Source: a virus
Lineage: Duplodnaviria > Heunggongvirae > Uroviricota > Caudoviricetes
Strand: one strand, 5' to 3'
IMG/VR virus record: IMGVR_UViG_3300028895_001083
Length of the DNA: 64,000 nt
In this document: in pieces, positions 1-64,000 of the stretch
How positions within the stretch are numbered: position 1 is the first letter of the stretch
Layout: the number at the start of each line of letters is the position of its first letter
The notes under the pieces: model-generated
Seen by the model: the letters and a program-made list of their open reading frames with translations, nothing else
Told to the model about the DNA's origin: nothing
Database searches by the model: none
Made by a program: the position numbers and the translations under genes

Positions 1-81
1 TAGTGCAGCGTGTGGCGAAGGTGTCTAGCCGCGGCCGGGCAATAGTCAGGTGCACCTGGCAGGTCGAACAACGAGCGCCGA

Positions 82-147
82 GGTATCGGTTGGCGCCCGA
101 AAGGGCCACGACCAGGCCTGTTGGGGTTCGATTCCCCTTCGATACCG
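82..147 (+). tRNA. Degenerate tRNA-like element (possible pseudo-tRNA)
   Basis: Acceptor GGTATCG pairs with CGATACC. It has a canonical T-arm (GGGG-TTCGATT-CCCC) and a 5-bp stem with a 7-nt loop (ACGACCA). At 66 nt the D-arm is nearly absent and loop positions 33 and 37 are atypical. Confidence 0.3.
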
Positions 148-271
148 ACGCGCTTTTGATACAGAAACGCGTTTCCCCACGTGGGAACTCAAGGGATTGT
201 GCCCCCTTGAGAAAACTGGTAGCCCCGACCGGCAGTACCGACTGCTCAACCGGACTGACCGGTTCGGCGGA

Positions 272-598
272 CTACCTATAACCATGCTCGTAGTGTACGA
301 TTCGGTGACAGTTGGCGCACAGGACAATGCATTTGTCAATCTCTACTTGGATCCTCGCGATAGAGAATGAGCGATTGATCATCTCACTAACCTCGTGCGT
401 TTTTACAGCTGGATCCTCGTGGTGGAAGCATAAGCACCGAAAGTCGTCGCAGCCGCAATGTAGGCATACGCTACGTTTTTTGACCTCCTCGACAAACTCG
501 CGGTTGCGCTGTCGTGCGCGTGCGCAGCGCGCCTTATACTGCGCCTTGTTTGCTTGATAGTGTTTTGAGGCGTATTTCTTGGGATCTTTAGCTGGCAT
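272..598 (-). CDS. HNH homing-type endonuclease
   Basis: Translation contains CLHCGC...HHEDP...LCANCHR, the HNH zinc-finger nuclease motifs. A GGAGGG SD sits 5 nt upstream of the internal Met chosen as start. Confidence 0.8.
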   Translation of the reverse strand: MPAKDPKKYASKHYQANKAQYKARCARARQRNREFVEEVKKRSVCLHCGCDDFRCLCFHHEDPAVKTHEVSEMINRSFSIARIQVEIDKCIVLCANCHRIVHYEHGYR

Positions 599-679
599 TG
601 GTCCCTCCATGGTTAGAATACACAGTGCAGTTTCTAACCTAATTATGCCGGTAGCTGTCGTAACGTACAATAGGAATAA

Positions 680-753
680 CGCGGAGTGGTGCAGAGGCCT
701 AGCACGCGAGCCTCATAAGCTCGAAGTCGCGGGTTCGAATCCCGCCTCCGCAA
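680..753 (+). tRNA. tRNA-Met (anticodon CAT)
   Basis: Full cloverleaf: D-stem GTGC/GCAC, anticodon stem CGAGC/GCTCG with loop CTCATAA, T-arm GCGGG-TTCGAAT-CCCGC. Position 1:72 is a C:A mismatch. Confidence 0.75.
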
Positions 754-961
754 ATTGGTCGGTATATCAAGGATCATGCGAGCGAAAGCTGCAGTCAGCA
801 TAGTGCAACGGTATGGGCCCGCATGTAGCGGGTACCGCCTGCGCACTGAAGCGGGCCGGCCCGGGAGCAGACCCGGAATCCGGATGGACCCGTGCTGATC
901 GCCGTAAAGACTGATGCGGGAGCGAGATGTCCCGTACCGACCATGAAATAACGGCGCCGCG

Positions 962-1876
962 GTGGCGCCACATTGTTGTGCCATAGGAGAAAGACTCTTG
1001 GCAAAAGCTCGACGAAAAGTCGACCCCGTGGCGGCACTGGCCGCCGTCTCAGAAGCCGACGTCAAGCAGACGCTTGATCAGATCGGTGATTTACAAGCCA
1101 GCATGCAAGGTACGCTGGCAGGTCTTGGTGCCACGATGGTGTCCAAGATTGAGGAGCTCGGACAACTCAACACTGCCATCGACGTGCAGAAAGATGCGTT
1201 GAAAGAGCTCCACGATATCGAAGTACAAGCGGAAACGCTGGCCGAGCTCGAGGAGCGCGAACAGGAGCGCCTCACGGCTCACGAAAAGGCTGCGGAAGCG
1301 AGGGCACTCGAGTGGGCCGAACAGGACGCCGCACGATTGCAGTTGCTGACCCGCGAATCCGAACAGGCACAGTACCAGCGCGAGCAACGCGAGAAGCGTG
1401 CGCTTGAGGAATTCAACGCCAGCGTCACCGAACGTCAGCGCCAAGAACGCTTTCGGATGGAAGACGTGAACCGGCAGATGTCGGACAAGATCGAGGCTGT
1501 CGAAGCGCGTGAGGCTGCGGTGTCGGAGAAGGAGGAAGAGATTGCCGCCTTCCCGGCTAAGCTGGAGGCTGCTGTCGCTGCTGCGACGGAGGCAGCCGAG
1601 ACGAAAGCTCAACAGGCGTTCGGCCATGAGCGGACGATCCTCAAGAAGGACGCCGAGGGCAAACTGGCGCTGGCGCACCAGCAGATCCAGGCGCTCGAAG
1701 CGACGATCCGCAGCCTGCAGGATCAACTGGAAGCTGCCGAGAACGCCGCACGCGACGCACAGACGGACGCGAAAGAGATTTCGCAGAAGGCCGTCGAGGC
1801 GAGTGCGGATCGTCAGGCGCTCACGACGCTGCAAAAGGCGATGGAGGTTCAGGCCTCTGCGCCGCAGAAGCGATAG
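962..1876 (+). CDS. Coiled-coil protein (A/E/Q/R-rich), unknown function
   Basis: Long ORF with heptad-like charged composition. The antisense ORF is R/L-rich junk typical of a shadow frame. GTG start at 962; an alternative TTG at 998 has an AGGAG SD. Confidence 0.55.
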   Translation: MAPHCCAIGERLLAKARRKVDPVAALAAVSEADVKQTLDQIGDLQASMQGTLAGLGATMVSKIEELGQLNTAIDVQKDALKELHDIEVQAETLAELEEREQERLTAHEKAAEARALEWAEQDAARLQLLTRESEQAQYQREQREKRALEEFNASVTERQRQERFRMEDVNRQMSDKIEAVEAREAAVSEKEEEIAAFPAKLEAAVAAATEAAETKAQQAFGHERTILKKDAEGKLALAHQQIQALEATIRSLQDQLEAAENAARDAQTDAKEISQKAVEASADRQALTTLQKAMEVQASAPQKR

Positions 1877-2071
1877 GAAGCACAAGCGGCGGTTGGGAAG
1901 TCTGCGGGAGCCCGTTTATGCGCTTAGCGGCGCAGGGCGATGAGCAAGGACTGTGCAATCCATCTGTCGTTGTCGCTCAGATGACGTGCGCTGCGAGGCA
2001 AAGTCAGGTCTGAGGACTAAAATGGAGGTATAGGATGGCGCGCGCTAGGCCTAATCACTTACCTCCTAAAT

Positions 2072-2144
2072 GGCCCGTTGGTCTATCGGTTATGACACCG
2101 GACTTTCGATCCGGTAAGGGTGGGTTCGATTCCCCCACGGGTCA
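2072..2144 (+). tRNA. tRNA-Glu (anticodon TTC)
   Basis: Acceptor GGCCCGT/ACGGGTC, anticodon stem CCGGA/TCCGG with loop CTTTCGA, T-loop TTCGATT. Confidence 0.8.
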
Positions 2145-2583
2145 CTTGCGCAGCTTGTTCACCGTCTGTTTAGATGCGATCGCGCATCGCACCAGGCCTC
2201 TCGGCGCGCATTGGGAGAGGATGGCAGATGAACGAGTTATTGACTCCGGCAAGAACGCTTGCCCAACGCTGGGAGCAATAGAGGTGGGTGTTAAAGCCGT
2301 GGCAACGGGTTGATACCACCTAAGCGCACAAATCACATGCGTACGGGCTATGTAGGTACGGGAGAGCCGGCCGTTCTTCGGGAGCGGTTGCCGCCCTAGG
2401 TAGGTGAAACCAATTCCGCGAGGAGTCGGGATTAGCTGGACGGGTCCGTCAAGAGCGCCGCGGTGCATAGGTTGCGGGAGTAGCCAGCGGGATTGAATTG
2501 CGTCGTCGCTGGTCCGCCAACAGTGACCACCATACCACGGCTATGTGTCGCAACGGTCGGGGTGGTCCATGGTACGCATGATT

Positions 2584-2599
2584 TTATTCACGTCAATAA
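2584..2599 (+). promoter_or_regulatory. Palindrome-family site 1 (TTATTCacgtCAATAA, one mismatch)
   Basis: Lies 3 nt upstream of the SD of gene 2612. Confidence 0.45.
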
Positions 2600-2611
2600 G
2601 ATTGGAGACCG

Positions 2612-2866
2612 ATGGATTTCGAGGAAGCTCTGCGCCAGTGGTGCGCACGCAACCTGCAGGTCACGCTGAGCCACTTCGATCGTGACAACGGCTTGCTTGA
2701 CTTGGTTCTCGACCTTTACGTGAATGGCGTCGTCGTTTCGACGGCGACCACGATGGTCGATCTTAACGAGCTGCTCCGGAAACCCGAACCGGAGCCGGAT
2801 CCGCCGTCCGACGAGCGGAATCCACGAGGCGTGCGGCTCGATCGCACGGAAAGCCCTGTGGTGTAA
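2612..2866 (+). CDS. Hypothetical protein
   Basis: ATG with a GGAGAC SD. Preceded by palindrome site 1 (2584-2599). The 3' end overlaps the predicted tRNA-Gln by 15 nt. Confidence 0.5.
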   Translation: MDFEEALRQWCARNLQVTLSHFDRDNGLLDLVLDLYVNGVVVSTATTMVDLNELLRKPEPEPDPPSDERNPRGVRLDRTESPVV

Positions 2867-2924
2867 TCGGTAACACACGGGATTTTGGTTCCCGTATTGC
2901 TAGGTTCGAGTCCTGCCGGGGCTT
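2852..2924 (+). tRNA. tRNA-Gln (anticodon TTG)
   Basis: Acceptor AGCCCTG/CGGGGCT, D-stem GTGT/ACAC, anticodon stem CGGGA/TCCCG with loop TTTTGGT, T-loop TTCGAGT. Confidence 0.7.
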
Positions 2925-2926
2925 CT

Positions 2927-3637
2927 ATGGCAATGATTGCTGAGGCTTTGCCAATCATCCAGTATCGCAACGATACAGTCGGCAACAGCCACCACGTGTC
3001 GCTACCAAGAGCTAAAACATGCCCGGGGCGGTCGCATCTTTGCGATGAGTTGTGCTACGGGAAAAAGGGGTGCTGCGCGCAGCCGCATTCCGTGGCGTCA
3101 TATGAACGCTTCTACAAGGCAACACTGCGCGAAGACTTCGCCGATTGCATGATCGCGCAGTTGGCACGCAAGCGTGCCGGCATCTTTCGCATCCATGCCG
3201 TGGGTGACTTCTACAGCGCGGCTTACATCAACAAATGGCGTAAGATCGTGCAGGCGTCGCCGCACATTAAGTTCTGGACGTATACTCGCTCCTGGCGGAT
3301 TCCGTGGCTGTACAGACACCTGCGACAGCTAGCTGCGCTGCCAAACATGAGCATGTTCTGGTCCACAGACGCCGAAACGCATGCACGTAATGGTGCGCCG
3401 CCGCACGTACCGTATGTACGCGTAGCGCACCTCCGGTCGTCCGACGACGAGACCATCCCGTGGTACGCCGATGTTGTTTGGTGCGACCACCGTGGTGTAG
3501 TCTGGCCAGAGCCGTATCTACGATCCTGCCCGCAGGGTTTGGTCGAAGGATGTAACTGCCGCGATTGTCAGTGGTGCGTTCAAAAATCGATGTCACGCCG
3601 TGATCGCTTGGCGCTGGGAACCGTACCAGCCACGTGA
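2927..3637 (+). CDS. Cys-rich hypothetical protein
   Basis: ORF begins immediately after tRNA-Gln. It carries Cys clusters CPGRSHLCDELCYGKKGCC and CNCRDCQWC, suggesting metal binding. Confidence 0.55.
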   Translation: MAMIAEALPIIQYRNDTVGNSHHVSLPRAKTCPGRSHLCDELCYGKKGCCAQPHSVASYERFYKATLREDFADCMIAQLARKRAGIFRIHAVGDFYSAAYINKWRKIVQASPHIKFWTYTRSWRIPWLYRHLRQLAALPNMSMFWSTDAETHARNGAPPHVPYVRVAHLRSSDDETIPWYADVVWCDHRGVVWPEPYLRSCPQGLVEGCNCRDCQWCVQKSMSRRDRLALGTVPAT

Positions 3638-3644
3638 GGAAAAC

Positions 3645-3914
3645 ATGTCTACACGCGATATTGAAGAACTTGAGGATGCGTTCGACGCACAGGTCGGACG
3701 TTGTGAGCCGAACAAAGTTGTCGGCATACAGTTTCAGGGTGAATGGTTAAAGCTTGGCAGTAAGAGCGCATGGCACGGCACCGGGCCGGCTAAGAACGCG
3801 CTGCGCCAGCGTCTACGATACATCACCCGCTGGGATCGTGAGGACGCGTCGCGTCTGTATGATCACCTCATCAACAACGGACTGATTGAGTTCGTTCCAC
3901 TCATGCCCGAATAG
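3645..3914 (+). CDS. Hypothetical protein
   Basis: ATG with a GAGGAA SD; coding-like composition. Confidence 0.55.
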   Translation: MSTRDIEELEDAFDAQVGRCEPNKVVGIQFQGEWLKLGSKSAWHGTGPAKNALRQRLRYITRWDREDASRLYDHLINNGLIEFVPLMPE

Positions 3915-3923
3915 GAGTGCCCT

Positions 3924-4067
3924 ATGTCTGAGGAATCGGGTGATCGTAGCTTGGTACACATCGACGATGGCGGCTGCCTCGGTTGCGGCTGCTTCATCTT
4001 CTTGGTGTTGCTGGGCTTGGCGGCGCTATCGCTTGCGACGTCTTTCGGGCGATGGCTGTGCAGCTAA
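3924..4067 (+). CDS. Small membrane protein (48 aa, one TM helix)
   Basis: AGGAG SD. Hydrophobic stretch CFIFLVLLGLAALSLA. Too short for the ORF track. Confidence 0.4.
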   Translation: MSEESGDRSLVHIDDGGCLGCGCFIFLVLLGLAALSLATSFGRWLCS

Positions 4068-4195
4068 ACGATGTATATTCCGAAGTGGGACGACGCATGT
4101 TCTGCAGGTAATTCTCCGTTTACGCTGCTAGTCTACGTTTTCGGCGACTGGGCGTGCTTGTCACCCTGGCACAGGCCGAATATCTATCCGAGGGT

Positions 4196-4456
4196 ATGGT
4201 TGCCCGCGGGTTTACTTATCCAGCAGCACGGTGCGGCATCCGGATCACCGGCGGCCACGTGTTAATCTGGCTCAAAAATCGATTATTGGAGATGGGATAT
4301 CTCAAATGCGGTTCGACCTATCCCCCAGGGGTTAATACCGCCGACGAGGACGGTATGCAGTTAGATGGTCATGTAGCGCGTTCGAAGATAGCGTCCACTC
4401 CGTTGGTGATCCGCCCGATCGATCGGGTGGCTCATCGCGTATCCCGTGATCGTTAA
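4196..4456 (+). CDS. Hypothetical protein
   Basis: ATG with a GAGGG SD; moderate GC3. Confidence 0.4.
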   Translation: MVARGFTYPAARCGIRITGGHVLIWLKNRLLEMGYLKCGSTYPPGVNTADEDGMQLDGHVARSKIASTPLVIRPIDRVAHRVSRDR

Positions 4457-5837
4457 TGTTCACCCCAATAGGAGAAAAGAAACAGTGCCAAATGACGGAC
4501 TTGGTCCCCCACGTGTAGGGGACCGGTGCCGAGTCATCAAAGCCAGCATGTGGGCTCGTGCGGAAGATCGTGCCGGCAACTTAGTAGTCGGCGACACGTT
4601 CACCGTTGTCAGAGTCCGCGGAGTGCGTGCTGACGGCGGACCCGGAGTTGAATTCCGGACGTACGAGGGCAACCTTCACACCTTTCCGATCGGCGATGTC
4701 GAAGTCATCGCACGTGCGAGCGGTGAGGACGCCCCACAGGAATTCAGATCCGGTGATTTGGTACACGTCGTATCGAAACCGATTTCTGCGCACAACCCGC
4801 ATCACGCCGGGTATCTGCAGCGCGGACATGTTATCCAGGTATCACACGCTGAGGACCGGTGGATTCATTACGATCTGCCGGGCGGCGGCACACAGTCGAT
4901 ACATGCGACTGATTGCCGCTTGCTCTGGCGTTCCGACGATGCAGAGATTATACCTGGGTGCACTGTGACTGTGCTACGTAACAACGTCTCAGCGCGGAAG
5001 CAACACATCGGCGCTTTGCTGGAGGTAGGCGACCACCTGAGGGTGTTACGCACGGACGGTAAATCGGTTTGGTACAAACGTGTAAATGATGGCTACGGTC
5101 AAGAACACAATATCCCATATAAGGACGTCCGCCGTGACGGGTGTGATGATGTGTTCAAAGACTGCCGCGCAAGAGACGTGGTAGTTGTCAAAAATCCGCA
5201 CGGTTGCATGCACCCAGATGGGCATCGGCAGCTGCGCAAGGGTGACATGGTCACTGTCAGCAATCGCGATAGCTGCGGCATCGCGTATAAATACATCAAT
5301 GCGGAGGGCAAGCTGGCTTTGGCCTGGTTGGACCACCGCGATATTGTGCTGTACAGACGACCGGTCGCCGGAGGTGCTGGGCCTCGACGCAAGAAGCCCA
5401 AGAAATCAAGCCGGTACCCTATGAAAGCCATGAGTACCGGTCGAACCAAAACTGTTTCTGAAACCAAAGAAGGAGCTTGTGACGCTATGCAGTCATTCAA
5501 CGCCAATCGAGAAGAGTATATCAAGTTGCTGGAGGCCCACTTCACCAAGTGCGAGGCCGCCAAGAAAGAAGCCGATGCCAGCATCGCCGCGGCGCTCAAG
5601 GAAGGCTCGGCGAAGATCACCGAACGCGTGGAGAAAGCCCCGACGAGCCACGTCAGCGCGGACGTCAAGGTCGCCACGTATTCGGGGCCGAACATCGCCA
5701 ACCTCGCGGCGCATATCGCGACGTTGAAGCGTTGCTGCGACGAGGTCGTTGAAGTCGACGCCCGCGAAGATCAGCAATACTTCGCCGAGCCGTCGGTCAA
5801 CATGGACCGTCACGCGCAGGTTACGCTCAGCATGTAG
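4446..5837 (+). CDS. Hypothetical protein (463 aa) with C-terminal K/E-rich helical segment
   Basis: Long ORF. GTG start at 4446; an alternative GTG at 4485 has an AGGAG SD. Confidence 0.6.
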   Translation: MIVNVHPNRRKETVPNDGLGPPRVGDRCRVIKASMWARAEDRAGNLVVGDTFTVVRVRGVRADGGPGVEFRTYEGNLHTFPIGDVEVIARASGEDAPQEFRSGDLVHVVSKPISAHNPHHAGYLQRGHVIQVSHAEDRWIHYDLPGGGTQSIHATDCRLLWRSDDAEIIPGCTVTVLRNNVSARKQHIGALLEVGDHLRVLRTDGKSVWYKRVNDGYGQEHNIPYKDVRRDGCDDVFKDCRARDVVVVKNPHGCMHPDGHRQLRKGDMVTVSNRDSCGIAYKYINAEGKLALAWLDHRDIVLYRRPVAGGAGPRRKKPKKSSRYPMKAMSTGRTKTVSETKEGACDAMQSFNANREEYIKLLEAHFTKCEAAKKEADASIAAALKEGSAKITERVEKAPTSHVSADVKVATYSGPNIANLAAHIATLKRCCDEVVEVDAREDQQYFAEPSVNMDRHAQVTLSM

Positions 5838-5944
5838 CAAACCATCAGAGTGTCTTTCTCAAGAAAGGCAACAGGGGCGGCGGTTGACCGCTTCCGCCGC
5901 CCCTACTTTTACTTTCAAGCATACAACTACCGGGAGGGTTCACA

Positions 5945-6454
5945 ATGAACAGACGAGACATGCTGAAGACATCGGCCGCTGCCGTTGCGGCCACCGGGAT
6001 GCTCCCGCGCGCGGAAGCCAAACCCACACCGACGGGCGACAAACAGATCATCGAACATTACGCCGCGACGATCTATGCGATCCCAGTCGTGGCCGCCCGG
6101 CGTGTTCTGGGCCTCTACCGCGGTGACTACAGCCTGTCCGTGTTGAAGGACGGCCAGCTGCTCGGCAATGCCAGGATAGTCGTTGCAACCGAAGAGGACA
6201 TCGACCGGTTCTTCAAGCCCGTGGCCGTCGGAGACGGTTTTACTCCGCGGATGGTAGCGAAGATACCGTCGGTGCGCTTCGGTGACGATCTCACTCTTAG
6301 AGACTTCTGGGTCTATACCGATCCGCCGGAGCCGGCCGACGGCTTCGTGAACCGTGAGGGTGCTGGCAAACTGATCGGCCTGCCGTACGCAACCTACGGC
6401 GGACGCCTCTGGAGAATGAAAGGACGTAAGCTCTATGAAATTCGGGACTCTTAG
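5945..6454 (+). CDS. Tat-signal secreted protein
   Basis: N-terminus MNRRDMLKTSAAAVAATGMLPRAEA is a twin-arginine signal peptide with an AxA cleavage site. GGGAGGG SD. Confidence 0.65.
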   Translation: MNRRDMLKTSAAAVAATGMLPRAEAKPTPTGDKQIIEHYAATIYAIPVVAARRVLGLYRGDYSLSVLKDGQLLGNARIVVATEEDIDRFFKPVAVGDGFTPRMVAKIPSVRFGDDLTLRDFWVYTDPPEPADGFVNREGAGKLIGLPYATYGGRLWRMKGRKLYEIRDS

Positions 6455-7325
6455 CGTCGTTTGCGGCACGTCCGCATGCAACGCCGGCTGCCCGTTCTGC
6501 GTGAGCAAGATGACCACGCAGGCAGAAACCGTAAAGAGGCCAAACTGGAGGCGATGTGAGGTCGCCTGCGAATTGGCAAAGCGCAGCGGCGTGACCACTG
6601 CGCTGATTACCGGTAAAGGCGAGCCCACACTCGTCCCCAAAGAGATTTCCGCCTACGTCCGCCGCCTCGCCGTGCACTTCCCGTTGATCGAACTGCAGAC
6701 CAACGGGATTATGCTGGCACACGAGAAGGACGACAGATGGATAAACGAGTGGGCGTGCTCCGGCATGACGCTCATCTGTGTCTCGGTGGTACATCACGAG
6801 AAACTGATCAACAGCGACATGATGGGCTACAAAGGCAAGGAGTTCGAGCTGTCGACGCTGATCGAGCGCATCCACAAAGCCGGTATGTCCGTGCGGATCA
6901 ACTGCACGGCCATGAAAGGCGGCGTTGAGACGTCCGACCACATCCACGACATGATCGACTTCTGCGCCTGCTTCGATGTCGAGCAGTTCACTATCCGCGA
7001 GGTCACTGCGCCGGACGCTGACGAACGCGTCGCACATCCCGGCGTCGCCAAATGGGTCCACGAGCATCAGCTCAACCAAAAGGACAGTGACGGCGCTAAG
7101 ATCGCCGGCGATCTGGCCATCCAGCGCGCAGTCGAGGAGCTGGGTGGGCAGAAACTGCTGGCACTTCCACATGGCGCAATGGTCTACGATGTCGGAGGCC
7201 AGAACGTCTGCACGAACAATTGCTTGACGGATACGCTCAATCCAGAAGAGATCCGCCAGCTCATTTACTTCCGGGACGGCCATTTGAGGTACGACTGGAA
7301 GTATCCCGGTGCTATCATCATCTAG
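6435..7325 (+). CDS. Radical SAM enzyme (family not resolved; QueE-like or activase-like)
   Basis: CNAGCPFC is a CX3CX2C 4Fe-4S/SAM motif at the N-terminus. A glycine-rich ITGKGEPTL SAM-binding motif follows. Confidence 0.8.
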   Translation: MKFGTLSVVCGTSACNAGCPFCVSKMTTQAETVKRPNWRRCEVACELAKRSGVTTALITGKGEPTLVPKEISAYVRRLAVHFPLIELQTNGIMLAHEKDDRWINEWACSGMTLICVSVVHHEKLINSDMMGYKGKEFELSTLIERIHKAGMSVRINCTAMKGGVETSDHIHDMIDFCACFDVEQFTIREVTAPDADERVAHPGVAKWVHEHQLNQKDSDGAKIAGDLAIQRAVEELGGQKLLALPHGAMVYDVGGQNVCTNNCLTDTLNPEEIRQLIYFRDGHLRYDWKYPGAIII

Positions 7326-7334
7326 GAGACTAAG

Positions 7335-7436
7335 ATGAAGGAACACCACCAGCTTGCGGCAGTATTAATAGGCACGCTGCTTATCCCGGCGCTGCTGGTA
7401 CTGACGTATGCTATCCTTTATGCCTATGGGGATTGA
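7335..7436 (+). CDS. Small membrane protein (33 aa)
   Basis: AGGAGA SD. Single TM helix LAAVLIGTLLIPALLVLTYAILYAY. Confidence 0.4.
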   Translation: MKEHHQLAAVLIGTLLIPALLVLTYAILYAYGD

Positions 7437-7666
7437 CCATGGGAAACCGACGACGCAAAACCGGCGGCAAACGCCGGAAAAGTGTACGTTGCACCCTGTG
7501 CACCGACGTTCGGTGGCTGGGCAACGCCTCGGGTAGATTCAAACGCAAAGACGAACTCGAGATGCGCGACCGAGGGCGCTTGGAGGAGTTCGAGAAGGAG
7601 AAAGACGATGGCCAAACTACTGGGCCAGGGGGTGAACACCCTCAAGAAGATGAAGAACGACTGTGA
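7433..7666 (+). CDS. Small basic protein (CxxC-containing)
   Basis: ATG overlaps the upstream stop (TGAccATG). R/K-rich with CTLCTD. It overlaps the next gene by about 58 nt. Confidence 0.35.
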   Translation: MTMGNRRRKTGGKRRKSVRCTLCTDVRWLGNASGRFKRKDELEMRDRGRLEEFEKEKDDGQTTGPGGEHPQEDEERL

Positions 7667-8393
7667 AAAAGTCGTGACCAAGCAGTACCAGTTGCTGCAG
7701 GTCTCGCAGTCCTTCGGTGGGTATGACAAGTCGTACACGCCGCTGGACGAAGACGGTCGTCAGCTGCCCAGCGAGGGGCAGACGATCAAGCAGGACCCGC
7801 GCGATCTCGTCGCCCGCGTCGAGAAAGAGTGGACCGCACTTTTCGACATGATGGCGGGCTGCGACAAGACGAACTGCACGGCCGCAGCGGACATCGTGGT
7901 CCGCGACGAAGCCGGCGACCCGTTCGTCATCGCCGAGCGCGTGCCCGTCACGACGCTGATGCCGCTGCAGAAGAAAGCAGACGACATCCTCACACTCATC
8001 CGCCACATCCCGACGCTCTCGATGAGCCGTACGTGGACGTGGGACGACAACGCAAACTGCTACGTGTCGGATGAGGAGTTCACGGACAAGACCGAAAAGG
8101 TGCACCGCCACCAGATCGTCGTCGAGCCCACCGAATTCCACCCGGCGCAGACGCATACGTACACCGAGGACCGCCCGATCGGTACCTGGCGAACGGTTTG
8201 GACCACGTCCTGCCGTCCGGCAGCCGAAGTGGCGGCCATGGAGGCGCGCGCCATTGCATTCAAATACGCAATCGGCGAAGCTGTGCAGAAGGCCAACACG
8301 GCCGAAATGCAAGAGAGAAAGATCGCCAAGCCGATCTTTGATTGGATCCTTCGGGGAGTGAAGCCTGCAGCCCAACAGCCCAGCGAGGCATAG
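7608..8393 (+). CDS. Hypothetical protein
   Basis: ATG with a GGAGAA SD; 262 aa. The antisense ORF was rejected. Confidence 0.6.
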   Translation: MAKLLGQGVNTLKKMKNDCEKVVTKQYQLLQVSQSFGGYDKSYTPLDEDGRQLPSEGQTIKQDPRDLVARVEKEWTALFDMMAGCDKTNCTAAADIVVRDEAGDPFVIAERVPVTTLMPLQKKADDILTLIRHIPTLSMSRTWTWDDNANCYVSDEEFTDKTEKVHRHQIVVEPTEFHPAQTHTYTEDRPIGTWRTVWTTSCRPAAEVAAMEARAIAFKYAIGEAVQKANTAEMQERKIAKPIFDWILRGVKPAAQQPSEA

Positions 8394-8447
8394 GCGCAGG
8401 CATAACAGAGCTTTAGAGTCAGGTTTAGATTTATGTTAGAGGGACCC

Positions 8448-8469
8448 GTGCGCTCTGCGCACTTTTAGG
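8448..8469 (+). terminator. Rho-independent terminator
   Basis: GTGCGC-tct-GCGCAC hairpin followed by TTTTAGG, directly after the stop at 8393. Confidence 0.5.
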
Positions 8470-8908
8470 TTCGAGTCCTGACGCGGGCACTTTTTCGACT
8501 GTCCGTGTGGCGAAATTGGAAAACGCAGGTCCCCTCCCAGCAGACTTCGACAGCTTACTCCTAGGCTCACATAGGTTTGTCATGATGTGCAATCAATCGC
8601 TACGAGAAACCCATTTTGAATATACGGGTTAGATTCCCGTCCCGGCCTCCTTATTGTCCACACGCTACCCATAAGGGCCGGGTCGTATAATGTTAATACG
8701 TTCAACATACTCAGACTAACCTCGTGGCTTAAACGGTGGACAGTGCATATCTGCGTTTACGCTAAACCGAACCCAGGGCCCCCCCTGTCAGGACAATATG
8801 GGTTAGGGGCCCGCCAGTGCCGAGTCAATAGTCGACAGCCGTGGCTTCACAGCCTTGCGGTAGCCCGGTGCGATCCCGGGTCGGCGCTCTCATAGAAAGG
8901 AGGACGAC

Positions 8909-9262
8909 ATGTCCGAAGAACTCGATACCAGTACCGACATCTCGCCGTCCGACGACGGATCGGAACTGAACGTACACATCGACCTCACGCCGAAAAACGA
9001 CAAGTCGGAGACGTTGGTGTGCAACTGGTGTGCTGAGCCGCACGCCGTCGACGCTGATTACAAGGAAGCGATGCTCGAACGTGGCGAAGAGCAGCTTATG
9101 GTGCTCCGCCAGCAGTATCCCGACAAAGCCGAGGTGCACGAGCTCGAGCCCGACCAGACATGGACATGCGGCAGGTGCTTGCTATTCCTGTGCGGGCATT
9201 CGCCCGATTCCATGCGAACCGACTGCCACGATCACGCAGTCCCAGAAGAGAGACAAACGTGA
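8909..9262 (+). CDS. Acidic Cys-containing hypothetical protein
   Basis: Perfect AAAGGAGG SD. CNWC...CGRC...C..H spacing suggests a zinc ribbon. Confidence 0.6.
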   Translation: MSEELDTSTDISPSDDGSELNVHIDLTPKNDKSETLVCNWCAEPHAVDADYKEAMLERGEEQLMVLRQQYPDKAEVHELEPDQTWTCGRCLLFLCGHSPDSMRTDCHDHAVPEERQT

Positions 9263-9480
9263 TGAGCGTCGAGTATATCGACACTGACTTGTGGACGAAA
9301 CGGTGCGGCAGCGACTACAGCCGCAACCGCTTCTCGCTCGGCCTGGCGCTCAGCCGCGTCGACTGCTTGGACTTCATCCTTGTGAGTGTGTACATCGGCC
9401 CCTGGAAACTCTGGTGGCGTACACGCACCAAGGCGGAACGCATCAAAAAGGCCGAGGCCGCTTGGCCTTGGTGGTACTAA
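9262..9480 (+). CDS. Hypothetical protein (W-rich)
   Basis: ATG overlaps the upstream TGA (TGATG), consistent with translational coupling. Confidence 0.55.
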   Translation: MSVEYIDTDLWTKRCGSDYSRNRFSLGLALSRVDCLDFILVSVYIGPWKLWWRTRTKAERIKKAEAAWPWWY

Positions 9481-9492
9481 AAGGAGGATACG

Positions 9493-9744
9493 ATGTCATG
9501 GAGAAAATTCTGGCGCGATTTGCGATGTTTTGCGGCCGGAGAACCCAGTCCCCGCAACGTAACTCTCGGCGAGGCTCACATCAAACATTTGGCCGGCGGA
9601 GGCAACATTGTTTTGCCCCGCAACACCGTCAAGATCACGTTTGCCGACCTCGGCCTCGAAGGCATGCTCGCAGCCATCTCGTCAGGACATCTTACTATTG
9701 ACGCCGTCGGCGATGACTTCGTCTACAGAAAGGAAGACGCTTGA
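9493..9744 (+). CDS. Hypothetical protein
   Basis: AAAGGAGG SD with 6-nt spacing. Confidence 0.6.
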   Translation: MSWRKFWRDLRCFAAGEPSPRNVTLGEAHIKHLAGGGNIVLPRNTVKITFADLGLEGMLAAISSGHLTIDAVGDDFVYRKEDA

Positions 9745-10337
9745 AATCGATTGTGCACGAGGACTTTTTCAAGAGCCTCAAGCGCCTGTGCCGCTCCAAG
9801 TGGCACCCATCAAACCTCTGGTACCGGTTCAAATGTTGGGCCTGGAAGAGGTATACCACGATCAAGCCACGCAATCTCGACCATACGTGGTGCGATCGCT
9901 GTGAACTACTCCCGCACATGATGTTCGAGATCTTGGGCGAGTTCATCGAGAAGGAGTGCTCGCCCGGCCATGTCGAGTGGTACGGCGAGCACGGCCACAA
10001 GATCGAAGTCGATGGCGAGGAAGTCTACGTCATGGACGAGATGAAAGCCCTGTGGGAGTGGTTCACTGAGAAGTACATGAAGGCCTACCCGGAAGCCGAG
10101 GAGATGATCTACGATCGCATCCGCGCGATCGACGAGCAGCATCTGAAAGCGCACTTCGTTCCGTACGGAGACAGCGACGACCTCGTCGAGTGGGACCCGC
10201 AGTACGACGATGCTTCTAAGAAAGAGTTTGTCTCGAAGCTGTACTCGGAGTGCAGCGAACGCGAGCAGCTCGTTGAAGAAGAGAAGGCGGAGATGATGCA
10301 CCGCCTCGTCAACATTCACCGGTATATGTGGACTTGA
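9741..10337 (+). CDS. Hypothetical protein
   Basis: TTG start overlaps the upstream stop. An alternative ATG-ATG start lies near 9918. Confidence 0.5.
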   Translation: MKSIVHEDFFKSLKRLCRSKWHPSNLWYRFKCWAWKRYTTIKPRNLDHTWCDRCELLPHMMFEILGEFIEKECSPGHVEWYGEHGHKIEVDGEEVYVMDEMKALWEWFTEKYMKAYPEAEEMIYDRIRAIDEQHLKAHFVPYGDSDDLVEWDPQYDDASKKEFVSKLYSECSEREQLVEEEKAEMMHRLVNIHRYMWT

Positions 10338-10340
10338 ATT

Positions 10341-10634
10341 ATGGATGTAGAGACGTATTTGCGGGAGCATTCTGTACTTGACGGCCACGGCAATCTGGAC
10401 GGGGAGTTTGTGCCCCTACCGATAGCATGGTTAGCTGTGCAGATGCATTCCGAAGGTAAACTCGAACTCTTACCGCGGTCGTGGGTGCGGGACGATCACG
10501 TAGGCAGTCTCAGTGTCATAGCGGCTGGTGTGGATCCCAACCACCAGACCGACCACTGCGACCACTGCGGATATGTCTTCGCAGAGAAAGATGACGAGAT
10601 TATCCCGACATGCACACACACACTGAGCATGTGA
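10341..10634 (+). CDS. Hypothetical protein (C-terminal CDHCG motif)
   Basis: ORF with coding-like composition; no clear SD. Confidence 0.45.
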   Translation: MDVETYLREHSVLDGHGNLDGEFVPLPIAWLAVQMHSEGKLELLPRSWVRDDHVGSLSVIAAGVDPNHQTDHCDHCGYVFAEKDDEIIPTCTHTLSM

Positions 10635-10681
10635 CCCTATGCCGGACCTGCTACAACAAGGCCGGAACGAATGTACGTTAG

Positions 10682-12565
10682 TTACTCGAGCAGCTCGTCA
10701 TCCCACTCACCATCCGTAAGCGGCACCGATGCCCGCAGTTGTTCGTCGGTGATCGCGTAGGAGGCGAGCTCGTCGAGTCGTGGCCACCGCTTGGTGCGGT
10801 ACCACACCGCCACGCAGCCCAAATTGACAGCCTGGGCGAAGTCGTCAGTGAATCCTTCCTGCCGGGTGATCCGGTAGATCTCACCGGCGGCCATCGTGGT
10901 GATTTTGTCTTCGGTCAAGGCCAGAAAGTCCCGGATCAGGCCCGGATCCTCTTGGGAGTTGTAGTCCTTGTCGAAGAAACGGAGCTTCTGGCACTTGATC
11001 ATCGCACACGTCAGCAAGAGCGTTCGGCTCTTGTCGACACGGTAGTGGCTACGCGGATGCTGCATCGTAGGAGCAACGTGGTAGCAGGGCTGCTGGTTAG
11101 CGGAGCGGACGTACTGACAGGGCATCACTTTGCGAGTCGGAATGCCCGCTTGAATCAGGAACGTCTCCCGCAGAGAGCCGGCACCAGTGTAGTCGTGTGC
11201 GAGAATCTCGGGCTTGAAGATATCCCAGTAGTGTTTGACCTCTTTGGCTTCGCGCAGGTGGTCGTGGGGTGTAAGGAGCCGCTTGCCCCACAGTACGTCG
11301 ATCGAGCCATCGTGCTTCACACCAAGGAGAGCGATCGTCGTAAAGCTGATCTTCTTTTCACCGCCCCCTCCCCAGTCAACGCCCAGCACGCGAAATTTGT
11401 ATTGCCCGCAGCGACCACGGGCACGTGCAACTGTGTTGGGCCCGAGGTCAGACACCCGGTCAATTTCAGTCAGCGTAACGAGTTTGGCGGCCGTGTCGTA
11501 AGACTCGCCGAGAACCTCGTTCCAAAACACGTTCGCAGGCGTGTTGCCTTTGCCCGCCATCTTGGCGAGGAGTTCAGCCCACTTGTCAGGCTTGGCATAG
11601 TGCAAAGGCATGATCACCTGTGGAACATGGTATCCCGCCTGTAGCCATACCCGGTCGGGATGCCGGTGTACCCAGCGCCCCAGTCGGGGACTAATCGGCT
11701 TGCCGCAATGATAACAAATCGTCGCCGGGCACTTCTCGCTGATGTCGGTGTGATACTCGCCGATCATCTTCTCGAGATGGAACTCCATGGACGGTATGTT
11801 CCAGCGCGGCTTGCCGTTCTGGGTACAATGAAAACAGGGAATAAACCACTCGGCCTGGCTGGACTCGGTCCACAGGGCCTCTAGAGTGTTGTCCAACGTC
11901 TTCGGCGTGCCGGTGAACTGCCGGATCGCCCAGTCGGATGCCGACATCGTTTCGCGGATGATCGGGATATGTTCATGGTTCATATCCTGGACCTCGTCGA
12001 TGGCCACTTTGTCCGCGGAAATACCCCGGACACGGTCAGCGTTGAGGAATGCGAACGAAAAGAGCATTTTGGAGTCGTTACGGAAGGAGCGGTGCAGCAC
12101 GCTGTTCACGGTGGTCGTGTCCGACCACAAGAACTTCACCGGACTTTGGTCGATGAAGGGCTGGACGAACATCGTGCTGAAGCGCCGAACCTGCTCGAAC
12201 AGCGGCATCACGTAGAGTGTGCTGAAGTTCGGGATGGAGGTGGATGTGATTACCCCGTGGGCAGCGAGCGATGTGCTCTTGCTCACCTGCCGCCCCGTCT
12301 TGTAGACTATGGCGGACGGCATACGGAATCTGAAGATCTCTTCAAAGGGGAAGTGGTTCGCCAAGGTGTACGGCTTACCCTTGAGATTGAGGAGCAGCAT
12401 GAGCCCGTTGGCAAGTGAGTCCAACCGGCCCGACTGCAACAGCTGCGTGAAGAGCCTGACTCTTTCGTTAGCTGACAACTCCTCGATATTCTGGGGACTG
12501 AATGCGGCCCTCATCCGCATCTGCAGTCGTGCCAGTGCTTCAGGTTCTTGAAAGGGTACATCCAT
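10682..12565 (-). CDS. Terminase large subunit (GpA-like)
   Basis: 627 aa. Walker B-like AIDEVQD. Central CFHC...CYHCGKP zinc-finger pair and a C-terminal nuclease-sized domain match the lambda gpA-type terminase architecture. Confidence 0.8.
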   Translation of the reverse strand: MDVPFQEPEALARLQMRMRAAFSPQNIEELSANERVRLFTQLLQSGRLDSLANGLMLLLNLKGKPYTLANHFPFEEIFRFRMPSAIVYKTGRQVSKSTSLAAHGVITSTSIPNFSTLYVMPLFEQVRRFSTMFVQPFIDQSPVKFLWSDTTTVNSVLHRSFRNDSKMLFSFAFLNADRVRGISADKVAIDEVQDMNHEHIPIIRETMSASDWAIRQFTGTPKTLDNTLEALWTESSQAEWFIPCFHCTQNGKPRWNIPSMEFHLEKMIGEYHTDISEKCPATICYHCGKPISPRLGRWVHRHPDRVWLQAGYHVPQVIMPLHYAKPDKWAELLAKMAGKGNTPANVFWNEVLGESYDTAAKLVTLTEIDRVSDLGPNTVARARGRCGQYKFRVLGVDWGGGGEKKISFTTIALLGVKHDGSIDVLWGKRLLTPHDHLREAKEVKHYWDIFKPEILAHDYTGAGSLRETFLIQAGIPTRKVMPCQYVRSANQQPCYHVAPTMQHPRSHYRVDKSRTLLLTCAMIKCQKLRFFDKDYNSQEDPGLIRDFLALTEDKITTMAAGEIYRITRQEGFTDDFAQAVNLGCVAVWYRTKRWPRLDELASYAITDEQLRASVPLTDGEWDDELLE

Positions 12566-12982
12566 GGATAGAACTCCGTTTGAGGTAGAGAGGTATCGTC
12601 AGCGCGAGCTTGCAAAGTTCGATGCTGCTGGTCACTTCTGTGGCGAGGTCGCTCGACGAACCCGCCCGTTCTGGGTCACTGTTTTGATCGCTTGGGTGAT
12701 CATAATGGTGGTCTGCTATCTGTGACATGATAGCACAGACATGCTAAAACGCGAAGTCTGATACACTCCAGCCTGGGAGGAGCTGCTAATGGCAGTAACA
12801 ATGAATGCGAGGTTGTTTCTTGAGCGTGCGGGTCTCCGGCCAACATTCAGGCGACCGGTCCCGACCACAGTCCCGGAGGATAATCCCATCTTCTCCCTCC
12901 CGTTGGATCCGCCACTACCACCGGCGGAATTGATACGGGACGGATGGCCTCCGCCGGACAGGTCTTCGACTCAGAATGACCC

Positions 12983-13192
12983 ATGGCATCTTGGATCTAC
13001 AGAGTAACCATGTTTGCAAGTTGGTTTCGCGTGGCCATATGGTTGATCGTGCTGGCCTTGCTTGGAGCCGTCATCTTCGACGGGCCTTTCAAGCTTGTAC
13101 CAGCCATCATTATTGGCTTCGTTCTTTACGGATTTTTCCATGTAGCAAGAGGCTTCGCAAGTGCGAAGGGCTGCGGAGAGTGGGAAGAATGA
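12983..13192 (+). CDS. Small two-TM membrane protein (holin-like size class)
   Basis: 69 aa with two hydrophobic helices. The stop overlaps the next start (ATGA). Confidence 0.45.
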   Translation: MASWIYRVTMFASWFRVAIWLIVLALLGAVIFDGPFKLVPAIIIGFVLYGFFHVARGFASAKGCGEWEE

Positions 13193-13584
13193 CTTTAATC
13201 GATCTTTTGGTGCTCGCTATGGCGGCACATACCCTCGTCAGCGTGTGGTTGCAAGACGGCGGGCTATTCGAAAGCTGGCGCGATTGGCTTCGTGCCTGGG
13301 CAACGCCCACGATGCGCCAGCACAGCTCGTACGAAATGCCCACCCGTTGGTCAATGGTTCGTATGAAGATCGCATACTTGGCAGAATGTCGTTTCTGCCT
13401 AACCTGCCAGGCCTGCTTTTGGCTTCTGGTACTCTTCTGGCTCCCCGGCTATTGGCTTCCAGCCATCTGGGGTGAAATCCTCTACGTGCCGGTGTACGCA
13501 CTGGCTGCTGCATGCATTGCTAGTGCCGCGACGTATCTGATGGATGCGCTCGAGGCGAAAGCAGAATCTTATTCACGAGAATAA
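13189..13584 (+). CDS. Integral membrane protein
   Basis: GGGAAG SD and multiple TM helices. The stop TAA lies inside palindrome site 2. Confidence 0.5.
   Translation: MTLIDLLVLAMAAHTLVSVWLQDGGLFESWRDWLRAWATPTMRQHSSYEMPTRWSMVRMKIAYLAECRFCLTCQACFWLLVLFWLPGYWLPAIWGEILYVPVYALAAACIASAATYLMDALEAKAESYSRE
13569..13584 (+). promoter_or_regulatory. Palindrome-family site 2 (TTATTCacgaGAATAA)
   Basis: Perfect TTATTC-N4-GAATAA ending 1 nt before the ATG of gene 13586. Confidence 0.55.
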
Positions 13585-13585
13585 T

Positions 13586-14008
13586 ATGTCCGAACGCAAA
13601 GTACCGTTCAATGAGCAGCTTCAGGCTGCTGTTGACGCATGCGAGGAGACTCTAAGGGACATTCCGGAGGTCGAAGGCGTGGCATTCACGTTTATCTACG
13701 CCGACGGCCTTACGGAGTCCGAGCCCTCGAACGTGCTTATCGGGCCTGACGACCCGATCTTTCTCGCTAAGGCTGGTAAGCAACTCACAAAGCTCCAGCG
13801 CACTGTGACCGCAGCGTTGCAGGAAAAGTTCACCGTGGCCGAGACCGTTCTATCGAACCTCAAGGCGCAAATTGACGAACACATCGCAAAAGCCAAAGAC
13901 CAGGAAGGGAACCAAGCGGAAGAAACCCCAGATCAAGGGGATAGCGACGCTGGACGACCTCCTGAAACACCTGCACATCCAGACGTGGGACACCCTGATA
14001 GTGGGTGA
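13586..14008 (+). CDS. Hypothetical protein
   Basis: ATG 1 nt after palindrome site 2, with no SD. GC3 is high until about 13880, then drops where the RNase H frame takes over. Confidence 0.5.
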   Translation: MSERKVPFNEQLQAAVDACEETLRDIPEVEGVAFTFIYADGLTESEPSNVLIGPDDPIFLAKAGKQLTKLQRTVTAALQEKFTVAETVLSNLKAQIDEHIAKAKDQEGNQAEETPDQGDSDAGRPPETPAHPDVGHPDSG

Positions 14009-14516
14009 CGGGTCTGGGACCGGGTGGAAACAAGGGGCCGGCTGGGCCTCCGTACTCATCGACCAGTCCTCAGGCGCCCGCAAACTCTTCTATGGCGCCA
14101 TGAACACTGGGACCGTCACTCTTGGCGAGATGTTCCCGTATCTGCATGCCCTATCGTGGTACGCCGGCCGAGACGGGCCAGGGCGTAACCGCCGACAAGA
14201 GGTCCAGCAACTGGGCCGTGACATGCAGGTGCACATCGTTACCGATTCCCAAACCGTCGCAACGTGCGGAAACAACCCCGCATCCCGGCGCTCGCATCGC
14301 GAGCTCTGGAAAGCGTTCGACGAGTACCGCAGCAACGGCTTTGCCTTGCAGTTCCACTTCGTTGCCCGGGACGTGATCAACTTGAACGTCCTGGTCGACG
14401 AGATTTCGCGTCAAGCACGCAAAGACATGGAGGAGACATACAGTACCGCCATGGAAACGCTGTGCAAACGATACCCAGGCCTCCCGGAGGATGCCACCAT
14501 CTATGACTTCAACTGA
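13872..14516 (+). CDS. RNase H-like ribonuclease with basic N-terminal extension
   Basis: LIVGDGSG, TDSQ and D..N..DLW-type spacing match the RNase HI fold. N-terminal tail KPKTRKGTKRKKPQIKG. Only a TTG is available as start. Confidence 0.7.
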   Translation: MTNTSQKPKTRKGTKRKKPQIKGIATLDDLLKHLHIQTWDTLIVGDGSGTGWKQGAGWASVLIDQSSGARKLFYGAMNTGTVTLGEMFPYLHALSWYAGRDGPGRNRRQEVQQLGRDMQVHIVTDSQTVATCGNNPASRRSHRELWKAFDEYRSNGFALQFHFVARDVINLNVLVDEISRQARKDMEETYSTAMETLCKRYPGLPEDATIYDFN

Positions 14517-14958
14517 TCCCACGCTGGCGACGTATCACAAAGACCTCTACGAGGACGATACGCCGCTTGCCATCATCAAGTTCTTCGAAGCCCAGCTCAA
14601 CCGGACGCCCGACAGCGACCGCGACTGGCACGAGAACGTCCGCTACCGTGTCCATTACGGTAACACCATCACAGGGCGTTGCTGGGGCGAGTACGACGAA
14701 GGCACTGTGGCACTCAACAACGAGGAGCCACAGGGCCTGATGATGCTCGCGACGCCGTCTACGAAGGAGGGGCCGCTGGTCCTGACTGGGTCGATCGTAC
14801 GGATCGATAAGCTTGCTGGCCGCTCGGTCGAGCAGGTGTACAGACATCCCACATATCACACCCACGAGGAGGAAGCGCGCGTTGCAAAAGCGGAAGTGCA
14901 GCCTGAACGGCGGCCGCGACGCATCGTGCTCAGAGGAAATGCCGACGGAGACACGTAG
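14503..14958 (+). CDS. Hypothetical protein
   Basis: ATG overlaps the RNase H 3' end by 14 nt. Confidence 0.5.
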   Translation: MTSTDPTLATYHKDLYEDDTPLAIIKFFEAQLNRTPDSDRDWHENVRYRVHYGNTITGRCWGEYDEGTVALNNEEPQGLMMLATPSTKEGPLVLTGSIVRIDKLAGRSVEQVYRHPTYHTHEEEARVAKAEVQPERRPRRIVLRGNADGDT

Positions 14959-16759
14959 TTTCAAGATGGACCAGAGTTTGCTGGTCAGCGTGATCAAGAA
15001 GCAGGCAGGCAGCCTGTGGAAAGCCGTTGTGGAAGGCGGGCAGAACGTCATCGACGCTGCCGCCCGCAAGTGCGAGATCGATTGCACGCCACAGATGGTG
15101 CAGATTCGCGATAACGGAAAGGGGTTCCGGTCCAAGGCGGACATTGAGAACTTCTTCGAAGTCTTCGGCAAACCGCACGAAGAAAGAGAGCAGAAAGTCT
15201 TTGGACAGTACCGCATGGGCCGCGGCCAGCTGTTCGCCTTCGGGCGTAACGTCTGGCGGTCCGGCGAGTTCGAGATGATCGTCGATATTGAGGAGAACGG
15301 CCTGGATTATGAGCTACGATCTGGCCTCGAGTATCACAACGGCTGCATCGTGACAGTGGAGCTTTATCGGCCGCTGTCGCATGTCCAGCACAACGAGATC
15401 CTCGACGAGATCAAGAAGAACATCAAGTTCGTCCAGATCCCGTTCCATCTGAATGGCGACGAGAAGCAGTTCAACAAGAAGCCCGACAAGATCGCCTGGG
15501 ACCTCTCGACGGCCGAGGCGGACTTCAAGTGGCGTGACAACGGGAACCTGGAGCTGTTCAACCAGGGCATCCGTGTCTGCTCTTACCCGCGCTACCGGTA
15601 CGGCACCGGCGGCGACATCGTGTCCAAAAAGCAGCTGGACGTGAACTTCGCCCGAAACGACGTCATGGACAGCTGTGAGACGTGGCAGGCGATCAGAAAG
15701 ACCGTGCGCGACCACGTCAACGCACGGACGTTGGCCCAGCAAGAAACGGCCGGCCGGCAACGGAATACCCCGACGCGCACACGTGCCCGGGCAACCAATC
15801 GGCGGCGTCCGACGCTGACCGAGCAGGACCGCTGCCGCGTCGTGCGCGAGATGAAAGACGGGTCGTTGAACAAGCGCCAGATGAAGGCCGCCAAGGTCTT
15901 CACGATGTGGCGTAAGGAAACGCACTCGACGATCTCCGCCGTATACAAGATCGCCAAGGGGAACGTCACGTTCCTCCCAGACGAGACACCGGCGTACTCG
16001 AGCCTACCCAAATCGCTGGCGGATCACCGCCTGGCGGTCGTGCTCGATCCCGTCATGTTCAACCGCTGGGGATGGAAACCGGAGTTCCCGGAAAAGCTAG
16101 TCGAGAACATCAACGCCACGTTCGACGAGCAGTTCGGCAAGTACGCAAACGACGTCCGGCTGAAGTACGTCGATGCGGACAAGATCGTGAAGACGATGCA
16201 AGGATCGAACACGGTCATCGACGCGAACAAGATGACACGCCTCGAACGCATCGCCACGGCGACTATGAGCGCCAATATCAGCAACATCCACTGGGCAGCC
16301 TGCCGTGTCAATGTCCAGCAGAACCGCAACGCGCAGCGGCGCATTGTGGTCGGCATCGGTCCGTTCGATTCGTGGACCGACGGCCGTACGTTCATTGCGA
16401 TCAACCGCCGGGTGATTGCTGCTGTCAAGGTCGGGCCTTCCAGCTGGTGGCGCTACGCTACGCTGCTCCTGCACGAGTATCTGCACACAGATGCGACGCA
16501 GGACGCGCATATGCACAAGAAGGACTTCTACGAGGCGTACCACAATCTCGTGCAACAGCACTTCATGGGCGTCTTCTGCTGGAACTGCATGATGCGGCTG
16601 CCCGCCAATGCGCGCAGCGTGCGTCGTCGCCTGACCAGCAAGGAGTTGGCGACTGTCGATGCGGCCGAAGAGCAGCAAATCTACGCACAGAACTGGGACG
16701 ACCTGGGTGTCATGTCACACCCGGATTTGGCGCCCACTTCGCGAGAGGCAGAGGAATGA
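14939..16759 (+). CDS. GHKL-family ATPase (MutL/MORC-like Bergerat fold) with C-terminal HExxH-containing domain
   Basis: N-box EGGQNVIDAA, G1-box IRDNGKGF and G2-box FGQYRMGRGQLFAFG. A basic linker is followed by a HEYLH motif in the C-terminal third. Confidence 0.7.
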   Translation: MPTETRSFKMDQSLLVSVIKKQAGSLWKAVVEGGQNVIDAAARKCEIDCTPQMVQIRDNGKGFRSKADIENFFEVFGKPHEEREQKVFGQYRMGRGQLFAFGRNVWRSGEFEMIVDIEENGLDYELRSGLEYHNGCIVTVELYRPLSHVQHNEILDEIKKNIKFVQIPFHLNGDEKQFNKKPDKIAWDLSTAEADFKWRDNGNLELFNQGIRVCSYPRYRYGTGGDIVSKKQLDVNFARNDVMDSCETWQAIRKTVRDHVNARTLAQQETAGRQRNTPTRTRARATNRRRPTLTEQDRCRVVREMKDGSLNKRQMKAAKVFTMWRKETHSTISAVYKIAKGNVTFLPDETPAYSSLPKSLADHRLAVVLDPVMFNRWGWKPEFPEKLVENINATFDEQFGKYANDVRLKYVDADKIVKTMQGSNTVIDANKMTRLERIATATMSANISNIHWAACRVNVQQNRNAQRRIVVGIGPFDSWTDGRTFIAINRRVIAAVKVGPSSWWRYATLLLHEYLHTDATQDAHMHKKDFYEAYHNLVQQHFMGVFCWNCMMRLPANARSVRRRLTSKELATVDAAEEQQIYAQNWDDLGVMSHPDLAPTSREAEE

Positions 16760-17004
16760 ACGGGCTACCTTGGGACATCCAGGTAGCCCTTGACCTCCGC
16801 ATCTCACACGGGGCCGAGAAGGTGGAGGAGTACTGGGACACGAACATGCACGCCAAGAAGCGGACAGCCGCTATCCGGTGGATCATGTTCAACCGCCCGG
16901 ATCTCCTCAACTTCTCCGGCGCCCCTGTTAAACGGTTCATGGCGCTGATCGAGGCGCTTTTCGAAGAATATAAGGAGGAGCGTCATGTCAAAGAAGGAGC
17001 TTAG
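16756..17004 (+). CDS. Hypothetical protein
   Basis: ATGA overlap with the GHKL gene stop; 82 aa. Confidence 0.5.
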   Translation: MNGLPWDIQVALDLRISHGAEKVEEYWDTNMHAKKRTAAIRWIMFNRPDLLNFSGAPVKRFMALIEALFEEYKEERHVKEGA

Positions 17005-17263
17005 GCAGTGCACACACAAGGACTGCCGACAGTGGACCACGGATTGGTACCCGATCACTGGAGGCGCTCGCCTTAAACACGTCCGCTGCGCCGAGTGCTT
17101 TGAGCGCGAGGTGCGTGCCGCTGTCCACGACGGGATCGTCCCGTTCGACAAGCTGCAGGAGCGGGAGAAGAAGGACACGTATAAGGAGCCACAAACTGTA
17201 CCGGATCAAGATTCAGATGCCGGTCCTAGTCCACCAGGAGAAGATCCATGTGGTGGAGACTGA
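16985..17263 (+). CDS. Zinc-finger-like small protein
   Basis: AAGGAGGAG SD. CTHKDC...CAEC four-Cys arrangement. Confidence 0.6.
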   Translation: MSKKELRQCTHKDCRQWTTDWYPITGGARLKHVRCAECFEREVRAAVHDGIVPFDKLQEREKKDTYKEPQTVPDQDSDAGPSPPGEDPCGGD

Positions 17264-17540
17264 ACTCGAGGTCCCCGACCAGTTCCAACTGGTTGCTGGG
17301 CACTACATATATCACAAGGTGACCAGCGGGCTGATGCCCATCGGCACCGTGATCTACGACGGAAAGCGTGACGTCCTGGTAGCGTGCCTGGACGGAGCGG
17401 CTTATGACAAGACCGTTACTATCGACGAATGGCTGGTGGAGCGTCCGCACTGGGTCGAAGCGACCGGCGAGGACGACGCACCGACGCCGTTCCTCGAGAT
17501 GCAACGGATCAAACTCGCGCCGCCGGATGACGGCGACTAA
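17217..17540 (+). CDS. Hypothetical protein
   Basis: ATG at 17217; an alternative GTG at 17250 has an AGGAG SD. Confidence 0.45.
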   Translation: MPVLVHQEKIHVVETELEVPDQFQLVAGHYIYHKVTSGLMPIGTVIYDGKRDVLVACLDGAAYDKTVTIDEWLVERPHWVEATGEDDAPTPFLEMQRIKLAPPDDGD

Positions 17541-17559
17541 CCCCTTCAGGAGGATGTAC

Positions 17560-19683
17560 ATGAACAAGAAAGCGGCTGCCGCCAGAATCGCTGAACTGTC
17601 AGCGGACGTGGATCGGCACAACATGTTGTACTATTGCTATGGTGAACCAGCGATCCCGGATAGGGTGTTCGACGAGCTCCTCAAGGAACTGGTTGCACTA
17701 GAGCAGGAATTCCCGGATCTGGCGCTGCCAGATAGCCCGACCCAACGTGTGGGCGGCGCTCCTGTTGAGGGCCTCGAGTCCATGGAGCACCCGTCGCTCA
17801 TGTTTTCTATCGACAACTGCTTCGACCTCGATGAGGTCAAGAAGTTTCATCAGCGTGTGGTGAAGAAGCTCGGCCACGAGCCGCTCTGGACGCCCGAATG
17901 GAAGATTGACGGTTGCGCTGTCAATCTGATCTATGAGGACGGCGTACTCACCCATGCCATAACCCGCGGCGACGGTGCAGTCGGCGACGACATCACGCAC
18001 GCTGCCAAGGCAATGCGCGGCGTCCCTCTCAAGCTGGACCGTCTCTACGACGAGGAAGGCAATGTGATGGGGAATCCCAAGCCGTTGCCGAAGCTCTTGG
18101 AGATCCGTGGCGAAGCGTTCATCACGCACGATGACTTCACGCAGGTCAACTGTGCGCGCAACAACGCTGGTGAGGAGACGTTCGCCAACTCCCGCAACGC
18201 CACGTCCGGCGCTATCCGTAGCGTCGATCCGGCCGACTGTCACGAGCGGCGTGTACGTTTTATGGCGCACGGCATCGGCAAGTGTGAGTACGAAGGCGAC
18301 GTCGATATCGAGTCGTACTTCGAGACGCTGTTTGCCTTTCATCTTTGCGGGATGCCGATCACAGATCACTATGGCCTGCCCGCCCCGATGGATAAGGCGC
18401 TGAAGACCGTCGCAGAGATGGTTGCCATGCTGCCAGAACTGAGCATTCCGGTCGACGGGATCGTCCTGAAGCTGGACAAGTTCAGCGATCGTGAAGCCAT
18501 GGGCCAAGAGTCCAAGAAGCACGTGAGCTGGGCGCTGGCCTACAAGTGGGAGAAGTACGAGGCCGTAACCGAGGTCGAGCGCTTCGACGTACAGGTAGGC
18601 AAGCAGGGCACGCTGACGCCGGTGGTTTACTGCAAACCGGTGGAGATCGCTGAGACGATGGTCGGCAAGGCGTCGCTGCACAACTGGCACGAAGTCTTGC
18701 GCCTGGGCATCGCCCACGGTGACTCGATCGTCATGGAAAAGGCCGGCAAGATCATTCCGCACGTCGTACGTGTGGTCAAGGAGAAGCGCACCGGACCGGT
18801 CGCGCCGTTCCTGCCGCCCGCTACCTGCCCGTCCTGCGGCAGCGACGCCATCGAGGATGGTCCGTTCCTGCGCTGCTCAGGTGATTCGTGCCCCGCACAG
18901 ATCGCCGCCCTGCTCCGATCGGCCGCTGACCGGTCCCGCCTAGATATAGATGGTTTGGGGGAGACCCTAGCCACCCAATTGGCGGAGGCAGAGCTGGTTG
19001 AGGACCTCTCGGACCTCTTCACGCTTGAGCATCGCAGAGACAGCGTTCTGAGGCTTGCACGCATGGGCGAGAAGAAAGCCGACAAGCTCTTCGAAGCCCT
19101 CGCAACGGCGCGTGAGCGGCCTTCCTGGCGATTATTGGCGTCTTTGAACATCAAGCACGTCGGAAGGACCATGTCGGAGGCCATCTGCAAGGCTGCTAGC
19201 GCTGCTGGCGCCGAGCTGAAGGAACCCGCCGACCCCTTCCAAGTGATGGTGTCCTTGTGGTCGATCGACGACTATACCCAGATTGAGGGGGTTGGCGAAG
19301 CCGCCGCTCGATCGATCTGGACGTGGATGCACAGCGAGAAAAACCTGAAGCTGCTGAAGCGCCTCCGGGACTACGGCGTCAACATGGGCGTCAACGACCC
19401 GGTGCCCGAAGTAGACGACGGATCTCCGAAGCCGCTCGCCGGTATGAAGATCTGTGCGACCGGGAAACTGGTCGGGTACTCTCGCGAAAGCATCAAGGAG
19501 ACGATCGTGCAACACGGCGGTACAGTCGCCAGCGCGGTCTCGGCGAAGACCGACATGCTCGTCGCCGGCGAAAAAGCCGGCAGCAAACTGAAGAAGGCCC
19601 AGGACCTGGGCGTTCGTGTCGTCAACGAAGCGGAGTTCAATGACCTCATATCGGTCGAGCAGCAAGAATCCGCCAGTAAGTAA
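17560..19683 (+). CDS. ligA: NAD-dependent DNA ligase
   Basis: AGGAGG SD. KIDG adenylation lysine motif (EWKIDGCAV), Zn finger CPSCGS...C..C, HhH region and a C-terminal BRCT-like domain. The N-terminus aligns with the LigA Ia domain (YYxxxxPxIxDxEYD). Confidence 0.9.
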   Translation: MNKKAAAARIAELSADVDRHNMLYYCYGEPAIPDRVFDELLKELVALEQEFPDLALPDSPTQRVGGAPVEGLESMEHPSLMFSIDNCFDLDEVKKFHQRVVKKLGHEPLWTPEWKIDGCAVNLIYEDGVLTHAITRGDGAVGDDITHAAKAMRGVPLKLDRLYDEEGNVMGNPKPLPKLLEIRGEAFITHDDFTQVNCARNNAGEETFANSRNATSGAIRSVDPADCHERRVRFMAHGIGKCEYEGDVDIESYFETLFAFHLCGMPITDHYGLPAPMDKALKTVAEMVAMLPELSIPVDGIVLKLDKFSDREAMGQESKKHVSWALAYKWEKYEAVTEVERFDVQVGKQGTLTPVVYCKPVEIAETMVGKASLHNWHEVLRLGIAHGDSIVMEKAGKIIPHVVRVVKEKRTGPVAPFLPPATCPSCGSDAIEDGPFLRCSGDSCPAQIAALLRSAADRSRLDIDGLGETLATQLAEAELVEDLSDLFTLEHRRDSVLRLARMGEKKADKLFEALATARERPSWRLLASLNIKHVGRTMSEAICKAASAAGAELKEPADPFQVMVSLWSIDDYTQIEGVGEAAARSIWTWMHSEKNLKLLKRLRDYGVNMGVNDPVPEVDDGSPKPLAGMKICATGKLVGYSRESIKETIVQHGGTVASAVSAKTDMLVAGEKAGSKLKKAQDLGVRVVNEAEFNDLISVEQQESASK

Positions 19684-19732
19684 CGTCGGGAAAAGTCGTA
19701 ACATCGACCCTCGGCGACTATTTGGTAACGGC

Positions 19733-19772
19733 GTGCCGGCACACCGGATTGAATCGTACCGGGTGCCGGCAC
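19733..19772 (+). promoter_or_regulatory. Paired 10-bp palindromes GTGCCGGCAC x2 (putative operator pair)
   Basis: Perfect palindrome at 19733-19742 and again at 19763-19772, with 30 bp centre-to-centre spacing, in the intergenic gap downstream of ligA. Confidence 0.4.
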
Positions 19773-19813
19773 CTGCCGGTATTTCGATCCCCTTTGGCAC
19801 CGTCCCGCGGGAT

Positions 19814-20314
19814 GTGTACATACAGGGGCCGCGTTACAAAGTCGAGTTTTACGCCTTCGAGACGCTTGGCGGGGTCATCGGCCACACCGGAGCGCTTGCG
19901 AGGGCTGATTTCAGTACAGGAGATACCTTGGGATTCAAGATCAATGTCACCGTCGAGGCGCTGCGGACCAAACTGCAGGCGAACCTGGCGCGGCACAAGG
20001 ACCTTTACCAAGAAGCCAGAGATGGCTACTGCGAGAAGGCGAAGGCGCAGCTGTGTGAAGCTGTTGATCGCCTGAAGGATGGCAAGCTCATCCGACTACG
20101 GTTCGACCTCGAGCCGCCTACCGATCACTCCGAGGACTACGAGCGGGTTTTGCGTATGCTTGACGCCTGCACGGACGAATCGATGGAAATCACAGAAGAA
20201 CAATTCGCCGCGTATTGGGACGACGACTGGTCGTGGATGTACAACTGGGTGTGCACGAACAGCAAGATGTCGTCCAAGACGCTGGCATACGGCCAATCAA
20301 AAGGATTACTGTAA
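19814..20314 (+). CDS. Hypothetical protein
   Basis: Frame has coding-like GC3. There is no in-frame ATG for about 180 codons; GTG at 19814 chosen as start and is uncertain. Confidence 0.45.
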   Translation: MYIQGPRYKVEFYAFETLGGVIGHTGALARADFSTGDTLGFKINVTVEALRTKLQANLARHKDLYQEARDGYCEKAKAQLCEAVDRLKDGKLIRLRFDLEPPTDHSEDYERVLRMLDACTDESMEITEEQFAAYWDDDWSWMYNWVCTNSKMSSKTLAYGQSKGLL

Positions 20315-20342
20315 TTTACGCTCGAAAAGCCAAGGGAGAGCG

Positions 20343-20418
20343 AACAGGCGGTGCGGCGGGTTCCTTTTGGGCCCTGTTTACAGGGTTTTATCCTGCTCGT
20401 CGTGCCGCCTGTTGTTTT
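20343..20418 (+). terminator. Compound hairpin terminator between convergent genes
   Basis: Outer stem AACAGGCGG/CCGCCTGTT followed by GTTTT. Inner CCCTG-ttta-CAGGG hairpin followed by TTTT. Confidence 0.45.
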
Positions 20419-20420
20419 AA

Positions 20421-20678
20421 CTACTCCTCCACGCCGGCGGCTTTGAGAAGCTCGCCGCGGAAGCAGCTGATCGAGCAGTTGAAGCTGAGATGCTCCTTCG
20501 CCCAATCGAACAGGTCCTTCATCGAGAGACCTTGGTATTTGCCGTCGGACCAGTTCTTGACGAACTCTTCCCACAGCTCGCGTTCCTCGCCTTGGAGGAC
20601 GCGCGGGGTGACCAGACGCGGTTTCGCAGCGAGAGCGGCGAGGGCGTCCTTGTTGTTTTTCTTGGTGGCTTTGGCCAT
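20421..20678 (-). CDS. Small Lys-rich N-terminus protein, unknown function
   Basis: AGAGGAAG SD on the minus strand; 85 aa. Confidence 0.55.
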   Translation of the reverse strand: MAKATKKNNKDALAALAAKPRLVTPRVLQGEERELWEEFVKNWSDGKYQGLSMKDLFDWAKEHLSFNCSISCFRGELLKAAGVEE

Positions 20679-20680
20679 GA

Positions 20681-21259
20681 CTATTCTTCCTCTTGTTCTT
20701 CAGCAGGATACTCGTGCAACGGCATGACGGCAGTTGAACCGATCACCCGGTGCATGTTCGTCAGGTGGAAGTCGGACATGAATGCGCGCTCCACGTTGAC
20801 GCCAAACGGTTCTAAATCCTCGCGGATCTTTTTGGTGAGCGAGTTGTTGATGCTCCGGAACTTCCGGATCAACGTCTCGACGTCTTTACCGATAACGGAT
20901 TCGACGACGCCCTCTTGTGCGCGATCACGGATCGTGACGTTGAAGTCGTACGTGTGGGCCAGCGCCTTGACGATGTCGTCGATTGTGAAAACCACTGTCA
21001 CTGATATTGTCAGTCCGATAGCTTCTTTGGTATCATGCGGCAGTGTTTGAGCTTCAAGATTGATCGTGTCACGGATAACGGGATGGACCACCGGTCGTTG
21101 GATGGGTGGCCAGTAGAGATGAAAGCCAGGGCCAATGGCCTTCACTCTGCCGAGCGTGAACATGACTCCCATCTGGGTCCTGTCGACGTGGAGCCCACGA
21201 GGGAAGATCCGAGATGCCCAACGCAGGAGGTCGCTCAGCCATCCAAGACCGATGTCCAT
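20681..21259 (-). CDS. SPFH/Band-7 domain protein
   Basis: Core GVMFTLGRVKAIGPGFHLYWPPIQ...IRDTINLEAQTLP matches the prohibitin/stomatin-like fold signature. Confidence 0.6.
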   Translation of the reverse strand: MDIGLGWLSDLLRWASRIFPRGLHVDRTQMGVMFTLGRVKAIGPGFHLYWPPIQRPVVHPVIRDTINLEAQTLPHDTKEAIGLTISVTVVFTIDDIVKALAHTYDFNVTIRDRAQEGVVESVIGKDVETLIRKFRSINNSLTKKIREDLEPFGVNVERAFMSDFHLTNMHRVIGSTAVMPLHEYPAEEQEEE

Positions 21260-21260
21260 A

Positions 21261-21752
21261 TTACCCGTTCCGTATGCCAAGAGACTTCGAGAGTCTTTCC
21301 AATTTCCCGTAGAACTCGTCGAGCGTCCCGTAGTTCGGGATGACGATGTCTGCAACGTCTAGATCCATCTCGAGCGACGGATCGTTGGGGACGGCACGGC
21401 TGACCCAGACGATCAGGTCAAGCATGTCCCGTTCTAGCAATGCTTGCAGTTCTCCCGCCCGTCGGATTCCGTTGAGAATATCGCTGTCCTTCAGCATATC
21501 CTCGTACAGCGTGATCCCAAAGGGCTGATTGTACTCCCAGATCGCGTTTGCCCACCGTACCCGGTGATTATGGCGATCTTCCCAGCATTCCCGGACGGTT
21601 TTGTACCCCAGGGTCTTGCCGAATCGCTCAAAAATCATGGGTGCGGCAGCTTCGCTAGTACTGCCAGCATCTGTCAGAATCGTGTTCTCGGTGAGCCATT
21701 GCATGGCGGTGTCTTTGCCGCAGCGCCCTGGCCCACAAATGGCGATTTTCAT
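21261..21752 (-). CDS. P-loop nucleotide kinase (dNMP kinase-like)
   Basis: N-terminal Walker A MKIAICGPGRCGKDT. 163 aa, the size class of phage deoxynucleotide monophosphate kinases. Confidence 0.55.
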   Translation of the reverse strand: MKIAICGPGRCGKDTAMQWLTENTILTDAGSTSEAAAPMIFERFGKTLGYKTVRECWEDRHNHRVRWANAIWEYNQPFGITLYEDMLKDSDILNGIRRAGELQALLERDMLDLIVWVSRAVPNDPSLEMDLDVADIVIPNYGTLDEFYGKLERLSKSLGIRNG

Positions 21753-22066
21753 GAGTCGTTGTAAACCTTCTTCCCAGTGGCATCGATACGAAACGTCCGC
21801 GGATGGGCGCCGTAGAGCAGCATGGCGCGGCAGGCGATCGCTGCAACCTTACGCAGCGCCCGCAACGTCTTCTCTTCGTCGGCACCGTGCACCCAGGCCT
21901 CCTCGGCCTTGCGCATGTAGACCCGCAACGTAGTAAGCTGTCCCACGACACCGTGGTCCAGGCCGTCGCTGCGGTCGGTATCAGCGAATGAGTTTTGGTA
22001 CTCAAGTTCGCTGTTGATAGCGTCGATCACGTCCTGCGAGAGCGCAGGATTCTCAATGGTCATCAT
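21749..22066 (-). CDS. Hypothetical protein (possible MazG-like NTP pyrophosphohydrolase; weak)
   Basis: 105 aa acidic helical protein with EE..E pattern; the assignment is tentative. Confidence 0.4.
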   Translation of the reverse strand: MMTIENPALSQDVIDAINSELEYQNSFADTDRSDGLDHGVVGQLTTLRVYMRKAEEAWVHGADEEKTLRALRKVAAIACRAMLLYGAHPRTFRIDATGKKVYNDS

Positions 22067-22632
22067 TCTTCGAGCAGTCCTTCGTATTGTTCAATCACAC
22101 AGTCCATCGGGTCGTCTCGACGTAGACGGAACCGATTCCAGCTTTTAGGGAAGACGATCTGCCGACCGCCACGCTCCCGGAACTTGGGTTCGTAGCCCTC
22201 GGAGTCATCGATGAGCAGGGCACCAGGGCGGGCCACGCTCTCCTTGCGTCCGGTGAAGATCACGTCGCTGTCGTCGATCTCCTGGCCGTAGACGCGTCGT
22301 AGCCATGTGAGCTTGCCTCGCACGGCGTAGCCAGAGTCAGCACCGCCGAACTCTGGTTTGCAGATATTCCGGGTCAGGAACGTCACTGGCCCGATCTGGC
22401 GGCAGAAATGAAACAACTCTACCGCCCACGGTAGTACCTCGAGTTCGTCCCAGAAGTAGTGCTTCTGATCCACGATCGGTGTCCAGATCTCCGAGTCGGT
22501 CTTGCCGAGTACCGCCACGTCGTGCGTCTCAAGCGTGCCGATCAGGTCTGAACGCCCGTGAAGGCGCAGCACTGCCGGTAGGAAGTCCGCGAGGACATCG
22601 TCAACATCTAGGTAGACTTCGTCGAAACGCAT
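22063..22632 (-). CDS. 5'(3')-deoxyribonucleotidase (HAD superfamily)
   Basis: LDVDDVLADF is the DxDxV phospho-aspartate motif of NT5C-type nucleotidases; 189 aa. Confidence 0.7.
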   Translation of the reverse strand: MRFDEVYLDVDDVLADFLPAVLRLHGRSDLIGTLETHDVAVLGKTDSEIWTPIVDQKHYFWDELEVLPWAVELFHFCRQIGPVTFLTRNICKPEFGGADSGYAVRGKLTWLRRVYGQEIDDSDVIFTGRKESVARPGALLIDDSEGYEPKFRERGGRQIVFPKSWNRFRLRRDDPMDCVIEQYEGLLEE

Positions 22633-23792
22633 CAGCTCTTCGTGGGCTTGTCATCACAGAAAATTGGCATGGACATCGTCATGCCGTGTTCGTAGTCTAT
22701 AACTATGAACGTCTGCGTGGGCGGCTGGGCTTTGAATCCGCCGCGTTTGGCGTACGGACTGATGCCGATCAGGCAGCCACACAGGACATAGTTCCAGTCA
22801 CAGCCGTACTGGTGGAAGTGCCCCATCACGTCGAGCTCAGCGGGCGTCGCCGGCGGCTCGTTCCACTGCGCGATCTTCCGGCGCAGAGGCACGTGGACAC
22901 CACCGATCCCGCCGCCGTACTTGATGGCGTGGCCGTGGTGGAATCGAACAGTGTGCCCTTGAACGGGCAAAATGTTGTGATACCCAGGCTCCAGTTTGCA
23001 CTGGACCTTGTCGTCGTCGCGGAAGAAATTGGCGACGTTGTTGTAGATCAACCACTCCCAAGAACTGCGGGGCTCAGTGGCGATGCGGCGATCCTTGGTG
23101 GAGCGCCCGTGATTGCCCAAGCTGGTCGTGAACAACACGTGGTCAGCTTTGGATTCCCGCTTAAGGAGGTCGATACCCTGGATCAGGTGGTTTTGCACTT
23201 CGATCGAGGCTTCGGCCGGGCCCTTACGGTTGCCCTCCATGAGCTCTTCATGGATGTAACCAGTGATCATGTCACCGCCGGCCCATAAGACGACTTCGTT
23301 GATATTCGCAATCGAGCGAGCGAAGTCGAGAAGGTAGAGCGACTTTTGCCAGGTAGTAGCAATGCGCCGATTAGCAACACGCTCGTTGAACTCGTTGACC
23401 CCGTTAACCATTTTCGGGTCGACGACCTCTTCAAGGTGCCAATCGTTGACACAGATGATGGCGGACGCTTTGCCGCGTCCCTTGCGTTTACGACTCCGCT
23501 CCAGCTTTCGGAGCGTCGCCTGGTCCTGCGAGGCCAGGAGCCTTTCGCAGTTGTCCTCGGAGACCTGCAAGTCCGCCTCGGCCTGCTTGTACTTCTTCTC
23601 CGCGTCCTTTTTGGCCGCGTTGGCAGAAGCGAGCTTCCGTTCGAGTTTGCGGATTTCGCGGATCTTCTCGTCCTCGCTCATGTCAGCGAGGGTTTGCAGC
23701 TGCGCAAGCTTTTCGCGTGCTTCAGCCGTCTTCGAGCTAGCCATTGATTGTCCTCGTGTTGAAGATGCATCTGTTACGACTTGCGATATCAT
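22632..23792 (-). CDS. Calcineurin-like metallophosphoesterase with N-terminal coiled coil
   Basis: Motifs VNDWH (DxH), GDMI (GD), GNHG and GHFHQ (GHxH); N-terminal K/E/A-rich coiled coil. Confidence 0.65.
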   Translation of the reverse strand: MISQVVTDASSTRGQSMASSKTAEAREKLAQLQTLADMSEDEKIREIRKLERKLASANAAKKDAEKKYKQAEADLQVSEDNCERLLASQDQATLRKLERSRKRKGRGKASAIICVNDWHLEEVVDPKMVNGVNEFNERVANRRIATTWQKSLYLLDFARSIANINEVVLWAGGDMITGYIHEELMEGNRKGPAEASIEVQNHLIQGIDLLKRESKADHVLFTTSLGNHGRSTKDRRIATEPRSSWEWLIYNNVANFFRDDDKVQCKLEPGYHNILPVQGHTVRFHHGHAIKYGGGIGGVHVPLRRKIAQWNEPPATPAELDVMGHFHQYGCDWNYVLCGCLIGISPYAKRGGFKAQPPTQTFIVIDYEHGMTMSMPIFCDDKPTKS

Positions 23793-23854
23793 GTGAGTCT
23801 ACCAGATCTGTCGATCGTGTGTCAAGTGTCTTACCTGAAAAAATCTGACAATTT

Positions 23855-23871
23855 TGCTTGCAATGCAAGCA
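23855..23871 (+). promoter_or_regulatory. Inverted repeat TGCTTGCA-a-TGCAAGCA in divergent promoter region
   Basis: Perfect 8-bp arms between the minus-strand block and the plus-strand gene at 23890. An adjacent TGACA is -35-like. Confidence 0.35.
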
Positions 23872-23889
23872 CCCCCAAGGAGAGCTACC

Positions 23890-24225
23890 ATGCACCATAT
23901 TCCAGTGGATCATTGTCCGGACGTGGAGTTGACGAAACTCCCGAACGAGAAGGTGGTCACATTCGACGGGCATGAGTTGAAGCTGGGGTCAGTCATCTAC
24001 TTTCGCTTCTGTCCGCGCGAGGCGGCGTCCGAATACGTCGTAGTCTCAGATCGCGCGATTCGTGGCAGAGGCACTACAAAAATAATGGTGGTAGGCAGCC
24101 GTGGCATCGCAGCGGCTATGGACGCCACCGAATTCGTTAGAGACAAAAAGATTTGGTGGGACTGGTACCAGCAGAGGTACAAGCCCGCCGGGAGACGAAC
24201 CAATGGCGAAACAGCCAGAGACTGA
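23890..24225 (+). CDS. Hypothetical protein
   Basis: AAGGAGAG SD. Confidence 0.55.
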   Translation: MHHIPVDHCPDVELTKLPNEKVVTFDGHELKLGSVIYFRFCPREAASEYVVVSDRAIRGRGTTKIMVVGSRGIAAAMDATEFVRDKKIWWDWYQQRYKPAGRRTNGETARD

Positions 24226-24838
24226 TCTCGTTCCCACTGACCTCGTCACTGTCACCATGGATATGGACAAGGACGACGTCGCGGCCATTTTGATGTCCCG
24301 CGCTGAAGAGCGCATCAAGCTGGCCATTAAAGCTTGTCAGGACCGTGAAAAGGTTCTGACGAAGGAGCACGACGAGCTGCGCGAAGCCTTCAACGACCTC
24401 TGCGAAGAGTTCGCAAAGGAGAAGATGGAGGACACCGTCGAGACCCTCACCGAAGCGGCCACTGCGCTGAAGTGCAAGAATATCAGCACGGAAGTGTACT
24501 CGGGCGGATTCACGCTCCACAACAACATGGTCGCGGCAAGCATGAGCCTCAACGCCCAAAAGCCGCGTGTGCGCTGGGAGGTGAGTACGTCCTTCAAGGC
24601 CACGGCTGCGCTGAAGAAGGCCTACCAGACCGGCGAGAAGAAGCGCAAGGAGATCGACGACAACAAGAAGCAGTGGATCGAATGGCGGCGCAAGCTGGCC
24701 GATCTGCCGTCGATGGAACGCCGTGCCAAGGCGGCCGTCGCCGAGTCCCGGCTCAAGTCCACGAAAGAGGGCCAAAAGCTGGTCGACATGCTCAACGGCG
24801 ATCTCGACAACTCCGTGAAGCTGCTCGGCATCTGTTGA
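24203..24838 (+). CDS. Hypothetical helical protein
   Basis: GGGAGA SD; overlaps the upstream gene by 23 nt. Confidence 0.5.
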   Translation: MAKQPETDLVPTDLVTVTMDMDKDDVAAILMSRAEERIKLAIKACQDREKVLTKEHDELREAFNDLCEEFAKEKMEDTVETLTEAATALKCKNISTEVYSGGFTLHNNMVAASMSLNAQKPRVRWEVSTSFKATAALKKAYQTGEKKRKEIDDNKKQWIEWRRKLADLPSMERRAKAAVAESRLKSTKEGQKLVDMLNGDLDNSVKLLGIC

Positions 24839-24845
24839 TATTGCA

Positions 24846-25991
24846 ATGCCTGCCAGTGGTGATCTAAAACTGCTTGGATTCTGGCGACAGCCGGACGCCA
24901 CGCGGTGGAAACCATTTTCTGAAGATCAAGAGAGCGTAACGCTCAACGCGCCGATCGATGACGTGGTGTTTGGCGAGACTCGGGAAGATTGTCTTGCCCA
25001 GATTCACGCCAAATACCCGGCATCGGATCCCAATATGTCGCTCGTGGAGTATCGCTGGCAAACGCATCCGCGTCACCAGTCAATCAGCGGCGACCCGTCT
25101 ACGAATTGGGATAAGGACGACTCCATCGACGTGAGCGAGACGGAGCGCTACTGCGGAGCCGATCCGTGGGAAGCTCTTGCGCTTGCTAAGAAACTCGGCA
25201 CGATTGAAACTCGCAATCTGACTACGGAAGGCTACTGCTACGACGGGCCGAAGTGGGAGGAGGAGGGTTGTATTGTGACGAGTGTCGGTTGGTACACCGG
25301 CATTAAGAAGATCAAGTATGATCCCAAAGGCCTGCTACGTGCGAAGAAAGCCGCAGCGACACGCCAAAAGACGGGGGCCGTCCTCGTTAGCGACGTGGCT
25401 TCGGCGATCTGGCAGCTTGCGATGCAACTCAACGATGTTGTACGCATCCGCGGCGTCGGCAGCGATTGGAATAGCCGCTACTCCTGCTGCATCTGCGCAT
25501 TAGAGACGATCAAGTGGTTCAACGCCGTCTTCGGCAAGAACGCACATCGTCGCAACAAGCACTTCCGCGAACTCAAAAAGAAGTGGAAGGAGCGTGCAGA
25601 GGCGTCGCGCAAAGCGTGGTATCGTGACGCGCAGGTCGAATACAATGACAACGATCCGCGGGCCGTCTTCGCCAACTTCATGGCCGAAGAGATCAAGGTC
25701 CGTAACTCGCCCGTACTGACCGAAAAGGAGTGGCGAAAACGCGGCGAACGTTGGAAGCCCCCGCCGGGCACGTTCAAGGCGTTCGGCCACAAAGCCTATG
25801 CCAAACAAAGGGCGCGCGACGAAAAAGCGCAAGCCAAAAAAGAAGCCGAAGCCAAAAAAGCCGCCGCCAAAAAGAAAGCCAAAGTCGGTGGCAAAAAAGG
25901 CAAAGGCAACGCCAAAGCCAAAAGGCCGACCAAAAAGAAAGCCCCCGCAAAGAAGCGGCCGTCCCGACGTAAGTCCAAAGCTGCGCGCTGA
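24846..25991 (+). CDS. Protein with histone H1-like Lys/Ala-rich C-terminal tail
   Basis: The C-terminal ~70 aa are AKKEAEAKKAAAKKKAKVGGKKGKGNAKAKRPTKKKAPAKKRPSRRKSKAAR. Confidence 0.55.
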   Translation: MPASGDLKLLGFWRQPDATRWKPFSEDQESVTLNAPIDDVVFGETREDCLAQIHAKYPASDPNMSLVEYRWQTHPRHQSISGDPSTNWDKDDSIDVSETERYCGADPWEALALAKKLGTIETRNLTTEGYCYDGPKWEEEGCIVTSVGWYTGIKKIKYDPKGLLRAKKAAATRQKTGAVLVSDVASAIWQLAMQLNDVVRIRGVGSDWNSRYSCCICALETIKWFNAVFGKNAHRRNKHFRELKKKWKERAEASRKAWYRDAQVEYNDNDPRAVFANFMAEEIKVRNSPVLTEKEWRKRGERWKPPPGTFKAFGHKAYAKQRARDEKAQAKKEAEAKKAAAKKKAKVGGKKGKGNAKAKRPTKKKAPAKKRPSRRKSKAAR

Positions 25992-26016
25992 GATCATTCG
26001 ACTCGGCACGCTGTTC

Positions 26017-26244
26017 ATGAAGGAGGCCAAAAACTTCAAGGCGGCATTCAAACGTCCCTTACACGACTTCTGGATCAACAATGTACGCGGCTTCGACATC
26101 CAGCGCTTCTGCGACGAGATGCTCGAGGCGTGCCACGGGAGTTTGGTCAAAGCCGTGCGTGCTGAATACGGGGACGAAAAGGCGGCATTAATCAAACGAC
26201 TGGTGCCTAGTGGTTCCAGCGTCATGTGGCCACAAGCCACATAA
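26017..26244 (+). CDS. Hypothetical protein (75 aa)
   Basis: First ATG after the upstream stop, in the frame that carries the coding-like C-terminal segment ...FDIQRFCDEMLEACHGSLVKAVRAEYG. Confidence 0.4.
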   Translation: MKEAKNFKAAFKRPLHDFWINNVRGFDIQRFCDEMLEACHGSLVKAVRAEYGDEKAALIKRLVPSGSSVMWPQAT

Positions 26245-27094
26245 CTTCTGAAGACCAGGCTGCTCCCAGGTGTGTGCGACACCACCGTCGCAGTGCGTCA
26301 CCGTCACGGCCCTCTGAGAACTTCCGATAGTACGCTATCGGGTCCATAAAGAGCTGACTGACGGGTTTTGCCTCGGCAAATAGTGTCATCATCCTGGACC
26401 AATTGAACGCGAAGGCATGGCGCAGCTGGGTGTCGTTGTAGGACACGCGGCCCGCCTGAATCTCTTGTTGTACATGACAGACAATCGCCAGTGCGTTGAT
26501 TGCTGACTCTGCTGTGAAAAGCAGGTCGCCAGCACCGTCGCCGATGGAACCACCATTCTTCGCCATCCACACGTTATGCGTCGCGCCGTTCAGGTAAGCG
26601 ACCCACTCGTCTAGGATGTAGAGGGGGATCTGATTCCATTGGCGAGTTCTGCCGATCATGTACTGCGCGTACATTCGCGATCTGAGTCCGGTTGGGACAT
26701 ACCGGGCAGCATCCCTGATAGTGCAGGGCCGCGGCTCTTCGATGAGCGCGGTCCTGCCGTTCAAACAATAGAGTGCGTTTTCCACACCCGTGCCGGCACC
26801 ATGCTCGTTCCTCATGAGCGAGTTCACACCATGGGTCGCTTCATGCGCCCACGTGCCCAGATCTGAGTCACGGTAAGTCGCGGAGCTTGTCAGGCCCGTT
26901 GCGGGCAGCCGCGAATCAATGTCCGCCAATACCTGCCCCAACCGTGTGTCGTCTACCGCTCTGACAACCGGCGCGTAGGTCCACAGCGGTTCACGGGCAG
27001 CCTCATTGGAGCGATCGTCGCCGGCAGCGTACATTGGTCCCGCCAGTACGCTGCCGGCTGACGCCGCTATGAATGCCCGTCGTGATAGTTTCAT
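26222..27094 (-). CDS. Tat-signal secreted protein with HExxH (HEATH) zincin-like motif
   Basis: MKLSRRAFIAASAGSVLAG is a twin-arginine signal. WAHEATHGVNSLMRNEH...VEN is compatible with a gluzincin HExxH+E arrangement. Confidence 0.55.
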   Translation of the reverse strand: MKLSRRAFIAASAGSVLAGPMYAAGDDRSNEAAREPLWTYAPVVRAVDDTRLGQVLADIDSRLPATGLTSSATYRDSDLGTWAHEATHGVNSLMRNEHGAGTGVENALYCLNGRTALIEEPRPCTIRDAARYVPTGLRSRMYAQYMIGRTRQWNQIPLYILDEWVAYLNGATHNVWMAKNGGSIGDGAGDLLFTAESAINALAIVCHVQQEIQAGRVSYNDTQLRHAFAFNWSRMMTLFAEAKPVSQLFMDPIAYYRKFSEGRDGDALRRWCRTHLGAAWSSEVMWLVAT

Positions 27095-27144
27095 GGCGTC
27101 AAATATACCGTTCTTTCGGGATCCGGGGAGGACCAATTTTGTTA

Positions 27145-27915
27145 ATGGAAACAAAATGTGCGCATGCGCAGCAGGACTGGGCGACAGCCTTACTGCAGCG
27201 ACACGGCAAACTGATGGAAGTCGAGGAGATGGAGGCCCTCATTAAGAGGGGTAAGGCAGGGGACGACGACGCGCGGAACCGCGGGATTGCTGGTTGCTAC
27301 AGGCTGGCCTTTCAACAGGCCTGGCGCGCAGCGTACAACGATCCCCACTTCTCCGTCGACGATCTCTTCCAGGAGGCCGTGATCGGCCTCATGAAGGCAG
27401 TCGAGCGCTGGCGACCAGAAACGGGCAACCGATTCGTAACCGCTGCTTGGTTCTCGATCCATGCCGCAATCTCATGGTACAAAAAGTGCCATAGGCGCCT
27501 CGTATACTACCCGCCCCGCTGGGACGAAAAGGGTGTCAAGCGGCCGGACTGGACTAAAGACTGTCCGGAGCTGTTTGCAGACTACGTGTCGTTGCATAAA
27601 CGCGTGGGCACGGGCAATAGGCGAAATCCCGGGATATTCGTGTACGAGATGATTGAAGACGAGACGCTGCGCGACTTCGTTGCCGACGTCGAGAGCGAGG
27701 ACCAAGCCGATATGGTCTACGAGGCGTTCGAGAAGTTGACGGAGCGTGAAGTCGACATACTGCGGCGTCGCTATCTCGGCGACAAGCTTTGGGAGATCGG
27801 TAAAGTTTACGGAATCACCCGCGAACGTGTTCGGCAGTTGATCATCAAAGCCGAAAATATCATCCACAATCACGTCTTGAAAGAGCAAATCGATGGAGAC
27901 GCTGGTACTGCTTAA
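27145..27915 (+). CDS. Sigma-70 family sigma factor (phage-encoded)
   Basis: Region 2-like FQEAVIGLMKAVERW...FVTAAWFSIHAAISWY. Region 4 HTH EVDILRRRYLGDKLWEIGKVYGITRERVRQLIIKAE. Confidence 0.75.
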   Translation: METKCAHAQQDWATALLQRHGKLMEVEEMEALIKRGKAGDDDARNRGIAGCYRLAFQQAWRAAYNDPHFSVDDLFQEAVIGLMKAVERWRPETGNRFVTAAWFSIHAAISWYKKCHRRLVYYPPRWDEKGVKRPDWTKDCPELFADYVSLHKRVGTGNRRNPGIFVYEMIEDETLRDFVADVESEDQADMVYEAFEKLTEREVDILRRRYLGDKLWEIGKVYGITRERVRQLIIKAENIIHNHVLKEQIDGDAGTA

Positions 27916-28318
27916 ACCCGATACGCTCAAACGGGGCCTGGTGGGGCGCGTCCTCACCAGGCTCGAGGATCGGGGCATCCGCTTCCTGCGGGTGAAAGAG
28001 TTGATCATGCTCCCCCGCCACTGCGAGGAGTTGTACGCAAAATTCAAGGGCGAGCCCTACCTGCCTCGCATCCAAGAATTTATGACCAGCGGCCCGATCG
28101 AGGCCCGTGTGGCGCACGCGCCGCACGCGCCCGACGACACGATCACGATCGTACGGTCTGCTGTTGGCAGCTTCACGGCACCCGCTGCAGGCACCATCCG
28201 TGGTGACTTCGGCGCTGTCCGCGAAAAGAACCTGATACACGCCAGCGACTCGCCAAGTGCGGCCAAAGTCGAAATCGAGATATTCTTCCCGGGGTTCCCT
28301 GGAGATGTCGGCGACTAG
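27893..28318 (+). CDS. ndk: Nucleoside diphosphate kinase
   Basis: LVLLKPD, RGLVG, EFMTSGPIEARV, GTIRGDFG and NLIHASDS match the NDK signature including the active-site His region. ATGA coupling to the sigma gene. Confidence 0.85.
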   Translation: METLVLLKPDTLKRGLVGRVLTRLEDRGIRFLRVKELIMLPRHCEELYAKFKGEPYLPRIQEFMTSGPIEARVAHAPHAPDDTITIVRSAVGSFTAPAAGTIRGDFGAVREKNLIHASDSPSAAKVEIEIFFPGFPGDVGD

Positions 28319-28685
28319 GGCCTGGCGAATGCTGCGCGACCGCGACGGACTCCCTGCAACGCTGTTCCACGGCGTACGGGGAAGCCGGCTTCTGCACCTC
28401 GACCTTTGGTACAGGGCGGAAGAGAAGATTGCGTGGGACGGTGACAAACGGAAAGCGACGCACTACACGTCGGGATTCCACGTCATGCCCACCTACGAGG
28501 ACATACTGCGCTTCTCGAACCGGTTCCGAAACATCGATGACCTTGTGATCTGCGAGGTTGATGTAAAAGGGAAGCTTCGGAAGAAGAAGCACAGTCCTTC
28601 TAACATACTGCTCGCTCCCTGGATGCGTATCCTGGATGATCAGTGGGCAAACCGATTACTACTACCTGAAGTGAGGGCAAACTGA
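28305..28685 (+). CDS. Hypothetical protein
   Basis: ATG overlaps the ndk end by 14 nt; basic protein. Confidence 0.45.
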   Translation: MSATRAWRMLRDRDGLPATLFHGVRGSRLLHLDLWYRAEEKIAWDGDKRKATHYTSGFHVMPTYEDILRFSNRFRNIDDLVICEVDVKGKLRKKKHSPSNILLAPWMRILDDQWANRLLLPEVRAN

Positions 28686-29081
28686 ATGGCAATTTTTGGG
28701 TACATCCTCATCGGCTTCGTCGTCGGCATTTCTATGGGCTGGATGGGCGGCTTCGCCTTCGGCCAGATTAGCGAGAATGAGAAGCTCCAACGGCTTGCCG
28801 TGAAGCTGAAGCTCGCACGATGGGAGACCAACCACACTACCGGGAAGCCGTACTTCGTGTGGTACACCATCCACGGCATCATGACGATGCAGCAGGCAGC
28901 GCAGTCGAAGAGCACCTTCGCATACCCGCAGTTTTCGTGGGGGCTGCCTGCGGCTGTGTTTGGCGACGTGCCTGATCATGACGAATCGACGTATACCGGT
29001 GATTTGATCGACGGCGACGAACCCTTCGACCCGATGGAAGACGAGGAGGAGTTAGAGGATGAAACCGCAGACACGACGTGA
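28686..29081 (+). CDS. Membrane-anchored protein with acidic C-terminus
   Basis: N-terminal TM helix IFGYILIGFVVGISMGWMGGFAF; D/E-rich tail. Confidence 0.55.
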   Translation: MAIFGYILIGFVVGISMGWMGGFAFGQISENEKLQRLAVKLKLARWETNHTTGKPYFVWYTIHGIMTMQQAAQSKSTFAYPQFSWGLPAAVFGDVPDHDESTYTGDLIDGDEPFDPMEDEEELEDETADTT

Positions 29082-29568
29082 CTTGCTCACCGTGCTGATC
29101 TTCGCACTCATGCTTGCCGGCGTGATACTGGTCCTTGGAGCAGTCATGTGCACGCAATCGGACGGCGCTGAGCCGACCAGCAAAGCGAGCGCTATCATGC
29201 TTGAGCCTGAAGTGTGGTTCTCGGACGTACTGCTGCCCGAGGAATACAAAATTTCGCCTGGCCACTATGACGGCCAGGAGAAGCGATACCTGACGTGGGC
29301 CGAGGCGATGCGAAAGCGCGCGGCCGATCGACAGGCCTTTCTGAACTTCATACCCAGCGAGCAGCATCGCTATCGCCTGAACCTGTTCAAGATGGTCGAG
29401 GCGTACGAGCAGCTGCCCGATGGGGCGGACAAGGAACGCATGTTCCGCATCTGCCTACTTGAGTTCATGTTCGTAACCAACCGACTCGATCTCGATCGAG
29501 TGGAGCTTTACCCCAAAGATATGCCTGGAACCGCACGCCGGGCACTGCGCGACTTCCAACCGAAGTGA
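29059..29568 (+). CDS. Membrane-anchored protein
   Basis: N-terminal signal-anchor LLTVLIFALMLAGVILVLGAV. Confidence 0.55.
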   Translation: MKPQTRRDLLTVLIFALMLAGVILVLGAVMCTQSDGAEPTSKASAIMLEPEVWFSDVLLPEEYKISPGHYDGQEKRYLTWAEAMRKRAADRQAFLNFIPSEQHRYRLNLFKMVEAYEQLPDGADKERMFRICLLEFMFVTNRLDLDRVELYPKDMPGTARRALRDFQPK

Positions 29569-29664
29569 CAGCACTTCGCGGGGTCGAAGTTGCGTCAGCC
29601 AGCCACCGAGTGTGGCCTGTGCCAAAAGCCCACTCGGTAGGCTGGTCTTATACAAGGAGCCGCC

Positions 29665-30003
29665 ATGGACCGCATGATGACGATCAGCGAGGAGGAACGG
29701 GCGATCATCGAAGCGTGTATCGCCGACTGCATCGATGCAGTGACAAAACAACGTATGCTCTGCATGCGTGAAGACCGCTTGGCTCGTAAAGAACAGCTGC
29801 AGCTGAATGAGGAGTATCGTAAGCTGTCTCCTGCGGACCGTCGACAGACGGGAAGCGAACTGTTGCAGTTGGAGGTCCGAATGGAGGAACTCATAACTCG
29901 GTTCGACCCAGATGACTGGGAACCGACACCTGACATTGAGGAACTCTGTTTGGATGGACCACGTGACACCTCGTCGACCGAAACGAAATTTTCTTCCGGA
30001 TGA
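29665..30003 (+). CDS. Hypothetical protein
   Basis: AAGGAG SD. Confidence 0.6.
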   Translation: MDRMMTISEEERAIIEACIADCIDAVTKQRMLCMREDRLARKEQLQLNEEYRKLSPADRRQTGSELLQLEVRMEELITRFDPDDWEPTPDIEELCLDGPRDTSSTETKFSSG

Positions 30004-30069
30004 AGGAGTTAGTTCCTTCCGAAGGAAGGTACTGACTCCATTGCATTGCCTTCCGTAAGGAAGGTAATG

Positions 30070-30123
30070 TAATAAACGACTAAAGTTGGTCCAGAGGGCC
30101 AAAGGCACTTTAGTCGTTTATTA
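30070..30123 (+). repeat. 17-bp perfect AT-rich inverted repeat with 20-nt spacer
   Basis: TAATAAACGACTAAAGT ... ACTTTAGTCGTTTATTA. It is flanked by further hairpins (CCTTCC-GGAAGG x2, TCCCTC/GAGGGA, GGGGGCGG/CCGCCCCC). Confidence 0.5.
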
Positions 30124-30171
30124 TAAGGCGGGGTATGGATGTGCTCCCTCTGCTGAGGGACCCGTCCAATT

Positions 30172-30187
30172 TTATTCACGTGAATAA
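30172..30187 (+). promoter_or_regulatory. Palindrome-family site 3 (TTATTCacgtGAATAA)
   Basis: Perfect copy inside the structured 30.0-30.25 kb hub, 70 nt upstream of gene 30257. Confidence 0.55.
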
Positions 30188-30256
30188 GAAGCGTTCCCAG
30201 GGGGCGGTATGTGGCCGCCCCCATAAGTGTTGTTCTTTCCCAGAAGGAGGCCTCAT

Positions 30257-30790
30257 ATGGCCAAAGGAAAGCGAAAGAAGAAGCGTGCTCCGATGATCAG
30301 CAAGACCGAGGAGCTTGGCCCGAACGACCGGACCCTCTTGATCCGGCGGTATCGGAAGAAGTTCCCCAAGACTGACCGTGTCATCAAGATGAGCAATGGC
30401 CGGAAGCGCCGAATCAAAGGCATGCCGGCCACCGTTCTGTTGAACGAGAAGATCCTGCGAGATTACCCCCACAGCGGGGTCACCGCGCAGAACATCTACA
30501 ACTTCGACTCGGACGTCAAGAACGGGAAGAAATCGAAGCCGGTGGGCAAGTCCAAGAAGACGCCGGCACGGGCAGAGGCACAGACGCCCGAGACCACGAC
30601 CCCGCAGAAGAGCGTGGACCTCAATGGCATGTCGCTGGAAAAGTCGCAGACCCTCTTCGAACAGATGAAGACTGCGAAACCCACCGCCATGCCGCGACTC
30701 TTCGGTCAGTTCATGGCCGAGATGACGACGCAGATGGACAAAGCGACGGAATGGGCATCGAAAACCACGGTGTCCGATCTGATCAGCTAA
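30257..30790 (+). CDS. Basic (K/R-rich) protein, possible nucleic-acid binding
   Basis: GAAGGAGG SD. N-terminus MAKGKRKKKRAP. Confidence 0.6.
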   Translation: MAKGKRKKKRAPMISKTEELGPNDRTLLIRRYRKKFPKTDRVIKMSNGRKRRIKGMPATVLLNEKILRDYPHSGVTAQNIYNFDSDVKNGKKSKPVGKSKKTPARAEAQTPETTTPQKSVDLNGMSLEKSQTLFEQMKTAKPTAMPRLFGQFMAEMTTQMDKATEWASKTTVSDLIS

Positions 30791-31061
30791 CCCGGGCGTT
30801 TGCCACTCTCTGTCCTACACTTGCCACAGAGAGCGTGCCGGTTACCCCCTCCTAACCCGAGGGAAGGTGATCAGGCTCCGCGGTTCGTCCTTCATTGGGC
30901 GGCCGCGGCCTCGACCTGGGGTTCGGTCGGTTTGTGACGAACGCTAGTTGAATTCCCCCCAATTTAACCAGTGGTACCGCCAAACCCCAGGTCACAAAGC
31001 ATCAAAATGCGCGCCTTCTTGATGCCCTCAGAGGCGCGTGGGAAGATGCGTTCATGTACAG

Positions 31062-31098
31062 CGCCGCCCCACATCGTCGTGGGGCGGCGTCATTTCTC
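31062..31098 (+). terminator. GC-rich 11-bp hairpin plus T-rich tail (terminator or attenuator)
   Basis: CGCCGCCCCAC-atcgtc-GTGGGGCGGCG followed by TCATTTCTC, just upstream of the SD of gene 31117. Confidence 0.4.
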
Positions 31099-31116
31099 AC
31101 ACATAGGAGAGGACAA

Positions 31117-31395
31117 GTGAACAAGGAAAAACTCGAGATGCTCAACGCTATGGGCGCCCTGCTGGACGACCCGGAGACCGTTGACGAGATCGACGAAGTG
31201 CTCGCCCGCGGCGTACAGCTGGTCGAACACGTGCTTGGCGCTATCGCCGACGCCCCGCGTGCGAAAGTGACGGCCGACCACATCGCGAAGCTGTGTCGGA
31301 TGCAGTATCAATCGTTTTTGGACGCTGGCTTCAGCGACGGGCAGGCGTTTACGCTGCTGGTCGGCATCCGCGCCGGTCTCACGAAAATCAGTTGA
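31117..31395 (+). CDS. Hypothetical protein
   Basis: GTG with a TAGGAGAGG SD. Confidence 0.5.
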   Translation: MNKEKLEMLNAMGALLDDPETVDEIDEVLARGVQLVEHVLGAIADAPRAKVTADHIAKLCRMQYQSFLDAGFSDGQAFTLLVGIRAGLTKIS

Positions 31396-31814
31396 TACAT
31401 GTGCGTGTGGGGCTGTGGGCTTAGAAGCAGCCATCAGCTAAGGAGTGGCGAGTGGAAGTGCTCTGGACCGGGTTAGCCGCCCGGCCACCACAAGATAACC
31501 GTGCAGCATGACCGTTGGCAACGGATCGGCGGCTTCGACTGGGCATGGTGTCACCACCGGGAAGCGACAGCGGATGCGACGCTACGACCGGCCACGTACT
31601 ACCGAAAGGCTTCGGTCGCCGTAGCGAATCAGAGTTCGTGAAGTCAGAGGGATGCAGTTTGCTACGGTAGTACCAGCGGAGTCCGTAGTTAAGGTTGAGA
31701 GACGACAATCGAAGTGTCGGGAAAACAATGCTCTTCCAATGCTGTATTCGTAGCCCGTGGAGCCTTTGGCGTGACAGCACACCCCACGCACATTTTTACA
31801 AAAGGAGAGGAGTT

Positions 31815-32048
31815 ATGATCGCGCGAGCGAAACCCGGCTTCGACCCGGAGATCATTCGGTGTTCCGTGTTCGCTCTTCAGGTCTGCGTGCCTGCCACGTG
31901 GACTGACGAGGAGATCGAAGAGTTCGCTGAACAAGAGCACCCGGCCGGTGCTTTCGATGGGTGGCACATCCAGCGCGACGGGCCGTATCCGGAGCGCGTT
32001 TCATGCAATGACCGCGAGGGGTTCATCCACGTGGTCGTGGAGGTATAG
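31815..32048 (+). CDS. Hypothetical protein
   Basis: AAAGGAGAGGAG SD. Confidence 0.55.
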   Translation: MIARAKPGFDPEIIRCSVFALQVCVPATWTDEEIEEFAEQEHPAGAFDGWHIQRDGPYPERVSCNDREGFIHVVVEV

Positions 32049-32279
32049 ATGGGTAAAAAAACAATCTGTGACCTGTGTGGAGCCGACATCGAAAAAGGTG
32101 AGTGCTTTACGATAAACCTGCTGCCGCCCCGTAGTTTTAACGGGCGTGGCAAACACATCCGCACATGGGACGTCTGTCGCGAGTGCTTGGACTTTCCAAT
32201 CAGCGGATCAAAAATGCGCAACGTGCTTCGGCGTCTCATCCCGGACTTCGTGCGCAGACTCTGGAAGAAGAGGATGTAG
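32049..32279 (+). CDS. Zinc-ribbon small protein
   Basis: CDLCG...CREC. GGTGGAGG SD. Confidence 0.55.
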   Translation: MGKKTICDLCGADIEKGECFTINLLPPRSFNGRGKHIRTWDVCRECLDFPISGSKMRNVLRRLIPDFVRRLWKKRM

Positions 32280-32684
32280 ATGGGAATGGACGTTTCTGGA
32301 AAGAACCCCGACGCCCCCGTCGGTGAGTACTTCCGTGCGAACGTGTGGAGCTGGCGACCAATCCACCAGCTGATGTGCAAGCTTTGCGGCGACCTGCTCT
32401 CTGAGGGGTTGCTGGAGCAGATGAGCTATAACGACGGCGCAGGCCCTGACGACCAGGAAACCTGCACGCAAATGGCCATCAGGTTCTCCCAGTGGTTGGA
32501 GAAGAACCACAATGGGCACGCTGTCGATCTGGGGTGCTATTGTGCAGAGGGTACCGGACGCTTCGTAGGCGATGAAGAGCTCGCCCGCGGCGATCCGGTT
32601 GAAACCGCACACCGTACAAGTGATGCCCATCTGAAAAGTTGGGTACAATTTCTCCTCCATTGCGGAGGATTCGCAGTCGACTAG
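32280..32684 (+). CDS. Hypothetical protein
   Basis: ATG adjacent to the upstream stop; coding-like composition. Confidence 0.55.
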   Translation: MGMDVSGKNPDAPVGEYFRANVWSWRPIHQLMCKLCGDLLSEGLLEQMSYNDGAGPDDQETCTQMAIRFSQWLEKNHNGHAVDLGCYCAEGTGRFVGDEELARGDPVETAHRTSDAHLKSWVQFLLHCGGFAVD

Positions 32685-32697
32685 AAAGGAGGCGGCA

Positions 32698-33252
32698 ATG
32701 TCAGGTTTCGTGACCGACGGTCAGCAGATCCGTGACGTCCTGCTCTTGCTCAAGAGCAGCATCGCACGCGCGACCGACACGTACCAGGTGAGTCTTAAGC
32801 AGTACGACGACGAGGATCTCGGCGATCCACTCGACCATCGGGGGACGCGCCGCGGACTGCAGTACGATTACGTCTTGATCATGGAGATGCAGCAAGCGTA
32901 CAACCGGATGGTGTCGATCACCGTCGGGGACAAAAGCATGCTACTGTCTACGGCGGTCAAGATGATCGGTATACTCGGAGAGGACAAGAACCTGCTGAGG
33001 AAGGCACTGAAGGCCGACGGGTCGGACAATTGGTACGGTCGCAACGAGCGGACGTCCGAGACGATCGTGAAGAAGGTCATGGTGCCACGACCGGTCGCTG
33101 AGAGTTTGATTGAGACGGCTGAGAAGGAGGTGACGCAGATGCGTCGCGCCATCGGTCGTGGCAATCAAGAGCAACGAGAACTTACAGCTGAGAACACTGG
33201 CCTCCCCCAGGAGGACTTTGATCGCGCTGTTAAAGTGTTGACTGAAATGTAG
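32698..33252 (+). CDS. Hypothetical protein
   Basis: AAAGGAGG SD. Confidence 0.6.
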   Translation: MSGFVTDGQQIRDVLLLLKSSIARATDTYQVSLKQYDDEDLGDPLDHRGTRRGLQYDYVLIMEMQQAYNRMVSITVGDKSMLLSTAVKMIGILGEDKNLLRKALKADGSDNWYGRNERTSETIVKKVMVPRPVAESLIETAEKEVTQMRRAIGRGNQEQRELTAENTGLPQEDFDRAVKVLTEM

Positions 33253-33498
33253 GCGGCTTCGGCCGCTTGCGGGTAGTGGGAAAGTACCTAATTACCGCGA
33301 GAGCGGTGATACGCATGTCCAAATGCGCGGAAACGCCTGTGTAAGCCCTGGTAAAACCTCGGCGGCTATATGACCTCGTCCCTCGCAAATCGTGCGTGAT
33401 TAAGGGGTCCATGGCATCGAGATTATATGAGGGGGCAGCTCAAGTAAGCCTACCAGCATCTCACTTTCCTACTACCTTTTTTCACAAGGTGGTGACTC

Positions 33499-34326
33499 AT
33501 GGTCAAAGACCTGATTCTCGGTACGCCGTCACGGTCCCCTGCGGCCATGGCGGCGTACCATGCCACCGTTATCCCAAATGGTGGTGTAGTCGAAGACTGG
33601 CGAACCTATCTCGTGCCGCGGATCGCCAATATCCGTCGCGCATGGGTCGCCCGTGTCATAGCGCTCTTTAATGCTGGCTGGTCTGTTTTGCAAAGCCCCA
33701 AGCTCGCCTATGCGCAAAACTGTCTGCCGTGCATCTGCACATCAGACCCGATAACACAGACGTGCAAACTGATACCGTGCCCTTTCTGCCACGCCAGGAA
33801 GGTTGCCGATATCTACATGCGCGCCCAAAAGCTGATCATCAAGCTCGGTAACGTCCGCGTAATCAGTTGGCGACGAAAACACGGTCGGGCTGCCGTCGAC
33901 ATGATCTACCTGAACGAACACGGCCGTGTAACGGGGTTGGGTGAAGTCTTTGCAGAGCATAACGGCCGCCGACGCGAGATCCGCAGAACGCAGCTGCAGG
34001 CTGCATACGGTGGTGCACAGATGGTCACGATCGCTCCGCATACATTCGACCACCCTTCGCCGGAGGGTGCCTGTGGCCGCTGGCTCGTACAGCAGAGCGT
34101 TCTTGCTGTTGTGCCGCGCTATTGGCGTCCACCCAGAGGTATTCGCAAGCGTGCAGTCGTACGCACAAATCCCGATCCCCACGACTTGGCATACCAGGTT
34201 GGGCGGGCGTTTCGGTATCCGCAACACTGGCTTACCAGCGATCCGTGCATCATGCGTGACCTGCTGGAGGCTATGAAAGGCAGACGATTCAAAGAAATTT
34301 TTGGAGACTTACGTGGGTCAGTATGA
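33499..34326 (+). CDS. Cys-cluster (putative zinc-binding) protein
   Basis: AAGGTGGTG SD. Cluster CLPCICTSDPITQTCKLIPCPFCH. Confidence 0.6.
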   Translation: MVKDLILGTPSRSPAAMAAYHATVIPNGGVVEDWRTYLVPRIANIRRAWVARVIALFNAGWSVLQSPKLAYAQNCLPCICTSDPITQTCKLIPCPFCHARKVADIYMRAQKLIIKLGNVRVISWRRKHGRAAVDMIYLNEHGRVTGLGEVFAEHNGRRREIRRTQLQAAYGGAQMVTIAPHTFDHPSPEGACGRWLVQQSVLAVVPRYWRPPRGIRKRAVVRTNPDPHDLAYQVGRAFRYPQHWLTSDPCIMRDLLEAMKGRRFKEIFGDLRGSV

Positions 34327-35038
34327 TCCTATCGAGCGATTAGCATCGCTCGAGTCCAGACATTCCCTGTCGGCTCAAGAGCAGTTCGACATTATCTCCA
34401 ACGCCGTCGACTTCGCGAAGAACTCGCCGTTGGCGTTCGTACAGTTCATCGACATCATGGACGAGGAGCTGCAGTCGCCGCAGATGGCGGTTGCAGAGGT
34501 CAAAGACATGCTGCAGAACCCTGTGGCTGACCTCGAGGCTTTCTTCGACCGCGACCTGTCGTTGGCGTCGCTGAACAACCTCACCGAACTTGAGAGCTCC
34601 GGTGACGTGCCAGAGATGCCGTCGACCGATCTCATCAAATCAGCGGTGCTAGCAATGACGCCGTTCGACTACGAGCAGATGCGCTCCCATCTCACCATGA
34701 CCGACTTCGACTCGGCCTACCACGAAGGCGCTATTGTCACCGGGTGTTACACCCGTTTTGATGACGGTTCTATCGCTGCTGTCGCTCTCGTCCACGCCAC
34801 CCCCGCTAACGGCGGGCCGTACCTTGATGCGTGGCTGTGCCTGCCCCCGGACAAGTTTCCGGATACGCTGAATCCGTCGTTGCCTGCCACAAGGGATATG
34901 GACCAGATCTTCGAGTTCCAGTATCCTGATGGCACGTATCGCGTAATCAAACTCGTATCCGCAGCTGGCCAACAGGAATGTCCAGGTACAACGACGACAG
35001 ACACTGTGAGAAGCCACGAAGGTGCCTCCGGTGCATGA
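34301..35038 (+). CDS. Acidic hypothetical protein
   Basis: TTG or GTG (34313) start overlapping the upstream 3' end. Confidence 0.5.
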   Translation: METYVGQYDPIERLASLESRHSLSAQEQFDIISNAVDFAKNSPLAFVQFIDIMDEELQSPQMAVAEVKDMLQNPVADLEAFFDRDLSLASLNNLTELESSGDVPEMPSTDLIKSAVLAMTPFDYEQMRSHLTMTDFDSAYHEGAIVTGCYTRFDDGSIAAVALVHATPANGGPYLDAWLCLPPDKFPDTLNPSLPATRDMDQIFEFQYPDGTYRVIKLVSAAGQQECPGTTTTDTVRSHEGASGA

Positions 35039-35164
35039 ACATGTTCCTTTCCAAACATGCGGGCAACCGCATATGCCCGGACTGCACCGCGCATCCGCCG
35101 AATGTGAGCGGACTGCGTCGGGTGCACTTCGACCTTGACACCTATATGAGTCAGAAAGAGAAGG

Positions 35165-36676
35165 ATGACAAATTCGACGGAAGAGCTGGCCTCTGACGAT
35201 TACGTCGTCGTCATTGGTCCCGTCATTGTCGATCGCTACTTCGTGGGCAAACCCAGACGACTTGACCGTACGGCGCCGGTGCCTCTAATCGGCGTCACGG
35301 GACAGTTCTGGGCGCCCGGTGGCGGCGGCAATGCCGCAAACTGCTTGGCCCATCTGGCCCTCCCAACGACGTTCGTCGGCATGGTCGGAGACGACGACGC
35401 CGGCGAAGAGTATCTCAAGGCACCGATGCCTCCCAACCTGCAGCTGAAGGTTGGCAAATACGCTAACTACAGCACCCCCGTAAAAACCCGCGTCTATGCC
35501 AACAATCGCCTTGTAGCACGGTTTGACGCGGACGATCCTTACACAGGGTCGTTCGAGTCTACGACTGCGTCCTTATTTTTTAGCGCTGTGGCAGAGAAGC
35601 CGCCTTTGGCGATACTTATCAGCGACTACAACAAGGGGGTGTGCACGCCCGACATCATCGGGTCCGTGCTGCTCTACGGCGAGGATCACAACGTCCCCGT
35701 GATCGTGGACCCTGATCCGGCGCACACAGAGAGCTATCAGGGCGCTACGCTACTCACGCCGAACGCCGACGAGGCAATGCGGATGGCAGCGGCCTGCGGG
35801 TATGCAGATCGCGCAACCGATCCGGTCGAAGCAGCTGACTTCCTGGCCAACAAGTTCGATTGTGACGTCCTCGTCACGCTCGGCAGCCACGGAATGGTGC
35901 TGGTTCCGCCCCACGGGCAGGAACGGTTCCCGCTGCAAGCGCTGCCCGCCGCTGCGATCGATACGTGCGGTTGCGGAGATGCTGTGGCGTCGGCGATGAC
36001 CTACGGGATTGCCACCGGAATGAACGCACGCACGGCTACGCGCTTTGCAAACGTGTCCGGTTCGCTATGCTGCGAGATCATTGGTGCTATGCCCATCCCG
36101 CTGCACCGCCTCAACCAACGCGTGACGCTGTCGCTCGGGCTCGATCGAAAGGTCGTGACCCTCGACGAGCTGCGTCTCCTGCGGCAATCCGTCGCCGTCG
36201 CCGGCGAAATCTTCGGGGTTGCCAACGGCGTGTTCGACGGCGTCCACGACGGGCACACCTCGCTGCTACGGCAGGCCAGGGAGCATTGTGACTTCCTGGC
36301 GGTGCTCGTGAACACTGACGAATCGGCGGAGCGCATCAAGCGCCGACCGCAACACAGTCAGATAGCCCGTTCGCTCAGCCTGGCGGCGCATCCGTTGGTG
36401 GATGCGGTGCTGCTGTTCGACGGCGATAACGCAGTACCAGAGTATCAGGCGTTGCAGCCCGATATCATGGTAAAAGGGCCGGACTACAAGGATAGGGAAG
36501 ACCTGCTACCGGAAGCTGCGGTGCTGCCTGAATGGGGCGGCGAGCTGCGGTTGGCCGAGCTAGAGGTCGACGTCAGTAGTACCCAACTGCGGGAAGAAGA
36601 TGAGGCCCTCAAAGAGAGCACTGCGCCAGGAGAGACTGAAGACAGCGCTGGAGGAGCTGGAGACGCTGCGGACTGA
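35165..36676 (+). CDS. Bifunctional sugar kinase / nucleotidyltransferase (HldE/RfaE-like)
   Basis: N-terminal ribokinase/pfkB motifs GGGGNAANCLAHLA and DTCGCGDAVASA. C-terminal cytidylyl/adenylyl-transferase motif GVFDGVHDGH (the (H/T)xGH family). Confidence 0.7.
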   Translation: MTNSTEELASDDYVVVIGPVIVDRYFVGKPRRLDRTAPVPLIGVTGQFWAPGGGGNAANCLAHLALPTTFVGMVGDDDAGEEYLKAPMPPNLQLKVGKYANYSTPVKTRVYANNRLVARFDADDPYTGSFESTTASLFFSAVAEKPPLAILISDYNKGVCTPDIIGSVLLYGEDHNVPVIVDPDPAHTESYQGATLLTPNADEAMRMAAACGYADRATDPVEAADFLANKFDCDVLVTLGSHGMVLVPPHGQERFPLQALPAAAIDTCGCGDAVASAMTYGIATGMNARTATRFANVSGSLCCEIIGAMPIPLHRLNQRVTLSLGLDRKVVTLDELRLLRQSVAVAGEIFGVANGVFDGVHDGHTSLLRQAREHCDFLAVLVNTDESAERIKRRPQHSQIARSLSLAAHPLVDAVLLFDGDNAVPEYQALQPDIMVKGPDYKDREDLLPEAAVLPEWGGELRLAELEVDVSSTQLREEDEALKESTAPGETEDSAGGAGDAAD

Positions 36677-36905
36677 ACTCGCCTTCGACGAGATCACCGT
36701 AACGCTCAGCGACTTCCAACGACACTGGCAGTTCAAATATGGCGACAAGCATTTGGCGGACTGGTGGCCAGCTTCTGCGAAGGGACAGCTCACAGGGTCA
36801 CAAGACTCCGTCGACTGTGTGAGCACGTCTCAAGCGCAGAAGCTGGCCATCGCCGCTAAGAAGAAGCTGTTTACCGAGATTCGGCAGGCGCTTCAGCAGA
36901 GGTGA
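36600..36905 (+). CDS. Hypothetical protein
   Basis: High GC3 in this frame where it overlaps the low-GC3 tail of the HldE-like ORF. Confidence 0.5.
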   Translation: MRPSKRALRQERLKTALEELETLRTELAFDEITVTLSDFQRHWQFKYGDKHLADWWPASAKGQLTGSQDSVDCVSTSQAQKLAIAAKKKLFTEIRQALQQR

Positions 36906-37044
36906 GCTCCTCTCGCAGGATTTGTACATCCGGCGGGGCGTCGACACCGAGGCGGATCCGATCACGACCAGTGCGGATGACCGTGACGGTGATGTCGTCG
37001 CCAATCTTGATCTGCTCACCTTCTTTGCGGGACAGGACCAACAT
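36871..37044 (-). CDS. csrA: Carbon storage regulator CsrA/RsmA homolog
   Basis: 57 aa, MLVLSRKEGEQIKIGDDITVTVIRTGRDRIRLGVDAPPDVQILREEL. This nearly co-linear alignment to CsrA ([48 protein letters not shown]) was done by eye. AAGGAGG SD. Confidence 0.8.
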   Translation of the reverse strand: MLVLSRKEGEQIKIGDDITVTVIRTGRDRIRLGVDAPPDVQILREELTSAEAPAESR

Positions 37045-37113
37045 GGTAGACCTCCTTGTGCTTGCAGTAACAATACGCCCAGTTTATCACCTTCGGACCC
37101 CCGGAGCAACCAA

Positions 37114-37488
37114 ATGGGACAATTTCACTTCATGCAGATGTACAACGACGCCGCGGCGCGCGACTGCGCTGCCATGCCGCAGGCGTTGCTGATGATCGGA
37201 GCCGTTACGGCGGCTGAAAAGGACGCACGCGGGATGGGATATTGGGATGACCTGACCATCGACGTGCTGTTCGAGAAGGCTCGCAGGCTTGTTGACCTGA
37301 GGGACTGTTTTTCGGAACGACTAAAGCTTATGCTATTGGATGGTGAAATCCTCGTCTTAGTCCGGGACCCTGTAGATGGACGCGTCCATCGGCTCCGAGA
37401 CACCGACGTGATCGATTTCGATGACCCGATAGTAGGCCCGGAGCAGTTCTTTACATTGGCTGAAAAGCTGATCGAGCACTCGGCCTGA
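37114..37488 (+). CDS. Hypothetical protein
   Basis: ATG with a GGAG SD. The upstream part of the long ORF is antisense to csrA and was discarded. Confidence 0.5.
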   Translation: MGQFHFMQMYNDAAARDCAAMPQALLMIGAVTAAEKDARGMGYWDDLTIDVLFEKARRLVDLRDCFSERLKLMLLDGEILVLVRDPVDGRVHRLRDTDVIDFDDPIVGPEQFFTLAEKLIEHSA

Positions 37489-37491
37489 ATC

Positions 37492-37507
37492 TTATTCAGG
37501 AGAATAA
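37492..37507 (+). promoter_or_regulatory. Palindrome-family site 4 (TTATTCaggaGAATAA)
   Basis: Perfect copy ending 1 nt before the ATG of the SbcD-like gene (37509). Confidence 0.55.
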
Positions 37508-37508
37508 A

Positions 37509-38726
37509 ATGGCAGCGAGACCGCTAGCACTGGTATCGGCTGACTGGCATCTTCGTAAGTACGACCGCGTGTGGTACCGACGTGACACGCTGCGCGGCGA
37601 CGCCGCGTGGGGCGTCCGACAGGTATGCGACATTGCGGCCGAGCAAATGCCTGATTGTCTGATCCTGCTGGGCGACCTGTTCGACCAGCGGCTGCAGCAG
37701 TCAGATTCTCTGATGCTCATGCGACGAGCTATGGCTGATTTCCAGGAGAACAATATCCAAGTGCAGTTCATTCAAGGACAGCACGAGCGGTCTTCACCGA
37801 CGCTGATGAAGTCGATCCACAGCTGGTCACAGCATATCGACGAGCGGATGGTGGAGTTGGACAACGGCAACCTGCTCATGTACGGCCTGGATTATCGCAA
37901 TCCGGTCGAGGTTGAGGAGGCGCTGCGTGCCGTGCCTACAAACGCTGACATTTTGGCGACTCATCAGGTTTGGAAGGATTACCTTGGCGAGGAGCGCGGC
38001 GATGCCTGGTTCCACTGGGCGCCGACGCAGTTCATTGCCACGGGAGATTTCCACAAAGCGAAATTCGAGACGCGTGGGACGCAGAAGATCCTGTCACCGG
38101 GACCGCTCTGCATGCAGAACATCGGCGAGGATCACGAGAAGTTCGTGTTCATGCTGAACTCTGATCTCACCGTCACGCCATACAAATTGCGATCGCGCGG
38201 CTACTATGAGGCACGCCTGTACGAGGAAGCGCAACTCGAGCAATTCCTCGACGAGTGGGACGCCTCCCCGGCGAAGATCCCGCAGGTTGGCGTGCCGCCC
38301 GCCGTCGCAACAAACATCATCCGCGTTTGGTACCGTTCGGATATTCCCGACGCCAAGCCGCGGTTGGAAGGTAGGATCGGCTCATCGGCCCACCTATTTA
38401 CAACGATGATCCCTGTCGAAGACCAGGCACAGACGGTCGACGCCGAGCGGCGTGTCCAGGCTGTACTTGGTGCGGGCATGGTCGGATGCATCAACGAGTT
38501 TTACGGAGATGACCCTCGCGCATGCGCAGATGCCGTGCGGCTCTACCGTAGCAAAGACATCCAAACCGAGCTACTTTCAATCTTCAAGGAGCAAGTTAGT
38601 GTCCCTAACGGTCACCGAGAAGGAACATTTCAAGACGAGACTCCAGGAGATCCACGATCGAGCGACTGCACAACTGACGGCCGACGCGCCAGCGTGGGAG
38701 CCACGGCTCCGCAACAAGGCAGCTAA
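37509..38726 (+). CDS. sbcD: SbcD/Mre11-family nuclease
   Basis: Phosphoesterase motifs SADWH, LLGDLFD, GQHE and ATHQ. Paired with the downstream SbcC-like ATPase. Confidence 0.8.
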   Translation: MAARPLALVSADWHLRKYDRVWYRRDTLRGDAAWGVRQVCDIAAEQMPDCLILLGDLFDQRLQQSDSLMLMRRAMADFQENNIQVQFIQGQHERSSPTLMKSIHSWSQHIDERMVELDNGNLLMYGLDYRNPVEVEEALRAVPTNADILATHQVWKDYLGEERGDAWFHWAPTQFIATGDFHKAKFETRGTQKILSPGPLCMQNIGEDHEKFVFMLNSDLTVTPYKLRSRGYYEARLYEEAQLEQFLDEWDASPAKIPQVGVPPAVATNIIRVWYRSDIPDAKPRLEGRIGSSAHLFTTMIPVEDQAQTVDAERRVQAVLGAGMVGCINEFYGDDPRACADAVRLYRSKDIQTELLSIFKEQVSVPNGHREGTFQDETPGDPRSSDCTTDGRRASVGATAPQQGS

Positions 38727-39213
38727 GGTCGTCGAACAGCAGTTCGGCGTCGCGGAACTTCTGAATAAACAAATGGAAATTCGGCGTCAGCGGCGCGAGC
38801 TAGGCAGACAACTAGAGCAGCTCGACACCGAGATCTATGAGAAAATCCACGGCCTGCTGTCAGATGACGCACCCTGGGTCGAGGACGATAGGCGTTACTA
38901 CAGCCGTAACCGCCATGAACGCCAGGAATTCGCACGCTACCCGGAGAACTGCCGACAGCCAATGCGCTGCCAGCTTCAATACGAGTTCGAAAAACTCCGG
39001 GCAGAGCATCCCATTGGACGCGCTCTTGCTGAACTCAAGGACCGCGTTGACCATTACCGAGATCGCATCATTGCGTGCGCATCGCACGCAAAGATGGAGA
39101 CATTATGGGAGGAGGTTGTCGAAGAGCTGGGCAACTTCGAGCCCAGTGATCCCGACGCCCGGACTCCTAGAAAGGTGGAGACCGCCCGTGTCACACACGA
39201 TAAGAAGAAGTGA
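38599..39213 (+). CDS. Hypothetical helical protein
   Basis: GTG with an AAGGAG SD; overlaps the sbcD tail (phase +1). Confidence 0.5.
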   Translation: MSLTVTEKEHFKTRLQEIHDRATAQLTADAPAWEPRLRNKAAKVVEQQFGVAELLNKQMEIRRQRRELGRQLEQLDTEIYEKIHGLLSDDAPWVEDDRRYYSRNRHERQEFARYPENCRQPMRCQLQYEFEKLRAEHPIGRALAELKDRVDHYRDRIIACASHAKMETLWEEVVEELGNFEPSDPDARTPRKVETARVTHDKKK

Positions 39214-39226
39214 GCTGCCGCCGATA

Positions 39227-39574
39227 GTGCTTCCGAACATTATCGAGCAGGCTGTGAAGGAAACCGAGGCTGCGATGCGGGAAGCTATGGAACGCATCAA
39301 GAACATGCCGACGACACTGCTTGCCGTGGATACCGAGTCGGGGGCTATAAAAGCCGTCGACGAGTTCTCTACGGAAGCAGTGGCAGCCCGCTGTAGCCAT
39401 GAATGTCCGTGCGTTATCGGTGAAACCCATTACCGCGCACCAAATTGCCCCAATAGGAGCCCCCATGGAACATTACCCAAGCCATCTGACCCCGGCGTTG
39501 CCGATTTTCTTGGACCGAATCCGGTCGGCTGCACAATCACTCCCGGTGCACATAAGCCATCCGCCCGCGACTGA
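39227..39574 (+). CDS. Hypothetical protein (weak)
   Basis: GTG start, no SD. GC3 drops in the part that overlaps the next gene. Confidence 0.3.
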   Translation: MLPNIIEQAVKETEAAMREAMERIKNMPTTLLAVDTESGAIKAVDEFSTEAVAARCSHECPCVIGETHYRAPNCPNRSPHGTLPKPSDPGVADFLGPNPVGCTITPGAHKPSARD

Positions 39575-39668
39575 ATCCGCTGATCGGTCGTACGGAATGA
39601 CCTGTGTGCAGGCGCTCCGGATGTATGCGCCGGACCTGATCGAAGAAGGGAGGGTGATCATAGAATGA
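39465..39668 (+). CDS. Hypothetical protein
   Basis: TAGGAG SD; high GC3. Confidence 0.45.
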   Translation: MEHYPSHLTPALPIFLDRIRSAAQSLPVHISHPPATESADRSYGMTCVQALRMYAPDLIEEGRVIIE

Positions 39669-40003
39669 GTGCGGACCTCACGTTGAAGTACGCAACCACT
39701 TTCACGAGTCTTGCTAACGCTATGCGACTTGTGAAGGCGTCGCTGCTGGCCCTCAAGGATGCCAGCGATAATCTCAACGACTGGTGGGACGACCAAGACC
39801 TCGAAGGTGTGGAGGACGAGGACGAGTTCCTCGCCAAGAAAGCCGCCGAGACTTTTGGCATCCCGGAGAGCTTCGCGCTCGCCCTTGTCGACTTTTCGTT
39901 GCTTCCAGAGATCAAAGGTATGAAGGCTGCGCCGCCTGACGCCATGACGCTCGCCGAAGCGCTATCACTACTGCACCCCCTAACAAGTGAGAGCTGGCCA
40001 TGA
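39665..40003 (+). CDS. Hypothetical acidic protein
   Basis: ATGA coupling on both sides. Confidence 0.55.
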   Translation: MSADLTLKYATTFTSLANAMRLVKASLLALKDASDNLNDWWDDQDLEGVEDEDEFLAKKAAETFGIPESFALALVDFSLLPEIKGMKAAPPDAMTLAEALSLLHPLTSESWP

Positions 40004-42144
40004 TAATCCAGAAGGTCAACCTTCGACATTTCTGCCAGCACATCCAGGAAGAATTCACGCTGTCGCCTGGGCTCAACATGATCGTTGGGCCCAACGGCAG
40101 CGGGAAGACCAACCTCCTGCGTGCTACGCAGTTTCTCGTCACGGGGGACTCGGGCGGCAATCGCCCCAAGGCGGACGACGTCTACCAAGGCGTGTTCGGC
40201 TCAAACGAGGAGTCCTTTGTGAGCGGCCAGCTGTTGCACGAGGGAACAGTCATTACCCTCAAGCGTGCGCTCCAGCCGGCGACAGCCAATCTCATGGAGA
40301 TCGGCGACGAGACCTGGACGTCTGTCAATGCCATCAACAGCGAGCTGTTCCGACGGCTGGGCACGACGAAGAAGCAGATCCACGACTACATCTTCGTCCG
40401 CCAACGCGGCATCGACGAGATGTTCGACCAAAAGCCCGCCGAGCGGGCCGCATCGCTGGCATCCCTCTTCGGCCTCGACAAGGCTGAGAAGATCTGGAAG
40501 CAGACCGGCGACTTCCTCAAAACGATCGAGGTGCCGACCACGACGTTGAGTCTGGATGAGCTGAACGCGCAGCACGCTGACATACAGGTGCAGATCACCG
40601 AGCTCAACAACCAGTTCGCGGCGCTCCATCTACCACTCGACGGCGACGCCAAGCTTGCGGAACATCAAACCGTGATCGACGGCTGTAAGCAGCGTGAGAT
40701 GCTGATGAACAAGCAGGCGGTCCTGGAGAAGACGCGTGAAGAGACGCTCGCTTCTGCCAAGGCTGCGATGTCGTACCGGCAACAGTTGCAGACAGAGGCT
40801 ACGCTGCTGGAGAACGCTATGGCCGCCGTCAGCGTCGAAGCCAATGACGCGCACGGCGAGCTGGCACGTTGGGACGCGTACGATAAGTCGCTGACAGCGC
40901 GCGAGCAGTTCGTCGCCGACGAGCTGGCTTTTCGTACCAAGTGGCCGAGTCATCCGAAGCAGCCGCGCGAGGTCGCACCGCTCGGTGAGGACCTTGTCGA
41001 GGCGTTGAAGGGCTATCGTGCAGTGCGTAACAGTCTCACCAACAGCATCAAAGGCCTGGAGGATGAGGACGACAACTGTCCGACGTGTGGCCAGCCACTG
41101 CCCGAGGCCGACCAGGCCACGGCACGCTTGCAGGAGCTGCACGATCAGCTGCGTGAGTGCGAGATGGAACGACAGCCGCTCGAGGAACAGCAACGTGCGT
41201 ACGATCAGTACTGCGCCGAGCTGTTACACTGGCAACGGCAGTGCGAGGAGATGGATAAAGAGCAGGAAGCCTTGGAGCAACGCAAAGAGGCCCTGCAGCT
41301 GGTTGAGCAACCACGCAGCGCGCGTGACGCTCTCCAGGCCGTCATCGACGAGCACACCGAGTTCTGTGCGGCGCATAAGGAGATCCAGGAGAAGCTTAAG
41401 GTGGCGCTTGCTACTGAGGCCAGCCTCGACGCGAAGCTGGACCAGCAAAACCAGACGCACTTTGAGCAGACCGCGGAGATCGACTCGCTGCATAAGTACA
41501 CGGCGGAGGCCGCTACCATTGCTCGCCAGGAGTTGCAGCAGCTGAAAGGCCGGCTGGCGCAGGCCACCGAGCTCGACAAGCAGATCGCTGTGCTGCGCGC
41601 CACGCTCGACGGCGTGGAGTCGAAGATCGACGACGTGCGGCGTGTGGAGCAAAAGAGCATCCGCACTCGGCAGGCTGTCGACCACCTGCAGCGTATCCGA
41701 GACATGTACCACCGCAACGAGGCCCCGCGCTTGGTGTCCTACACCTATATCGAGAACATGCTCGACGAGGTGAACCGAACACTGGAGCTATTCGAGGCGC
41801 CTTTCCGGGTGGAGATGGACGAGGATCTGGGCTTCATCTGCCGGTTTACCGATGGTATTCGGGTGCAGCCCGACAGTCGGCTCTCGGTCGGCGAGCGGAT
41901 CGTTCTTGCTATGGCGTTCCGCATTACAGTAAACTCTACGTTCGCAGGTCAGGTGGGTGTCCTCATTCTGGACGAGCCCACTGCCGGCCTTGACGAACAC
42001 AACCTCGGCTGTCTACCGCACGCCCTGGAACGTCTGCAGGTACTATCTGCAGAGCGTGGACTCCAGGTTTTGTTCGTCACGCACGAACCGCGGATTCAGC
42101 ACCTGTTTGACAACGTCATTACGTTACGAGCCCATGAAAACTGA
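40000..42144 (+). CDS. sbcC: SbcC/Rad50-family ATPase
   Basis: N-terminal Walker A GPNGSGKTN, long coiled coil with a central CPTCGQPL zinc hook, and a C-terminal signature/Walker B region (VLILDEPTAGLD). Confidence 0.85.
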   Translation: MIIQKVNLRHFCQHIQEEFTLSPGLNMIVGPNGSGKTNLLRATQFLVTGDSGGNRPKADDVYQGVFGSNEESFVSGQLLHEGTVITLKRALQPATANLMEIGDETWTSVNAINSELFRRLGTTKKQIHDYIFVRQRGIDEMFDQKPAERAASLASLFGLDKAEKIWKQTGDFLKTIEVPTTTLSLDELNAQHADIQVQITELNNQFAALHLPLDGDAKLAEHQTVIDGCKQREMLMNKQAVLEKTREETLASAKAAMSYRQQLQTEATLLENAMAAVSVEANDAHGELARWDAYDKSLTAREQFVADELAFRTKWPSHPKQPREVAPLGEDLVEALKGYRAVRNSLTNSIKGLEDEDDNCPTCGQPLPEADQATARLQELHDQLRECEMERQPLEEQQRAYDQYCAELLHWQRQCEEMDKEQEALEQRKEALQLVEQPRSARDALQAVIDEHTEFCAAHKEIQEKLKVALATEASLDAKLDQQNQTHFEQTAEIDSLHKYTAEAATIARQELQQLKGRLAQATELDKQIAVLRATLDGVESKIDDVRRVEQKSIRTRQAVDHLQRIRDMYHRNEAPRLVSYTYIENMLDEVNRTLELFEAPFRVEMDEDLGFICRFTDGIRVQPDSRLSVGERIVLAMAFRITVNSTFAGQVGVLILDEPTAGLDEHNLGCLPHALERLQVLSAERGLQVLFVTHEPRIQHLFDNVITLRAHEN

Positions 42145-43174
42145 TTCGCAGATCCTTAAGCTGCATGTTGCTCACAAGCAAGTGTGGTATTTGGATGGCA
42201 TGGATATAGCACGGACCGATGGCCACGCGATCGAGGACTTCCTCGATACAAGCCGGCTACAGTGCGCCGAGCGGGTCCGCCTGCTCGGTCTCCATGCCAA
42301 TGCGAGGCTCATTACGGCGTTGTACGACCGCAAGCTCAAAGGTCAGCCCTTGGAGATTGAAGTCGCATCGCCGTTGGCGTGCGCGTCTGTTGCGGAGCGT
42401 CATAACCCAGAGGCTGTGCTGTATCGCATGCGCCTCTTCGAACGCGCTCCGAGTGTCGGCGGCTTTCATACCGTCACTGAGAACGACTACCGTGCATATG
42501 CCCTCGCGGTCGAAACCATGCAGAGCGTCTTTAACAACATGCCAACAACCCAGCAGGCGTTACGACTTCTGCGTGCCCATCCAGCGTGGCGCGCAGTGTC
42601 GTTCATCCACAGCGTCAACCCCATGGCTGTCGCTGGCCTGCTCAGCTACATGCTCGATCCGCGGTGGTTCGTTGACCCGTGCTACCCGGACCGTTTGAGT
42701 AAGCTGTACATGAGTCTCGGGCTGCATCCAAAGACGCAGGCTGGGGTGACGTTGGGCGGTGCGCAGCACCGTAACCACAAACGCTGTGCGCTGGTACTGC
42801 GTTGCTGGAAAGACAGAACACGTGAGGGCGAGGTGCGCAGCAAGTTCGAAGTCACCGCGCCTGTCGCCGTGACAGGCAGCTCCGAACTCGGGCTCGCACC
42901 GTATGACTTCTCGTGGCGTCAGTGGGGATTGCACATGGGTATCGGCATGGACACCGACATCGAACCCAATCCTGTCAAGGCGGATCTGCGTGCGTCACAA
43001 CGCTTCGTGGCCTTCCTGAGGCATACGTGGCTGGATGCGCTTTATCGCGATTCGAGTGCCTTGCCAGGCGTCAATACCGAACTGTTCCGACCCGGCGATT
43101 TCTTCAAGCAACACAAGGAGATCATCGCTTACCAACAGCACGTGGAAGCGACCGAAGGAGACAGTTACTGCTGA
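42134..43174 (+). CDS. Hypothetical protein
   Basis: ATG overlaps the sbcC end by 11 nt; 346 aa. Confidence 0.55.
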   Translation: MKTDSQILKLHVAHKQVWYLDGMDIARTDGHAIEDFLDTSRLQCAERVRLLGLHANARLITALYDRKLKGQPLEIEVASPLACASVAERHNPEAVLYRMRLFERAPSVGGFHTVTENDYRAYALAVETMQSVFNNMPTTQQALRLLRAHPAWRAVSFIHSVNPMAVAGLLSYMLDPRWFVDPCYPDRLSKLYMSLGLHPKTQAGVTLGGAQHRNHKRCALVLRCWKDRTREGEVRSKFEVTAPVAVTGSSELGLAPYDFSWRQWGLHMGIGMDTDIEPNPVKADLRASQRFVAFLRHTWLDALYRDSSALPGVNTELFRPGDFFKQHKEIIAYQQHVEATEGDSYC

Positions 43175-43243
43175 CCGTATCTAGTGGTGTTGAAGTTTCT
43201 GACCACAAAATATGGGATTGTCAAAACTGCCGGTGTTTATCCG

Positions 43244-43272
43244 TTGACAGGCTCAACAACGGCAGGTAGTAT
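43244..43272 (+). promoter_or_regulatory. Sigma70-like promoter (TTGACA-N17-TAGTAT)
   Basis: Perfect -35 with 17-bp spacer. The -10 keeps the invariant A2/T6. Lies upstream of the AAAGGAAG SD and GTG at 43304. Confidence 0.5.
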
Positions 43273-43303
43273 GCATACTGCCAACGGGCAAAAGGAAGTT
43301 CCC

Positions 43304-43756
43304 GTGATCGAAGTAAGGATACAGCTGCGGTTCAATCAGCACTCACTCGGAGACCGCCGAACTAAGCAGCTCAACCAGATGCTGCGCGACCCTGACGGCC
43401 GTGTAATGTTCATGCCGACCTGGTGGAAGGCATTGATGCGTTATGCGGCTCAAGTTGTCAATAGACACCACGATGCTGTCAAAGACATCGACTGGGCGCC
43501 CGTCATCGAGGGAACTCCAAGGGAGTACAAACGATTCTACGCCCCGCAGAAGTTCACACTTCACGAGGCGTTCTTTCCAGGGGACGAGATCATCGTACAC
43601 GCAGTGCTGCCGACGGAACTTCCTATCGACGACTTCAAGGAGTTGCTTGAGGTGGCCGGCAAGTACAGAGGCATCAGTCCCTATCGCAAGGATCAGAAGT
43701 ACGGCACCTTTGATGTCATTGCTGTGACGCGGAGGATCAGGACAAAACCCAAGTAA
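43304..43756 (+). CDS. Hypothetical protein
   Basis: GTG with an AAAGGAAG SD, downstream of the promoter. Confidence 0.5.
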   Translation: MIEVRIQLRFNQHSLGDRRTKQLNQMLRDPDGRVMFMPTWWKALMRYAAQVVNRHHDAVKDIDWAPVIEGTPREYKRFYAPQKFTLHEAFFPGDEIIVHAVLPTELPIDDFKELLEVAGKYRGISPYRKDQKYGTFDVIAVTRRIRTKPK

Positions 43757-43763
43757 AAGAAAA

Positions 43764-43797
43764 GGCCCGCTGGTGGCACAGCGAGCCTTTTGTGTTT
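43764..43797 (+). terminator. Rho-independent terminator
   Basis: GGCCCGCTG-gtggca-CAGCGAGCC (9 bp, 1 mismatch) followed by TTTTGTGTTT. Confidence 0.6.
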
Positions 43798-43898
43798 CAC
43801 GACCTGCAGGGGCATGCGGTCATGGCGGTATGTTACTGCCAATGATAGCGGACCCTGCGCATGTGGTCAACCCCGTTGGGGGGACCAAAGGACGCAGA

Positions 43899-45440
43899 AT
43901 GTCAAAAGTGGCAATGATCCGCAAAAGCGGACCGTTCATTGCGGTCTCGCAGGACGGCGTAGCTTCGCTCACGCCGAACGAATACCGGATCCTTGAAAAC
44001 CAGCTCTGGTACACCAAGCTCACGTTTCACTACGGTGCAGCTGCCTATGACCCCCATACGGGGGATCGGCAGAGCATGTCCGGCGAGCGCCGAAAGCTCT
44101 ATCAGTACGACAATAACGGACATTTCATCTGCCAGCGCGGCTTCTACCCCCGGGTTAGGGGGTTACTTGAGGAAGCCGGGTATACCATCACCTTCGTCGA
44201 CACGGATCCGCCTGTGGATCCTGTCATCTACACGCCCGACTGGGATCGGATCTTCGAACGCTTCCAACTCCGTGCGAAGCAGGACGAGTGTCTCGCCCAG
44301 ATCGACATGCACGACGGTGGCTATATCGATGCGCCTCCAGCGTTCGGTAAGACGCACGTAATGGCCATGGTGAGTTCCATGTACCCGAGGGCCAAGATTG
44401 ACATCGTGGCCAAGAGAAAGGACGTGGTGGGCCGTATACGCGATCTCCTGACGCGTTGGGTCCCTAGCGTCGGTATGGTCGGCGGAGGCAAGAAGCAGAA
44501 GGGGCGAGTCACGGTCTACACCGCTGACAGCTTGCACCACTCTGACTTCGACGCGCATATCATGCTGGCCGACGAAGGGCACGAGTTGATGACAGATCGT
44601 CTAGCCAAGCTGCTGGGCAACTATCACTACTCTCGCAACTTCGCATTCTCTGCTACCCCGGACACGCGCCTCGACAATGCCCACTTCCGCATGGAGGGCA
44701 TCTTTGGGCCGTGCGTCTTCAAGATGTCTCAGCAAGAGGCAGAGCAGGCGGGACTCGTGTCGCCTGTCTTCGTACAGTGGATCGATGTTCGGCTGTCGCA
44801 CAACCCGATCGCCAACATCAAGACTCTCGTGGCGCAGAAGCGCAACGGGATCTGGAGGAATCAATACCGCAACCAGGTCATCGCTGAAACCGCTCGGGCG
44901 TTCCGAGAGGGCGACGATCAGGTGCTCATCCTCGTCGACACAGTGGACCATGCATTGCATCTGCGAAAGCTGTTGCCGGAGGCGGCGCTGTGTTACTCTG
45001 AAGGTGCTCTCACCGACGGATCGAAGCGGGCCATGTTCATACGGAACGGTTTGCTCGACGAGGACGAACAGATGACTACGGCGCTGCGCAACAGTCTGCG
45101 GCACCAGTTCGAGAACCGTGAAATCAAGCTGGTCATCGCTACAGGTGTCTGGTCCGTCGGCGTGTCTTTCGATTCGCTGAACGTCTTGATCCGCGCCGAT
45201 GCCGGCGCCAGCGAAACTACCAACATCCAACTGCCCGGCCGCGTGTGTCGAATCGACCCATCGAGCGGCAAGCAGTGTGGCATTCTCATCGACTTCAATG
45301 ACGTATGGGATACGAAGTTCAAAGGCCGAGCCGCAGACCGTCGACGCGATTATCACAAACGCGGATGGACGCAGCTGCTGGCTGACGGCAAATTGTGGAC
45401 CCCAGGCATGAGAGTGAACCGTGTCGGAACACAGAAATAG
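43899..45440 (+). CDS. Superfamily-2 DNA/RNA helicase (DEGH-box)
   Basis: Motif I PPAFGKTH, II LADEGHE, III SAT, VI QLPGRVCR. AAAGGA SD. Confidence 0.75.
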   Translation: MSKVAMIRKSGPFIAVSQDGVASLTPNEYRILENQLWYTKLTFHYGAAAYDPHTGDRQSMSGERRKLYQYDNNGHFICQRGFYPRVRGLLEEAGYTITFVDTDPPVDPVIYTPDWDRIFERFQLRAKQDECLAQIDMHDGGYIDAPPAFGKTHVMAMVSSMYPRAKIDIVAKRKDVVGRIRDLLTRWVPSVGMVGGGKKQKGRVTVYTADSLHHSDFDAHIMLADEGHELMTDRLAKLLGNYHYSRNFAFSATPDTRLDNAHFRMEGIFGPCVFKMSQQEAEQAGLVSPVFVQWIDVRLSHNPIANIKTLVAQKRNGIWRNQYRNQVIAETARAFREGDDQVLILVDTVDHALHLRKLLPEAALCYSEGALTDGSKRAMFIRNGLLDEDEQMTTALRNSLRHQFENREIKLVIATGVWSVGVSFDSLNVLIRADAGASETTNIQLPGRVCRIDPSSGKQCGILIDFNDVWDTKFKGRAADRRRDYHKRGWTQLLADGKLWTPGMRVNRVGTQK

Positions 45441-45450
45441 CTCGTTGCGT

Positions 45451-46134
45451 ATGCAGCGGCCGCCGCCGGAAGAATACGAGGCGCTGCCGGAACGCAACAT
45501 GTTCTCCACCAACCCCGCTGGTCACATGGCCAGGCGGCTCTACCAAGCGTACAAACGCGAGACATACTGGCGTGCTATGCGCGTGGAGAATGTCAAGCTA
45601 CCGAACTTCAACACGCGCGAGCTGGGTGACTGCTGGCCGCGGCTGGCACGCCTCATCATGCAGTCGGGCTGGTCGAATGCCGAGCGGTTCATCCACGTGC
45701 AGTTCAAGTACGGGCCGAGCAGCGAGAAGCTGCAGACGCTCGAGCACGGACCGCTGGTGAACATGCTCACGTCCGAAAAGGCGATGAAGCAGTACACGCA
45801 GTACATCGTCCGTGCCGACAGCATGCTGGTACAGCAGTTGGAGTCTGCCAAACTCGAGTTCAAGTGTGCTAGCGCTGAATGCGCGGGACAGTACCCGCAC
45901 CTGCCCACCAGGGAGCGCTGGGAACTTATTCTCATGAATAAAATGTTGGATCTCCCGCCGCTGTTCCGGTACTGCGTGGCCTCTTCCGAGGGGCTCGCCT
46001 GTGCCAAGGACTTGTGGGAAGAAGGCTTTCAGCAGTTCATGTCCGATCCGATCGGGTATACGCGTACGTGGGAAGCGACCATTCCTGCCGAAATGAAAGC
46101 CGAAGCCGAAGAACTACTGCAGCTCAAACTCTAG
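45451..46134 (+). CDS. Hypothetical protein (contains intragenic palindrome site 5)
   Basis: First ATG after the helicase stop. Confidence 0.45.
   Translation: MQRPPPEEYEALPERNMFSTNPAGHMARRLYQAYKRETYWRAMRVENVKLPNFNTRELGDCWPRLARLIMQSGWSNAERFIHVQFKYGPSSEKLQTLEHGPLVNMLTSEKAMKQYTQYIVRADSMLVQQLESAKLEFKCASAECAGQYPHLPTRERWELILMNKMLDLPPLFRYCVASSEGLACAKDLWEEGFQQFMSDPIGYTRTWEATIPAEMKAEAEELLQLKL
45926..45941 (+). promoter_or_regulatory. Palindrome-family site 5 (TTATTCtcatGAATAA), intragenic
   Basis: Perfect copy inside ORF 45451-46134. It embeds in-frame ATG AAT AAA ATG and lies about 200 nt upstream of the DnaB-like helicase gene. Confidence 0.45.
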
Positions 46135-46145
46135 AAAGGGGCATC

Positions 46146-47801
46146 ATGGAGAACCCTATGGTCAAAGTGGAAGCGCCGGTAGCTCCTGTCAACGAGCCCG
46201 GGCAACTCCAGGAAACCAAGAAGGACGATATCGATCCCAATCCGATCGACGACTTCTCGATCGAGTTCCTGTTGCTGCACGCTTCTCGTGACCGCGAAGT
46301 CTACTATGCTGTGCGTCAGCACCTGGAGCCTGAGCATCTCGGCTTCCCGCAAGAGCTGCCGTATCGGGTGTACCTGAAGGCGTTGTACGAGTATTTCGAC
46401 AAGTACAACCGCCTACCCAATCGGCAGAGCATCTGGATCCGAGTGATCGACGAGCTTAACGCCATGCCAAACCTGCACGCCGATGTGTTCAAGGTGGCAG
46501 AGGGCGTGATGGACTGGATCTTCGACGAGAACGTCAACCCAATCTCGTCGTTCGAGCCCGACGCCGCGCTGGACATCCTGCGGAAGGTCCTGGTTGACCG
46601 CGGCCCCGGCCGCAGGTTGAAGGACGCCGTCGCCAGAGCGGGCTACAGCCACATCAACGATCTCCCAAAGCTGGTGCTCGCAGCACAGAAGCAGATCGAG
46701 GTGATCGAAACTATCGGACGTGTCAACGAAGAGGAGACAATACCGATGGAATGGGACCAAGTAGCGCGGCCACGCTGGCCGACTGGCGTGTCGTTTATCG
46801 ATCGCGCGATGGAAGGCGGTTCCGAGCCGGGTGACGTCAACGTCATCATCGGAGCCACGGGCGGCGGCAAGACTACACTGTCCATGCAGATGGCGGTGTC
46901 GATCGCACGCATCCAGAACCAGATCGAGATGACCGGAGACGGTGAGCCCGGCCTGGTGGTCTTCATCAGCTACGAGGATAACCGTCGAATGCTACAGATC
47001 CGTGCTGCATCCTGTGCGGCGCAGGTCCCGAAGAACCAGCTGCGCTTCATGCAAGAGCCGCTGAGCACTACGGGCAATCTGAAGAGCTACGAGCAGACCA
47101 TGTATCGTGCAGCGCCCGCCACTGGTGAGCTGCTGGGCGAACGTGAGCGCCTGCAAGCTGCCCGTGGGTGGCTCAACAGGTACATGAAGTTCGTCGACTT
47201 CCACGACGGTAAGGAAGGCGGCGGAGGCGGCGTTATGGAGGCACGGCAACGGTTACTCGCCATCCAGGGCAAGTCCGACATACCCATCCGCACCGTGGTG
47301 CTGGACTGGGCGGGCCTGATGGTGCGGAAGCACCTGCTGGAGACGAACCGTCAGGTCGACGGCAGCAACATGGCTGTGATGCTGGGCGGCTTGGTCGCTG
47401 AGCTGAAAGAGCAAGTCGCTGCCGAGTTCAACTGCACTGTATGGCTGCCGCACCAGCTTCGCGGACAGGCGACAGGCAGGTCTCCATCGGTTGCCCCAAA
47501 CCACAATGAGGCCGAGTGGTGTGCCTCCTTCGCCAATATGGCGTGGTATGCGTTCTGCATAGGGACCAAGGACAAGCAGCATAATGTCTGCCAGCTGGTC
47601 GCTACGAAGACGCGCCACGGTGAAGGTATGCCTCCGGCGATCGTACGCGTAGACGGCGGGTTTTGCAAGCTGACCGACGTGTCGGACCAGTTTGAGCCGG
47701 ACCATGTCCGACGACAGATCGTGCCGCGTGACGATGTTGCGAACTACCACGACAACATCCAAAACGAATCTGACGACTACTGGGACGAGGTCACATCATG
47801 A
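46146..47801 (+). CDS. DnaB-like replicative helicase
   Basis: C-terminal RecA-fold with Walker A GATGGGKTT and SYED-type Walker B region. N-terminal helical domain. AAAGGGG SD. Confidence 0.8.
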   Translation: MENPMVKVEAPVAPVNEPGQLQETKKDDIDPNPIDDFSIEFLLLHASRDREVYYAVRQHLEPEHLGFPQELPYRVYLKALYEYFDKYNRLPNRQSIWIRVIDELNAMPNLHADVFKVAEGVMDWIFDENVNPISSFEPDAALDILRKVLVDRGPGRRLKDAVARAGYSHINDLPKLVLAAQKQIEVIETIGRVNEEETIPMEWDQVARPRWPTGVSFIDRAMEGGSEPGDVNVIIGATGGGKTTLSMQMAVSIARIQNQIEMTGDGEPGLVVFISYEDNRRMLQIRAASCAAQVPKNQLRFMQEPLSTTGNLKSYEQTMYRAAPATGELLGERERLQAARGWLNRYMKFVDFHDGKEGGGGGVMEARQRLLAIQGKSDIPIRTVVLDWAGLMVRKHLLETNRQVDGSNMAVMLGGLVAELKEQVAAEFNCTVWLPHQLRGQATGRSPSVAPNHNEAEWCASFANMAWYAFCIGTKDKQHNVCQLVATKTRHGEGMPPAIVRVDGGFCKLTDVSDQFEPDHVRRQIVPRDDVANYHDNIQNESDDYWDEVTS

Positions 47802-48919
47802 AATCGGTTACCGGCGTGACCCTGGGCAACGATGCCGCAGGCGCACACGTCATCAACCCGTTCCTTTACGAGAAGCTCCAGAAACGCTTCGGCGATGTTA
47901 TCATCGCCAAGCAAGGCGAGCCGATCTACGGGAACTACACGTATGACGGCAGCGGCTTCAAGTACGACACCCTCGGCGGAGAGTATTATCGCGTCTGCTG
48001 CCCGTTCTGCGAGCAGAAGCGCGCGGTGGATACCAAACACCGACTGTGGATCAGCCATCGCTGGGGCGTCGGCCTCGACGAGGATGACCCGCAGACCAAA
48101 CTGAAGCCGAACGATCGGTTTTGGTGGGCGTGGGTGTGCTACAACGAGCATTGCGAAGAGAACCCGGCGAACACCAAACAGTTGCAGACCTGGGTCTACG
48201 GCGGTATCGGCCGGGAGCTACACGCGCCCGCCGTCAAGCTGCAGTTCCACACTGTGCCGATGGCGTCGCTCGGACTCGTCGACTGGCCTGGCCGCTGCTT
48301 GCGGGTGGACCAGCTGCGACCGGAGCACCACGCATGGCAGTACCTGGCGACCCGCGGCTTTGACCCCGCGGCAGTTGGCCCACGCTACGGCGTGACGTAC
48401 TGCGAGAGTGGTTCGGCGCGCTTCCCGATGGCGTTCGGACGGTTGGTGATCCCGATCGTGATGAACGGCGATATGGTTGGCTGGCAAGCCCGCCCGCCAT
48501 ATGAAGCAGACTGGAAGACCACCGCCAAGTACTACAACTGTCCCGGCATCAACCGGCGACTCATGTTGTACGGCTTCGACATAGCCAGGGCGTATCCGTA
48601 CTGCGTCATAACCGAGGGCGTCACCGACGTGTGGGCTGTCGGCCAGGGGGCGATCTCGCTCCTCGGCAAGCACATATCCCCGCAGCAGGCAGAGCTGATC
48701 GCGCAGAACTGGAAAGCAGCCGTGATCGCTCTCGACCCTGACGCAATGGACCGAGTCGAGCGTATCCAGCAGCAGCTGGGCAGTATGCCGACGGTGGTCG
48801 TGAAACTCCCAGACGGTTGCGATCCAGCTGACATGGATCAGGATCGCTTCTGGGATCTTGTATGGCAAAGTTCCGTAAACCAGAATGTTGATCTGTTAGG
48901 ACTACAGAATGATTCCTGA
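47798..48919 (+). CDS. DnaG-like DNA primase
   Basis: Zn-binding CCPFC...CYNEHC. TOPRIM acidic motifs VITEGVTD and ALDPD. ATGA coupling to the helicase. Confidence 0.8.
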   Translation: MKSVTGVTLGNDAAGAHVINPFLYEKLQKRFGDVIIAKQGEPIYGNYTYDGSGFKYDTLGGEYYRVCCPFCEQKRAVDTKHRLWISHRWGVGLDEDDPQTKLKPNDRFWWAWVCYNEHCEENPANTKQLQTWVYGGIGRELHAPAVKLQFHTVPMASLGLVDWPGRCLRVDQLRPEHHAWQYLATRGFDPAAVGPRYGVTYCESGSARFPMAFGRLVIPIVMNGDMVGWQARPPYEADWKTTAKYYNCPGINRRLMLYGFDIARAYPYCVITEGVTDVWAVGQGAISLLGKHISPQQAELIAQNWKAAVIALDPDAMDRVERIQQQLGSMPTVVVKLPDGCDPADMDQDRFWDLVWQSSVNQNVDLLGLQNDS

Positions 48920-51900
48920 ACTAGGTCTCGACGACCTTCAAGCGATTTTCCGCAACGACGAGGACAACGAGTACAGTCGGCGCTTTCCGATGTACCCCCT
49001 CGTGTCTCCCGGCATGCCGCCGCCTGGCCCGGACTTCATCGCCCACGCGAAAGCGCTCGGCGATGCTAACCCCTACGTCGTAGAGGGTACGGGCAAGAAC
49101 AAGCGCGGCATCGAAGCCGGATTCAAGCTGCAGTGCCTGTATCTGAAGGCGCTGTACTCGAACGAACTCCACATGCCCATCAAGGTGAAAGGGCGTACCG
49201 AGACGGTGCGCATCCTGCCCGGGCATCTCTGGGGCGATCATGCCGAAGGTCCCAAGTACCTCGAGAACGAGGAGCTGCGGGGACGACCGCGTGTGATGGT
49301 TGTTGGAAAGCACCCTGGCCTCGAAGAGATAGGCGAGGGACGCAACTTCGTCGGCCCGTCTGGCCGGCAACTGAAGGACACGTTGACCGCGCTCGGTCTG
49401 AGTGATGCCGAGCTCAATGATTGGTACGTGTGTAACCTGGTGCGTTGGATGAACGTCAATCCGCAGAGCGGCGCGTTGCCGCAGGCGTGGATCAAGGACT
49501 GTCTTCCGCTGCTGCACCAGGAGATCCGGCTGTACCGGCCTGACTATATCCTGTGCCTCGGGGCCGAAGCGACCAAAGCGGTCATCCCGGGCAACACAGT
49601 GAATACCATGGTGGGCCGTTACGTCGAGCGCACTGAGATGCTGCAAGAGTATGGCGAGCCTGATGACCTGCATACCTCCAAGGTGATGGCCATCACGCAT
49701 CCGGCGGCTGTGCTGCGTACCACGGAGTTGTACCCGGCGTTCGAAGCCACCCTGCGGAACTTCATCCAGTTGATCCGTGGCGAGGAGTTTACGAGCGCAG
49801 AGAACGACAACATCACGATCCAATACATGTACAAGGAAAGGGAGTTGAAGGAGTACGTTGACTACGTCCTTTCTCGCCCTGGGTTGAAAAAGATAGCAGT
49901 TGACGGTGAGTGGCACGGCCAGCATCCCGGCGAGCCGGGGTCGTACCTCCGTACGATACAGGTAAGCCACACCGGCAAGTATGCCGCCGTCATCGTCCTG
50001 CGAGGGCAGGGCGGTGGTACTGCGTTTCGACCAGGCATTTCGCGCGCGATCGATCACCTTAACCGGCTGCTCGATCGTGACGACGTCCAGATTGGCGGCA
50101 GCTTCTTCGCTGCTGACCTTCCGTGGCTTGAACACAACGGCCTGAACATCGCCCACCGCTTCAAGGTACCGCCCACGGTCGACGAGATCCGCGGCGGTAA
50201 CTACGCAGGCGGCTTCGACATCGGCTTGGCCCACCACGCCTACAACGAGACCGGTGACTTCAAGCTGGAAGTCATGGCCTCTCGGTTGTGCGGTGCGCCT
50301 CGCTGGGACGTTGCGCTGGGCGAGTGGAAGAAGGCGTACCTCAAGGAGCGGAAGATGAAGGACGAGGAGCTCGAAGGGTACGGAGAGTGCCCCGACGAGG
50401 TCCTACTGCCCTACGGCGGCAAAGATGCTGCCTACACACGTCAGCTGATGGACAGGCATTGCAACCTGCTGAACGGCGATCGCTACGGCAACGACTGCTG
50501 GATCCCGTTCCATCTGTCCATGATGGCATTCCCGGCCTTCAACGAGATGGGCACGATCGGCGTCAAGATCGACCCCGAACGCATTGATGAGCTCACCGAC
50601 CAATTCATCGAAGTGAGCGCCCAGAAGCTGAAGAAGCTTCAGGAGGACATCAACTGGCCGGCGTTCAACCCTCGAAGTTCACAGCAGTGTGTGGAATTCC
50701 TGTTCGGCGAGCGCTACTCTACGCGCCGTGACAAGGACACAGGAGAGCGGCTCAGCGTGCGTCCAGCGGGCGCCATGACGCTCAACCTGGAGCCCATCAA
50801 GTCCACTGGCAAAGGTAAGCCGTGGGGCTGGGTGATGTCCAGAGGCGAACAGGAGAAGTACACGCCGAGTACAGATAAAGAGACATGTGGCATTTTGGGT
50901 TTACAACACCCAATGGCGTTACAGCTACGCGACGTGAGGCTGATCGACCAAGTGTTGAAGTCCGTATTCCGTCCGCCTAAGTACAAGGCAAAATCGACGG
51001 AGATCGAACTCGACAGCAATGGCCGACGGATCTACGGCGGTGGCATCGCTAAGTACATATGCCATGACCAGCGTGTGAGAAGTTCGTTCCAACAAGTGAA
51101 GGAAACTGGACGTGCGTCAAGTGCGAGGCCGCCATTACAGAATATCAGTAAGCGTCGCGAAGACGATTACTCGAGAATCCTGGGTGACCAATACCGCTGG
51201 CCAATCCGGTCATTTATCGTCAGCAACACCGACCCCGGCTATGCCGAACCTACCGTCCTTGTAGAGTCAGACTATAAGGGCGCGGAACTTATGGGGATGG
51301 CGGTGATGGCTCGCGATGCGCAAATGTTGGATCACTGCTTACGCGCAAACCTGCCCGATGGCGATCCGCAGCAATATGATATCCACTCAAATATCGCTGT
51401 GACTTCCTTTCAACTTGACTGCGAGGCTAGCAAAGCTGGACTCGCATCGATCAAGCAGAAGGGCAAGCGCGTTGCTGCGAAAAACATCATCTTCGGCGTA
51501 GGCTATGGACGCACCGCGGAGGCGTGCGCCAGGCAGTGCCAGGAAGAAAATGCTCCTATCACCGTTGCGGAAGCGCAAAGCATTATCGACACGATCTTCG
51601 AGCTCTATCCGGGTATTCCAGCGTTGCAAGAGGCACTCCGTGCCCGCGTCGCTAACCCGGGATGGCTTAGAAATTGTTTCGGTAGGTATCGTCGATTCAT
51701 CAGCACGTCTGATCGAGCGGCGATGGGCGAATTGGAGCGCCAGGCACTGAATTTTCCGTTTCAGAGTATGGTAGCCGATGCCGTTTCGACGGCGCTATAT
51801 TGGCTACACAACCATCCTCGTAAAGAGGAACTTGGGTACAAGATTGTCCTCCAGATCCACGATGCGATCGTGCTGGAGGTCCCATGTCGCAGCTTGGACG

Positions 51901-52094
51901 TGGTACACAACGAGATCCTGCCAGAGTGCATGGTCGACAAAGTGTCCTTCCAGGCATGTGACTTAGACGGAGCTCCGTATGCGGACAGTCCGATCTACCG
52001 ATTTGGGTTGGATCAGGACGTGTTCACGCGATGGGGCTTGAAGTTGACAGAAGAGGAGTGTGAGCGGTTGGGAATTAGTCCCGATTATATCTAG
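48909..52094 (+). CDS. Family A DNA polymerase with N-terminal UDG-like (family 4-type) domain
   Basis: Pol motif A DYKGAELM, B KRVAAKNIIFGVGYG, C QIHDAIVLEV. N-terminal GKHPGLEEIGEGRNFVGPSGRQL and ITHPA resemble the UDG family-4 motifs GE(A/G)PG...FVG.AG and HPS. Confidence 0.9.
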   Translation: MIPELGLDDLQAIFRNDEDNEYSRRFPMYPLVSPGMPPPGPDFIAHAKALGDANPYVVEGTGKNKRGIEAGFKLQCLYLKALYSNELHMPIKVKGRTETVRILPGHLWGDHAEGPKYLENEELRGRPRVMVVGKHPGLEEIGEGRNFVGPSGRQLKDTLTALGLSDAELNDWYVCNLVRWMNVNPQSGALPQAWIKDCLPLLHQEIRLYRPDYILCLGAEATKAVIPGNTVNTMVGRYVERTEMLQEYGEPDDLHTSKVMAITHPAAVLRTTELYPAFEATLRNFIQLIRGEEFTSAENDNITIQYMYKERELKEYVDYVLSRPGLKKIAVDGEWHGQHPGEPGSYLRTIQVSHTGKYAAVIVLRGQGGGTAFRPGISRAIDHLNRLLDRDDVQIGGSFFAADLPWLEHNGLNIAHRFKVPPTVDEIRGGNYAGGFDIGLAHHAYNETGDFKLEVMASRLCGAPRWDVALGEWKKAYLKERKMKDEELEGYGECPDEVLLPYGGKDAAYTRQLMDRHCNLLNGDRYGNDCWIPFHLSMMAFPAFNEMGTIGVKIDPERIDELTDQFIEVSAQKLKKLQEDINWPAFNPRSSQQCVEFLFGERYSTRRDKDTGERLSVRPAGAMTLNLEPIKSTGKGKPWGWVMSRGEQEKYTPSTDKETCGILGLQHPMALQLRDVRLIDQVLKSVFRPPKYKAKSTEIELDSNGRRIYGGGIAKYICHDQRVRSSFQQVKETGRASSARPPLQNISKRREDDYSRILGDQYRWPIRSFIVSNTDPGYAEPTVLVESDYKGAELMGMAVMARDAQMLDHCLRANLPDGDPQQYDIHSNIAVTSFQLDCEASKAGLASIKQKGKRVAAKNIIFGVGYGRTAEACARQCQEENAPITVAEAQSIIDTIFELYPGIPALQEALRARVANPGWLRNCFGRYRRFISTSDRAAMGELERQALNFPFQSMVADAVSTALYWLHNHPRKEELGYKIVLQIHDAIVLEVPCRSLDVVHNEILPECMVDKVSFQACDLDGAPYADSPIYRFGLDQDVFTRWGLKLTEEECERLGISPDYI

Positions 52095-52102
52095 CGGGGT
52101 GC

Positions 52103-52131
52103 TTGAAATGGCACCGCCCGTGTGGGATAAT
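52103..52131 (+). promoter_or_regulatory. Sigma70-like promoter (TTGAAA-N17-GATAAT)
   Basis: 5/6 matches in both hexamers with 17-bp spacing, upstream of gene 52219. Confidence 0.45.
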
Positions 52132-52146
52132 CAGGGTATCAACCGT

Positions 52147-52183
52147 TAAACCGATTGACTTGCAACTTCTAAACCGACTGACT
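52147..52183 (+). repeat. Direct repeats TAAACCGAYTGACT x2
   Basis: Two 14-bp copies 23 bp apart, each containing a TTGACT/CTGACT -35-like hexamer, between the promoter and the SD of gene 52219. Confidence 0.4.
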
Positions 52184-52218
52184 GTTTACTTGTAACCCGT
52201 TTTTGTAGGAGGTGACGA

Positions 52219-53586
52219 ATGTCACGCCAAGGTGCGGCCGCTGGCCGCTATCGTATGCGCAACGAGGGTCAAGCCTCGCAACGTGGAATTCAGGGTATGC
52301 ATATCCTGAACGACAACGCCGGTTGTCAAATCTACCGGCCAACCTGGAACGGCACCCGGACTATCTTCCGGCCGTTCCCGGGTAAGGATCCCGAGAACCT
52401 CGCAGCCTGGGACCCGTTCCGGCTGAGTGATGAAGATCGGGACTTCGGTGACTGGATCCGTCGATACGACATGGCATTCAGCATCGGTAACCCCGGGATT
52501 ACCTTCGTTATGAAGGATCCGCGGGACGGCACGCTGGACGACCAGCAGAACCCCGTCTGGATGCTGTATCGCAGCATTCAGCAAGCCGTGAAAGCCGGCA
52601 CCGGGCATCCCAGCTGGAATCCGCTTGTCTTCGGCGGCGCGGGTCGCGCCGCACCTCTGAGTTCTCCGAAGGATGGCTACATCATGCAAGGCATCCTGAT
52701 GGAACACAAATCGCAGCCGCAGAACCCGCCGCGCGGGTGCTTGCCCGACCATCAACCGGTCGTGCTGCTGATGAGCCAGTCCGCAGGCCAAGCCCTGATG
52801 GACAAGCTCGGCGAACGCGATGACCAAGGTAACTGGCGCTGGCCCGACCTTACCAGTCTTGACGCTGGCATGTTCGTCCAGTTCCACCAAGCCGGCACCC
52901 AAGCGCAACCCCAAGGCGGCGCACCCAGACAAATGGGCGCGACAACCGTCGGCGGAGGTGGCGTTGCCGAAAACCGCTACGAGGTGGAGTTCCTCGAACT
53001 CTACAGCGGTATCTCGCCCACGTTCGAAGGGATCCACGGCCTGGCCGAATCCCACGTTCGTCCCTGGGACGAGATCGTACGAATCCCCACCATTGAGGAC
53101 CAGGTCCGCATGTTGTGCGGCGCTGGCATTCCAGCGACGGCCATCGTCTACGCCCTCGGTGATGTGTACCAGGAGTTCATCCCGCAACACATCTTCGATC
53201 AGGCGCGTGCCCAAAACACGCAGACGACGGTTCCGTTCCAGAGCGTTGCCTCTGAGGGTGGTGGGACACCAAATCCAATGCAATCACAGGAAGCCCCGTC
53301 GCCGATGGGTGCTTCCCCCGCAGCTACGCAGCAGGATCCTGCCATGCCGGCGGCTACCACGCCGCCGCCTACGGCCGCTCCTGAGGCAGCTGGGAATCCC
53401 ATGGCTTCCGTGACGCAACCCGAGCAAACGCCTCCTCCAGAGGCTGCTCCTGCGCCACAGCAGACAATGACGAATGCAGAAGCAGCGCCGCAGGCGCAGC
53501 CGACGCACACTACGCCGGAGCGATCGGCGGCTACGCAGGATGCCCTCGCAAGGGCTCGTGCGCGTGCTGCTGACGCCGGCGGATAG
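52219..53586 (+). CDS. Hypothetical protein with P/A/T/Q-rich low-complexity C-terminal tail
   Basis: GTAGGAGGTGA SD. The last ~140 aa are proline/alanine-rich. Confidence 0.6.
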   Translation: MSRQGAAAGRYRMRNEGQASQRGIQGMHILNDNAGCQIYRPTWNGTRTIFRPFPGKDPENLAAWDPFRLSDEDRDFGDWIRRYDMAFSIGNPGITFVMKDPRDGTLDDQQNPVWMLYRSIQQAVKAGTGHPSWNPLVFGGAGRAAPLSSPKDGYIMQGILMEHKSQPQNPPRGCLPDHQPVVLLMSQSAGQALMDKLGERDDQGNWRWPDLTSLDAGMFVQFHQAGTQAQPQGGAPRQMGATTVGGGGVAENRYEVEFLELYSGISPTFEGIHGLAESHVRPWDEIVRIPTIEDQVRMLCGAGIPATAIVYALGDVYQEFIPQHIFDQARAQNTQTTVPFQSVASEGGGTPNPMQSQEAPSPMGASPAATQQDPAMPAATTPPPTAAPEAAGNPMASVTQPEQTPPPEAAPAPQQTMTNAEAAPQAQPTHTTPERSAATQDALARARARAADAGG

Positions 53587-53658
53587 ACGTTACTATTTCT
53601 GCACCTCAGCTCCGCCCGGTCCGTGGCCGGGCGGAGCGTTTCTTAGGACCAATATCCA

Positions 53659-55014
53659 ATGGCTAAGAAAAAGAAGCCCAATCCAGCTGAAGAGTTGCCT
53701 GTTGAGGACTTCTGCCCGAACGACGAACTGTTCGATTCAGTGGTAGAAACAGTCCAAACGAAGCTGCAGAAGGAGGGCATGCTTGTCGGTCACAATCCGG
53801 TGATGCAAGTGCTGCCCGTGCCTGCGTTCAGTATGAGGTATCTCATTCAGAACGAAGGCCTGCCGTTGAGTTGTATGTATCAAGCAGTAGGACCGGAGGC
53901 GTCCTACAAATCCACGTTCGCGATGGAAGTAGTTCGCTGGCACCGCCTGTGCGGTGGGCGTGGATTGTTGTGTGAGGCTGAGACGAAGCCGACATCTGAG
54001 TTACGCAACAGTGTCCTGAACTGGGACCTGAAAGCAGTCGATATCGAGGACTGCGAAACCTTTGAAGACTGGCAGCGCAAGCTGACTCGCTATACCGTCG
54101 GCTTGCAAAAGCGGATGGAGAAGGCGGGTACGCGGGACATCCCGTGGTGCGCTGTCGTCGACTCGCTGACCGGCAAGGCCAGTGAGCATACGCTGAAGAA
54201 CATCCAGAAGGTTGGTCATGCCAATCTGCACTTCCCCGTGGAAGCGCGACAGATGGCCGACTACATGCGTGCCTATCCGCAGATGCTTCTCGGGTGGCCG
54301 TTCACCTTCGTGGGTGTCAACCACATGAAGATCAACCGCAATCCTGACGGCACCGTCGACTACAACATCCCAGGTGGTTGGGCGCTGAAGTTCCAGTGCT
54401 CTGCTATCTTCGAGTTGGAGAAGATGGGCGGGATCAAGGAGTTCAACAACTACAAGGCGGCTACCATCCGCTTCTCCATGTTGAAGAACTCTTATGGAGC
54501 TGATGACTCCAAGATCAAGGTGCGGTTCAAGACGTGGCTGCAGGAGGACGCGCCTGATACGTTCAGGCTCCACTCTCGTTTTGAGTGGTGGGAAGCCTCC
54601 ATCCTCTTCATCGCCACTGGCAACGGGCTGTCGGCCGCTAAGGCCCAAAGGCTTGTGCCCAAGATGAAGGAAGCCTGCGACATCCACGAGAAGTCGGGCG
54701 GCAGCCGCGGGAAGCTATACTGGTCGAACGCGTTGGGCGTCCCCTCTTCGGAGGCGATGCCGCCGCACGATCTCGGCATGATCCTCGAGACGAAGCCTGA
54801 TGTGCTGAAGGACCTGTACAATGTTACCGGCATTCAGCGCCGTCAGTTCTTCCGACCCGGCGTCGATTTCCTGGCGCAGCAAGAGGCTCAGGCGCATGTG
54901 ATCGCGCAAGCCGATGCTTCGGATCTCAACCAGCAGCGTTTGCGAGAGATCCAGCAGAACATCATCGACCACGATGCCTACCCCAGCCAGGTGGAATGGC
55001 CATCCAATGAGTAA
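53659..55014 (+). CDS. Hypothetical protein (451 aa)
   Basis: Lys-rich N-terminus MAKKKKPNPAEE; no recognisable motif. Confidence 0.55.
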   Translation: MAKKKKPNPAEELPVEDFCPNDELFDSVVETVQTKLQKEGMLVGHNPVMQVLPVPAFSMRYLIQNEGLPLSCMYQAVGPEASYKSTFAMEVVRWHRLCGGRGLLCEAETKPTSELRNSVLNWDLKAVDIEDCETFEDWQRKLTRYTVGLQKRMEKAGTRDIPWCAVVDSLTGKASEHTLKNIQKVGHANLHFPVEARQMADYMRAYPQMLLGWPFTFVGVNHMKINRNPDGTVDYNIPGGWALKFQCSAIFELEKMGGIKEFNNYKAATIRFSMLKNSYGADDSKIKVRFKTWLQEDAPDTFRLHSRFEWWEASILFIATGNGLSAAKAQRLVPKMKEACDIHEKSGGSRGKLYWSNALGVPSSEAMPPHDLGMILETKPDVLKDLYNVTGIQRRQFFRPGVDFLAQQEAQAHVIAQADASDLNQQRLREIQQNIIDHDAYPSQVEWPSNE

Positions 55015-55522
55015 TCCCATCAATCCAATGGACTTTTGGGACAAAACAGATCACGAGGCGGAGGGCAACAAGCTCGCGCAGTATGAGCACGGCGCCGTGG
55101 ACAGAATTGTCAAACGAGCAAAGGTCGGCACTGCCGAGCGCGCGCTCCTCGTCTCAGATGGCGATCTAATGACGTTTGAGGCGTTGCATGAGCATGCACA
55201 TTTTCCGCTGCTCTTGCACGCCATCAAAATCCGCTCACCGGCGGACATCGAAAAAACCTTGGAGCAGCGTCCACTACGCACGCCGATGTTCATGCAGTTC
55301 TTGGACATCACTGACGGCACGCCGAAGGGCGAGTGCACATACCAGGGCGTCGTGTTCAACTGGCTGAACCACGGCCGCTGGTACGTCCTGCACGACTTCT
55401 CCATGCATACCGATCTAGGCACGTCGTTGCGCTACTGGCGCATCAACGGAAGATGTTACTATCTGGAAACCCTGGACAATCTGGTGGAACGCTTCGGCCC
55501 AGCCGAGGAGTGGTGCGCCTGA
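55007..55522 (+). CDS. Hypothetical protein
   Basis: ATGA coupling to the upstream gene. Confidence 0.5.
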   Translation: MSNPINPMDFWDKTDHEAEGNKLAQYEHGAVDRIVKRAKVGTAERALLVSDGDLMTFEALHEHAHFPLLLHAIKIRSPADIEKTLEQRPLRTPMFMQFLDITDGTPKGECTYQGVVFNWLNHGRWYVLHDFSMHTDLGTSLRYWRINGRCYYLETLDNLVERFGPAEEWCA

Positions 55523-55532
55523 TTTTGTTTCC

Positions 55533-56633
55533 ATGAATAAATTCCTAGTCAAACCAAAAGCCGAGGTGTACGCGCCGGACCAGTTCGACGGGTTCCTCGA
55601 AGCGCTGAACACAGCCGATCAGTACACCGTCCAGGTGCCGATCAACCATCCGGAAGACCTGCTCCTGGACGATGCCGGCTGTCTCGTAGAGAGTGGCTTT
55701 CGCCTCTCTCCGCTTGCTTTCAAGCAAATCTGCATGTTTGTGGCCAAGGGACTTTGGCCGCTGATCATGGATATCGGTGGTGTCACGCGTGGTTCGAGAT
55801 CCTTCGATGGAGTGATCTCGCCAGCGTTGGCAGCACGCATCTTCAATGACTGCGTGCAGCTCCGATTCCGTGTAAAAGATGGGATCTGCGGACGACTGTT
55901 GATCCAGAACCACAATACGAAGGTCATCGACGGTGTCGTCGGTGTCCGCTATCAGTACCTCGCCAATCACCTGCTGCTCGACGGCGCCTCTGACCTCCTG
56001 GCCACACACTCTGTGCCGATGGAGTTCTGGGGCGGAACGTTGACCGGCCGCCGCATGAGCGTTACCTTCCTGGCCCCCGAGGCCCTGGCTACCACGCCAG
56101 CCGGACAGGATCTCTACGGTGGCTGCTACGTGACGAACAGCGAAGCAGGTGAGTGCGGCGTACGCAGCTCATTGCTGCTCCAGTACGACGATACACCCCT
56201 CCGATGCATATCCAAGCTACACAGCATAACCCATGTGGGAAAGAGCTTCATGAAACGGCTCCAGCGCATGGTGATGAAGGTATTGCACGACTGGGACGGT
56301 ATCGTCGATGTGGTTAACGACATCGAGCATCTGGCGACCACGCTGGATGTCCTCGACGACACGGGTAAGATCAAGCGCACATGGCAGCGACGAGTGGCAA
56401 CCAGGTTGTCCAACTATGTCGACAAGGGCCTTGCTGACGCTATGATACGCCAAGCCATTTACACAGACGTGCGTGACGATCCGTTGAAAGAACGGATGCG
56501 GCGCGTGGCAGAGCGTACGGTCGAAGACTTCTTCGTGGTAATCATGGAGCATGCCGACGGCCAATATCCCGAAGTTCGCGAAAGTCTTGAGCGAGCGGCG
56601 TACGACGTCCTCGCCAAGCGCATCCCACTGTAG
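55533..56633 (+). CDS. Hypothetical protein (366 aa)
   Basis: Start ATGAATAAA carries the GAATAA half-site of the palindrome family. Confidence 0.55.
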   Translation: MNKFLVKPKAEVYAPDQFDGFLEALNTADQYTVQVPINHPEDLLLDDAGCLVESGFRLSPLAFKQICMFVAKGLWPLIMDIGGVTRGSRSFDGVISPALAARIFNDCVQLRFRVKDGICGRLLIQNHNTKVIDGVVGVRYQYLANHLLLDGASDLLATHSVPMEFWGGTLTGRRMSVTFLAPEALATTPAGQDLYGGCYVTNSEAGECGVRSSLLLQYDDTPLRCISKLHSITHVGKSFMKRLQRMVMKVLHDWDGIVDVVNDIEHLATTLDVLDDTGKIKRTWQRRVATRLSNYVDKGLADAMIRQAIYTDVRDDPLKERMRRVAERTVEDFFVVIMEHADGQYPEVRESLERAAYDVLAKRIPL

Positions 56634-56648
56634 GAGCTATTTTCAGTA

Positions 56649-57776
56649 ATGGCAAAAACCACTCTACCCGCCAAGGTCGAAGAGTACACCGCTCTTCAAG
56701 CACAATCCACCTTCACGAAGGCCGAAGAGAAGGCCTTCAAGGAGTTAAACGAATATATCACCAAGCGCGCCAAGGACGACATCTGGTGGTATTGGGAGCT
56801 CGGTCAAAAGGTCAAGAAGATCTATGAAGACGCCAAAGACCGTGAGGACATCTACGGCAAGCGCGTGTTGCTGCGCATGGCCAAGGCTCTCGGCTACAAG
56901 ACAGACCAACAGCTCCGCAACACCATGACTGTTGTGGAGACTTTCAAGACGAAGAAGGAGTTCAACAAGCTCGTCCGGCTGAAGGGCGAAGCGCAGAACA
57001 CGTTGAACTGGTCGCACCTCGTGTACCTCGCCCAGATTGGCGACGACAAGCTGCGGAACCAGCTGGCCGCCTCCACGCTCGAACAGAGCTGGAACGCCAA
57101 GGACCTCTGGGACCGTGTCAAGGAGCTGGCCAACCGCAAGAAACGCGGTTCCGGCGCCAAGGTGAAGACCAAGATCCCGGCATCGCCGGTCGGCATGTTC
57201 AGCCATGTACGTTCGCAGGCCAACAAGTTCGTCCAGAACTTCGAGGAGGCGTGGACGGGCGACGTCTACGACATCTGCGGCGAGGTGGCCAGCATCCCGG
57301 CCGACAAGCTGAACGACAAGCTCGTCCAGGCCGTCGCCGACACGCGTGCGAAGCTCGTGTCCATGCAGGAGTGCGCCGCCTCCCTCGAAGAGCAGCTCAT
57401 GCAAGTTGAGGAGGACATCGAGGCCCGTCGTAAGGCCCAGGCGGAGGCTGAGGAAGAAGCCGCGGCTGCCGAAGCTGCCGAAGAGGACTACGAAGACGAT
57501 ATCGACGAGGGGGAGGACGACGATGACGACTTCGATCCGAACGACGACGTCTACGCTGAAGACGAAGCGGAAGACGCGGAGGAGGAAGAGGACGACGAGG
57601 TTGAGGAAGATTCCGCCCAAGACGAAGAGGACTGGGAAGAGGAAGAGACTGTCAACCTTGGCAAACAACGAAACGCTCAACGGCGAGCCAAGTCTGCCGC
57701 AGAGCGGGAAAAGAAAAAGAAACGTGAAGCTCGCGCTGCAGCTCGCCGCAAGGGGCGAGTGGGAGTAAGCAAGTGA
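56649..57776 (+). CDS. Protein with ~110-aa poly-acidic (D/E) region and basic C-terminal tail
   Basis: AEEEAAAAEAAEEDYEDDIDEGEDDDDDFDPNDDVYAEDEAEDAEEEEDDEVEEDSAQDEEDWEEEE followed by KSAAEREKKKKREARAAARRKGR. Confidence 0.6.
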   Translation: MAKTTLPAKVEEYTALQAQSTFTKAEEKAFKELNEYITKRAKDDIWWYWELGQKVKKIYEDAKDREDIYGKRVLLRMAKALGYKTDQQLRNTMTVVETFKTKKEFNKLVRLKGEAQNTLNWSHLVYLAQIGDDKLRNQLAASTLEQSWNAKDLWDRVKELANRKKRGSGAKVKTKIPASPVGMFSHVRSQANKFVQNFEEAWTGDVYDICGEVASIPADKLNDKLVQAVADTRAKLVSMQECAASLEEQLMQVEEDIEARRKAQAEAEEEAAAAEAAEEDYEDDIDEGEDDDDDFDPNDDVYAEDEAEDAEEEEDDEVEEDSAQDEEDWEEEETVNLGKQRNAQRRAKSAAEREKKKKREARAAARRKGRVGVSK

Positions 57777-58636
57777 AAACGCCCATAACACCGCAGTTTA
57801 CGGTGTGCGTTTTACTCTACGGGAACTATCCGGAGTTGCTCAATAGGTGTCTCGACTCGTTGAGCAACCCGGAGTGGTACCCGTGGTTTAATCTCCGTAT
57901 CGGCTGGCAGGGCCTTGGCGCGCAGTCGGAGACGGACTTACTGAGCCACGTCGCTAAATGGCAGACGGCTAAGCTGCGTGGCACGTGCCGCGATCCGTTG
58001 GAGATGTGTCTGAAAGGGCATTCCCCCTTCTTCAAGTATCCGACGATGCGCCGGATGTTCTACGAGATGCCGATCAAGACGCCCTACATCATGTGGTTCG
58101 ATGACGACTCGTTCATCAACACCTGTGCCAACGGTTTCTTCCGGGGCATTCAGGACTTCATGGAGTATGGTGCGCGTAAGCGAAAGCCCGACGGCACGCT
58201 TACGCCGGCAGACACTGCCGACATGATCGGCGCCAAGTACGTGATGGCCCTGCGGGGCAATCAACGACAGTACATCGAAGACCAACCGTGGTACGCGGGC
58301 AAACCAATAGCCCGGCGCCCCGGGTTCATTACCGGTGGCTGGTGGACAATCCGTACCCCGATTATCCAACAATGGAACTGGCCGTCAGAGGACTTACAGC
58401 ACAACGGCGGAGATTTGCTACTCGGGGAGTTGTGTCATCAGCAGGGATATCGTATAAAGCACTTTACGAAGGGACTGGGCATCAACTGCGATGCAAGCGG
58501 CAGATGCTCGACAGCGCCACGGCGCGGACACTCCCAGGACCCTTGCGGTACCAACTACGTGCGGCCAGCTAATCACCGTTCGCCGAACGACGAGTGGCAG
58601 CTCTCACGAAGCCGTTACCGCCGGAGGCGAGAATGA
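57773..58636 (+). CDS. Family-2 (GT-A fold) glycosyltransferase
   Basis: N-terminal FTVCVLLYGNYPELLNRCLDSL is a GT2 Rossmann start. DxD motif MWFDDDS. GTG start with a GGGAG SD. Confidence 0.6.
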   Translation: MKTPITPQFTVCVLLYGNYPELLNRCLDSLSNPEWYPWFNLRIGWQGLGAQSETDLLSHVAKWQTAKLRGTCRDPLEMCLKGHSPFFKYPTMRRMFYEMPIKTPYIMWFDDDSFINTCANGFFRGIQDFMEYGARKRKPDGTLTPADTADMIGAKYVMALRGNQRQYIEDQPWYAGKPIARRPGFITGGWWTIRTPIIQQWNWPSEDLQHNGGDLLLGELCHQQGYRIKHFTKGLGINCDASGRCSTAPRRGHSQDPCGTNYVRPANHRSPNDEWQLSRSRYRRRRE

Positions 58637-59031
58637 GTAGAAAGCATACTGCAGAGATCTTTCCTATCCAGGAATTCCTGGATGCCGGCGTTAAGCCTCA
58701 ACGGCCACTGCGGCTGCGAGAGGGCGACGCCTGGATAGTTCGCAAAGAACCATTAAACCTCGACCAGCCAGGCGCAGAAGATCCGCTGGATTGGGCGATC
58801 GTCGAATCGGGACAGCTGGTCAACATCCCGCTGATCCCGTACCGCAGTCGCCTCGATCTTATGCACATGTTGCTCGGGGCAATGGATGTGATCCAGAGGT
58901 ACGTTGAGCGGCAGCCGCATGCTGAGCGTACCCATATCATCTTAGGTGATCCAATCGAGCGGCTCGACGCCGAAGGCGTGTACCGCTACTGGATCGGTTT
59001 TGCAGTGCAGACTCAAGAGGCCCAAGGCTAA
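58633..59031 (+). CDS. Hypothetical protein
   Basis: GGAGG SD; ATGA coupling. Confidence 0.55.
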   Translation: MSRKHTAEIFPIQEFLDAGVKPQRPLRLREGDAWIVRKEPLNLDQPGAEDPLDWAIVESGQLVNIPLIPYRSRLDLMHMLLGAMDVIQRYVERQPHAERTHIILGDPIERLDAEGVYRYWIGFAVQTQEAQG

Positions 59032-59534
59032 TGAGCGAGAACCCAATGGCGCCGCAGCCGCCACAACAATTCATGCAGCTGCCGGCGCAGGTGGAGCAGC
59101 CTCCCCAACAGGAGGCGCCCCAGCCGCAAACCCCCGCTGAGCCGCCACAGCAGCGACAGCGGAGCTTGCAAGAGTATGCGTCTGGATACGCACAGCTCGC
59201 ACGCGAGCTGACGCGTCAGAACGATGCGTACGGACACTTTCGGAACGTGGTGACCAGGATCGACGAGCTGATCAAGAACCCAGGGCAAGCGCCCAACGGG
59301 TTACCGTTCGTCACGTTTACGTTTCCCGTAACGGACGGCACGGTGCCGGGCGAGCTCAAGCTCGATCTCAACACCATGCCGACTTCCGTACTTGCGGCCA
59401 TCAGGCCACTCTTCGACCAACTGCAGCAAACCTGCGGCGCTGACTTCATCGCTGCCATGAAAGGTTTCTACCAGCTGGATGCGGAGACACGGCCCGTTGT
59501 GGAAGCAATGGAGGCAGCGACCAGTGGCGGATGA
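59031..59534 (+). CDS. Q/P-rich N-terminus hypothetical protein
   Basis: AGAGG SD. N-terminal PQPPQQ...QQEAPQPQTPAEPPQQ low complexity. Confidence 0.55.
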   Translation: MSENPMAPQPPQQFMQLPAQVEQPPQQEAPQPQTPAEPPQQRQRSLQEYASGYAQLARELTRQNDAYGHFRNVVTRIDELIKNPGQAPNGLPFVTFTFPVTDGTVPGELKLDLNTMPTSVLAAIRPLFDQLQQTCGADFIAAMKGFYQLDAETRPVVEAMEAATSGG

Positions 59535-60075
59535 TGGCGACATCAACGCCTCCGAATTGATTGATCCAATGTACCGGCTACCATTCGACGGTTATCGCAT
59601 GCACGTCGAATGGGCACCGGCCGGTGCGCGCCTGGGGACGAACTTCGCCCATGTCAGGCGGCTGGATCGTGGCCAATCAATCGCTGAGTATCCTGCGATG
59701 CTCGTGTTTGGAAATACGCCCGAGGAGCGCACGTCGCTAACACGCGATTCGCTGCTTCTCGCGGCCATGCTGGACTACATCAACTCCGGAGGCGATCCGG
59801 AGGTAGTCTGTGAGATTGCGGACCAAGTCCGACAGCTGGAGCCGGTGAAAACGCCTGGCTTCGAGCTGATCCTTGCCTACGAACAGGTCGATCGAGTCCT
59901 CTACTACGAATCCAAAGACGGTAAGTACGTGGAGGTCGTGGTTGACCACTGGGCGGACGAAGCGGAGGTATCAGGGCTGCCCGACGTGTCGGATTGTACC
60001 GACATGGTTGCACGGCACCCAGAACCCGTACACTTAGGGGAGGAGGAAGATGACTCAGTCGACCCGCACCTCTGA
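59479..60075 (+). CDS. Hypothetical protein
   Basis: Start uncertain (ATG 59479 or 59569). Confidence 0.4.
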   Translation: MRRHGPLWKQWRQRPVADDGDINASELIDPMYRLPFDGYRMHVEWAPAGARLGTNFAHVRRLDRGQSIAEYPAMLVFGNTPEERTSLTRDSLLLAAMLDYINSGGDPEVVCEIADQVRQLEPVKTPGFELILAYEQVDRVLYYESKDGKYVEVVVDHWADEAEVSGLPDVSDCTDMVARHPEPVHLGEEEDDSVDPHL

Positions 60076-60883
60076 TGTCAAGATTGCCATTCCGCGGTAC
60101 AACCTGGGGCGCATCATCCAACTGCGCGACAAGCTGTGCACGGACTCGATGACCGAGTGGTTTGGTTTTACTGCCATCGGAGAGCACTTCGACCAATTCG
60201 TCGACCAACTCACCGAAGCGATACCTCGAGCCAAACGCCAAGCGGTGTACGACAGCTGTACCTGTCTCGCTGGGGAGTACCTCACCGAGGCAAGGCTGCG
60301 TACGCTGTTTTGGCGACTGGCCGGGAACACCGACAGCCTGCGGCGCGGTGTTGCTGTGCCCCCGTGGCACGTACAGTCAGAGCGAGAGTGGATGCCGGTG
60401 CAGGTCACCGGCTGGGAATTCTCGCAGAACAAGTGGGGCAAGCCCGGCGGTCTGTTTGCCATGCGCATCCTGGCCGGATCGGCGTGCCCCATGCGAATCA
60501 TAACCTTCTGGACAAGGGGATTTAGCAATCTCATTGCAAGAGGTGCGGGATATACTTCTTACCGACATGATTATCCGTTTGGGCATCCCTCCGAGCTTGT
60601 TGGTCTCCGACTCTGGGCGCTCATCGACCCAGCTTACTGCCAACAGGGACGCCCGGGTTTTCGAGAGGTGTCTTGTACGCAGACTCTACGGAACTGGAAT
60701 CGGGGGATCATCCGCAAACGATTCCGACACGGCTGGGAATGTCCACGAGGCTACGAGAGACACTGTTACAAGTGCCACGTTGGGTACGACCAGTGCCCGG
60801 CGGCGACGCACAGAACCACAAAGGAGTGCGAAGATGCCCCTGAGTCACAAACAAATACAGAAGCTGGAGAAGCGCACACATGA
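60050..60883 (+). CDS. Cys/His-rich hypothetical protein
   Basis: GGGGAGGAGGAAG SD. C-terminal WECPRGYERHCYKCHVGYDQCP cluster. Confidence 0.6.
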   Translation: MTQSTRTSDVKIAIPRYNLGRIIQLRDKLCTDSMTEWFGFTAIGEHFDQFVDQLTEAIPRAKRQAVYDSCTCLAGEYLTEARLRTLFWRLAGNTDSLRRGVAVPPWHVQSEREWMPVQVTGWEFSQNKWGKPGGLFAMRILAGSACPMRIITFWTRGFSNLIARGAGYTSYRHDYPFGHPSELVGLRLWALIDPAYCQQGRPGFREVSCTQTLRNWNRGIIRKRFRHGWECPRGYERHCYKCHVGYDQCPAATHRTTKECEDAPESQTNTEAGEAHT

Positions 60884-61295
60884 GCTCGGTGAGGAGCTCG
60901 GTGATATAGAGCAACGGCGGAAGTCGCGGCTGAGAATGCACGACTTTATGAACGCAATCAACGAGGACGAGCGTGTTGAGCTCACCTGCACAGAGGGTGA
61001 CATCTGGCTAAACGTCCGCATCAGCGAAGGTAATAACCGCTCCGTAGAGAAAGACACCATGTATCAGAGTGATTTCATGGCGCGGTTGCATACTGCCTTT
61101 CCTCTCATGCTTAAAGCACTCGTTGCTGAGTGCTGCAGTGACGCCGACGCCGACTACGAACGTCGGCTTCTTGCGGTTGTCCCGTTAGAAGAAGAACCCG
61201 AAGAAGAGGACAGACGGCGTCCGCGTGGATTGCGTCTGCCCGGAGCTACCGATGGAGACGAAAAGACTGAAGCAGTTGGAGAGCAAGCGGAATAA
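60834..61295 (+). CDS. Hypothetical protein
   Basis: AAAGGAG SD; overlaps the upstream gene by 50 nt. Confidence 0.5.
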   Translation: MPLSHKQIQKLEKRTHELGEELGDIEQRRKSRLRMHDFMNAINEDERVELTCTEGDIWLNVRISEGNNRSVEKDTMYQSDFMARLHTAFPLMLKALVAECCSDADADYERRLLAVVPLEEEPEEEDRRRPRGLRLPGATDGDEKTEAVGEQAE

Positions 61296-61998
61296 CGCAG
61301 AACGGGTGCTGCAGCTGCTCACAAACCGCGAAGACATCAACCGGTTTCTCGATATGATCCTCGGAGCGCTGCGTGACGGGGAACCGCTACACATCCAGCT
61401 CGACTCCCGTGACTACTTGGAGCTCGGGCGCAGCAGCCAAACGGTATACAGTGGCCCGCCCTCGGCGCTTTCTGAGTGGCTGGCAGTGCGGCACGAGCTT
61501 CGTGTCGGCATCTTGGACGTGGTACAGACAACGCTGCAGAAGTGGCGTGATAAGTACCAGCAAGACTACGAGGACTATCTATGCGATCTGGCTAACGAAG
61601 ACCGTGAGCACAGTGCAGGCATAGGTGACCGCACGCCCCGTGGTGTGCGTCTACGTAATACCGAGGAAGAAGGCGAGGAGGAGGAAGCAGAGATGGATGC
61701 GGCTACGGGTTGGGTGGACGGGCCAGTGCCTGTAAGCCCATCGCCGTCGGAAACACGCGAAACCTTTGACGACTTCTCCACCGAGGAACTGCGCGACACG
61801 CTCAATCGTATCCACGGCAGCGGTATGTTAAATACGCTGGATGAGGAGCAGATGCGGGCAGTAGTGGCCGCGCAGGCCGAACTCACTCGCCGCACGCAGG
61901 AGGCATCAGATGCCACCAACAGCGACAGCGCCCAAGTCTCGCCGCCAGAAGAAACGCGGCCGAGCATCGAAGATTCGGAATTCTGGGACCGTTACTAA
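61252..61998 (+). CDS. Hypothetical acidic protein
   Basis: GGAG SD. Confidence 0.55.
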   Translation: METKRLKQLESKRNNAERVLQLLTNREDINRFLDMILGALRDGEPLHIQLDSRDYLELGRSSQTVYSGPPSALSEWLAVRHELRVGILDVVQTTLQKWRDKYQQDYEDYLCDLANEDREHSAGIGDRTPRGVRLRNTEEEGEEEEAEMDAATGWVDGPVPVSPSPSETRETFDDFSTEELRDTLNRIHGSGMLNTLDEEQMRAVVAAQAELTRRTQEASDATNSDSAQVSPPEETRPSIEDSEFWDRY

Positions 61999-62023
61999 GG
62001 AAGGCCGAGACGCCGTAGAGCAG

Positions 62024-62695
62024 ATGCTATGTGATATCGATATCCAGCAAGCTGCCGAGTATCTCGACTACTGGGAAAGCATAAGACCCACCACCGACGA
62101 CGCACGTTGGCGTAGGTGGGTTTTCGCTTTCCTGTCTATCCAGCGCAACTGGCGCGCCAACTATGAAGCGTACGAATGCGTTATGGAGCTCCCTTGGACA
62201 TCCCAGTCTGAGTTGGAGGATGTGCTGCGGGGCTGCAAAGCCGGACTGCACAACCGCCACGCTGACTATATCTGGAGGTTCACCGAGCTGTGTACGTCTG
62301 CGCCGCGCGTTCTGCGCGGCCCAAAAGAAGTGGGCTTCAAGACCTGGTCCGGGTGGCGTAACCGCCTGATCGATATGGAGGACATCAAGGGCATCGGCAT
62401 CGCCAAGATCGCGTTTGCCCAAGAGATGTGCTATCCGGCCGAGTGCGGCGTCACCTGCTTCGACAGGCATGGCGCACGGCTCTACGGCGTGGACCCTGAC
62501 AACGTCACCCCTCTGCAGTATGGGGAGATGGAGAATCACTGGCAGTACGTCTGCCATCAAATCGGCATTTCGCCGGCCATGGCCCGCCACATTGTGTGGG
62601 ATCGCCTCCAGGGTGCGGATAGCACGCGCTACTGGTCGCATGTGTTCGAAGAAGAGGATACCCGGCTACTTGTATCGCTGGACGATTTCCGCTAA
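62024..62695 (+). CDS. HhH-GPD superfamily DNA glycosylase-like protein
   Basis: IKGIGIAKIAFAQEMCYPAECGVTCFDRHGARLYGV matches the helix-hairpin-helix plus Gly/Pro-Asp signature (L.GIG..A....D.H..R) of EndoIII/AlkA/Ogg-type glycosylases. Confidence 0.55.
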   Translation: MLCDIDIQQAAEYLDYWESIRPTTDDARWRRWVFAFLSIQRNWRANYEAYECVMELPWTSQSELEDVLRGCKAGLHNRHADYIWRFTELCTSAPRVLRGPKEVGFKTWSGWRNRLIDMEDIKGIGIAKIAFAQEMCYPAECGVTCFDRHGARLYGVDPDNVTPLQYGEMENHWQYVCHQIGISPAMARHIVWDRLQGADSTRYWSHVFEEEDTRLLVSLDDFR

Positions 62696-62704
62696 GATCA
62701 CACC

Positions 62705-63232
62705 ATGGCTAAACGTAGAATGTTTCAACTTCGACGTAAGGAAGCGCGGGCGGGTGCTCGCGATCCCTTTTACAATCCCGAACGGGACATCGCTCACCTG
62801 GGGCCAAACTTGCTCCGGGGCGCGATGGTCTCGTGCGAGGAGACGTACTGGGAGCCCTGGCTCAAGCAGTTCATGCTGGAGCAAGGCATCAGCTACCAGA
62901 CGATTGTGGATACGAATGCTCCTGTCATCCTGGCACGGGCGTTCAACCGCATTGTCAAGGCAGAGAATCCCAAGGTGGCGCTGGAGGCCGAAGGCTTCCA
63001 CGAGCTGCCGTCGGCGATTCAAATGCTTTTCTATACCCGCATCGGGCAGGTCTGCTTGGCCATGATCTGGGCGGGTGTGAAGGATGTGTCCAAGCCTGAC
63101 GACGCACCGCCAGCGACGGTTGTAAGCCTGCTGACGGACGTCGAGGACGGTTTCAAAACGTTCCTGGAAGGGAGCGACGAGGACGAAGATGCCGCGGACG
63201 GGAGCACCCCTGATCCAAGCCAATCCCAATAA
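62705..63232 (+). CDS. Hypothetical protein
   Basis: ORF with coding-like composition; acidic C-terminus. Confidence 0.55.
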   Translation: MAKRRMFQLRRKEARAGARDPFYNPERDIAHLGPNLLRGAMVSCEETYWEPWLKQFMLEQGISYQTIVDTNAPVILARAFNRIVKAENPKVALEAEGFHELPSAIQMLFYTRIGQVCLAMIWAGVKDVSKPDDAPPATVVSLLTDVEDGFKTFLEGSDEDEDAADGSTPDPSQSQ

Positions 63233-63293
63233 CTTACGAAGTGCGATGACCCGCGTTATCGCGCTGAGCCGACAGCTACAGTTGGTTGCTAAA

Positions 63294-64000
63294 ATGTCAG
63301 AACGATGGTTTCAAGAGTTCGCCGACCGTTACGGCTTTCCCGCAAATTACACCTGCGTGGACTGCGAGACGAACGGCGTGGACGTAGAACGCAGTCTCAT
63401 CTGCTCTATCGGGCACACGATCGTACGTGATGGCGTGCCTATTGAAACCCGGGAGGTCTACCTGAACTGGCCGGACTTCCCTGACATTGACCACGAAGAC
63501 TTCCAGCGAAAGCTGTACCAGACTCAGCAGGCGATGCAGTCGCGCGGCAAGGGCTTCCACCACACGTGGGAGCGGCTGCGCAACGAGGGTGAAGACCCCA
63601 TCGCCACCCTCGAACAATATCTCACGATGTTCGAGGACATGGAGGAGCGTCGAGAGGTCGTCGTTGCCCACAACGGGTGGCGGTTCGACATCGAGCTCTT
63701 CCAAGCGCACTTCCACAACTTCCTGCGCATCCCGTTCGTCTTCGAGCCTGAGCTCGTCTACGACTCCGGGATCGTCGAGAAGGCCAGTCAGCTTGACGAC
63801 TACGACGACCCGCTGCCTCTGCCTGGCGAGACCATGCAGCAGTGGGCGTGGCGCATCGGCGAACTCCGTCGGCGCGGCGTCATGTGGTCCCTCGAGGGCC
63901 ACTGCGATGACAAGTACCGCATCTTTGAGAAGGCGGGCGTCGGCAAGGAAGAGGCACACGCCGCGGGCGTGGACAGCCTCGTCCTGCACTATTTGGTTGA
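63294..64000 (+). CDS. DnaQ-like 3'-5' exonuclease (DEDDh), partial at window end
   Basis: Exo I CVDCETNG (DxE), Exo II VVAHNGWRFDIELF, Exo III HAAGVDSLVLHY (H...D). The ORF runs off the window and is absent from the ORF track. Confidence 0.7.
   Translation, partial: MSERWFQEFADRYGFPANYTCVDCETNGVDVERSLICSIGHTIVRDGVPIETREVYLNWPDFPDIDHEDFQRKLYQTQQAMQSRGKGFHHTWERLRNEGEDPIATLEQYLTMFEDMEERREVVVAHNGWRFDIELFQAHFHNFLRIPFVFEPELVYDSGIVEKASQLDDYDDPLPLPGETMQQWAWRIGELRRRGVMWSLEGHCDDKYRIFEKAGVGKEEAHAAGVDSLVLHYLV

Follow-up and report, generated by a model that had tools for sequence, protein, structure and literature searches.

Among the 28 intergenic gaps (90-520 nt) that were folded in the window, the two most structured are IGR0 and IGR1, the spacers on either side of one ORFan gene. 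We propose, with a confidence that falls a little short of even, that IGR0 and IGR1 are cis-acting modules of RNA punctuation that work in the sense RNA, and that IGR2, the third spacer of the locus, is only weakly constrained. The window, meaning the whole 64,000-nucleotide stretch of DNA that was analysed, comes from a novel phage, at least 220 kb in size, that has no sequenced relatives; the neighbouring proteins are identical across 24 public contigs of this phage. Samples in which it occurs include JGI 3300017991 and 3300018080, SRR14699969, SRR6963352, ERZ27256770 and ERZ27256780. The layout of the locus is as follows.

30004-30256, + strand: IGR0, a 253-nt spacer from the 112-aa gene to the 177-aa gene.
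30257-30790, + strand: the 177-aa ORFan gene, with IGR0 on one side and IGR1 on the other; the N-terminus of its protein is very basic.
30791-31116, + strand: IGR1, a 326-nt stretch that exactly fills the gap from the 177-aa gene to the 92-aa gene.
31117-31395, + strand: the 92-aa ORFan gene, with a GTG start and the SD AGGAGAGGA at 31105-31113.
31396-31814, + strand: IGR2, a 419-nt G-rich/purine-rich stretch that exactly fills the gap from the 92-aa gene to the 77-aa gene.
31801-31812, + strand: the SD AAAGGAGAGGAG, which serves the 77-aa gene (ATG at 31815), the first of a tightly packed four-gene block.

IGR1 and IGR2 are non-coding, as the initial annotation had held. Their boundaries are the same in independent gene calls on public contigs of the same phage, and the ORFs within them have codon log-odds of -0.30 to +0.22 per codon, only a 36-aa minus-strand ORF (30967-31074) being clearly positive. 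None of these ORFs has the GC1>GC2<GC3 pattern. For the flanking genes the range is +0.20 to +0.57, at a GC3 of 0.64-0.82; they include the 177-aa gene (+0.52 per codon, GC3 0.82) and the 92-aa gene (+0.57, GC3 0.78), the latter called identically on the public contigs. No convincing SD-led small ORF or leader peptide was found in the spacers, and hidden genes were ruled out by codon statistics, SD-led ORF scans and tblastx against the window. The codon statistics of a 119-aa minus-strand ORF in IGR2 are also non-coding, and since only one of the seven SNPs described below falls at a third codon position (our own count from the coordinates), which is the wrong phase, this ORF does not appear to be under purifying selection. 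The genome had also been described as tightly packed; this is partly so, given that by rough gene calls, on which both figures rest, approximately 14% of the window lies between genes, and gaps of 90-520 nt number about 28.

The two ORFan proteins each fell into a cluster containing only themselves when 5.8 billion proteins were searched, and the 177-aa protein had no Pfam or PHROG match. The AF2 model of the 177-aa protein is of low confidence (pLDDT 62), as is the four-helix prediction for the 92-aa protein (pLDDT 64), and fold searches with both models were dropped because the models were too poor.

IGR1 consists of six serial hairpins, each of which is individually significant (z = -2.8 to -6.9).

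30806-30833, + strand: H1, an 8-bp stem with a 12-nt loop (-8.8 kcal/mol, z = -2.8), corresponding to inverted repeat I14.
30837-30876, + strand: H2, 15 pairs with a C-rich 5' arm (-19.4 kcal/mol, z = -2.9).
30878-30908, + strand: H3, 12 pairs (-21.4 kcal/mol, z = -4.8).
30913-30993, + strand: H4, an 81-nt long stem GACCUGGGGUU/AACCCCAGGUC with an inner hairpin and a CCCCCC loop (-37.7 kcal/mol, z = -5.5), corresponding to inverted repeat I2.
30999-31049, + strand: H5, a core GCGCGCCU/AGGCGCGU closed by GCAUC/GAUGC (-22.8 kcal/mol, z = -3.1).
31061-31100, + strand: H6, a terminator-like 12-bp GC stem (31061-31090) followed by the interrupted U tract UCAUUUCUCA.

The MFE of the whole spacer on the + strand is -156.1 kcal/mol (z = -8.25 against shuffles), and the ensemble is well defined, with a centroid nearly equal to the MFE. 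IGR1 also ranks as the most stable among 1062 native 326-nt windows (GC-corrected z = -3.3). It had no Rfam match.

H6 is the 11-bp GC hairpin with a T-rich tail that the initial annotation had seen before the SD of the 92-aa gene, and it is present as described: 12 pairs and a 6-nt loop at -27.9 kcal/mol (z = -6.9), enclosing a perfect 11-bp GC inverted repeat (31062-31072/31079-31089). Its stem ends 27 nt upstream of the GTG at 31117 and 14 nt from the SD. The tail has five U in its first eight bases and is interrupted, so that it is weak as a U tract, yet it passes a terminator scan with a threshold of at least five T in eight. The same phage has similar terminator-like hairpins at 5873-5904, 53609-53637 and 30200-30224, and all four have an 11-13-bp GC stem, a broken T tract and the next start 20-40 nt away; this anatomy is common to other gene ends of the phage. 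The distance from H6 to the SD is only 14 nt, which leaves no place for a promoter between them, and the next gene would therefore depend on read-through. No sigma-70-like promoter site was found on the + strand between 30000 and 32500, and k-mer enrichment with 0-1 mismatch found no promoter motif shared among the spacers. The phage encodes its own sigma factor (27145-27915; best non-self match 32% identical), and hence its promoters need not resemble sigma-70 sites.

The position of H6, 27 nt before a start codon and after approximately 270 nt of structured RNA, is what would be expected if IGR1 were a regulated leader of the 92-aa gene, that is an attenuator, a riboswitch or a target of protein-mediated antitermination in which a signal decides whether H6 forms. 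The same layout is found in IGR0 ahead of the 177-aa gene, and in one giant phage transcripts often terminate prematurely in 5'UTRs (PMC11512511). However, when the 3' arm of H6 was blocked in constrained folding, the local energy went from -52.1 to -27.3 kcal/mol and only a weak 5-bp alternative helix was formed, a loss of about 25 kcal/mol that argues against a mutually exclusive antiterminator. With no SD-led leader peptide, no known aptamer at E<=10 and no sigma-70-like promoter site found within the spacer, we regard a regulated leader as quite improbable, and the attenuator-like arrangement that had been suggested for this stretch is not upheld, as neither a competing helix, nor a leader peptide, nor a + strand promoter-like site was detected.

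IGR0 was folded in the same way. It has about 49% GC, which is AT-rich relative to the genome, and contains six near-perfect hairpins.

30005-30039, + strand: first hairpin of IGR0.
30042-30071, + strand: second hairpin.
30072-30121, + strand: third hairpin.
30136-30168, + strand: fourth hairpin.
30170-30189, + strand: fifth hairpin.
30200-30224, + strand: last hairpin, a GC stem, after which come a U-rich tail, an SD and the ATG at 30257.

The MFE of IGR0 is -126.8 kcal/mol, with z = -8.8 to -9.84 on the + strand, and none of 200 shuffles was as stable. It holds the strongest 150-nt fold signal of the window and, like IGR1, is extreme against native windows too. IGR1 is extremely structured as a whole, well beyond its last hairpin, and IGR0, which lies outside the coordinates of the initial annotation, is equally so. 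The expectation of structured RNA in this locus was therefore correct, but the structure resides in IGR1 as a whole and in IGR0, not in IGR2.

The minus strand of IGR0 is also highly significant (z = -9.3), which raises the question of whether the hairpin arrays act as DNA, for instance as a replication origin, as cruciforms or as palindromic operators to which a protein, perhaps the basic 177-aa one, would bind. The AT-rich composition of IGR0 relative to the genome would fit such a role, as would its single copy of the palindrome TTATTC-N4-GAATAA (five in the window) and its two copies of the core CCTTCC-N3/4-GGAAGG, which occurs nowhere else in the window. A DNA palindrome, however, should be unbiased with respect to strand, whereas the 12 hairpins of IGR0 and IGR1 contain 17 G·U pairs on the + strand and 2 on the - strand (7 and 0 in IGR0), a bias that derives from MFE predictions and not from an independent test. 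The hairpins are also consistently more stable on the sense strand, with summed energies of -109.7 (+) versus -87.3 (-) in IGR0 and -137.3 versus -122.7 in IGR1, and the z of -8.25 for IGR1 falls to only -4.3 on the minus strand. The replication genes are 12-20 kb from the arrays, and there are no iterons or direct repeats. Taken as a prediction, the G·U bias favours sense-strand RNA over a DNA palindrome for both spacers, and we consider a role at the DNA level highly improbable.

We infer transcription, termination, read-through and nuclease protection or processing at IGR0 and IGR1, and the punctuation that we propose may work as follows. Each module sits after a single ORFan gene and is built of about five stable stem-loops, then a strong GC-rich hairpin of the intrinsic-terminator type with an imperfect U tract, this terminal hairpin being 27-33 nt ahead of the next start codon. 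It is most likely that the upstream hairpins would be barriers to 3'-exonucleases and/or processing sites of the RNase III or RNase E type, and the monocistronic mRNAs on either side would owe their degree of stability to them. The terminal hairpin would stop most transcription while remaining leaky, allowing the downstream gene to be fed by read-through, and after processing it could go on, as a stem-loop, to protect the 5' end of the downstream mRNA. As a by-product, a stable hairpin-rich RNA fragment may be released from the 3'UTR or 5'UTR. Several points speak against this reading: the U tract after H6 is weak, the five extra hairpins exceed the needs of simple termination, no homologous sequence was found in the collections searched, and the sequence would look no different if the element were a discrete RNA acting in trans or had a role in binding protein.

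It is possible, though unlikely, that IGR1, and likewise IGR0, is instead a stand-alone structured ncRNA gene of about 250-300 nt that has its own non-canonical promoter, ends at H6 and acts in trans, for example as a regulator, decoy or protein scaffold. The long gap, extreme z, defined ensemble and terminal terminator hairpin make up the classic signature of an sRNA gene, the G·U pairs lie mostly on the sense strand, and some loops are C-rich, such as the CCCCCC of H4. Three intergenic sRNAs are present in the giant phage 201phi2-1 (PMC11512511), and the promoter may depend on the phage sigma factor, in which case it need not look like a sigma-70 site. Against this, no promoter-like site was found on the + strand, and no terminator intervenes from the stop codon of the preceding gene to H1, which means that the IGR1 RNA may be continuous with the 177-aa mRNA. 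Nor was there an Rfam family, a homologue, or a paralogue in 78 kb of the phage, and a series of simple hairpins that lacks multi-helix junctions is seen more typically in punctuation elements than in RNAs that act as catalysts or aptamers. A more speculative idea, which we strongly doubt, is that IGR0 and IGR1, flanking the basic 177-aa ORFan, belong to an undescribed phage RNA system of sense multi-hairpin RNAs of about 250-330 nt. Such RNAs might pair with the 177-aa protein as a ribonucleoprotein, or might decoy RNA-guided or RNA-sensing defence of the host.

IGR2 behaves differently from IGR0 and IGR1. As a whole it folds no better than shuffled sequence (z = -0.93 and -1.25), and against native windows it is less stable than 71-98% of them (z = +1.0 to +1.85). 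Its ensemble is ill-defined, with a centroid of -93.9 versus an MFE of -152.5. The following elements were examined within it.

31468-31484, 31602-31615 and 31662-31688, + strand: the three compact hairpins named in the initial annotation.
31618-31668, + strand: the only locally significant hairpin, a 12-bp stem CCGUAGCGAAUC/GUUUGCUACGG (-21.0 kcal/mol, z = -3.6).
31703-31719, + strand: a small 5-bp hairpin that is not significant (z = -1.2).
31399-31412 and 31782-31793, + strand: the 5' arm ATGTGCGTGTGGGG and 3' arm CCCCACGCACAT, the latter followed by TTTTT, of I5, an inverted repeat that brackets nearly all of IGR2.

The three compact hairpins and the strong SD do exist, but the hairpins are not notable, since IGR2 has 7 Watson-Crick hairpins of at least 5 bp where shuffles have 4.0 +/- 1.9 (p ~0.11). 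The arms of I5 are 92% complementary over 12 nt and by eye form 9+4 bp with a 1-nt bulge; about 0.2 such repeats per region are expected by chance, which is a rough estimate, and their significance is uncertain. A Rho-dependent terminator (rut) was considered and rejected because the + strand of IGR2 is G-rich, with a C/G ratio of 0.44-1.0 along most of its length. A rare SD variant, AGGAGAGGA, stands after CAC(A/G)CACAT at the 3' end of IGR1 and again at that of IGR2.

In the one variant haplotype on which our strain comparison rests (L004), all 7 SNPs of a 3.66-kb stretch fall in IGR2 (Fisher p = 1.2e-7) and the 3.3 kb of its flanks are identical, making IGR2 the most variable segment of the locus. 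At 31625 a C>U change retains its pair in hairpin 31618-31668 as G·U. The changes 31705 A>G and 31717 U>C affect pairing partners and convert A-U to G-C (bpp 0.77), a coincidence with a chance of about 0.03 among seven random transitions; this single compensatory pair lies in IGR2 only. Two of the seven SNPs disrupt predicted long-range pairs of IGR2. A diversity-generating retroelement was rejected as the source of the cluster, as the changes are mixed transitions and not adenine-specific and no reverse transcriptase is nearby. Clustered variation is also found elsewhere in the phage, for example in a hotspot at 9267-9547.

The initial annotation placed its candidate ncRNA at 31396-31814, and this would be a functional RNA whose ends are joined by the 31399-31412/31782-31793 helix. 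The inverted repeat, with arms of about 13 bp that frame the spacer almost end to end and UUUUU after the second arm, is consistent with such an RNA, as are the locally significant hairpin, the compensatory double substitution in 31703-31719 and the C>U change that keeps a G·U pair. However, the region folds as shuffled sequence does and worse than most native sequence, its ensemble is ill-defined, no Rfam match was obtained at gathering score or even at E<=10, and all seven SNPs fall within it, two of them breaking predicted long-range pairs. We therefore find an ncRNA at IGR2 very doubtful.

Another explanation is that IGR2 is a scar of gene turnover that has no RNA function of its own, whether as the remains of a decayed gene, as a small inserted element that carries terminal inverted repeats, or as a junction left by recombination. 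This would account for the terminal inverted repeat, although arms of about 13 bp with one bulge could still arise by chance, and for a SNP hotspot between identical flanks in a phage whose variation clusters elsewhere too. The CACAT...AGGAGAGGA at the 3' ends of both IGR1 and IGR2 would fit a cassette-like insertion of the 92-aa gene, and the surrounding genes are ORFans. On the other hand, no target-site duplication or flanking direct repeat is evident, neither the window nor its 14 kb of extensions contains a second copy, and tblastx found no residual similarity of IGR2 to proteins of the window, the 119-aa minus-strand ORF looking non-coding. With a single copy and no evident target-site duplication, IGR2 does not fit a MITE-like element in these respects. 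We judge a scar decidedly unlikely; it is compatible with our preferred explanation and not exclusive of it. On that preferred explanation, IGR2 would be a weakly constrained purine-rich spacer or a long 5' leader of the four-gene block that begins with the 77-aa gene, with at most two small local hairpins under constraint, and it may hold a non-canonical promoter or be a recombination scar.

Relatives of the locus were sought widely. Blastn of 5 kb of the locus against INPHARED phages and a scan of JGI metagenomes gave no relative, and IMG/VR scans with the 92-aa, 77-aa and NDK proteins gave a single match (L001) that had no tblastx similarity. A 229-kb contig carrying P0035 was discarded as a relative, being an unrelated marine phage that shows no synteny. 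No homologous sequence of the spacers was found in any collection searched. IGR0, IGR1 and IGR2 have no similarity to each other or to the rest of the window, and no second copy of any of them occurs in the window or its extensions (78 kb in total). A scan of GTDB genomes with the H4 stem pattern matched isolated sites here and there and, in a Corynebacterium MAG, a MITE-like family of repeats; these matches cover the specified stem letters and a few neighbours only, and since their interiors do not align the scan is uninformative. The sole Rfam matches in the window at gathering score are three tRNAs at 680-2925, and over 29900-32000 the best matches (E 1.5-9.5) are far under threshold. Integron attC sites, IS200/IS605 ends, retrons and CRISPR repeats each need a partner protein, and all were rejected for the spacers because the required partner is not encoded nearby and there is no Rfam match.

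If the proposal is true, a giant phage that has no known relatives insulates and doses single ORFan genes by means of unusually elaborate RNA modules, each of five hairpins and a leaky terminator, and not by promoter-terminator cassettes like those of T4-type phages. This would aid the annotation of transcription units in uncultured jumbo phages and provide a source of strong terminator and stabiliser parts; the locus opens no long-standing question. As IGR2 illustrates, spacer length and a few short hairpins predict structured RNA poorly, whereas fold z-scores against shuffled and native backgrounds single out IGR1 and the overlooked IGR0.

Among known systems, intrinsic terminators and 3'-end stabilising stem-loops resemble H6 in that they too close a transcription unit with a GC-rich 11-12-bp stem, a short loop and a U-rich run. 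H6 differs in that its U tract is interrupted, it is 270 nt past the stop codon and not just behind it, five more stable hairpins precede it and the next SD is 14 nt away. In phage T7, RNase III processing hairpins are located between early genes, one per junction. Like those of IGR0 and IGR1, these hairpins are long, stable and imperfect, form in the sense RNA and occupy spacers within a polycistronic block that runs rightward, whereas here each spacer has 5-6 hairpins, the stems mostly fall short of two helical turns and any cleavage is putative. Leaders of the riboswitch or attenuator type share with IGR1 a long structured leader and a terminator just before the SD; IGR1 lacks their alternative antiterminator, leader peptide and known aptamer.

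The PeSL elements of T4-type phages consist of a stem-loop, then a sigma-70-like promoter, then an SD and start codon (PMC4122927), and form a repeated sequence family within a phage genome (PMC4122927, PMC2839356). As in this locus, PeSL cassettes place stem-loops between small ORFan genes in a plastic, variable region and have an SD and start codon at the 3' end. IGR0 and IGR1 nevertheless differ from PeSLs: no promoter fits into the 14 nt between H6 and the SD, no promoter-like site was found on the + strand, and the spacers share no sequence that would constitute a repeated element. In 201phi2-1, 132 terminators have been mapped and 11 sRNAs found, 8 of them formed by premature termination in 5'UTRs (PMC11512511). 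The sRNAs of 201phi2-1 and phiKZ, which come from 5'UTRs or intergenic regions through premature termination, have mapped starts and ends, are <250 nt, and include one that is conserved across phage genera (PMC11512511), whereas IGR1 has no homologue. What they have in common with IGR1 is a structured non-coding stretch in a giant phage, with a terminator immediately upstream of a gene (PMC11512511).

The strongest fold signal in a sliding minimum-free-energy (MFE) scan of the window came from IGR0, the spacer adjoining the 112-aa and 177-aa genes. Among the 28 intergenic gaps of 90-520 nt that were folded, IGR0 and IGR1 were the two most structured, followed by 36677-36870 (z = -7.1) and then 43757-43898 (z = -4.8). 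All structures in the locus are thermodynamic predictions from a single sequence.

Features of the locus and of the surrounding window
680-2925: three tRNAs
27145-27915: sigma-70-family factor gene, regions 2 and 4 only
30004-30256: IGR0, spacer upstream of the 177-aa gene (30257-30790)
30200-30224: terminal GC stem of IGR0
30791-31116: IGR1, spacer between the 177-aa and 92-aa genes
31061-31090: terminal GC stem of IGR1 (hairpin H6)
31396-31814: IGR2, spacer between the 92-aa and 77-aa genes

The limits of IGR1 and IGR2 in the initial annotation were exact, and gene calls made independently on public contigs gave the same positions. Each element that it described (the SD sites, three hairpins in IGR2, an 11-bp GC inverted repeat) was found no more than 1-2 nt from the place reported. 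Its view that the gaps hold no credible ORF was borne out by an SD-led ORF scan and by a codon log-odds model for which 13 long window genes served as the training set. The flanking genes scored +0.20 to +0.57 per codon (GC3 0.64-0.82) and ORFs within the gaps -0.30 to +0.22, the sole clearly positive one being a 36-aa minus-strand ORF at 30967-31074. No gap ORF had the GC1>GC2<GC3 pattern, a 119-aa minus-strand ORF across IGR2 had non-coding-like codon statistics, and of the ORFs preceded by an SD-like motif, just three short ones in IGR1 and three in IGR2, none was coding-like. The tight packing of the genome holds only in part, because ~14% of the window is intergenic by rough gene calls.

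In IGR0 (z = -9.84) six near-perfect hairpins form a chain in which a CCTTCC-N3/4-GGAAGG core is repeated. The MFE of IGR1 was -156.1 kcal/mol, compared with -114.7 +/- 5.0 in dinucleotide shuffles (z = -8.25), with a centroid nearly the same as the MFE structure and six hairpins in series, H1 to H6, all individually significant (z from -2.8 to -6.9). Compared with 1062 native 326-nt windows from this phage it was the most stable in absolute terms, and its z was -3.3 once GC-corrected. The two spacers are alike in architecture but have no sequence similarity: after the stop codon come about five hairpins, a strong GC stem, a broken U-rich tail and an SD, with 27-33 nt between stem and start codon (33 nt before ATG 30257 in IGR0). 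Similar GC stems followed by an imperfect T tract occur at the gene ends 5873-5904 and 53609-53637, where the following start codon is 20-40 nt away, and from these sequences we read the combination as the putative usual terminator of the phage. IGR1 has no Rfam match at the gathering score or at E<=10. That such well-defined folds belong to a stand-alone ncRNA acting in trans, encoded in IGR1 or IGR0, is conceivable but unlikely.

A DNA palindrome, whether operator, cruciform or origin, is expected to show no strand bias. Over the 12 hairpins of the two spacers, the + fold had 17 G·U pairs and the - fold of the same segments 2, the summed hairpin energies favoured the + strand by 22 kcal/mol in IGR0 and 15 kcal/mol in IGR1, and the overall z of IGR1 was -8.3 on the + strand versus -4.3 on the - strand. 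It therefore appears, from the predicted folds, that the structures were selected in the sense transcript, and that the two spacers act as DNA-level elements is highly improbable.

The arrangement upstream of the 92-aa gene had been called attenuator-like. The terminator-like stem just before the SD is real, with a gap of just 14 nt from H6 to the SD, but the defining parts of an attenuator are absent. When the 3' arm of the IGR1 terminator was held single-stranded, ~25 kcal/mol was lost and only a 5-bp alternative formed, and blocking the corresponding arm of IGR0 had the same outcome. No leader peptide with an SD, no known aptamer (Rfam, E<=10) and no + strand sigma-70-like promoter in 30000-32500 were found. 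The missing canonical promoters are weak evidence in a phage that encodes a sigma factor of its own; since the closest non-self match of this factor is only 32% identical, phage-specific promoters are likely, and k-mer enrichment found no motif common to the spacers that could serve as one. A regulated attenuator is accordingly improbable. As an intrinsic terminator, H6 is adequate in its stem and borderline in its U tract, termination itself being predicted.

IGR2, which the initial annotation had put forward as the candidate ncRNA, folded like shuffled sequence over the whole region (z = -0.93 and -1.25). Its ensemble was ill-defined (centroid -93.9 versus MFE -152.5 kcal/mol), 71-98% of native windows were more stable, and its compact hairpins were within chance (7 short hairpins versus 4.0 +/- 1.9), with a single outstanding local hairpin at 31618-31668 (z = -3.6). 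An Rfam scan, the check proposed for this region, gave no match at the gathering score or at E<=10. Furthermore, a public contig of the same phage (L004, SRR6963352) showed 7 differences to the window, all inside 31542-31717 (Fisher p 1.2e-7), and was identical to it in the other 3279 aligned bases, IGR0 and IGR1 among them. IGR2 is thus conserved less than any other part of the locus. Absence of a discrete transcript and lack of conservation had been named as the two observations that would speak against the candidate, and the second is what we found. The cluster probably arose by recombination with a diverged allele; other strain comparisons gave a very low divergence (1-3 SNPs per 13 kb), and the variation was concentrated in hotspots, 9267-9547 being one. 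That hotspot lies inside coding sequence and carries ~25 clustered substitutions/indels in the 220-kb contig L027 (ERZ27256770), which is near-identical over the rest of 12.9 kb.

Of the seven SNPs, 31705 A>G and 31717 U>C pair with each other in a 5-bp hairpin and turn A-U into G-C, 31625 C>U leaves the 31618-31668 stem with a G·U pair at that position, and two more disrupt predicted long-range pairs. The chance of one compensatory event among seven random transitions is ~0.03. We take this as a hint that a small hairpin or two matter in IGR2, not as evidence for a 419-nt structured RNA. An ncRNA spanning IGR2, with its shuffle-like fold, lack of an Rfam match and high variability, is very improbable. 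An inverted repeat of ~13 bp (31399-31412 with 31782-31793, then TTTTT) encloses the spacer and may, judging from its sequence, be a long-range helix, what remains of a hairpin that was split, or chance. At their 3' ends, both IGR1 and IGR2 carry CAC(A/G)CACAT...AGGAGAGGA, a rare SD variant, which fits a cassette-like gain of the 92-aa gene. There was neither a second copy of IGR2 nor a target duplication as signs of a mobile element. That IGR2 is a scar of gene turnover is rather doubtful, and would be compatible with our main reading of the locus. For IGR2 we favour a spacer under weak constraint or the leader of the four-gene block beginning with the 77-aa gene.

Several other elements were observed. 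The AT-rich palindrome TTATTC-N4-GAATAA occurs five times in the window (0.08 expected), with conserved flanks (consensus GAATCTTATTCAnGnGAATAAAATG).

Copies of TTATTC-N4-GAATAA
2584-2599
13569-13584
30172-30187
37492-37507
45926-45941

A partial copy lies ~716-730 nt past the window end in contig L025. In three copies an ATG follows after 1-2 nt, and in one AGGAG is at the N4 centre; as a candidate element of gene junctions, the palindrome could be an operator or a hairpin that controls translation. The spacer 36677-36870 holds a ~120-nt hairpin (36748-36868, -71 kcal/mol), and 43757-43898 a bidirectional-terminator-like hairpin (43760-43791) and then, immediately upstream of the helicase gene, a 104-nt hairpin. 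The 96-nt spacer before the 112-aa gene (29569-29664) has z = -5.4 on the minus strand versus -2.3 on the plus strand. A tRNA-like fragment at 82-148 has a perfect 7-bp acceptor-like stem (GGTATCG/CGATACC) around a perfect T-arm, GGGGTTCGATTCCCC, and three T-arm-like motifs (~8468, 8627, 8868) lie within 8460-8900 in a 515-nt gene-free gap; neither ARAGORN nor Rfam called these fragments. A MITE-like repeat is present at least 11 times in a Corynebacterium sp. MAG (JAUMZC01, GTDB); its ends, GACCTGGGGTT...AACCCCAGGTC, match IGR1 hairpin H4 (30913-30993) in their stem letters, and its interior is unrelated.

The window derives from a large tailed phage (GC ~58%, nearly all genes on the + strand) encoding a large terminase, a family-A DNA polymerase fused to a UDG domain, an NAD-dependent ligase, SbcC-like and SbcD-like proteins and a DnaB-like helicase. 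Near-clonal copies are present in ~30 public assemblies (longest contig 220 kb). No relative of the phage emerged from the collections searched: the locus had no DNA match among 50,697 phage records, three local proteins had none in IMG/VR and JGI metagenomes, and the 92-aa and 177-aa proteins matched only their own clusters among 5.8 billion proteins. Ten local ORFs had no Pfam match and at most very weak PHROG matches, and AF2 models of the two neighbouring ORFan proteins were too poor in quality for further use.

We tentatively propose, on the predicted folds, that IGR0 and IGR1 serve as punctuation modules of the sense-strand RNA, set between single ORFan genes, a reading we hold at somewhat short of even confidence. 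The serial hairpins may be 3' exonuclease barriers, double-strand-specific processing sites, or both. The terminal GC hairpin would be a leaky intrinsic terminator, with read-through supplying the next gene, and once processed could shield the 5' end of the downstream mRNA. A stable hairpin-rich fragment possibly accumulates as a by-product.

In the giant phage 201phi2-1, sRNAs are produced through premature termination (PMC11512511), and the mechanism proposed for IGR0 and IGR1 is comparable. With the PeSL cassettes of T4-type phages (PMC4122927) the locus shares ORFans in a plastic region, but it lacks their promoter between stem-loop and SD and their repeated sequence family. It failed both the antiterminator and the aptamer tests for a riboswitch or attenuator, and matched no Rfam family. 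IGR0 and IGR1 thus belong with phage intergenic terminator/stability structures or UTR-derived RNAs, as unusually elaborate rather than categorically new examples.

Follow-up and report, generated by a model that had tools for sequence, protein, structure and literature searches.

The gene at positions 35165-36676 of the analysed stretch of phage DNA (64,000 nucleotides, hereafter the window) was confirmed, by sequence and structure prediction, as a phage-encoded gene for an intact two-domain enzyme of the bacterial ADP-heptose-making type. We consider the chances to be slightly in favour of this divergent HldE-type enzyme acting as donor supplier for a variable sugar island, with its product being used by a glycosyltransferase during infection. 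The initial annotation had regarded the gene combination of the window as consistent with a DNA hypermodification pathway. This was not supported, since no base-activating enzyme was found in ~80 kb and no significant association was observed between HldE and the glycosyltransferase.

The open reading frame, which starts with ATG and encodes 503 aa, occupied exactly these positions, and the kinase/nucleotidyltransferase fusion described in the initial annotation was borne out by the Pfam domains (Table 1) and by the NCBIfam HldE model NF008454, which aligned end to end with the protein (residues 12-475 against positions 11-467 of the 475 in the model, E=3.6e-72). The score of this alignment (243.5 bits) lay below the equivalog cutoff of 521, and the same was true of the individual domain models rfaE_dom_I (TIGR02198; 192.4 bits, cutoff 345) and rfaE_dom_II (TIGR02199; 100 bits, cutoff 181.5). 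In the same NCBIfam search rfaE_dom_I matched at 1e-56 and the ribokinase model at 1e-19. Hence, the searches against pfkB and cytidylyltransferase profiles suggested in the initial annotation ranked the heptose models above the other families, at scores below the equivalog cutoffs. When the protein was compared with PDB sequences, HldA (4e84) was the top match for the kinase domain and HldC (5x9q) matched the C-terminal domain at 4e-18. The AF2 model contained two folded domains, and the seven best matches in the structure search were all HldA (TM 0.80-0.86, target-normalised), ahead of the ribokinases.

The catalytic motifs of both domains were preserved. In the kinase domain the motifs GG, SDY-KG, DP, TPNxxE and GxGD were present; G52-G53, T198-P199-N200/E203 and G269/G271/D272 were invariant in the alignment of five close homologs, and the catalytic Asp, the GxGD glycines, E203 and the GG pair were near-universal in the 22 members of the lineage, with a few substitutions at flanking positions. 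The nucleotidyltransferase domain retained HxGH, K392, KG and SST, and the alignments showed H361-x-G363-H364 to be invariant and S471 to be followed by S or T. The motifs of both domains were intact in 22 of 22 lineage members, down to ~25% identity, and almost all of the residues that are invariant among bacterial HldE proteins were present. Judged by these motifs, the protein is predicted to be a catalytically competent, divergent HldE-type enzyme. A ribokinase-fold sugar kinase joined to a nucleotidyltransferase would make an ADP-heptose-like NDP-sugar; this product, already predicted in the initial annotation, is well supported at the enzyme level by the domains, the motifs and the HldA and HldC matches.

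The phage protein shares its two-domain architecture and its catalytic motifs with bacterial HldE (RfaE) and with HldA and HldC, the split pair of Burkholderia (4E84, 5X9Q), which are also its best matches in sequence and structure. Unlike bacterial HldE, to which it is ~30% identical, the phage protein scores below the cutoffs, carries an acidic disordered tail and has altered sugar-1-phosphate motifs, and its gene is part of a replication/recombination module in which it has no GmhA, GmhB, HldD or GT9 partners. The tail is specific to the sub-clade of the window, most members of which have tails of 17-37 aa that are mostly acidic (3-10 D+E), whereas bacterial and other viral HldE proteins have no tail. 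[quoted passage not shown] Their equivalents in the phage protein are ANG, NTD, K392 with a two-residue deletion, D-N-A-V-P (NA in place of TP) and KGP, so that the Asn, the second Asn, the Lys and the Lys-Gly of the predicted motifs are kept. The low equivalog scores and the altered motifs mean that the sugar may be other than heptose.

Table 1. Features of the window considered in this work, with their positions and the evidence for each.
Feature	Position	Strand	Evidence
dNMP-kinase-like P-loop protein	21261..21752	-	N-terminal P-loop; tblastn matches, one annotated as dNMP kinase
NT5C-like 5'-deoxyribonucleotidase (HAD superfamily)	22063..22632	-	PF06941; phrog_2643
Nucleoside diphosphate kinase	27893..28318	+	PF00334
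Basic protein, 275 aa, four invariant Cys, Rep_1-like, upstream of HldE	33499..34326	+	Synteny; pI 10.3; weak PF01446
Acidic 241-aa protein, upstream of HldE	34313..35038	+	Conserved in sub-clade
HldE-like bifunctional gene	35165..36676 (stop codon included)	+	ORF; full-length NF008454 match below cutoff; AF2 pLDDT 86.9
pfkB/ribokinase-fold kinase domain, N-terminal, residues 13-309, heptose-7-phosphate-kinase-like	35201..36091	+	Pfam PfkB 1.6e-28; TIGR02198 1e-56
Cytidylyltransferase-like domain, C-terminal, residues 352-477, heptose-1-phosphate-adenylyltransferase-like	36218..36595	+	Pfam CTP_transf_like 8e-10; TIGR02199 1e-28
Acidic disordered C-terminal tail, residues 478-503	36596..36673	+	pLDDT <50 at residues 477-503
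CsrA homolog, just downstream of HldE	36871..37044	-	PF02599
Mre11/SbcD-like phosphoesterase, slot anchor	37509..38726	+	Metallophos_2; SbcD-like PHROG match among window proteins
SbcC/Rad50-like ATPase	40000..42144	+	SMC_N, AAA_23; found in 62/64 relatives
Family A DNA polymerase, N-terminal UDG-like domain	48909..52094	+	PF00476, PF03167, PF01612
GT-A-fold glycosyltransferase-like protein	57773..58636	+	AF2 pLDDT 90.9; WFDDDS and TGGWW invariant

The window covers ~58% of a ~110-kb genome of an uncultured phage, of which ~80 kb were examined including ~15 kb of flanking sequence. Phage hallmarks were present in the window: a gpA-type terminase, PolA with its UDG-like domain, a DnaB-like helicase, the SbcC/Mre11-like pair, an NAD ligase and three tRNAs, and the Rfam scan detected nothing beyond these tRNAs. 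Promoter and terminator scans around the HldE-like gene gave fewer matches than shuffled sequence. Using the Mre11/SbcD-like protein as anchor, 64 related viral loci (the relatives) were recovered, 17 of which carry the CsrA homolog, mostly at the same position. The two genes upstream of HldE were also analysed. The basic protein at 33499-34326 belongs to a family of 219 representative clusters with C75/C89/C94/C97/R100 invariant; 8 of 60 members matched PF01446 (Rep_1) weakly, and the protein is probably related to replication rather than a sugar enzyme. The large four-Cys family and the Rep_1 matches led us to dismiss it as a concealed pathway partner (GmhA/GmhB or a glycosyltransferase). 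The acidic protein that follows it had no match in Pfam, PHROG or the PDB.

The dNMP kinase, 5'-nucleotidase, NDK and UDG-like polymerase genes named in the initial annotation were all found (Table 1), the first as a dNMP-kinase-like protein; phrog_139 was matched among the window proteins, and its assignment to this gene rests on the P-loop and on tblastn. The radical SAM gene was likewise found at 6435-7325, and it was QueE-like in PHROGs. It was dismissed as a sign of 7-deazaguanine in DNA, because DpdA/TGT, FolE, QueC and QueD were absent from the window proteins. The NT5C-like protein was in turn dismissed as a substitute for GmhB, since its own matches are to deoxyribonucleotidase families and a search with E. 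coli GmhB gave nothing in the window.

HldE-like genes proved to be frequent in viral contigs. A single-protein pattern search of IMG/VR came back empty, whereas profile-based scans recovered at least 546 matches. Of 77 unrelated viral loci with HldE, 60 also contain HldD. In 22 of the 64 relatives of the window phage, HldE lies upstream of Mre11, always in the same slot, and tblastn with E. coli queries over 160 loci of the lineage (3.2 Mb) detected no GmhA, HldD or WaaC; GmhB-like matches appeared in only two relatives and a WaaF-like match in one. No SIS, GmhB-type HAD or epimerase domain was found among the window proteins. The identity of HldE drops in step with that of Mre11 across the lineage, and in the tree none of its members is embedded in the bacterial or other viral HldE proteins, the lineage being separate and deep-branching. 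Together with the unremarkable regional GC around the gene, this points to long residence under purifying selection.

Common viral HldE-like proteins (from IMG/VR contigs carrying T4-like structural genes, from giant-virus MAGs and from cyanophages, annotated there as PHROG 7878) likewise combine pfkB and nucleotidyltransferase domains with intact motifs. They are, however, mostly ~415 aa long and 25-29% identical to the window protein, they group with bacterial HldE in the tree, and their genes adjoin HldD and sugar-nucleotide genes, whereas those of the window lineage adjoin Mre11/SbcCD and are never found with HldD. The comparison thus shows two classes of phage HldE-like genes, a common one paired with HldD and an old, vertically inherited one that lacks HldD and resides in uncultured large phages. 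Cultured phages included no close relatives (best HldE 25-31% identity, nearest PolA ~23%, no match for the protein at 57773-58636), and nothing usable was found in the literature on the function of phage HldE or on phage RGP.

The slot that holds HldE also holds other sugar genes. In 7 of the 64 relatives it is occupied by a cassette of GT2-like and RGP/GT75-like genes, which makes it a variable sugar island. In one relative (locus L209) the order is HldE, the GT2-like gene (with a 16-nt overlap), the RGP-like gene, a 279-aa ORF and Mre11.

In the window itself no glycosyltransferase adjoins HldE, and the candidate lies 21 kb away, at 57773-58636. It had been described as a GT2 glycosyltransferase; its GT-A fold and its DDD motif agreed with a glycosyltransferase, but the GT2 assignment was not upheld, as the protein matched no Pfam family at E<=1e-3 (hence not PF00535) and no PHROG, and PF00535 was found in only 1 of 44 homologs. 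The family profile matched no PDB sequence either. A fold search with the model gave 242 PDB matches at E<=1e-3, and the best 50 of these 242 were almost all GT-A with probability 1.0, although the matches were generic, with a TM of at most 0.53. The best was AvpGT, whose structure was determined with the nucleoside Ara-A bound, and TarP was also among them. D110-D111-D112 is invariant in the family. The protein has a pI of 9.3, an Arg-rich C-terminus and no transmembrane segment, and its gene overlaps the upstream DUF1016_N gene at GTGA. The GT-A gene forms part of the core of the replication module. At least 80 viral contigs carry it, and in none of the 80 was HldE found at a distance of 10 kb or less. 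Presence of GT-A and presence of HldE were not significantly associated (contingency 13/6/14/17, Fisher p=0.15). Lone members of the GT-A family also occur in the chromosomes of Ramlibacter, Caenimonas and other bacteria, with no phage genes nearby and ordinary metabolic genes as neighbours, which form no informative cluster. The GT-A protein is a possible consumer of the NDP-sugar; to our knowledge, the transferases known to use ADP-heptose are GT-B and not GT-A.

According to the reading that we favour, HldE would be the donor-supply element of the sugar island, which is flanked by early genes on one side and by the recombination genes (Mre11/SbcCD) on the other. Since GmhA and GmhB are not encoded in the examined phage sequence, the host would have to supply both the isomerase and the 7-phosphatase, and as no HldD epimerase was found, the direct product would be the D,D form. 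The activated sugar would then be consumed during infection by a transferase, which may be encoded by the phage (the GT-A protein or a glycosyltransferase beyond the window) or by the host. An envelope glycan or a protein would be a more likely acceptor than DNA, and the remodelling of the host surface named as an alternative in the initial annotation may apply.

One important question is whether a phage-directed transfer has to be invoked at all. The characterised role of HldE is the synthesis of precursors for LPS and glycans, and the gene could be a plain auxiliary metabolic gene that tops up host ADP-heptose for the LPS inner core, with GmhA, GmhB, HldD and WaaC/F provided by the host and no phage glycosyltransferase taking part. 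The isolated position of HldE in the window, without adjoining glycosyltransferase, GmhA, GmhB or HldD, would fit this explanation, and so would the abundance of viral HldE-like genes and their usual company of HldD and other sugar-nucleotide genes in unrelated loci. It is nevertheless unlikely: the HldE lineage differs from the common viral class precisely in that HldD was never found in its loci, and glycosyltransferase genes occupy the slot in relatives, once directly after HldE, which suggests phage-directed glycosylation over mere maintenance of a pool. It also presupposes that the LPS of the host contains heptose. A change of substrate within the same fold, for instance to a hexose or pentose phosphate converted into an ADP- or other NDP-sugar, is hardly probable. 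It would account for scores under half of the HldE equivalog cutoff and for the low identity to bacterial HldE, as well as for the lineage-specific changes at the predicted sugar-1-phosphate-binding motifs; the RGP-like enzymes in the slot of relatives, whose family is named for UDP-arabinose mutases, would fit too, and beta-glucose 1-phosphate can serve HldC as a surrogate (PMC7993394). On the other hand, heptose models and structures outrank other pfkB and cytidylyltransferase families by many orders of magnitude, and hardly any of the residues that never vary in bacterial HldE has been lost.

We also consider it quite unlikely that ADP-heptose is moved by the GT-A protein or another phage glycosyltransferase onto a modified DNA base, protecting the DNA from host nucleases. 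There is a precedent in the 'contig 53' cluster of Burke et al., in which a HAD/APH kinase-phosphatase, a separate cytidylyltransferase and a GT-B add one or two heptoses to 5hmC, and the same study describes GT-A-type DNA transferases that are similar to TarP and JGT and have a DDD motif in common (bioRxiv 10.1101/2023.12.21.572611); TarP and DDD recur for the GT-A protein here. The soluble, basic character of this protein, the nucleoside in the AvpGT complex, the placement of both HldE and GT-A within the replication/recombination module, the translational coupling of GT-A to the DUF1016_N gene and the nucleotide genes of the phage would be compatible with a DNA target. Canonical DNA, however, offers no hydroxyl acceptor, and no acceptor-making enzyme was found in ~80 kb, which includes the whole nucleotide and replication module: ThyA-like hydroxymethylase, ThyX, TET/JBP, C5-methyltransferase and DpdA were all absent from the genes called in the window and its ~15-kb flanks. 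Many phages encode a dNMP kinase, NDK, 5'-nucleotidase or UDG-PolA fusion, and these genes are not diagnostic; the UDG-PolA protein matched many cultured phages. Hypermodification in the window phage is therefore unsupported, given this lack of an acceptor-making enzyme, the nondiagnostic nucleotide genes, a GT-A gene that is distant from HldE, not significantly associated with it and from a family also solitary in bacteria, with generic fold matches, and a heptose-5hmC precedent that relies on GT-B. Moreover, routine assembly succeeded for this genome in at least 27 blocks of the collection of assemblies, a weak argument against a modification that blocks polymerases.

The known systems differ in the same respect. 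'Contig 53' resembles the window in that a phage kinase/phosphatase and a cytidylyltransferase-fold enzyme feed activated heptose to a phage glycosyltransferase, but it depends on a C5-methyltransferase and a TET-like dioxygenase, and its HAD/APH fusion, GT-B and other components were not found in the window. In the arabinosyl-DNA phages RB69, DLP3 and HY126 (PMC13326640), the AfhE-type kinase/pyrophosphorylase likewise unites a sugar kinase and a nucleotidyltransferase in one polypeptide for a phage-specific NDP-sugar. Its folds, a MurU-like nucleotidyltransferase and a protein-kinase-like domain, are unrelated to HldE, and its gene lies in one cluster with those for a ThyA-like 5-hydroxy-dCMP synthase and the DNA arabinosyltransferases. 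No such clustering or co-inheritance of NDP-sugar enzyme, glycosyltransferase and base-modifying genes was observed here; in L209, HldE abuts a GT2-like gene different from GT-A. A wider version, in which this lineage of 100-230-kb phages attaches heptose- or arabinose-type sugars to its own DNA or to another target associated with replication, using the core GT-A, the swappable island and an acceptor made by an enzyme unrelated to the ThyA-like and TET routes, is very unlikely. If true, such glycosylation would represent a new DNA hypermodification pathway.

Phage HldE-like genes are usually classed as LPS-type auxiliary metabolic genes. The class without HldD has a swappable slot for sugar genes beside the recombination genes, and the same phages keep the core GT-A gene in their replication module. 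A phage NDP-sugar gene and a glycosyltransferase are insufficient, without a base-activating enzyme, for inferring DNA hypermodification. Knowing the target of the core GT-A protein might bring to light a new type of glycosylation directed by phages.

The HldE-like gene lies where the initial annotation had placed it, with an ATG start, and its product is the two-domain enzyme that had been read from the sequence: in Pfam searches residues 13-309 matched the PfkB carbohydrate-kinase domain (1.6e-28) and residues 352-477 a cytidylyltransferase-like domain (8e-10). The profile search against the pfkB and cytidylyltransferase families proposed there was run, and HldE models came out far ahead, with ribokinase and other pfkB models trailing by many orders of magnitude. 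Alignment to the NCBIfam HldE equivalog model spanned its full length (protein residues 12-475 on model positions 11-467 of 475, E=3.6e-72) with a score of 243.5 bits, below its cutoff of 521, and two HldE domain models (1e-56 and 1e-28) were likewise under cutoff. The top sequence matches among solved structures were the heptose-7-phosphate kinase HldA (4E84) and the heptose-1-phosphate adenylyltransferase HldC (5X9Q). In an AlphaFold model built with 18 homologs as input (pLDDT 86.9, pTM 0.83) residues 1-9 and 477-503 were disordered; its seven top structural matches were all HldA (E ~1e-23, TM 0.80-0.86 normalised by target), with ribokinases and pseudouridine kinases ranking after them. 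A phage HldE-like gene as such is of an already known kind.

Catalytic motifs were compared in an alignment of five phage-clade proteins and 13 bacterial HldE sequences. GG, SDY-KG, DP, TPNxxE and GxGD with the catalytic Asp were invariant, as were NGxFDxxHxGH, K392 and KG, and the catalytic residues were almost unchanged across the 22 HldE-like proteins of the lineage (phages found via the Mre11-like protein), some of them only ~25% identical to that of the window. The intact motifs of both domains lead us to conclude that both activities are probably under selection and that the substrate would be heptose or a very close sugar, the exact sugar being what we infer from the sequence. The protein ends in an acidic disordered tail, 17-37 aa long in most sub-clade members and not found in the HldE of bacteria or of other viruses, at the end of which a G-A-G-D-like motif recurs in several close relatives; this tail could be a docking motif.

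Coordinates of the features in the window and in related loci (L-numbers)
Feature	Position	Strand	Remarks
TAT-type-signal protein	5945-6454	+	
QueE-like radical SAM	6435-7325	+	
DUF7873 protein	7608-8393	+	
gpA-type large terminase	10682-12565	-	
GHKL-type ATPase domain (HATPase_c_3) protein	14966-16759	+	597 aa
SPFH/Band_7 protein	20681-21172	-	
Sigma-70-like factor	27145-27915	+	
NDK	27893-28318	+	
275-aa basic protein	33499-34326	+	pI 10.3
HldE-like ORF	35165-36676	+	503 aa
HldE acidic tail	36596-36673		residues 478-503
CsrA homolog	36871-37044	-	57 aa
Mre11/SbcD-like	37509-38726	+	
SbcC-like	40000-42144	+	
GT-A protein	57773-58636	+	
Gene accompanying GT-A	60050-60883		
GT2-like + RGP-like cassette	L209:7098-8954		upstream of Mre11, directly after HldE
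GT2-like + RGP-like cassette	L213:7698-9723		
GT2-like + RGP-like cassette	L214, L217, L220, L222, L223		
GmhB-like gene	L107:13513-13914		
GmhB-like gene	L151:15508-15978		
WaaF-like (GT9) fragment	L169:8992-9303		
T5orf172/MUG113 protein	L186:6743-8314		524 aa

The closest homologs fell into four protein clusters (34-44% identity) on phage contigs of 55-66 kb, and bacterial HldE came next at ~30% identity. Both homolog contigs examined had the gene order 275-aa, ~240-aa, HldE, ~124-aa, Mre11-like, SbcC-like, with CsrA sometimes following HldE on the opposite strand. Through the Mre11-like protein 64 viral loci were retrieved, on contigs of up to 229 kb, most of them sharing SbcC, helicases, a primase-like gene and PolA; an HldE-like gene stands upstream of Mre11 in 22, mostly immediately upstream and in the same slot. 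HldE identity drops in parallel with Mre11 identity (from 45%/53% to ~27%/30%), a crude neighbour-joining tree with no support values places no lineage HldE within the bacterial or the other viral sequences, and the GC around the gene is unremarkable, which together points to a probable old vertical residence with repeated loss. A CsrA homolog directly follows the HldE-like gene in the window and was detected in 17 of the 64 loci, usually at the same position.

The two genes directly upstream were considered as hidden pathway partners, an idea rejected for the first of them. The 275-aa protein belongs to a family of 219 representative clusters (~270-300 aa) that has no Pfam model of its own and in which four Cys and an Arg are invariant; weak matches to the replication-initiator family Rep_1 were seen for 8 of 60 members, and 4 of 60 match the IS91 transposase zinc-binding domain. 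No relatives of the acidic 241-aa protein were detected in PDB, Pfam or PHROGs.

The slot itself holds other sugar genes. In six HldE-negative relatives the gene adjoining Mre11 is one and the same by homology, preceded by a ~270-aa protein, and the two copies scanned match the RGP family (PF03214, UDP-arabinopyranose mutase/GT75; 5e-13 and 2e-19); a literature search turned up nothing on phage proteins of the RGP family. With local HMMs, a two-gene cassette of a GT2-like (~270 aa) and an RGP/GT75-like gene (~350-420 aa) was recognised in 7 of 64 loci, just upstream of the Mre11-like gene. Its neighbour in L213 is a weak sulfotransferase-like gene, and in L209 (229 kb) the order is HldE, GT2-like, RGP-like (1e-23), a 279-aa ORF and Mre11, the GT2-like gene (PF13704 at 1.2e-5, just under cutoff) overlapping HldE by 16 nt. 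HldE and/or the cassette occupy the slot in 28 of 64 relatives; in the window HldE is alone, without the cassette. The slot is a sugar island, and these contents are the best evidence that the lineage HldE would feed phage-directed glycosylation and not merely top up the host pool. In at least one HldE-negative locus, L186, a T5orf172/MUG113 protein is encoded in the slot region, ~1.7 kb upstream of Mre11.

The second sugar-related gene, initially annotated as a GT2 glycosyltransferase, holds as a glycosyltransferase but not as a GT2 by profile: the ORF had no match in Pfam or PHROG, and PF00535 was found in only 1 of 44 homologs. Its family has a GT2-like N-terminus with invariant WFDDDS, TGGWW and GGD motifs, and its model (pLDDT 90.9) matched GT-A glycosyltransferases at probability 1.0, with TM only 0.38-0.53, including AvpGT, RmlT, hyaluronan synthase, TarP and viral GT2-like proteins. 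These fold matches and motifs indicate a divergent GT-A enzyme. The protein is soluble and basic (pI 9.3), without a hydrophobic segment, and its gene begins at a GTG overlapping the stop codon of a DUF1016_N gene. It occurs in at least 80 viral loci, together with PolA-UDG in 69, a UvsX-like recombinase in 76 and the accompanying gene in 77, and HldE lay within 10 kb of it in none of the 80; it is a core gene of the replication module. When contigs were cross-tabulated, 13 had both HldE and GT, 6 only HldE, 14 only GT and 17 neither (odds ratio 2.6, p=0.15, with GT-negative calls uncertain and phylogeny uncontrolled). Genomes of Ramlibacter, Caenimonas, other Burkholderiales and Verrucomicrobiota carry relatives ~30% identical as lone genes; these often show atypically low GC3, lie among ordinary metabolic genes and have no phage genes nearby. 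GmhB-like genes were found in two of 160 lineage loci (L107 and L151), a few kb downstream of GT-A, as tblastn-level matches ~30% identical to E. coli GmhB (E ~1e-14), and a WaaF-like fragment in one (L169), ~1 kb upstream of GT-A; these may be hints of a heptose pathway.

The window is phage: it encodes a gpA-type terminase, a family A polymerase with a UDG-like domain, a DnaB-like helicase, the SbcC/Mre11-like pair, a UvsX-like recombinase, a primase, an NAD ligase, a sigma factor, NDK, CsrA and three tRNAs, with no recognisable portal, capsid or tail genes. Sequence >99.9% identical is present on contigs of many metagenome assemblies, including ones of 110,773, 131,470 and 220,266 bp, the last about twice the genome size; hence the genome is about 110 kb, of which the window is ~58%, with ~46 kb outside. 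No close cultured phage was found (HldE matches <=31% identical, PolA ~23%, GT without match). Two lineage contigs (L254/L253) were binned in MAGs, one of Gemmataceae (Planctomycetota) and one, a 174.7-kb contig, labelled 'uncultured bacterium', a host clue that is weak at best. The terminase is the sole minus-strand gene within a long plus-strand block, the sigma-70-like gene overlaps the start of NDK, and the GHKL-type ATPase and SPFH/Band_7 proteins are unusual phage cargo. The QueE-like gene lies between those for the TAT-type-signal and DUF7873 proteins, and the search of the window showed no further genes of the 7-deazaguanine pathway.

One rival explanation is that of a plain LPS-precursor auxiliary gene. 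HldE-like genes are common in IMG/VR (at least 546 confirmed matches), most being unrelated ~415-aa proteins that form a few groups, of which some lie in giant-virus bins or on contigs carrying T4-like structural genes. Sugar-nucleotide genes surround them, and this class is the familiar LPS-precursor type. An HldD (epimerase) homolog, <=47% identical to E. coli HldD, lies near HldE in 60 of 77 of these unrelated loci, whereas queries with E. coli GmhA, HldD and WaaC had no match in the 160 loci (3.2 Mb) of the window's lineage. This deep, HldD-less HldE lineage, whose slot next to Mre11/SbcCD is swappable, is a new variant. Another rival, a different sugar substrate, concerns the predicted sugar-1-phosphate motifs of the lineage: Asn and Lys at the contact positions are retained, altered forms (ANG, NTD, KGP and a two-residue deletion after Lys) occur, and the window protein has NA where TP is expected.

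The initial annotation had read these genes as consistent with a DNA hypermodification pathway, in which a phage sugar pathway would glycosylate DNA. Both sugar-related loci lie inside the replication module, the properties of the GT-A protein would suit such a role, and a genuine precedent exists in a phage cluster whose HAD/APH fusion, cytidylyltransferase and GT-B put heptose on 5hmC; GT-A-type phage DNA transferases akin to TarP and JGT also exist (bioRxiv 10.1101/2023.12.21.572611), and arabinosyl-DNA phages use a bifunctional kinase/pyrophosphorylase (PMC13326640). Each of these systems depends on an enzyme giving the base a hydroxyl group. When 67 window proteins without other annotation were surveyed with Pfam and PHROG, together with the genes annotated earlier, no ThyA-like, ThyX, TET/JBP, C5-methyltransferase or DpdA protein came up; precomputed annotations of the flanks, 7 kb on the left and 8 kb on the right, added none, and no Pfam matches were seen in these 15 kb of the ~46 kb outside the window. 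The dNMP-kinase-like, NDK, NT5C-like nucleotidase, QueE-like and UDG-PolA genes cited for the pathway are real. None of them is peculiar to phages with modified DNA, and UDG-PolA matches are present in many cultured phages. DNA glycosylation is therefore unsupported and, though possible, improbable, and on the HldE-like and GT-A evidence as it stands the hypermodification claim is not justified.

Most likely, judging from the sequence comparisons, the gene encodes a working HldE-type ADP-heptose synthase that would rely on the isomerase GmhA and phosphatase GmhB of the host, would yield a D,D-heptose nucleotide and would supply the sugar donor within a variable sugar island specific to the lineage. 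An HldE lineage in a swappable slot, in phages with GT-A as a core gene of their replication module, merits experiment.

What the first reader, a model, noticed from the sequence alone, without database searches (positions are those of the whole stretch)
36871..37044. Phage-encoded CsrA/RsmA homolog on the opposite strand
A 57-aa minus-strand ORF with a strong SD is a near full-length CsrA-like protein; the alignment to canonical CsrA was done by eye. CsrA is a global post-transcriptional regulator that binds GGA motifs in 5' leaders. A phage copy could reprogram host translation or carbon-storage circuits, or regulate phage mRNAs. It converges on the HldE-like gene and its neighbour. The ORF track hid it inside a longer antisense frame.
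Basis: partly seen in the sequence, partly recalled or inferred. Interest (0 to 1): 0.7.

Follow-up and report, generated by a model that had tools for sequence, protein, structure and literature searches.

The report
Phage-borne CsrA RNA-binding regulator gene
An uncultured phage, probably of Planctomycetota, carries a real, intact copy of the bacterial translation regulator CsrA as an optional add-on gene; CsrA genes are already documented in phages, so this is a solid but fairly ordinary new example.

Summary
Window 36871-37044 (-) is a 57-aa ORF behind an AAGGAGG Shine-Dalgarno. It matches Pfam CsrA at E=1.6e-22 (79.6 bits, cutoff 27). It keeps the RNA-binding residues L2, L4, R6 and R44, and its model superposes on solved CsrA/RsmA/RsmE structures.

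The window is a phage (terminase, polymerase, helicases, ligase, own sigma factor). The nearest CsrA and LigA relatives are almost all Planctomycetota, so that is the likely host phylum.

csrA is the only minus-strand gene in a plus-strand replication/recombination block. It lies between a conserved 101-aa gene and a 124-aa gene that precedes an SbcCD-like operon. The same placement recurs in 13 of 34 related metagenomic phage loci, including very distant ones, yet csrA is missing from some close relatives. It is therefore old, position-stable and dispensable.

No sponge RNA, FliW or copy of the conserved planctomycete partner gene was found. No convincing target set emerged.

Phage and plasmid CsrA homologues are already catalogued (PHROG 9500, 82 GenBank phage records, a 2020 survey), and one has been knocked down.

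Verdict: new member of a known kind. It most likely acts as a host-mimicking GGA-binding translational repressor. Moderate-low interest.

The parts
36871..37044 (-). csrA coding sequence, 57 aa including the stop codon at 36871-36873
   Evidence: ORF list. Pfam CsrA E=1.6e-22. PHROG 9500. Public gene calls. Fold matches CsrA structures.
37051..37057 (-). Shine-Dalgarno AAGGAGG of csrA, 6 nt before the ATG. It contains a GGA within ACAAGGAGG, which resembles the CsrA SELEX core, so autoregulation is possible.
   Evidence: Sequence. The ACARGGANG motif occurs 7 times in the window against 3.4 expected, which is weak. The leader shows no stable structure, z=+2.
37045..37113 (.). 69-nt divergent intergenic region between csrA and the 124-aa gene. 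It is the presumed site of both promoters.
   Evidence: Gene map. No sigma-70-like promoter was detected, so the promoters are inferred only.
36600..36905 (+). Conserved 101-aa gene of unknown function ('orf101'), convergent with csrA and overlapping its 3' end by 35 nt. The public gene caller did not call it.
   Evidence: 56-66% identity in relatives. Codon-position substitution rates of 0.31/0.22/0.54 indicate coding. Only weak family hits.
36765..36849 (.). Strong nested hairpin (15-bp perfect outer stem) starting 22 nt after the csrA stop, inside orf101. Possibly a 3'-end, terminator or stabiliser element for the convergent transcripts.
   Evidence: dG -62.8 kcal/mol, z -5.2. Conserved in L002 with a compensatory C:G to G:C change. 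Similar geometry also occurs in a csrA-less relative, so it is not csrA-specific.
37114..37488 (+). 124-aa gene of unknown function, divergent from csrA and first gene of the downstream plus-strand block
   Evidence: Public gene call. 38-48% identity in relatives. No family hit.
37509..38726 (+). SbcD/Mre11-like phosphoesterase gene, with SbcC-like 40000-42144 downstream. csrA is positionally linked to this module in relatives.
   Evidence: PHROG 100 and Metallophos hits. SMC_N/AAA_23 and PHROG 77 for SbcC. Positional linkage.
37492..37507 (+). TTATTC-AGGA-GAATAA palindrome/hairpin that presents the sbcD Shine-Dalgarno GGA in a loop. It is a candidate CsrA site, but it is also one of five copies of a palindromic motif.
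35165..36676 (+). HldE-like bifunctional gene (PfkB kinase plus cytidylyltransferase-like domains), upstream convergent neighbour
   Evidence: Pfam and PHROG 7878. Syntenic in relatives.

Best explanation
The gene encodes a functional CsrA-family RNA-binding protein that the phage carries as an optional, separately transcribed accessory gene.

By analogy with characterised CsrA/RsmA/RsmE, it should form a homodimer with two RNA-binding surfaces. These surfaces are built from strand beta1 (L2, L4, R6) of one subunit and beta5 (V40, I42, R44) of the other. They should bind GGA motifs, preferably in hairpin loops that overlap Shine-Dalgarno sequences, and thereby block ribosome loading.

The protein is a close mimic (50-67% identity) of a CsrA clade specific to Planctomycetota, the probable host phylum. 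It lacks the C-terminal helix that protein antagonists such as FliW use. The phage carries neither a sponge RNA nor the small partner gene that almost always precedes this csrA type in planctomycete genomes.

Its most likely role is therefore to add extra CsrA activity during infection that may escape host control, shifting translation of host mRNAs (and possibly its own leader) in the phage's favour.

Shown: family membership, conserved RNA-binding residues, fold, phage context, positional conservation, and dispensability.

Inferred: dimer formation, GGA binding, timing of expression, and host rather than phage targets.
For: Family, residues and fold:
- Pfam CsrA 79.6 bits; PHROG 9500.
- 45-51% identity over residues 1-48 to solved RsmE, RsmA and CsrA.
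- M1 L2 V3 L4 S5 R6 A36 P37 R44 are invariant across 36 homologues. L4 and R44 are the residues shown to be critical for RNA binding (PMC7652899).
- AF2 model pLDDT 80.7. The top 15 Foldseek PDB hits are all CsrA-family, rmsd 1.5-1.7 A.

Host mimicry:
- Nearly all of the 80 best genomic relatives are Planctomycetota, one MAG labelled Alphaproteobacteria excepted.
- Every named relative of the phage LigA that identifies a phylum is also Planctomycetota.

Accessory, moron-like status:
- csrA is the single minus-strand gene in a plus-strand block.
- It is present at the same place in 13 of 34 related loci but absent from close relatives L121, L126, L130, L131 and L133.

No antagonist on board:
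- Rfam finds only tRNAs.
- The tail TSAEAPAESR has no helix and no N55 equivalent.
- The conserved 107-aa planctomycete partner, found in 73 of 80 loci, is absent from the window and from 30 viral csrA loci.

Precedents:
- Plasmid RsmQ takes over host translational control (PMC9928087).
- An ICE-borne CsrA-like protein alters host growth states.
- Knock-down of the PTXU04 csrA homologue gives smaller plaques and is scored 'semi-fit'.
Against: - No RNA-binding, dimerisation or expression data exist for this protein.
- The host is inferred from protein similarity only.
- The score falls just below NCBI's equivalog cut-off for canonical CsrA (67.1 vs 70.1). His43 is replaced by Leu, so specificity may differ.
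- The fixed position next to the sbcCD-like operon across very divergent phages could instead point to a phage-internal role.
- Most phage genes themselves have GGA-containing Shine-Dalgarno sequences, so phage mRNAs are equally plausible targets.
Confidence: 0.55

Rival explanations
1. The phage CsrA is mainly a regulator of the phage's own mRNAs. It would be a RegA-like temporal translational repressor that shuts down or times early and middle genes, such as the adjacent sbcCD-like operon or the phage sigma factor, by binding GGA at their ribosome-binding sites.
For: - csrA sits on the opposite strand, 40-650 nt upstream of the sbcD-like gene, in 13 of 34 related loci. This holds even where SbcD is only about 30% identical.
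- The sbcD Shine-Dalgarno is displayed as an AGGA loop of a 6-bp hairpin (37492-37507), and the stem covaries in relatives.
- The sigma-factor start codon lies in an AAUGGA loop of an 8-bp hairpin, with three more GGA upstream.
- Most phage genes use GGA-containing Shine-Dalgarno sequences.
Against: - csrA is missing from close relatives that keep the same operon and the same hairpin (L121, L126).
- GGA counts in sbcD leaders are equal in csrA+ and csrA- relatives, 1.29 vs 1.30.
- GGA-in-loop hairpins at start sites are not significantly enriched: 8 of 83 against 4.4 +/- 2.1 in shuffles.
- The sbcD hairpin is one of five copies of a TTATTC-N4-GAATAA palindrome. The other four lack GGA, which fits a DNA operator or promoter better.
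Confidence: 0.25
2. The phage protein works as a decoy or poison rather than as a direct repressor. It would titrate the host's CsrA antagonist (an sRNA sponge or the conserved 107-aa partner protein), or form mixed dimers with host CsrA paralogues, thereby deregulating the host's own Csr network.
For: - 50-67% identity to host-clade CsrA. CsrA is an intertwined dimer (established knowledge; PMC7652899).
- The planctomycete clade is nearly always paired with a small partner gene that the phage did not take.
- The same idea has been proposed for an ICE-borne CsrA-like protein.
Against: - The partner's function is unknown. It shows no similarity to FliW or to any solved structure.
- All RNA-binding residues are conserved in the phage copies. 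A pure protein decoy would not need them.
Confidence: 0.12
3. The ORF is not a functional gene. It would be a chance antisense ORF, a decaying pseudogene, or bacterial DNA misassembled into the contig.
For: - It is short (57 aa) and overlaps longer mechanical ORFs.
- No promoter was detected.
Against: - HMM E=1.6e-22 and a strong Shine-Dalgarno.
- An identical protein occurs on at least 24 independent contigs.
- Syntenic, intact copies with conserved key residues occur in 11 other distinct phage sequences.
- It is flanked on both sides by phage genes.
Confidence: 0.02

Closest known systems
CsrA / RsmA / RsmE of Gammaproteobacteria (E. coli CsrA 1Y00; P. fluorescens RsmE 2JPP; P. aeruginosa RsmA 1VPZ, 7YR6)
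   Same: Same Pfam family. 45-51% identity over residues 1-48. Same predicted fold. L2, L4, R6, V40, R44 and E46 are conserved, and R7K, V42I and I47L are conservative changes.
   Different: No C-terminal alpha-helix: the tail is Pro/Ala-rich and low-confidence. Leu replaces His43. No Csr/Rsm sponge RNA was detected nearby. The score is just under the NCBI equivalog cut-off.
Planctomycetota chromosomal CsrA clade (MLVLSRKE...LR[DE]EL type; e.g. Pirellulales, Thermoguttaceae, Planctomycetaceae MAGs)
   Same: These are the closest sequences, at 50-67% identity. They share the Leu43 signature and proline-interrupted tails.
   Different: The bacterial copies follow a conserved, uncharacterised ~107-aa gene in 73 of 80 loci. 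The phage copy has no such partner and has one of the shortest tails.
Phage-encoded CsrA homologues already catalogued (PHROG 9500; RsmM-type in P. aeruginosa phages phi297, F116, JBD90 etc.; Vibrio phages; E. coli phage PTXU04 gp28)
   Same: A CsrA homologue carried by a tailed phage as a small non-structural gene. The PHROG 9500 match is E=1.2e-15. In PTXU04 the gene is beneficial but not essential, which matches the presence/absence pattern seen here.
   Different: At most 53% identity to any GenBank phage copy. No nucleotide similarity to any deposited phage. Different probable host phylum. Here the gene is a lone opposite-strand unit tied to an sbcCD-like module.
Plasmid and ICE CsrA homologues (RsmQ of pQBR103; CsrT and Lpp0168 of Legionella ICEs; pMBA19a CsrA)
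   Same: A mobile element carries a copy of the host's global translational regulator. The proposed mode is cross-talk with host mRNAs and sponge RNAs.
   Different: Those act during long-term carriage. This one sits in a phage with no integrase seen in the 64-kb window and presumably acts during infection.
B. subtilis / Campylobacter CsrA-FliW partner-switch systems
   Same: N-terminus MLVLSRK, as in Bacillota-type CsrA. The host phylum is non-gammaproteobacterial, where protein antagonists are the rule.
   Different: FliW binding needs the C-terminal helix and N55, and both are absent. No FliW was annotated among the public Pfam annotations of the window's called genes, which cover about 680-62100. 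The planctomycete partner is not detectably FliW.
Phage T4 RegA translational repressor (functional analogue only; from my own knowledge)
   Same: A small phage protein that represses translation by binding ribosome-binding sites of several mRNAs, including its own.
   Different: Unrelated fold and sequence. RegA is a phage invention, whereas this gene is a captured host regulator.

Membership tests
CsrA/RsmA family (Pfam PF02599) | Significant match to the family HMM above the curated threshold over most of the domain | tested here: met
   79.6 bits against gathering score 27, E=1.6e-22, profile positions 1-49 of 53.
CsrA/RsmA family (Pfam PF02599) | Critical RNA-binding residues in beta1 and beta5 (L2, L4, R6/R7; V40, V42, R44, I47 in E. 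coli numbering) | tested here: met
   L2, L4, R6, K7, V40, I42, R44 and L47 are present. L2, L4, R6 and R44 are invariant in 36 homologues. Their importance is documented in PMC7652899.
CsrA/RsmA family (Pfam PF02599) | CsrA fold: small beta-strand protein superposable on solved CsrA structures | tested here: met
   AF2 pLDDT 80.7. The top 15 Foldseek PDB hits are all CsrA/RsmA/RsmE, TM about 0.67, rmsd 1.5-1.7 A over 44 residues.
CsrA/RsmA family (Pfam PF02599) | C-terminal alpha-helix following beta5 | tested here: not met
   DSSP shows no helix and pLDDT is 53 for the last residues. The tail TSAEAPAESR contains proline. The same holds for the planctomycete clade and for the phage relatives. 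The helix is not required for RNA binding in the literature consulted.
CsrA/RsmA family (Pfam PF02599) | Intertwined homodimer with two RNA-binding surfaces | not testable with these tools
   Only single-chain prediction is available. In the monomer model beta1 and beta5 are not assigned as strands, as expected if they pair across subunits.
CsrA/RsmA family (Pfam PF02599) | Sequence-specific binding of GGA-containing RNA and translational control | not testable with these tools
   This needs EMSA, RIP or reporter assays. Candidate sites are only suggestive.
Canonical carbon storage regulator CsrA, equivalog level (NCBIfam TIGR00202 / NF002469) | Score above the curated equivalog cut-off | tested here: not met
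   TIGR00202 67.1 bits against 70.1. NF002469 63.6 against 73. It is a family member but is not certified as functionally equivalent to E. coli CsrA.
Csr/Rsm system with sRNA antagonist (CsrB/RsmZ type) | Multi-GGA sponge RNA encoded with or near the regulator | tested here: not met
   Rfam at gathering thresholds finds only 3 tRNAs in the 64 kb. The permissive scan of 36000-38000 finds nothing relevant. Unknown sponge families cannot be excluded.
CsrA-FliW partner-switch system | FliW gene present, and CsrA with extended C-terminal helix carrying the conserved Asn55 | tested here: not met
   No FliW Pfam annotation on any publicly called gene across about 680-62100 of the window. No helix and no Asn at the equivalent position.
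Phage-encoded CsrA-like regulators (PHROG 9500) | CsrA homologue located inside a bona fide phage genome and matching the phage family profile | tested here: met
   PHROG 9500 E=1.2e-15. Flanked by terminase, ligase, SbcCD-like, helicase and polymerase genes. 30 IMG/VR contigs and 82 GenBank phages carry relatives.

The most novel reading that the evidence does not exclude
A whole lineage of uncultured phages, probably infecting Planctomycetota, has kept for a very long time a 'stripped' copy of a planctomycete-specific CsrA paralogue at one fixed locus. SbcD identity across this lineage falls to about 30%. In bacteria this paralogue is almost always co-encoded with an uncharacterised 107-aa partner, and the phage copy comes without it. 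If the partner is a new kind of CsrA antagonist, the phage protein would be an antagonist-blind mimic that overrides a previously unrecognised CsrA-partner switch in Planctomycetota. That would reveal both a new regulatory module and a phage counter-strategy.
Probability: 0.15. Interest if true: 0.6.

Novelty: new member of a known kind. Interest (0 to 1): 0.3.

Why it matters
- It extends the catalogue of mobile-element CsrA copies to phages of a phylum, probably Planctomycetota, whose viruses and post-transcriptional regulation are almost unstudied.
- Within one phage lineage the gene is ancient, fixed in position and yet dispensable. That is the signature of a fitness-enhancing host-manipulation gene rather than a core regulator.
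- It gives concrete RNAs to test: csrA's own leader, the sbcD Shine-Dalgarno hairpin, and the sigma-factor start-codon hairpin.
- As a by-product it points to an uncharacterised csrA-linked partner gene in Planctomycetota.
- It does not change how CsrA or phage takeover is understood.

Tried and rejected
1. Nucleotide search of 15 kb around the gene against 50,697 GenBank phages found no match.
2. The sigma-70 promoter and intrinsic-terminator scan around csrA found no promoter and no relevant terminator.
3. The csrA leader fold is less stable than shuffles (z=+2), so there is no structured operator.
4. The SELEX-like motif ACARGGANG occurs 7 times against 3.4 expected. This is not convincing.
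5. Rfam found no Csr/Rsm sponge RNA in the window.
6. I looked for a universal neighbour of csrA across 30 IMG/VR viral loci. There is none, and in most of them csrA is co-oriented with its neighbours.
7. I tested whether phage neighbours orf101 or g124 are homologues of the planctomycete 107-aa partner. They are not: hhalign probability below 1% and the HMM finds nothing.
8. I tested whether that partner is FliW-like. There is no Pfam, NCBIfam or PDB match.
9. I compared GGA content of sbcD leaders in csrA+ and csrA- relatives. There is no difference.
10. Enrichment of GGA-in-loop hairpins at 83 start sites is not significant.
11. I considered the sbcD Shine-Dalgarno hairpin as a dedicated CsrA operator and downgraded it, because it belongs to a five-copy palindrome family and only this copy has GGA.
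12. I considered the 3' hairpin as a csrA-specific terminator and weakened that idea, because similar geometry exists in a csrA-less relative.
13. The first search for relatives with SbcD alone in IMG/VR returned nothing.
14. A single versus multiple origin of csrA in the phage lineage could not be resolved from about 50 aligned residues.

Full report
**1. The observation**

Window 36871-37044 on the minus strand is an ATG-initiated ORF of 57 codons: MLVLSRKEGEQIKIGDDITVTVIRTGRDRIRLGVDAPPDVQILREELTSAEAPAESR. A perfect AAGGAGG Shine-Dalgarno lies at 37051-37057, 6 nt before the start codon. Public gene callers independently call exactly this 57-aa product on at least 24 metagenome contigs. They place the start of the neighbouring plus-strand gene at 37114, not 36922.

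**2. What it is**

- The protein matches Pfam CsrA (PF02599) at E=1.6e-22, 79.6 bits against a gathering score of 27, over profile positions 1-49 of 53.
- It matches PHROG 9500 'CsrA-like regulator' at E=1.2e-15.
- NCBI's equivalog models for canonical CsrA are narrowly missed: TIGR00202 scores 67.1 against 70.1.
- Against solved structures it aligns over residues 1-48 with RsmE (2JPP), RsmA (7YR6, 1VPZ) and E. coli CsrA (1Y00).
- An AlphaFold2 model built on 36 homologues has mean pLDDT 80.7. Its 15 best Foldseek matches in the PDB are all CsrA-family chains, with rmsd 1.5-1.7 A over about 44 residues and 45-51% identity.
- In the alignment M1, L2, V3, L4, S5, R6, A36, P37 and R44 are invariant. 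L4 and R44 are the residues shown experimentally to be critical for RNA binding (review PMC7652899). The other positions of the two functional subdomains are identical or conservatively replaced: K7, V40, I42, L47.
- The one clear departure from the textbook protein is the C-terminus. No helix is predicted, confidence there is low, and the tail TSAEAPAESR contains proline.

**3. The genome around it**

The window is a phage. It carries the following:
- large terminase (10682-12565, minus strand)
- NAD-dependent ligase (17560-19683)
- an exonuclease
- SbcD-like (37509-38726) and SbcC-like (40000-42144) genes
- two helicases
- a family-A DNA polymerase with a fused UDG domain (48909-52094)
- a UvsX-like recombinase
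- a sigma-70-like factor (27145-27915)
- NDK
- three tRNAs

It has no nucleotide similarity to any of 50,697 deposited phages.

Of 82 publicly called genes, almost all are on the plus strand. csrA is a singleton on the minus strand. It converges on an HldE-like gene (35165-36676) and on a 101-aa gene (36600-36905). It diverges, across 69 nt, from a 124-aa gene that precedes the SbcCD-like genes.

The 101-aa ORF was skipped by the public gene caller but is real. It is 56-66% identical in relatives, and its substitutions fall mainly on third codon positions (0.31/0.22/0.54). Its 3' end overlaps the csrA 3' end by 35 nt.

**4. Probable host**

Nearly all of the 80 best genomic relatives of the CsrA, at 50-67% identity, are Planctomycetota; the exception is one MAG labelled Alphaproteobacteria. 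They include Pirellulales, Planctomycetaceae and Thermoguttaceae. They form a recognisable clade, MLVLSRKE...(V/I)LR(D/E)EL, with Leu where E. coli has His43 and with proline-interrupted tails.

Among the named relatives of the phage LigA (42-45% identity), those that identify a phylum are all Planctomycetota. The window is 55-61% G+C, which I recall as typical of Pirellulales genomes (own knowledge, not tested here).

The host assignment is an inference from protein similarity, not a demonstration. CsrA is reported to be especially common in Planctomycetota, and some bacterial genomes carry up to 15 paralogues (PMC13443453).

**5. Distribution in related phages**

A distant relative from the same sample (L002, proteins 30-50% identical) has the same gene order: HldE-like, orf101, csrA on the opposite strand, g124, SbcD, SbcC.

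I then scanned metagenomes with an SbcD alignment, which returned 39 related loci.
- In 13 of the 34 loci with at least 1 kb of upstream sequence (plus one truncated locus), a CsrA gene lies on the strand opposite to sbcD, 40-650 nt upstream of it.
- This includes loci whose SbcD is only about 30% identical to the window's (L136, L141, L152, L155).
- Five closer relatives (L121, L126, L130, L131, L133) lack it. In L126 and L130 the orf101 and g124 homologues are only about 110 nt apart.
- Most of the phage-lineage copies are short (57-62 aa; the ORFs in L129 and L132 are 67 and 86 aa as extracted, counting residues upstream of the conserved N-terminal motif), have Pro-rich tails, and keep L2 and R44; L4 and R6 hold in nearly all (L129 reads MLIISCK).

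The gene is therefore old in this lineage, stable in position, under purifying selection where present, and dispensable. About 50 aligned residues cannot decide between one capture with losses and repeated capture. The positional constancy favours the former.

**6. How it most likely works**

By homology, the protein should dimerise and bind GGA motifs, preferably in hairpin loops overlapping Shine-Dalgarno sequences, blocking ribosome access (mechanism from PMC7652899). Dimerisation and RNA binding could not be tested here.

Three lines favour host mRNAs as the main targets:
- It is a close mimic of a host-clade paralogue with every RNA-binding determinant intact.
- It is an accessory, separately oriented unit rather than a core regulator.
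- There are precedents in other mobile elements. Plasmid RsmQ takes over host translational control (PMC9928087). An ICE-borne CsrA-like protein alters growth states. Knock-down of the csrA homologue of phage PTXU04 reduces plaque size without abolishing infection (PMC11879866).

The phage brings no recognisable antagonist:
- Rfam finds only tRNAs.
- The helix and Asn55 needed for FliW binding are absent (PMC7829508).
- In 73 of 80 planctomycete loci this csrA type is preceded on the same strand by an uncharacterised ~107-aa gene. An HMM of that gene finds nothing in the window or in 30 viral csrA loci.

The phage copy may therefore act outside the host's normal control. This last step is speculation.

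**7. The self-regulation rival**

The persistent adjacency to the sbcCD-like operon invites the idea that CsrA controls it.
- The sbcD Shine-Dalgarno is presented as an AGGA loop on a 6-bp stem (TTATTC-AGGA-GAATAA, 37492-37507).
- In relatives the stem covaries to TTGTTC...GAACAA.
- The sigma-factor start codon sits in an AAUGGA loop of an 8-bp hairpin (27136-27157), with more GGA upstream.

The tests were negative or ambiguous.
- GGA counts in sbcD leaders are the same in csrA+ and csrA- relatives, 1.29 vs 1.30.
- csrA-less relatives keep the hairpin.
- GGA-in-loop hairpins occur at 8 of 83 start sites against 4.4 +/- 2.1 in shuffles.
- The sbcD element is one of five copies of a TTATTC-N4-GAATAA palindrome (0.02 expected). 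Only this copy has GGA at its centre, which fits a DNA operator or promoter family better.

I keep this rival at about 0.25.

**8. Comparison with what is known, and novelty**

csrA genes on phages were surveyed in 2020: 30 of 2,517 phage genomes, mostly Pseudomonas (PMC7366521). A PHROG family exists. 82 GenBank phage records carry a homologue of this protein, at no more than 53% identity. 30 IMG/VR contigs do as well.

This is therefore a new member of a known kind. What is new:
- the probable host phylum
- membership of the helix-less, Leu43 planctomycete clade
- the long-term positional conservation with presence/absence polymorphism in an uncultured phage lineage
- the absence of the partner gene that accompanies this clade in bacteria

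**9. Verdict**

The identification as a phage-encoded CsrA homologue is supported. The function is inferred, not shown. Interest is about 0.3: a specialist would not be surprised, and no long-standing question becomes newly testable. The locus does offer defined RNAs and a defined protein for a first look at phage-driven post-transcriptional control in Planctomycetota.

Noticed in passing
Bacterial loci L032-L111, e.g. L053 4576-4899: In 73 of 80 Planctomycetota loci, the csrA clade closest to the phage gene is preceded on the same strand (gap 20-380 nt) by a conserved, uncharacterised ~107-aa gene with invariant Cys, Trp, Pro and Gly positions. It has no Pfam, NCBIfam or PDB match and is not detectably FliW. 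It could be a new CsrA partner or antagonist.
   Followed up: partly
window 36600-36905 (+): A 101-aa gene that the public gene caller missed is conserved at 45-66% identity across related phages, better than its neighbours HldE-like and g124. Its substitution pattern is that of coding sequence. It overlaps the HldE-like 3' end by 77 nt and the csrA 3' end by 35 nt. It has only a weak PHROG 25911 hit.
   Followed up: partly
window 36765-36849: A very stable nested hairpin (15-bp perfect outer stem, dG -62.8 kcal/mol, z -5.2) lies inside the coding sequence of the 101-aa gene, 22 nt after the csrA stop. It is conserved in L002 with a compensatory C:G to G:C change and a different inner stem. 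Similar geometry occurs in other relatives, including a csrA-less one. Its function is unknown; it may be a bidirectional 3'-end element.
   Followed up: partly
window 2584-2599, 13569-13584, 30172-30187, 37492-37507, 45926-45941: There are five copies of the 16-bp palindrome TTATTC-N4-GAATAA (0.02 expected by chance) in a 58% G+C genome. Three of them share a 21-nt core, AATCTTATTCA.G.GAATAAA, and two abut start codons. This is probably a phage operator or promoter family.
   Followed up: partly
window 27095-27160 and 27145-27915: The phage encodes its own sigma-70-like factor (Sigma70_r2/r4). Its start codon lies in the AAUGGA loop of an 8-bp AU-rich hairpin (27136-27157). The 50-nt divergent intergenic region upstream carries three more GGA.
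   Followed up: partly
window 35165-36676 (+): There is an HldE-like bifunctional gene (PfkB sugar kinase plus cytidylyltransferase-like domain; PHROG 7878 heptose kinase/adenylyltransferase), syntenic in most relatives. It is a possible auxiliary gene for nucleotide-sugar or cell-envelope modification.
   Followed up: no
window 48909-52094 (+): The DNA polymerase A gene carries an N-terminal uracil-DNA-glycosylase-family domain (PF03167 + PF00476) in one 1061-aa product.
   Followed up: no
window 680-753, 2072-2145, 2852-2925: Three tRNA genes (Met-CAT, Glu-TTC, Gln-TTG) are clustered at the left end of the window.
   Followed up: no
whole window; contigs: The same phage sequence occurs on many contigs of 53-80 kb and on one of 220 kb (ERZ27256770 k141_2006669). 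The true genome size and ends are therefore unclear: it could be a larger phage, a concatemer or a prophage context. No integrase was seen among the Pfam-annotated genes of the window.
   Followed up: no
L016 981-1331 and 8001-8177; L041 2431 and 5001: One viral contig (L016) carries two different CsrA homologues about 7 kb apart. One planctomycete contig (L041) carries both a canonical VHRREVY-type and the LREEL-type paralogue.
   Followed up: no
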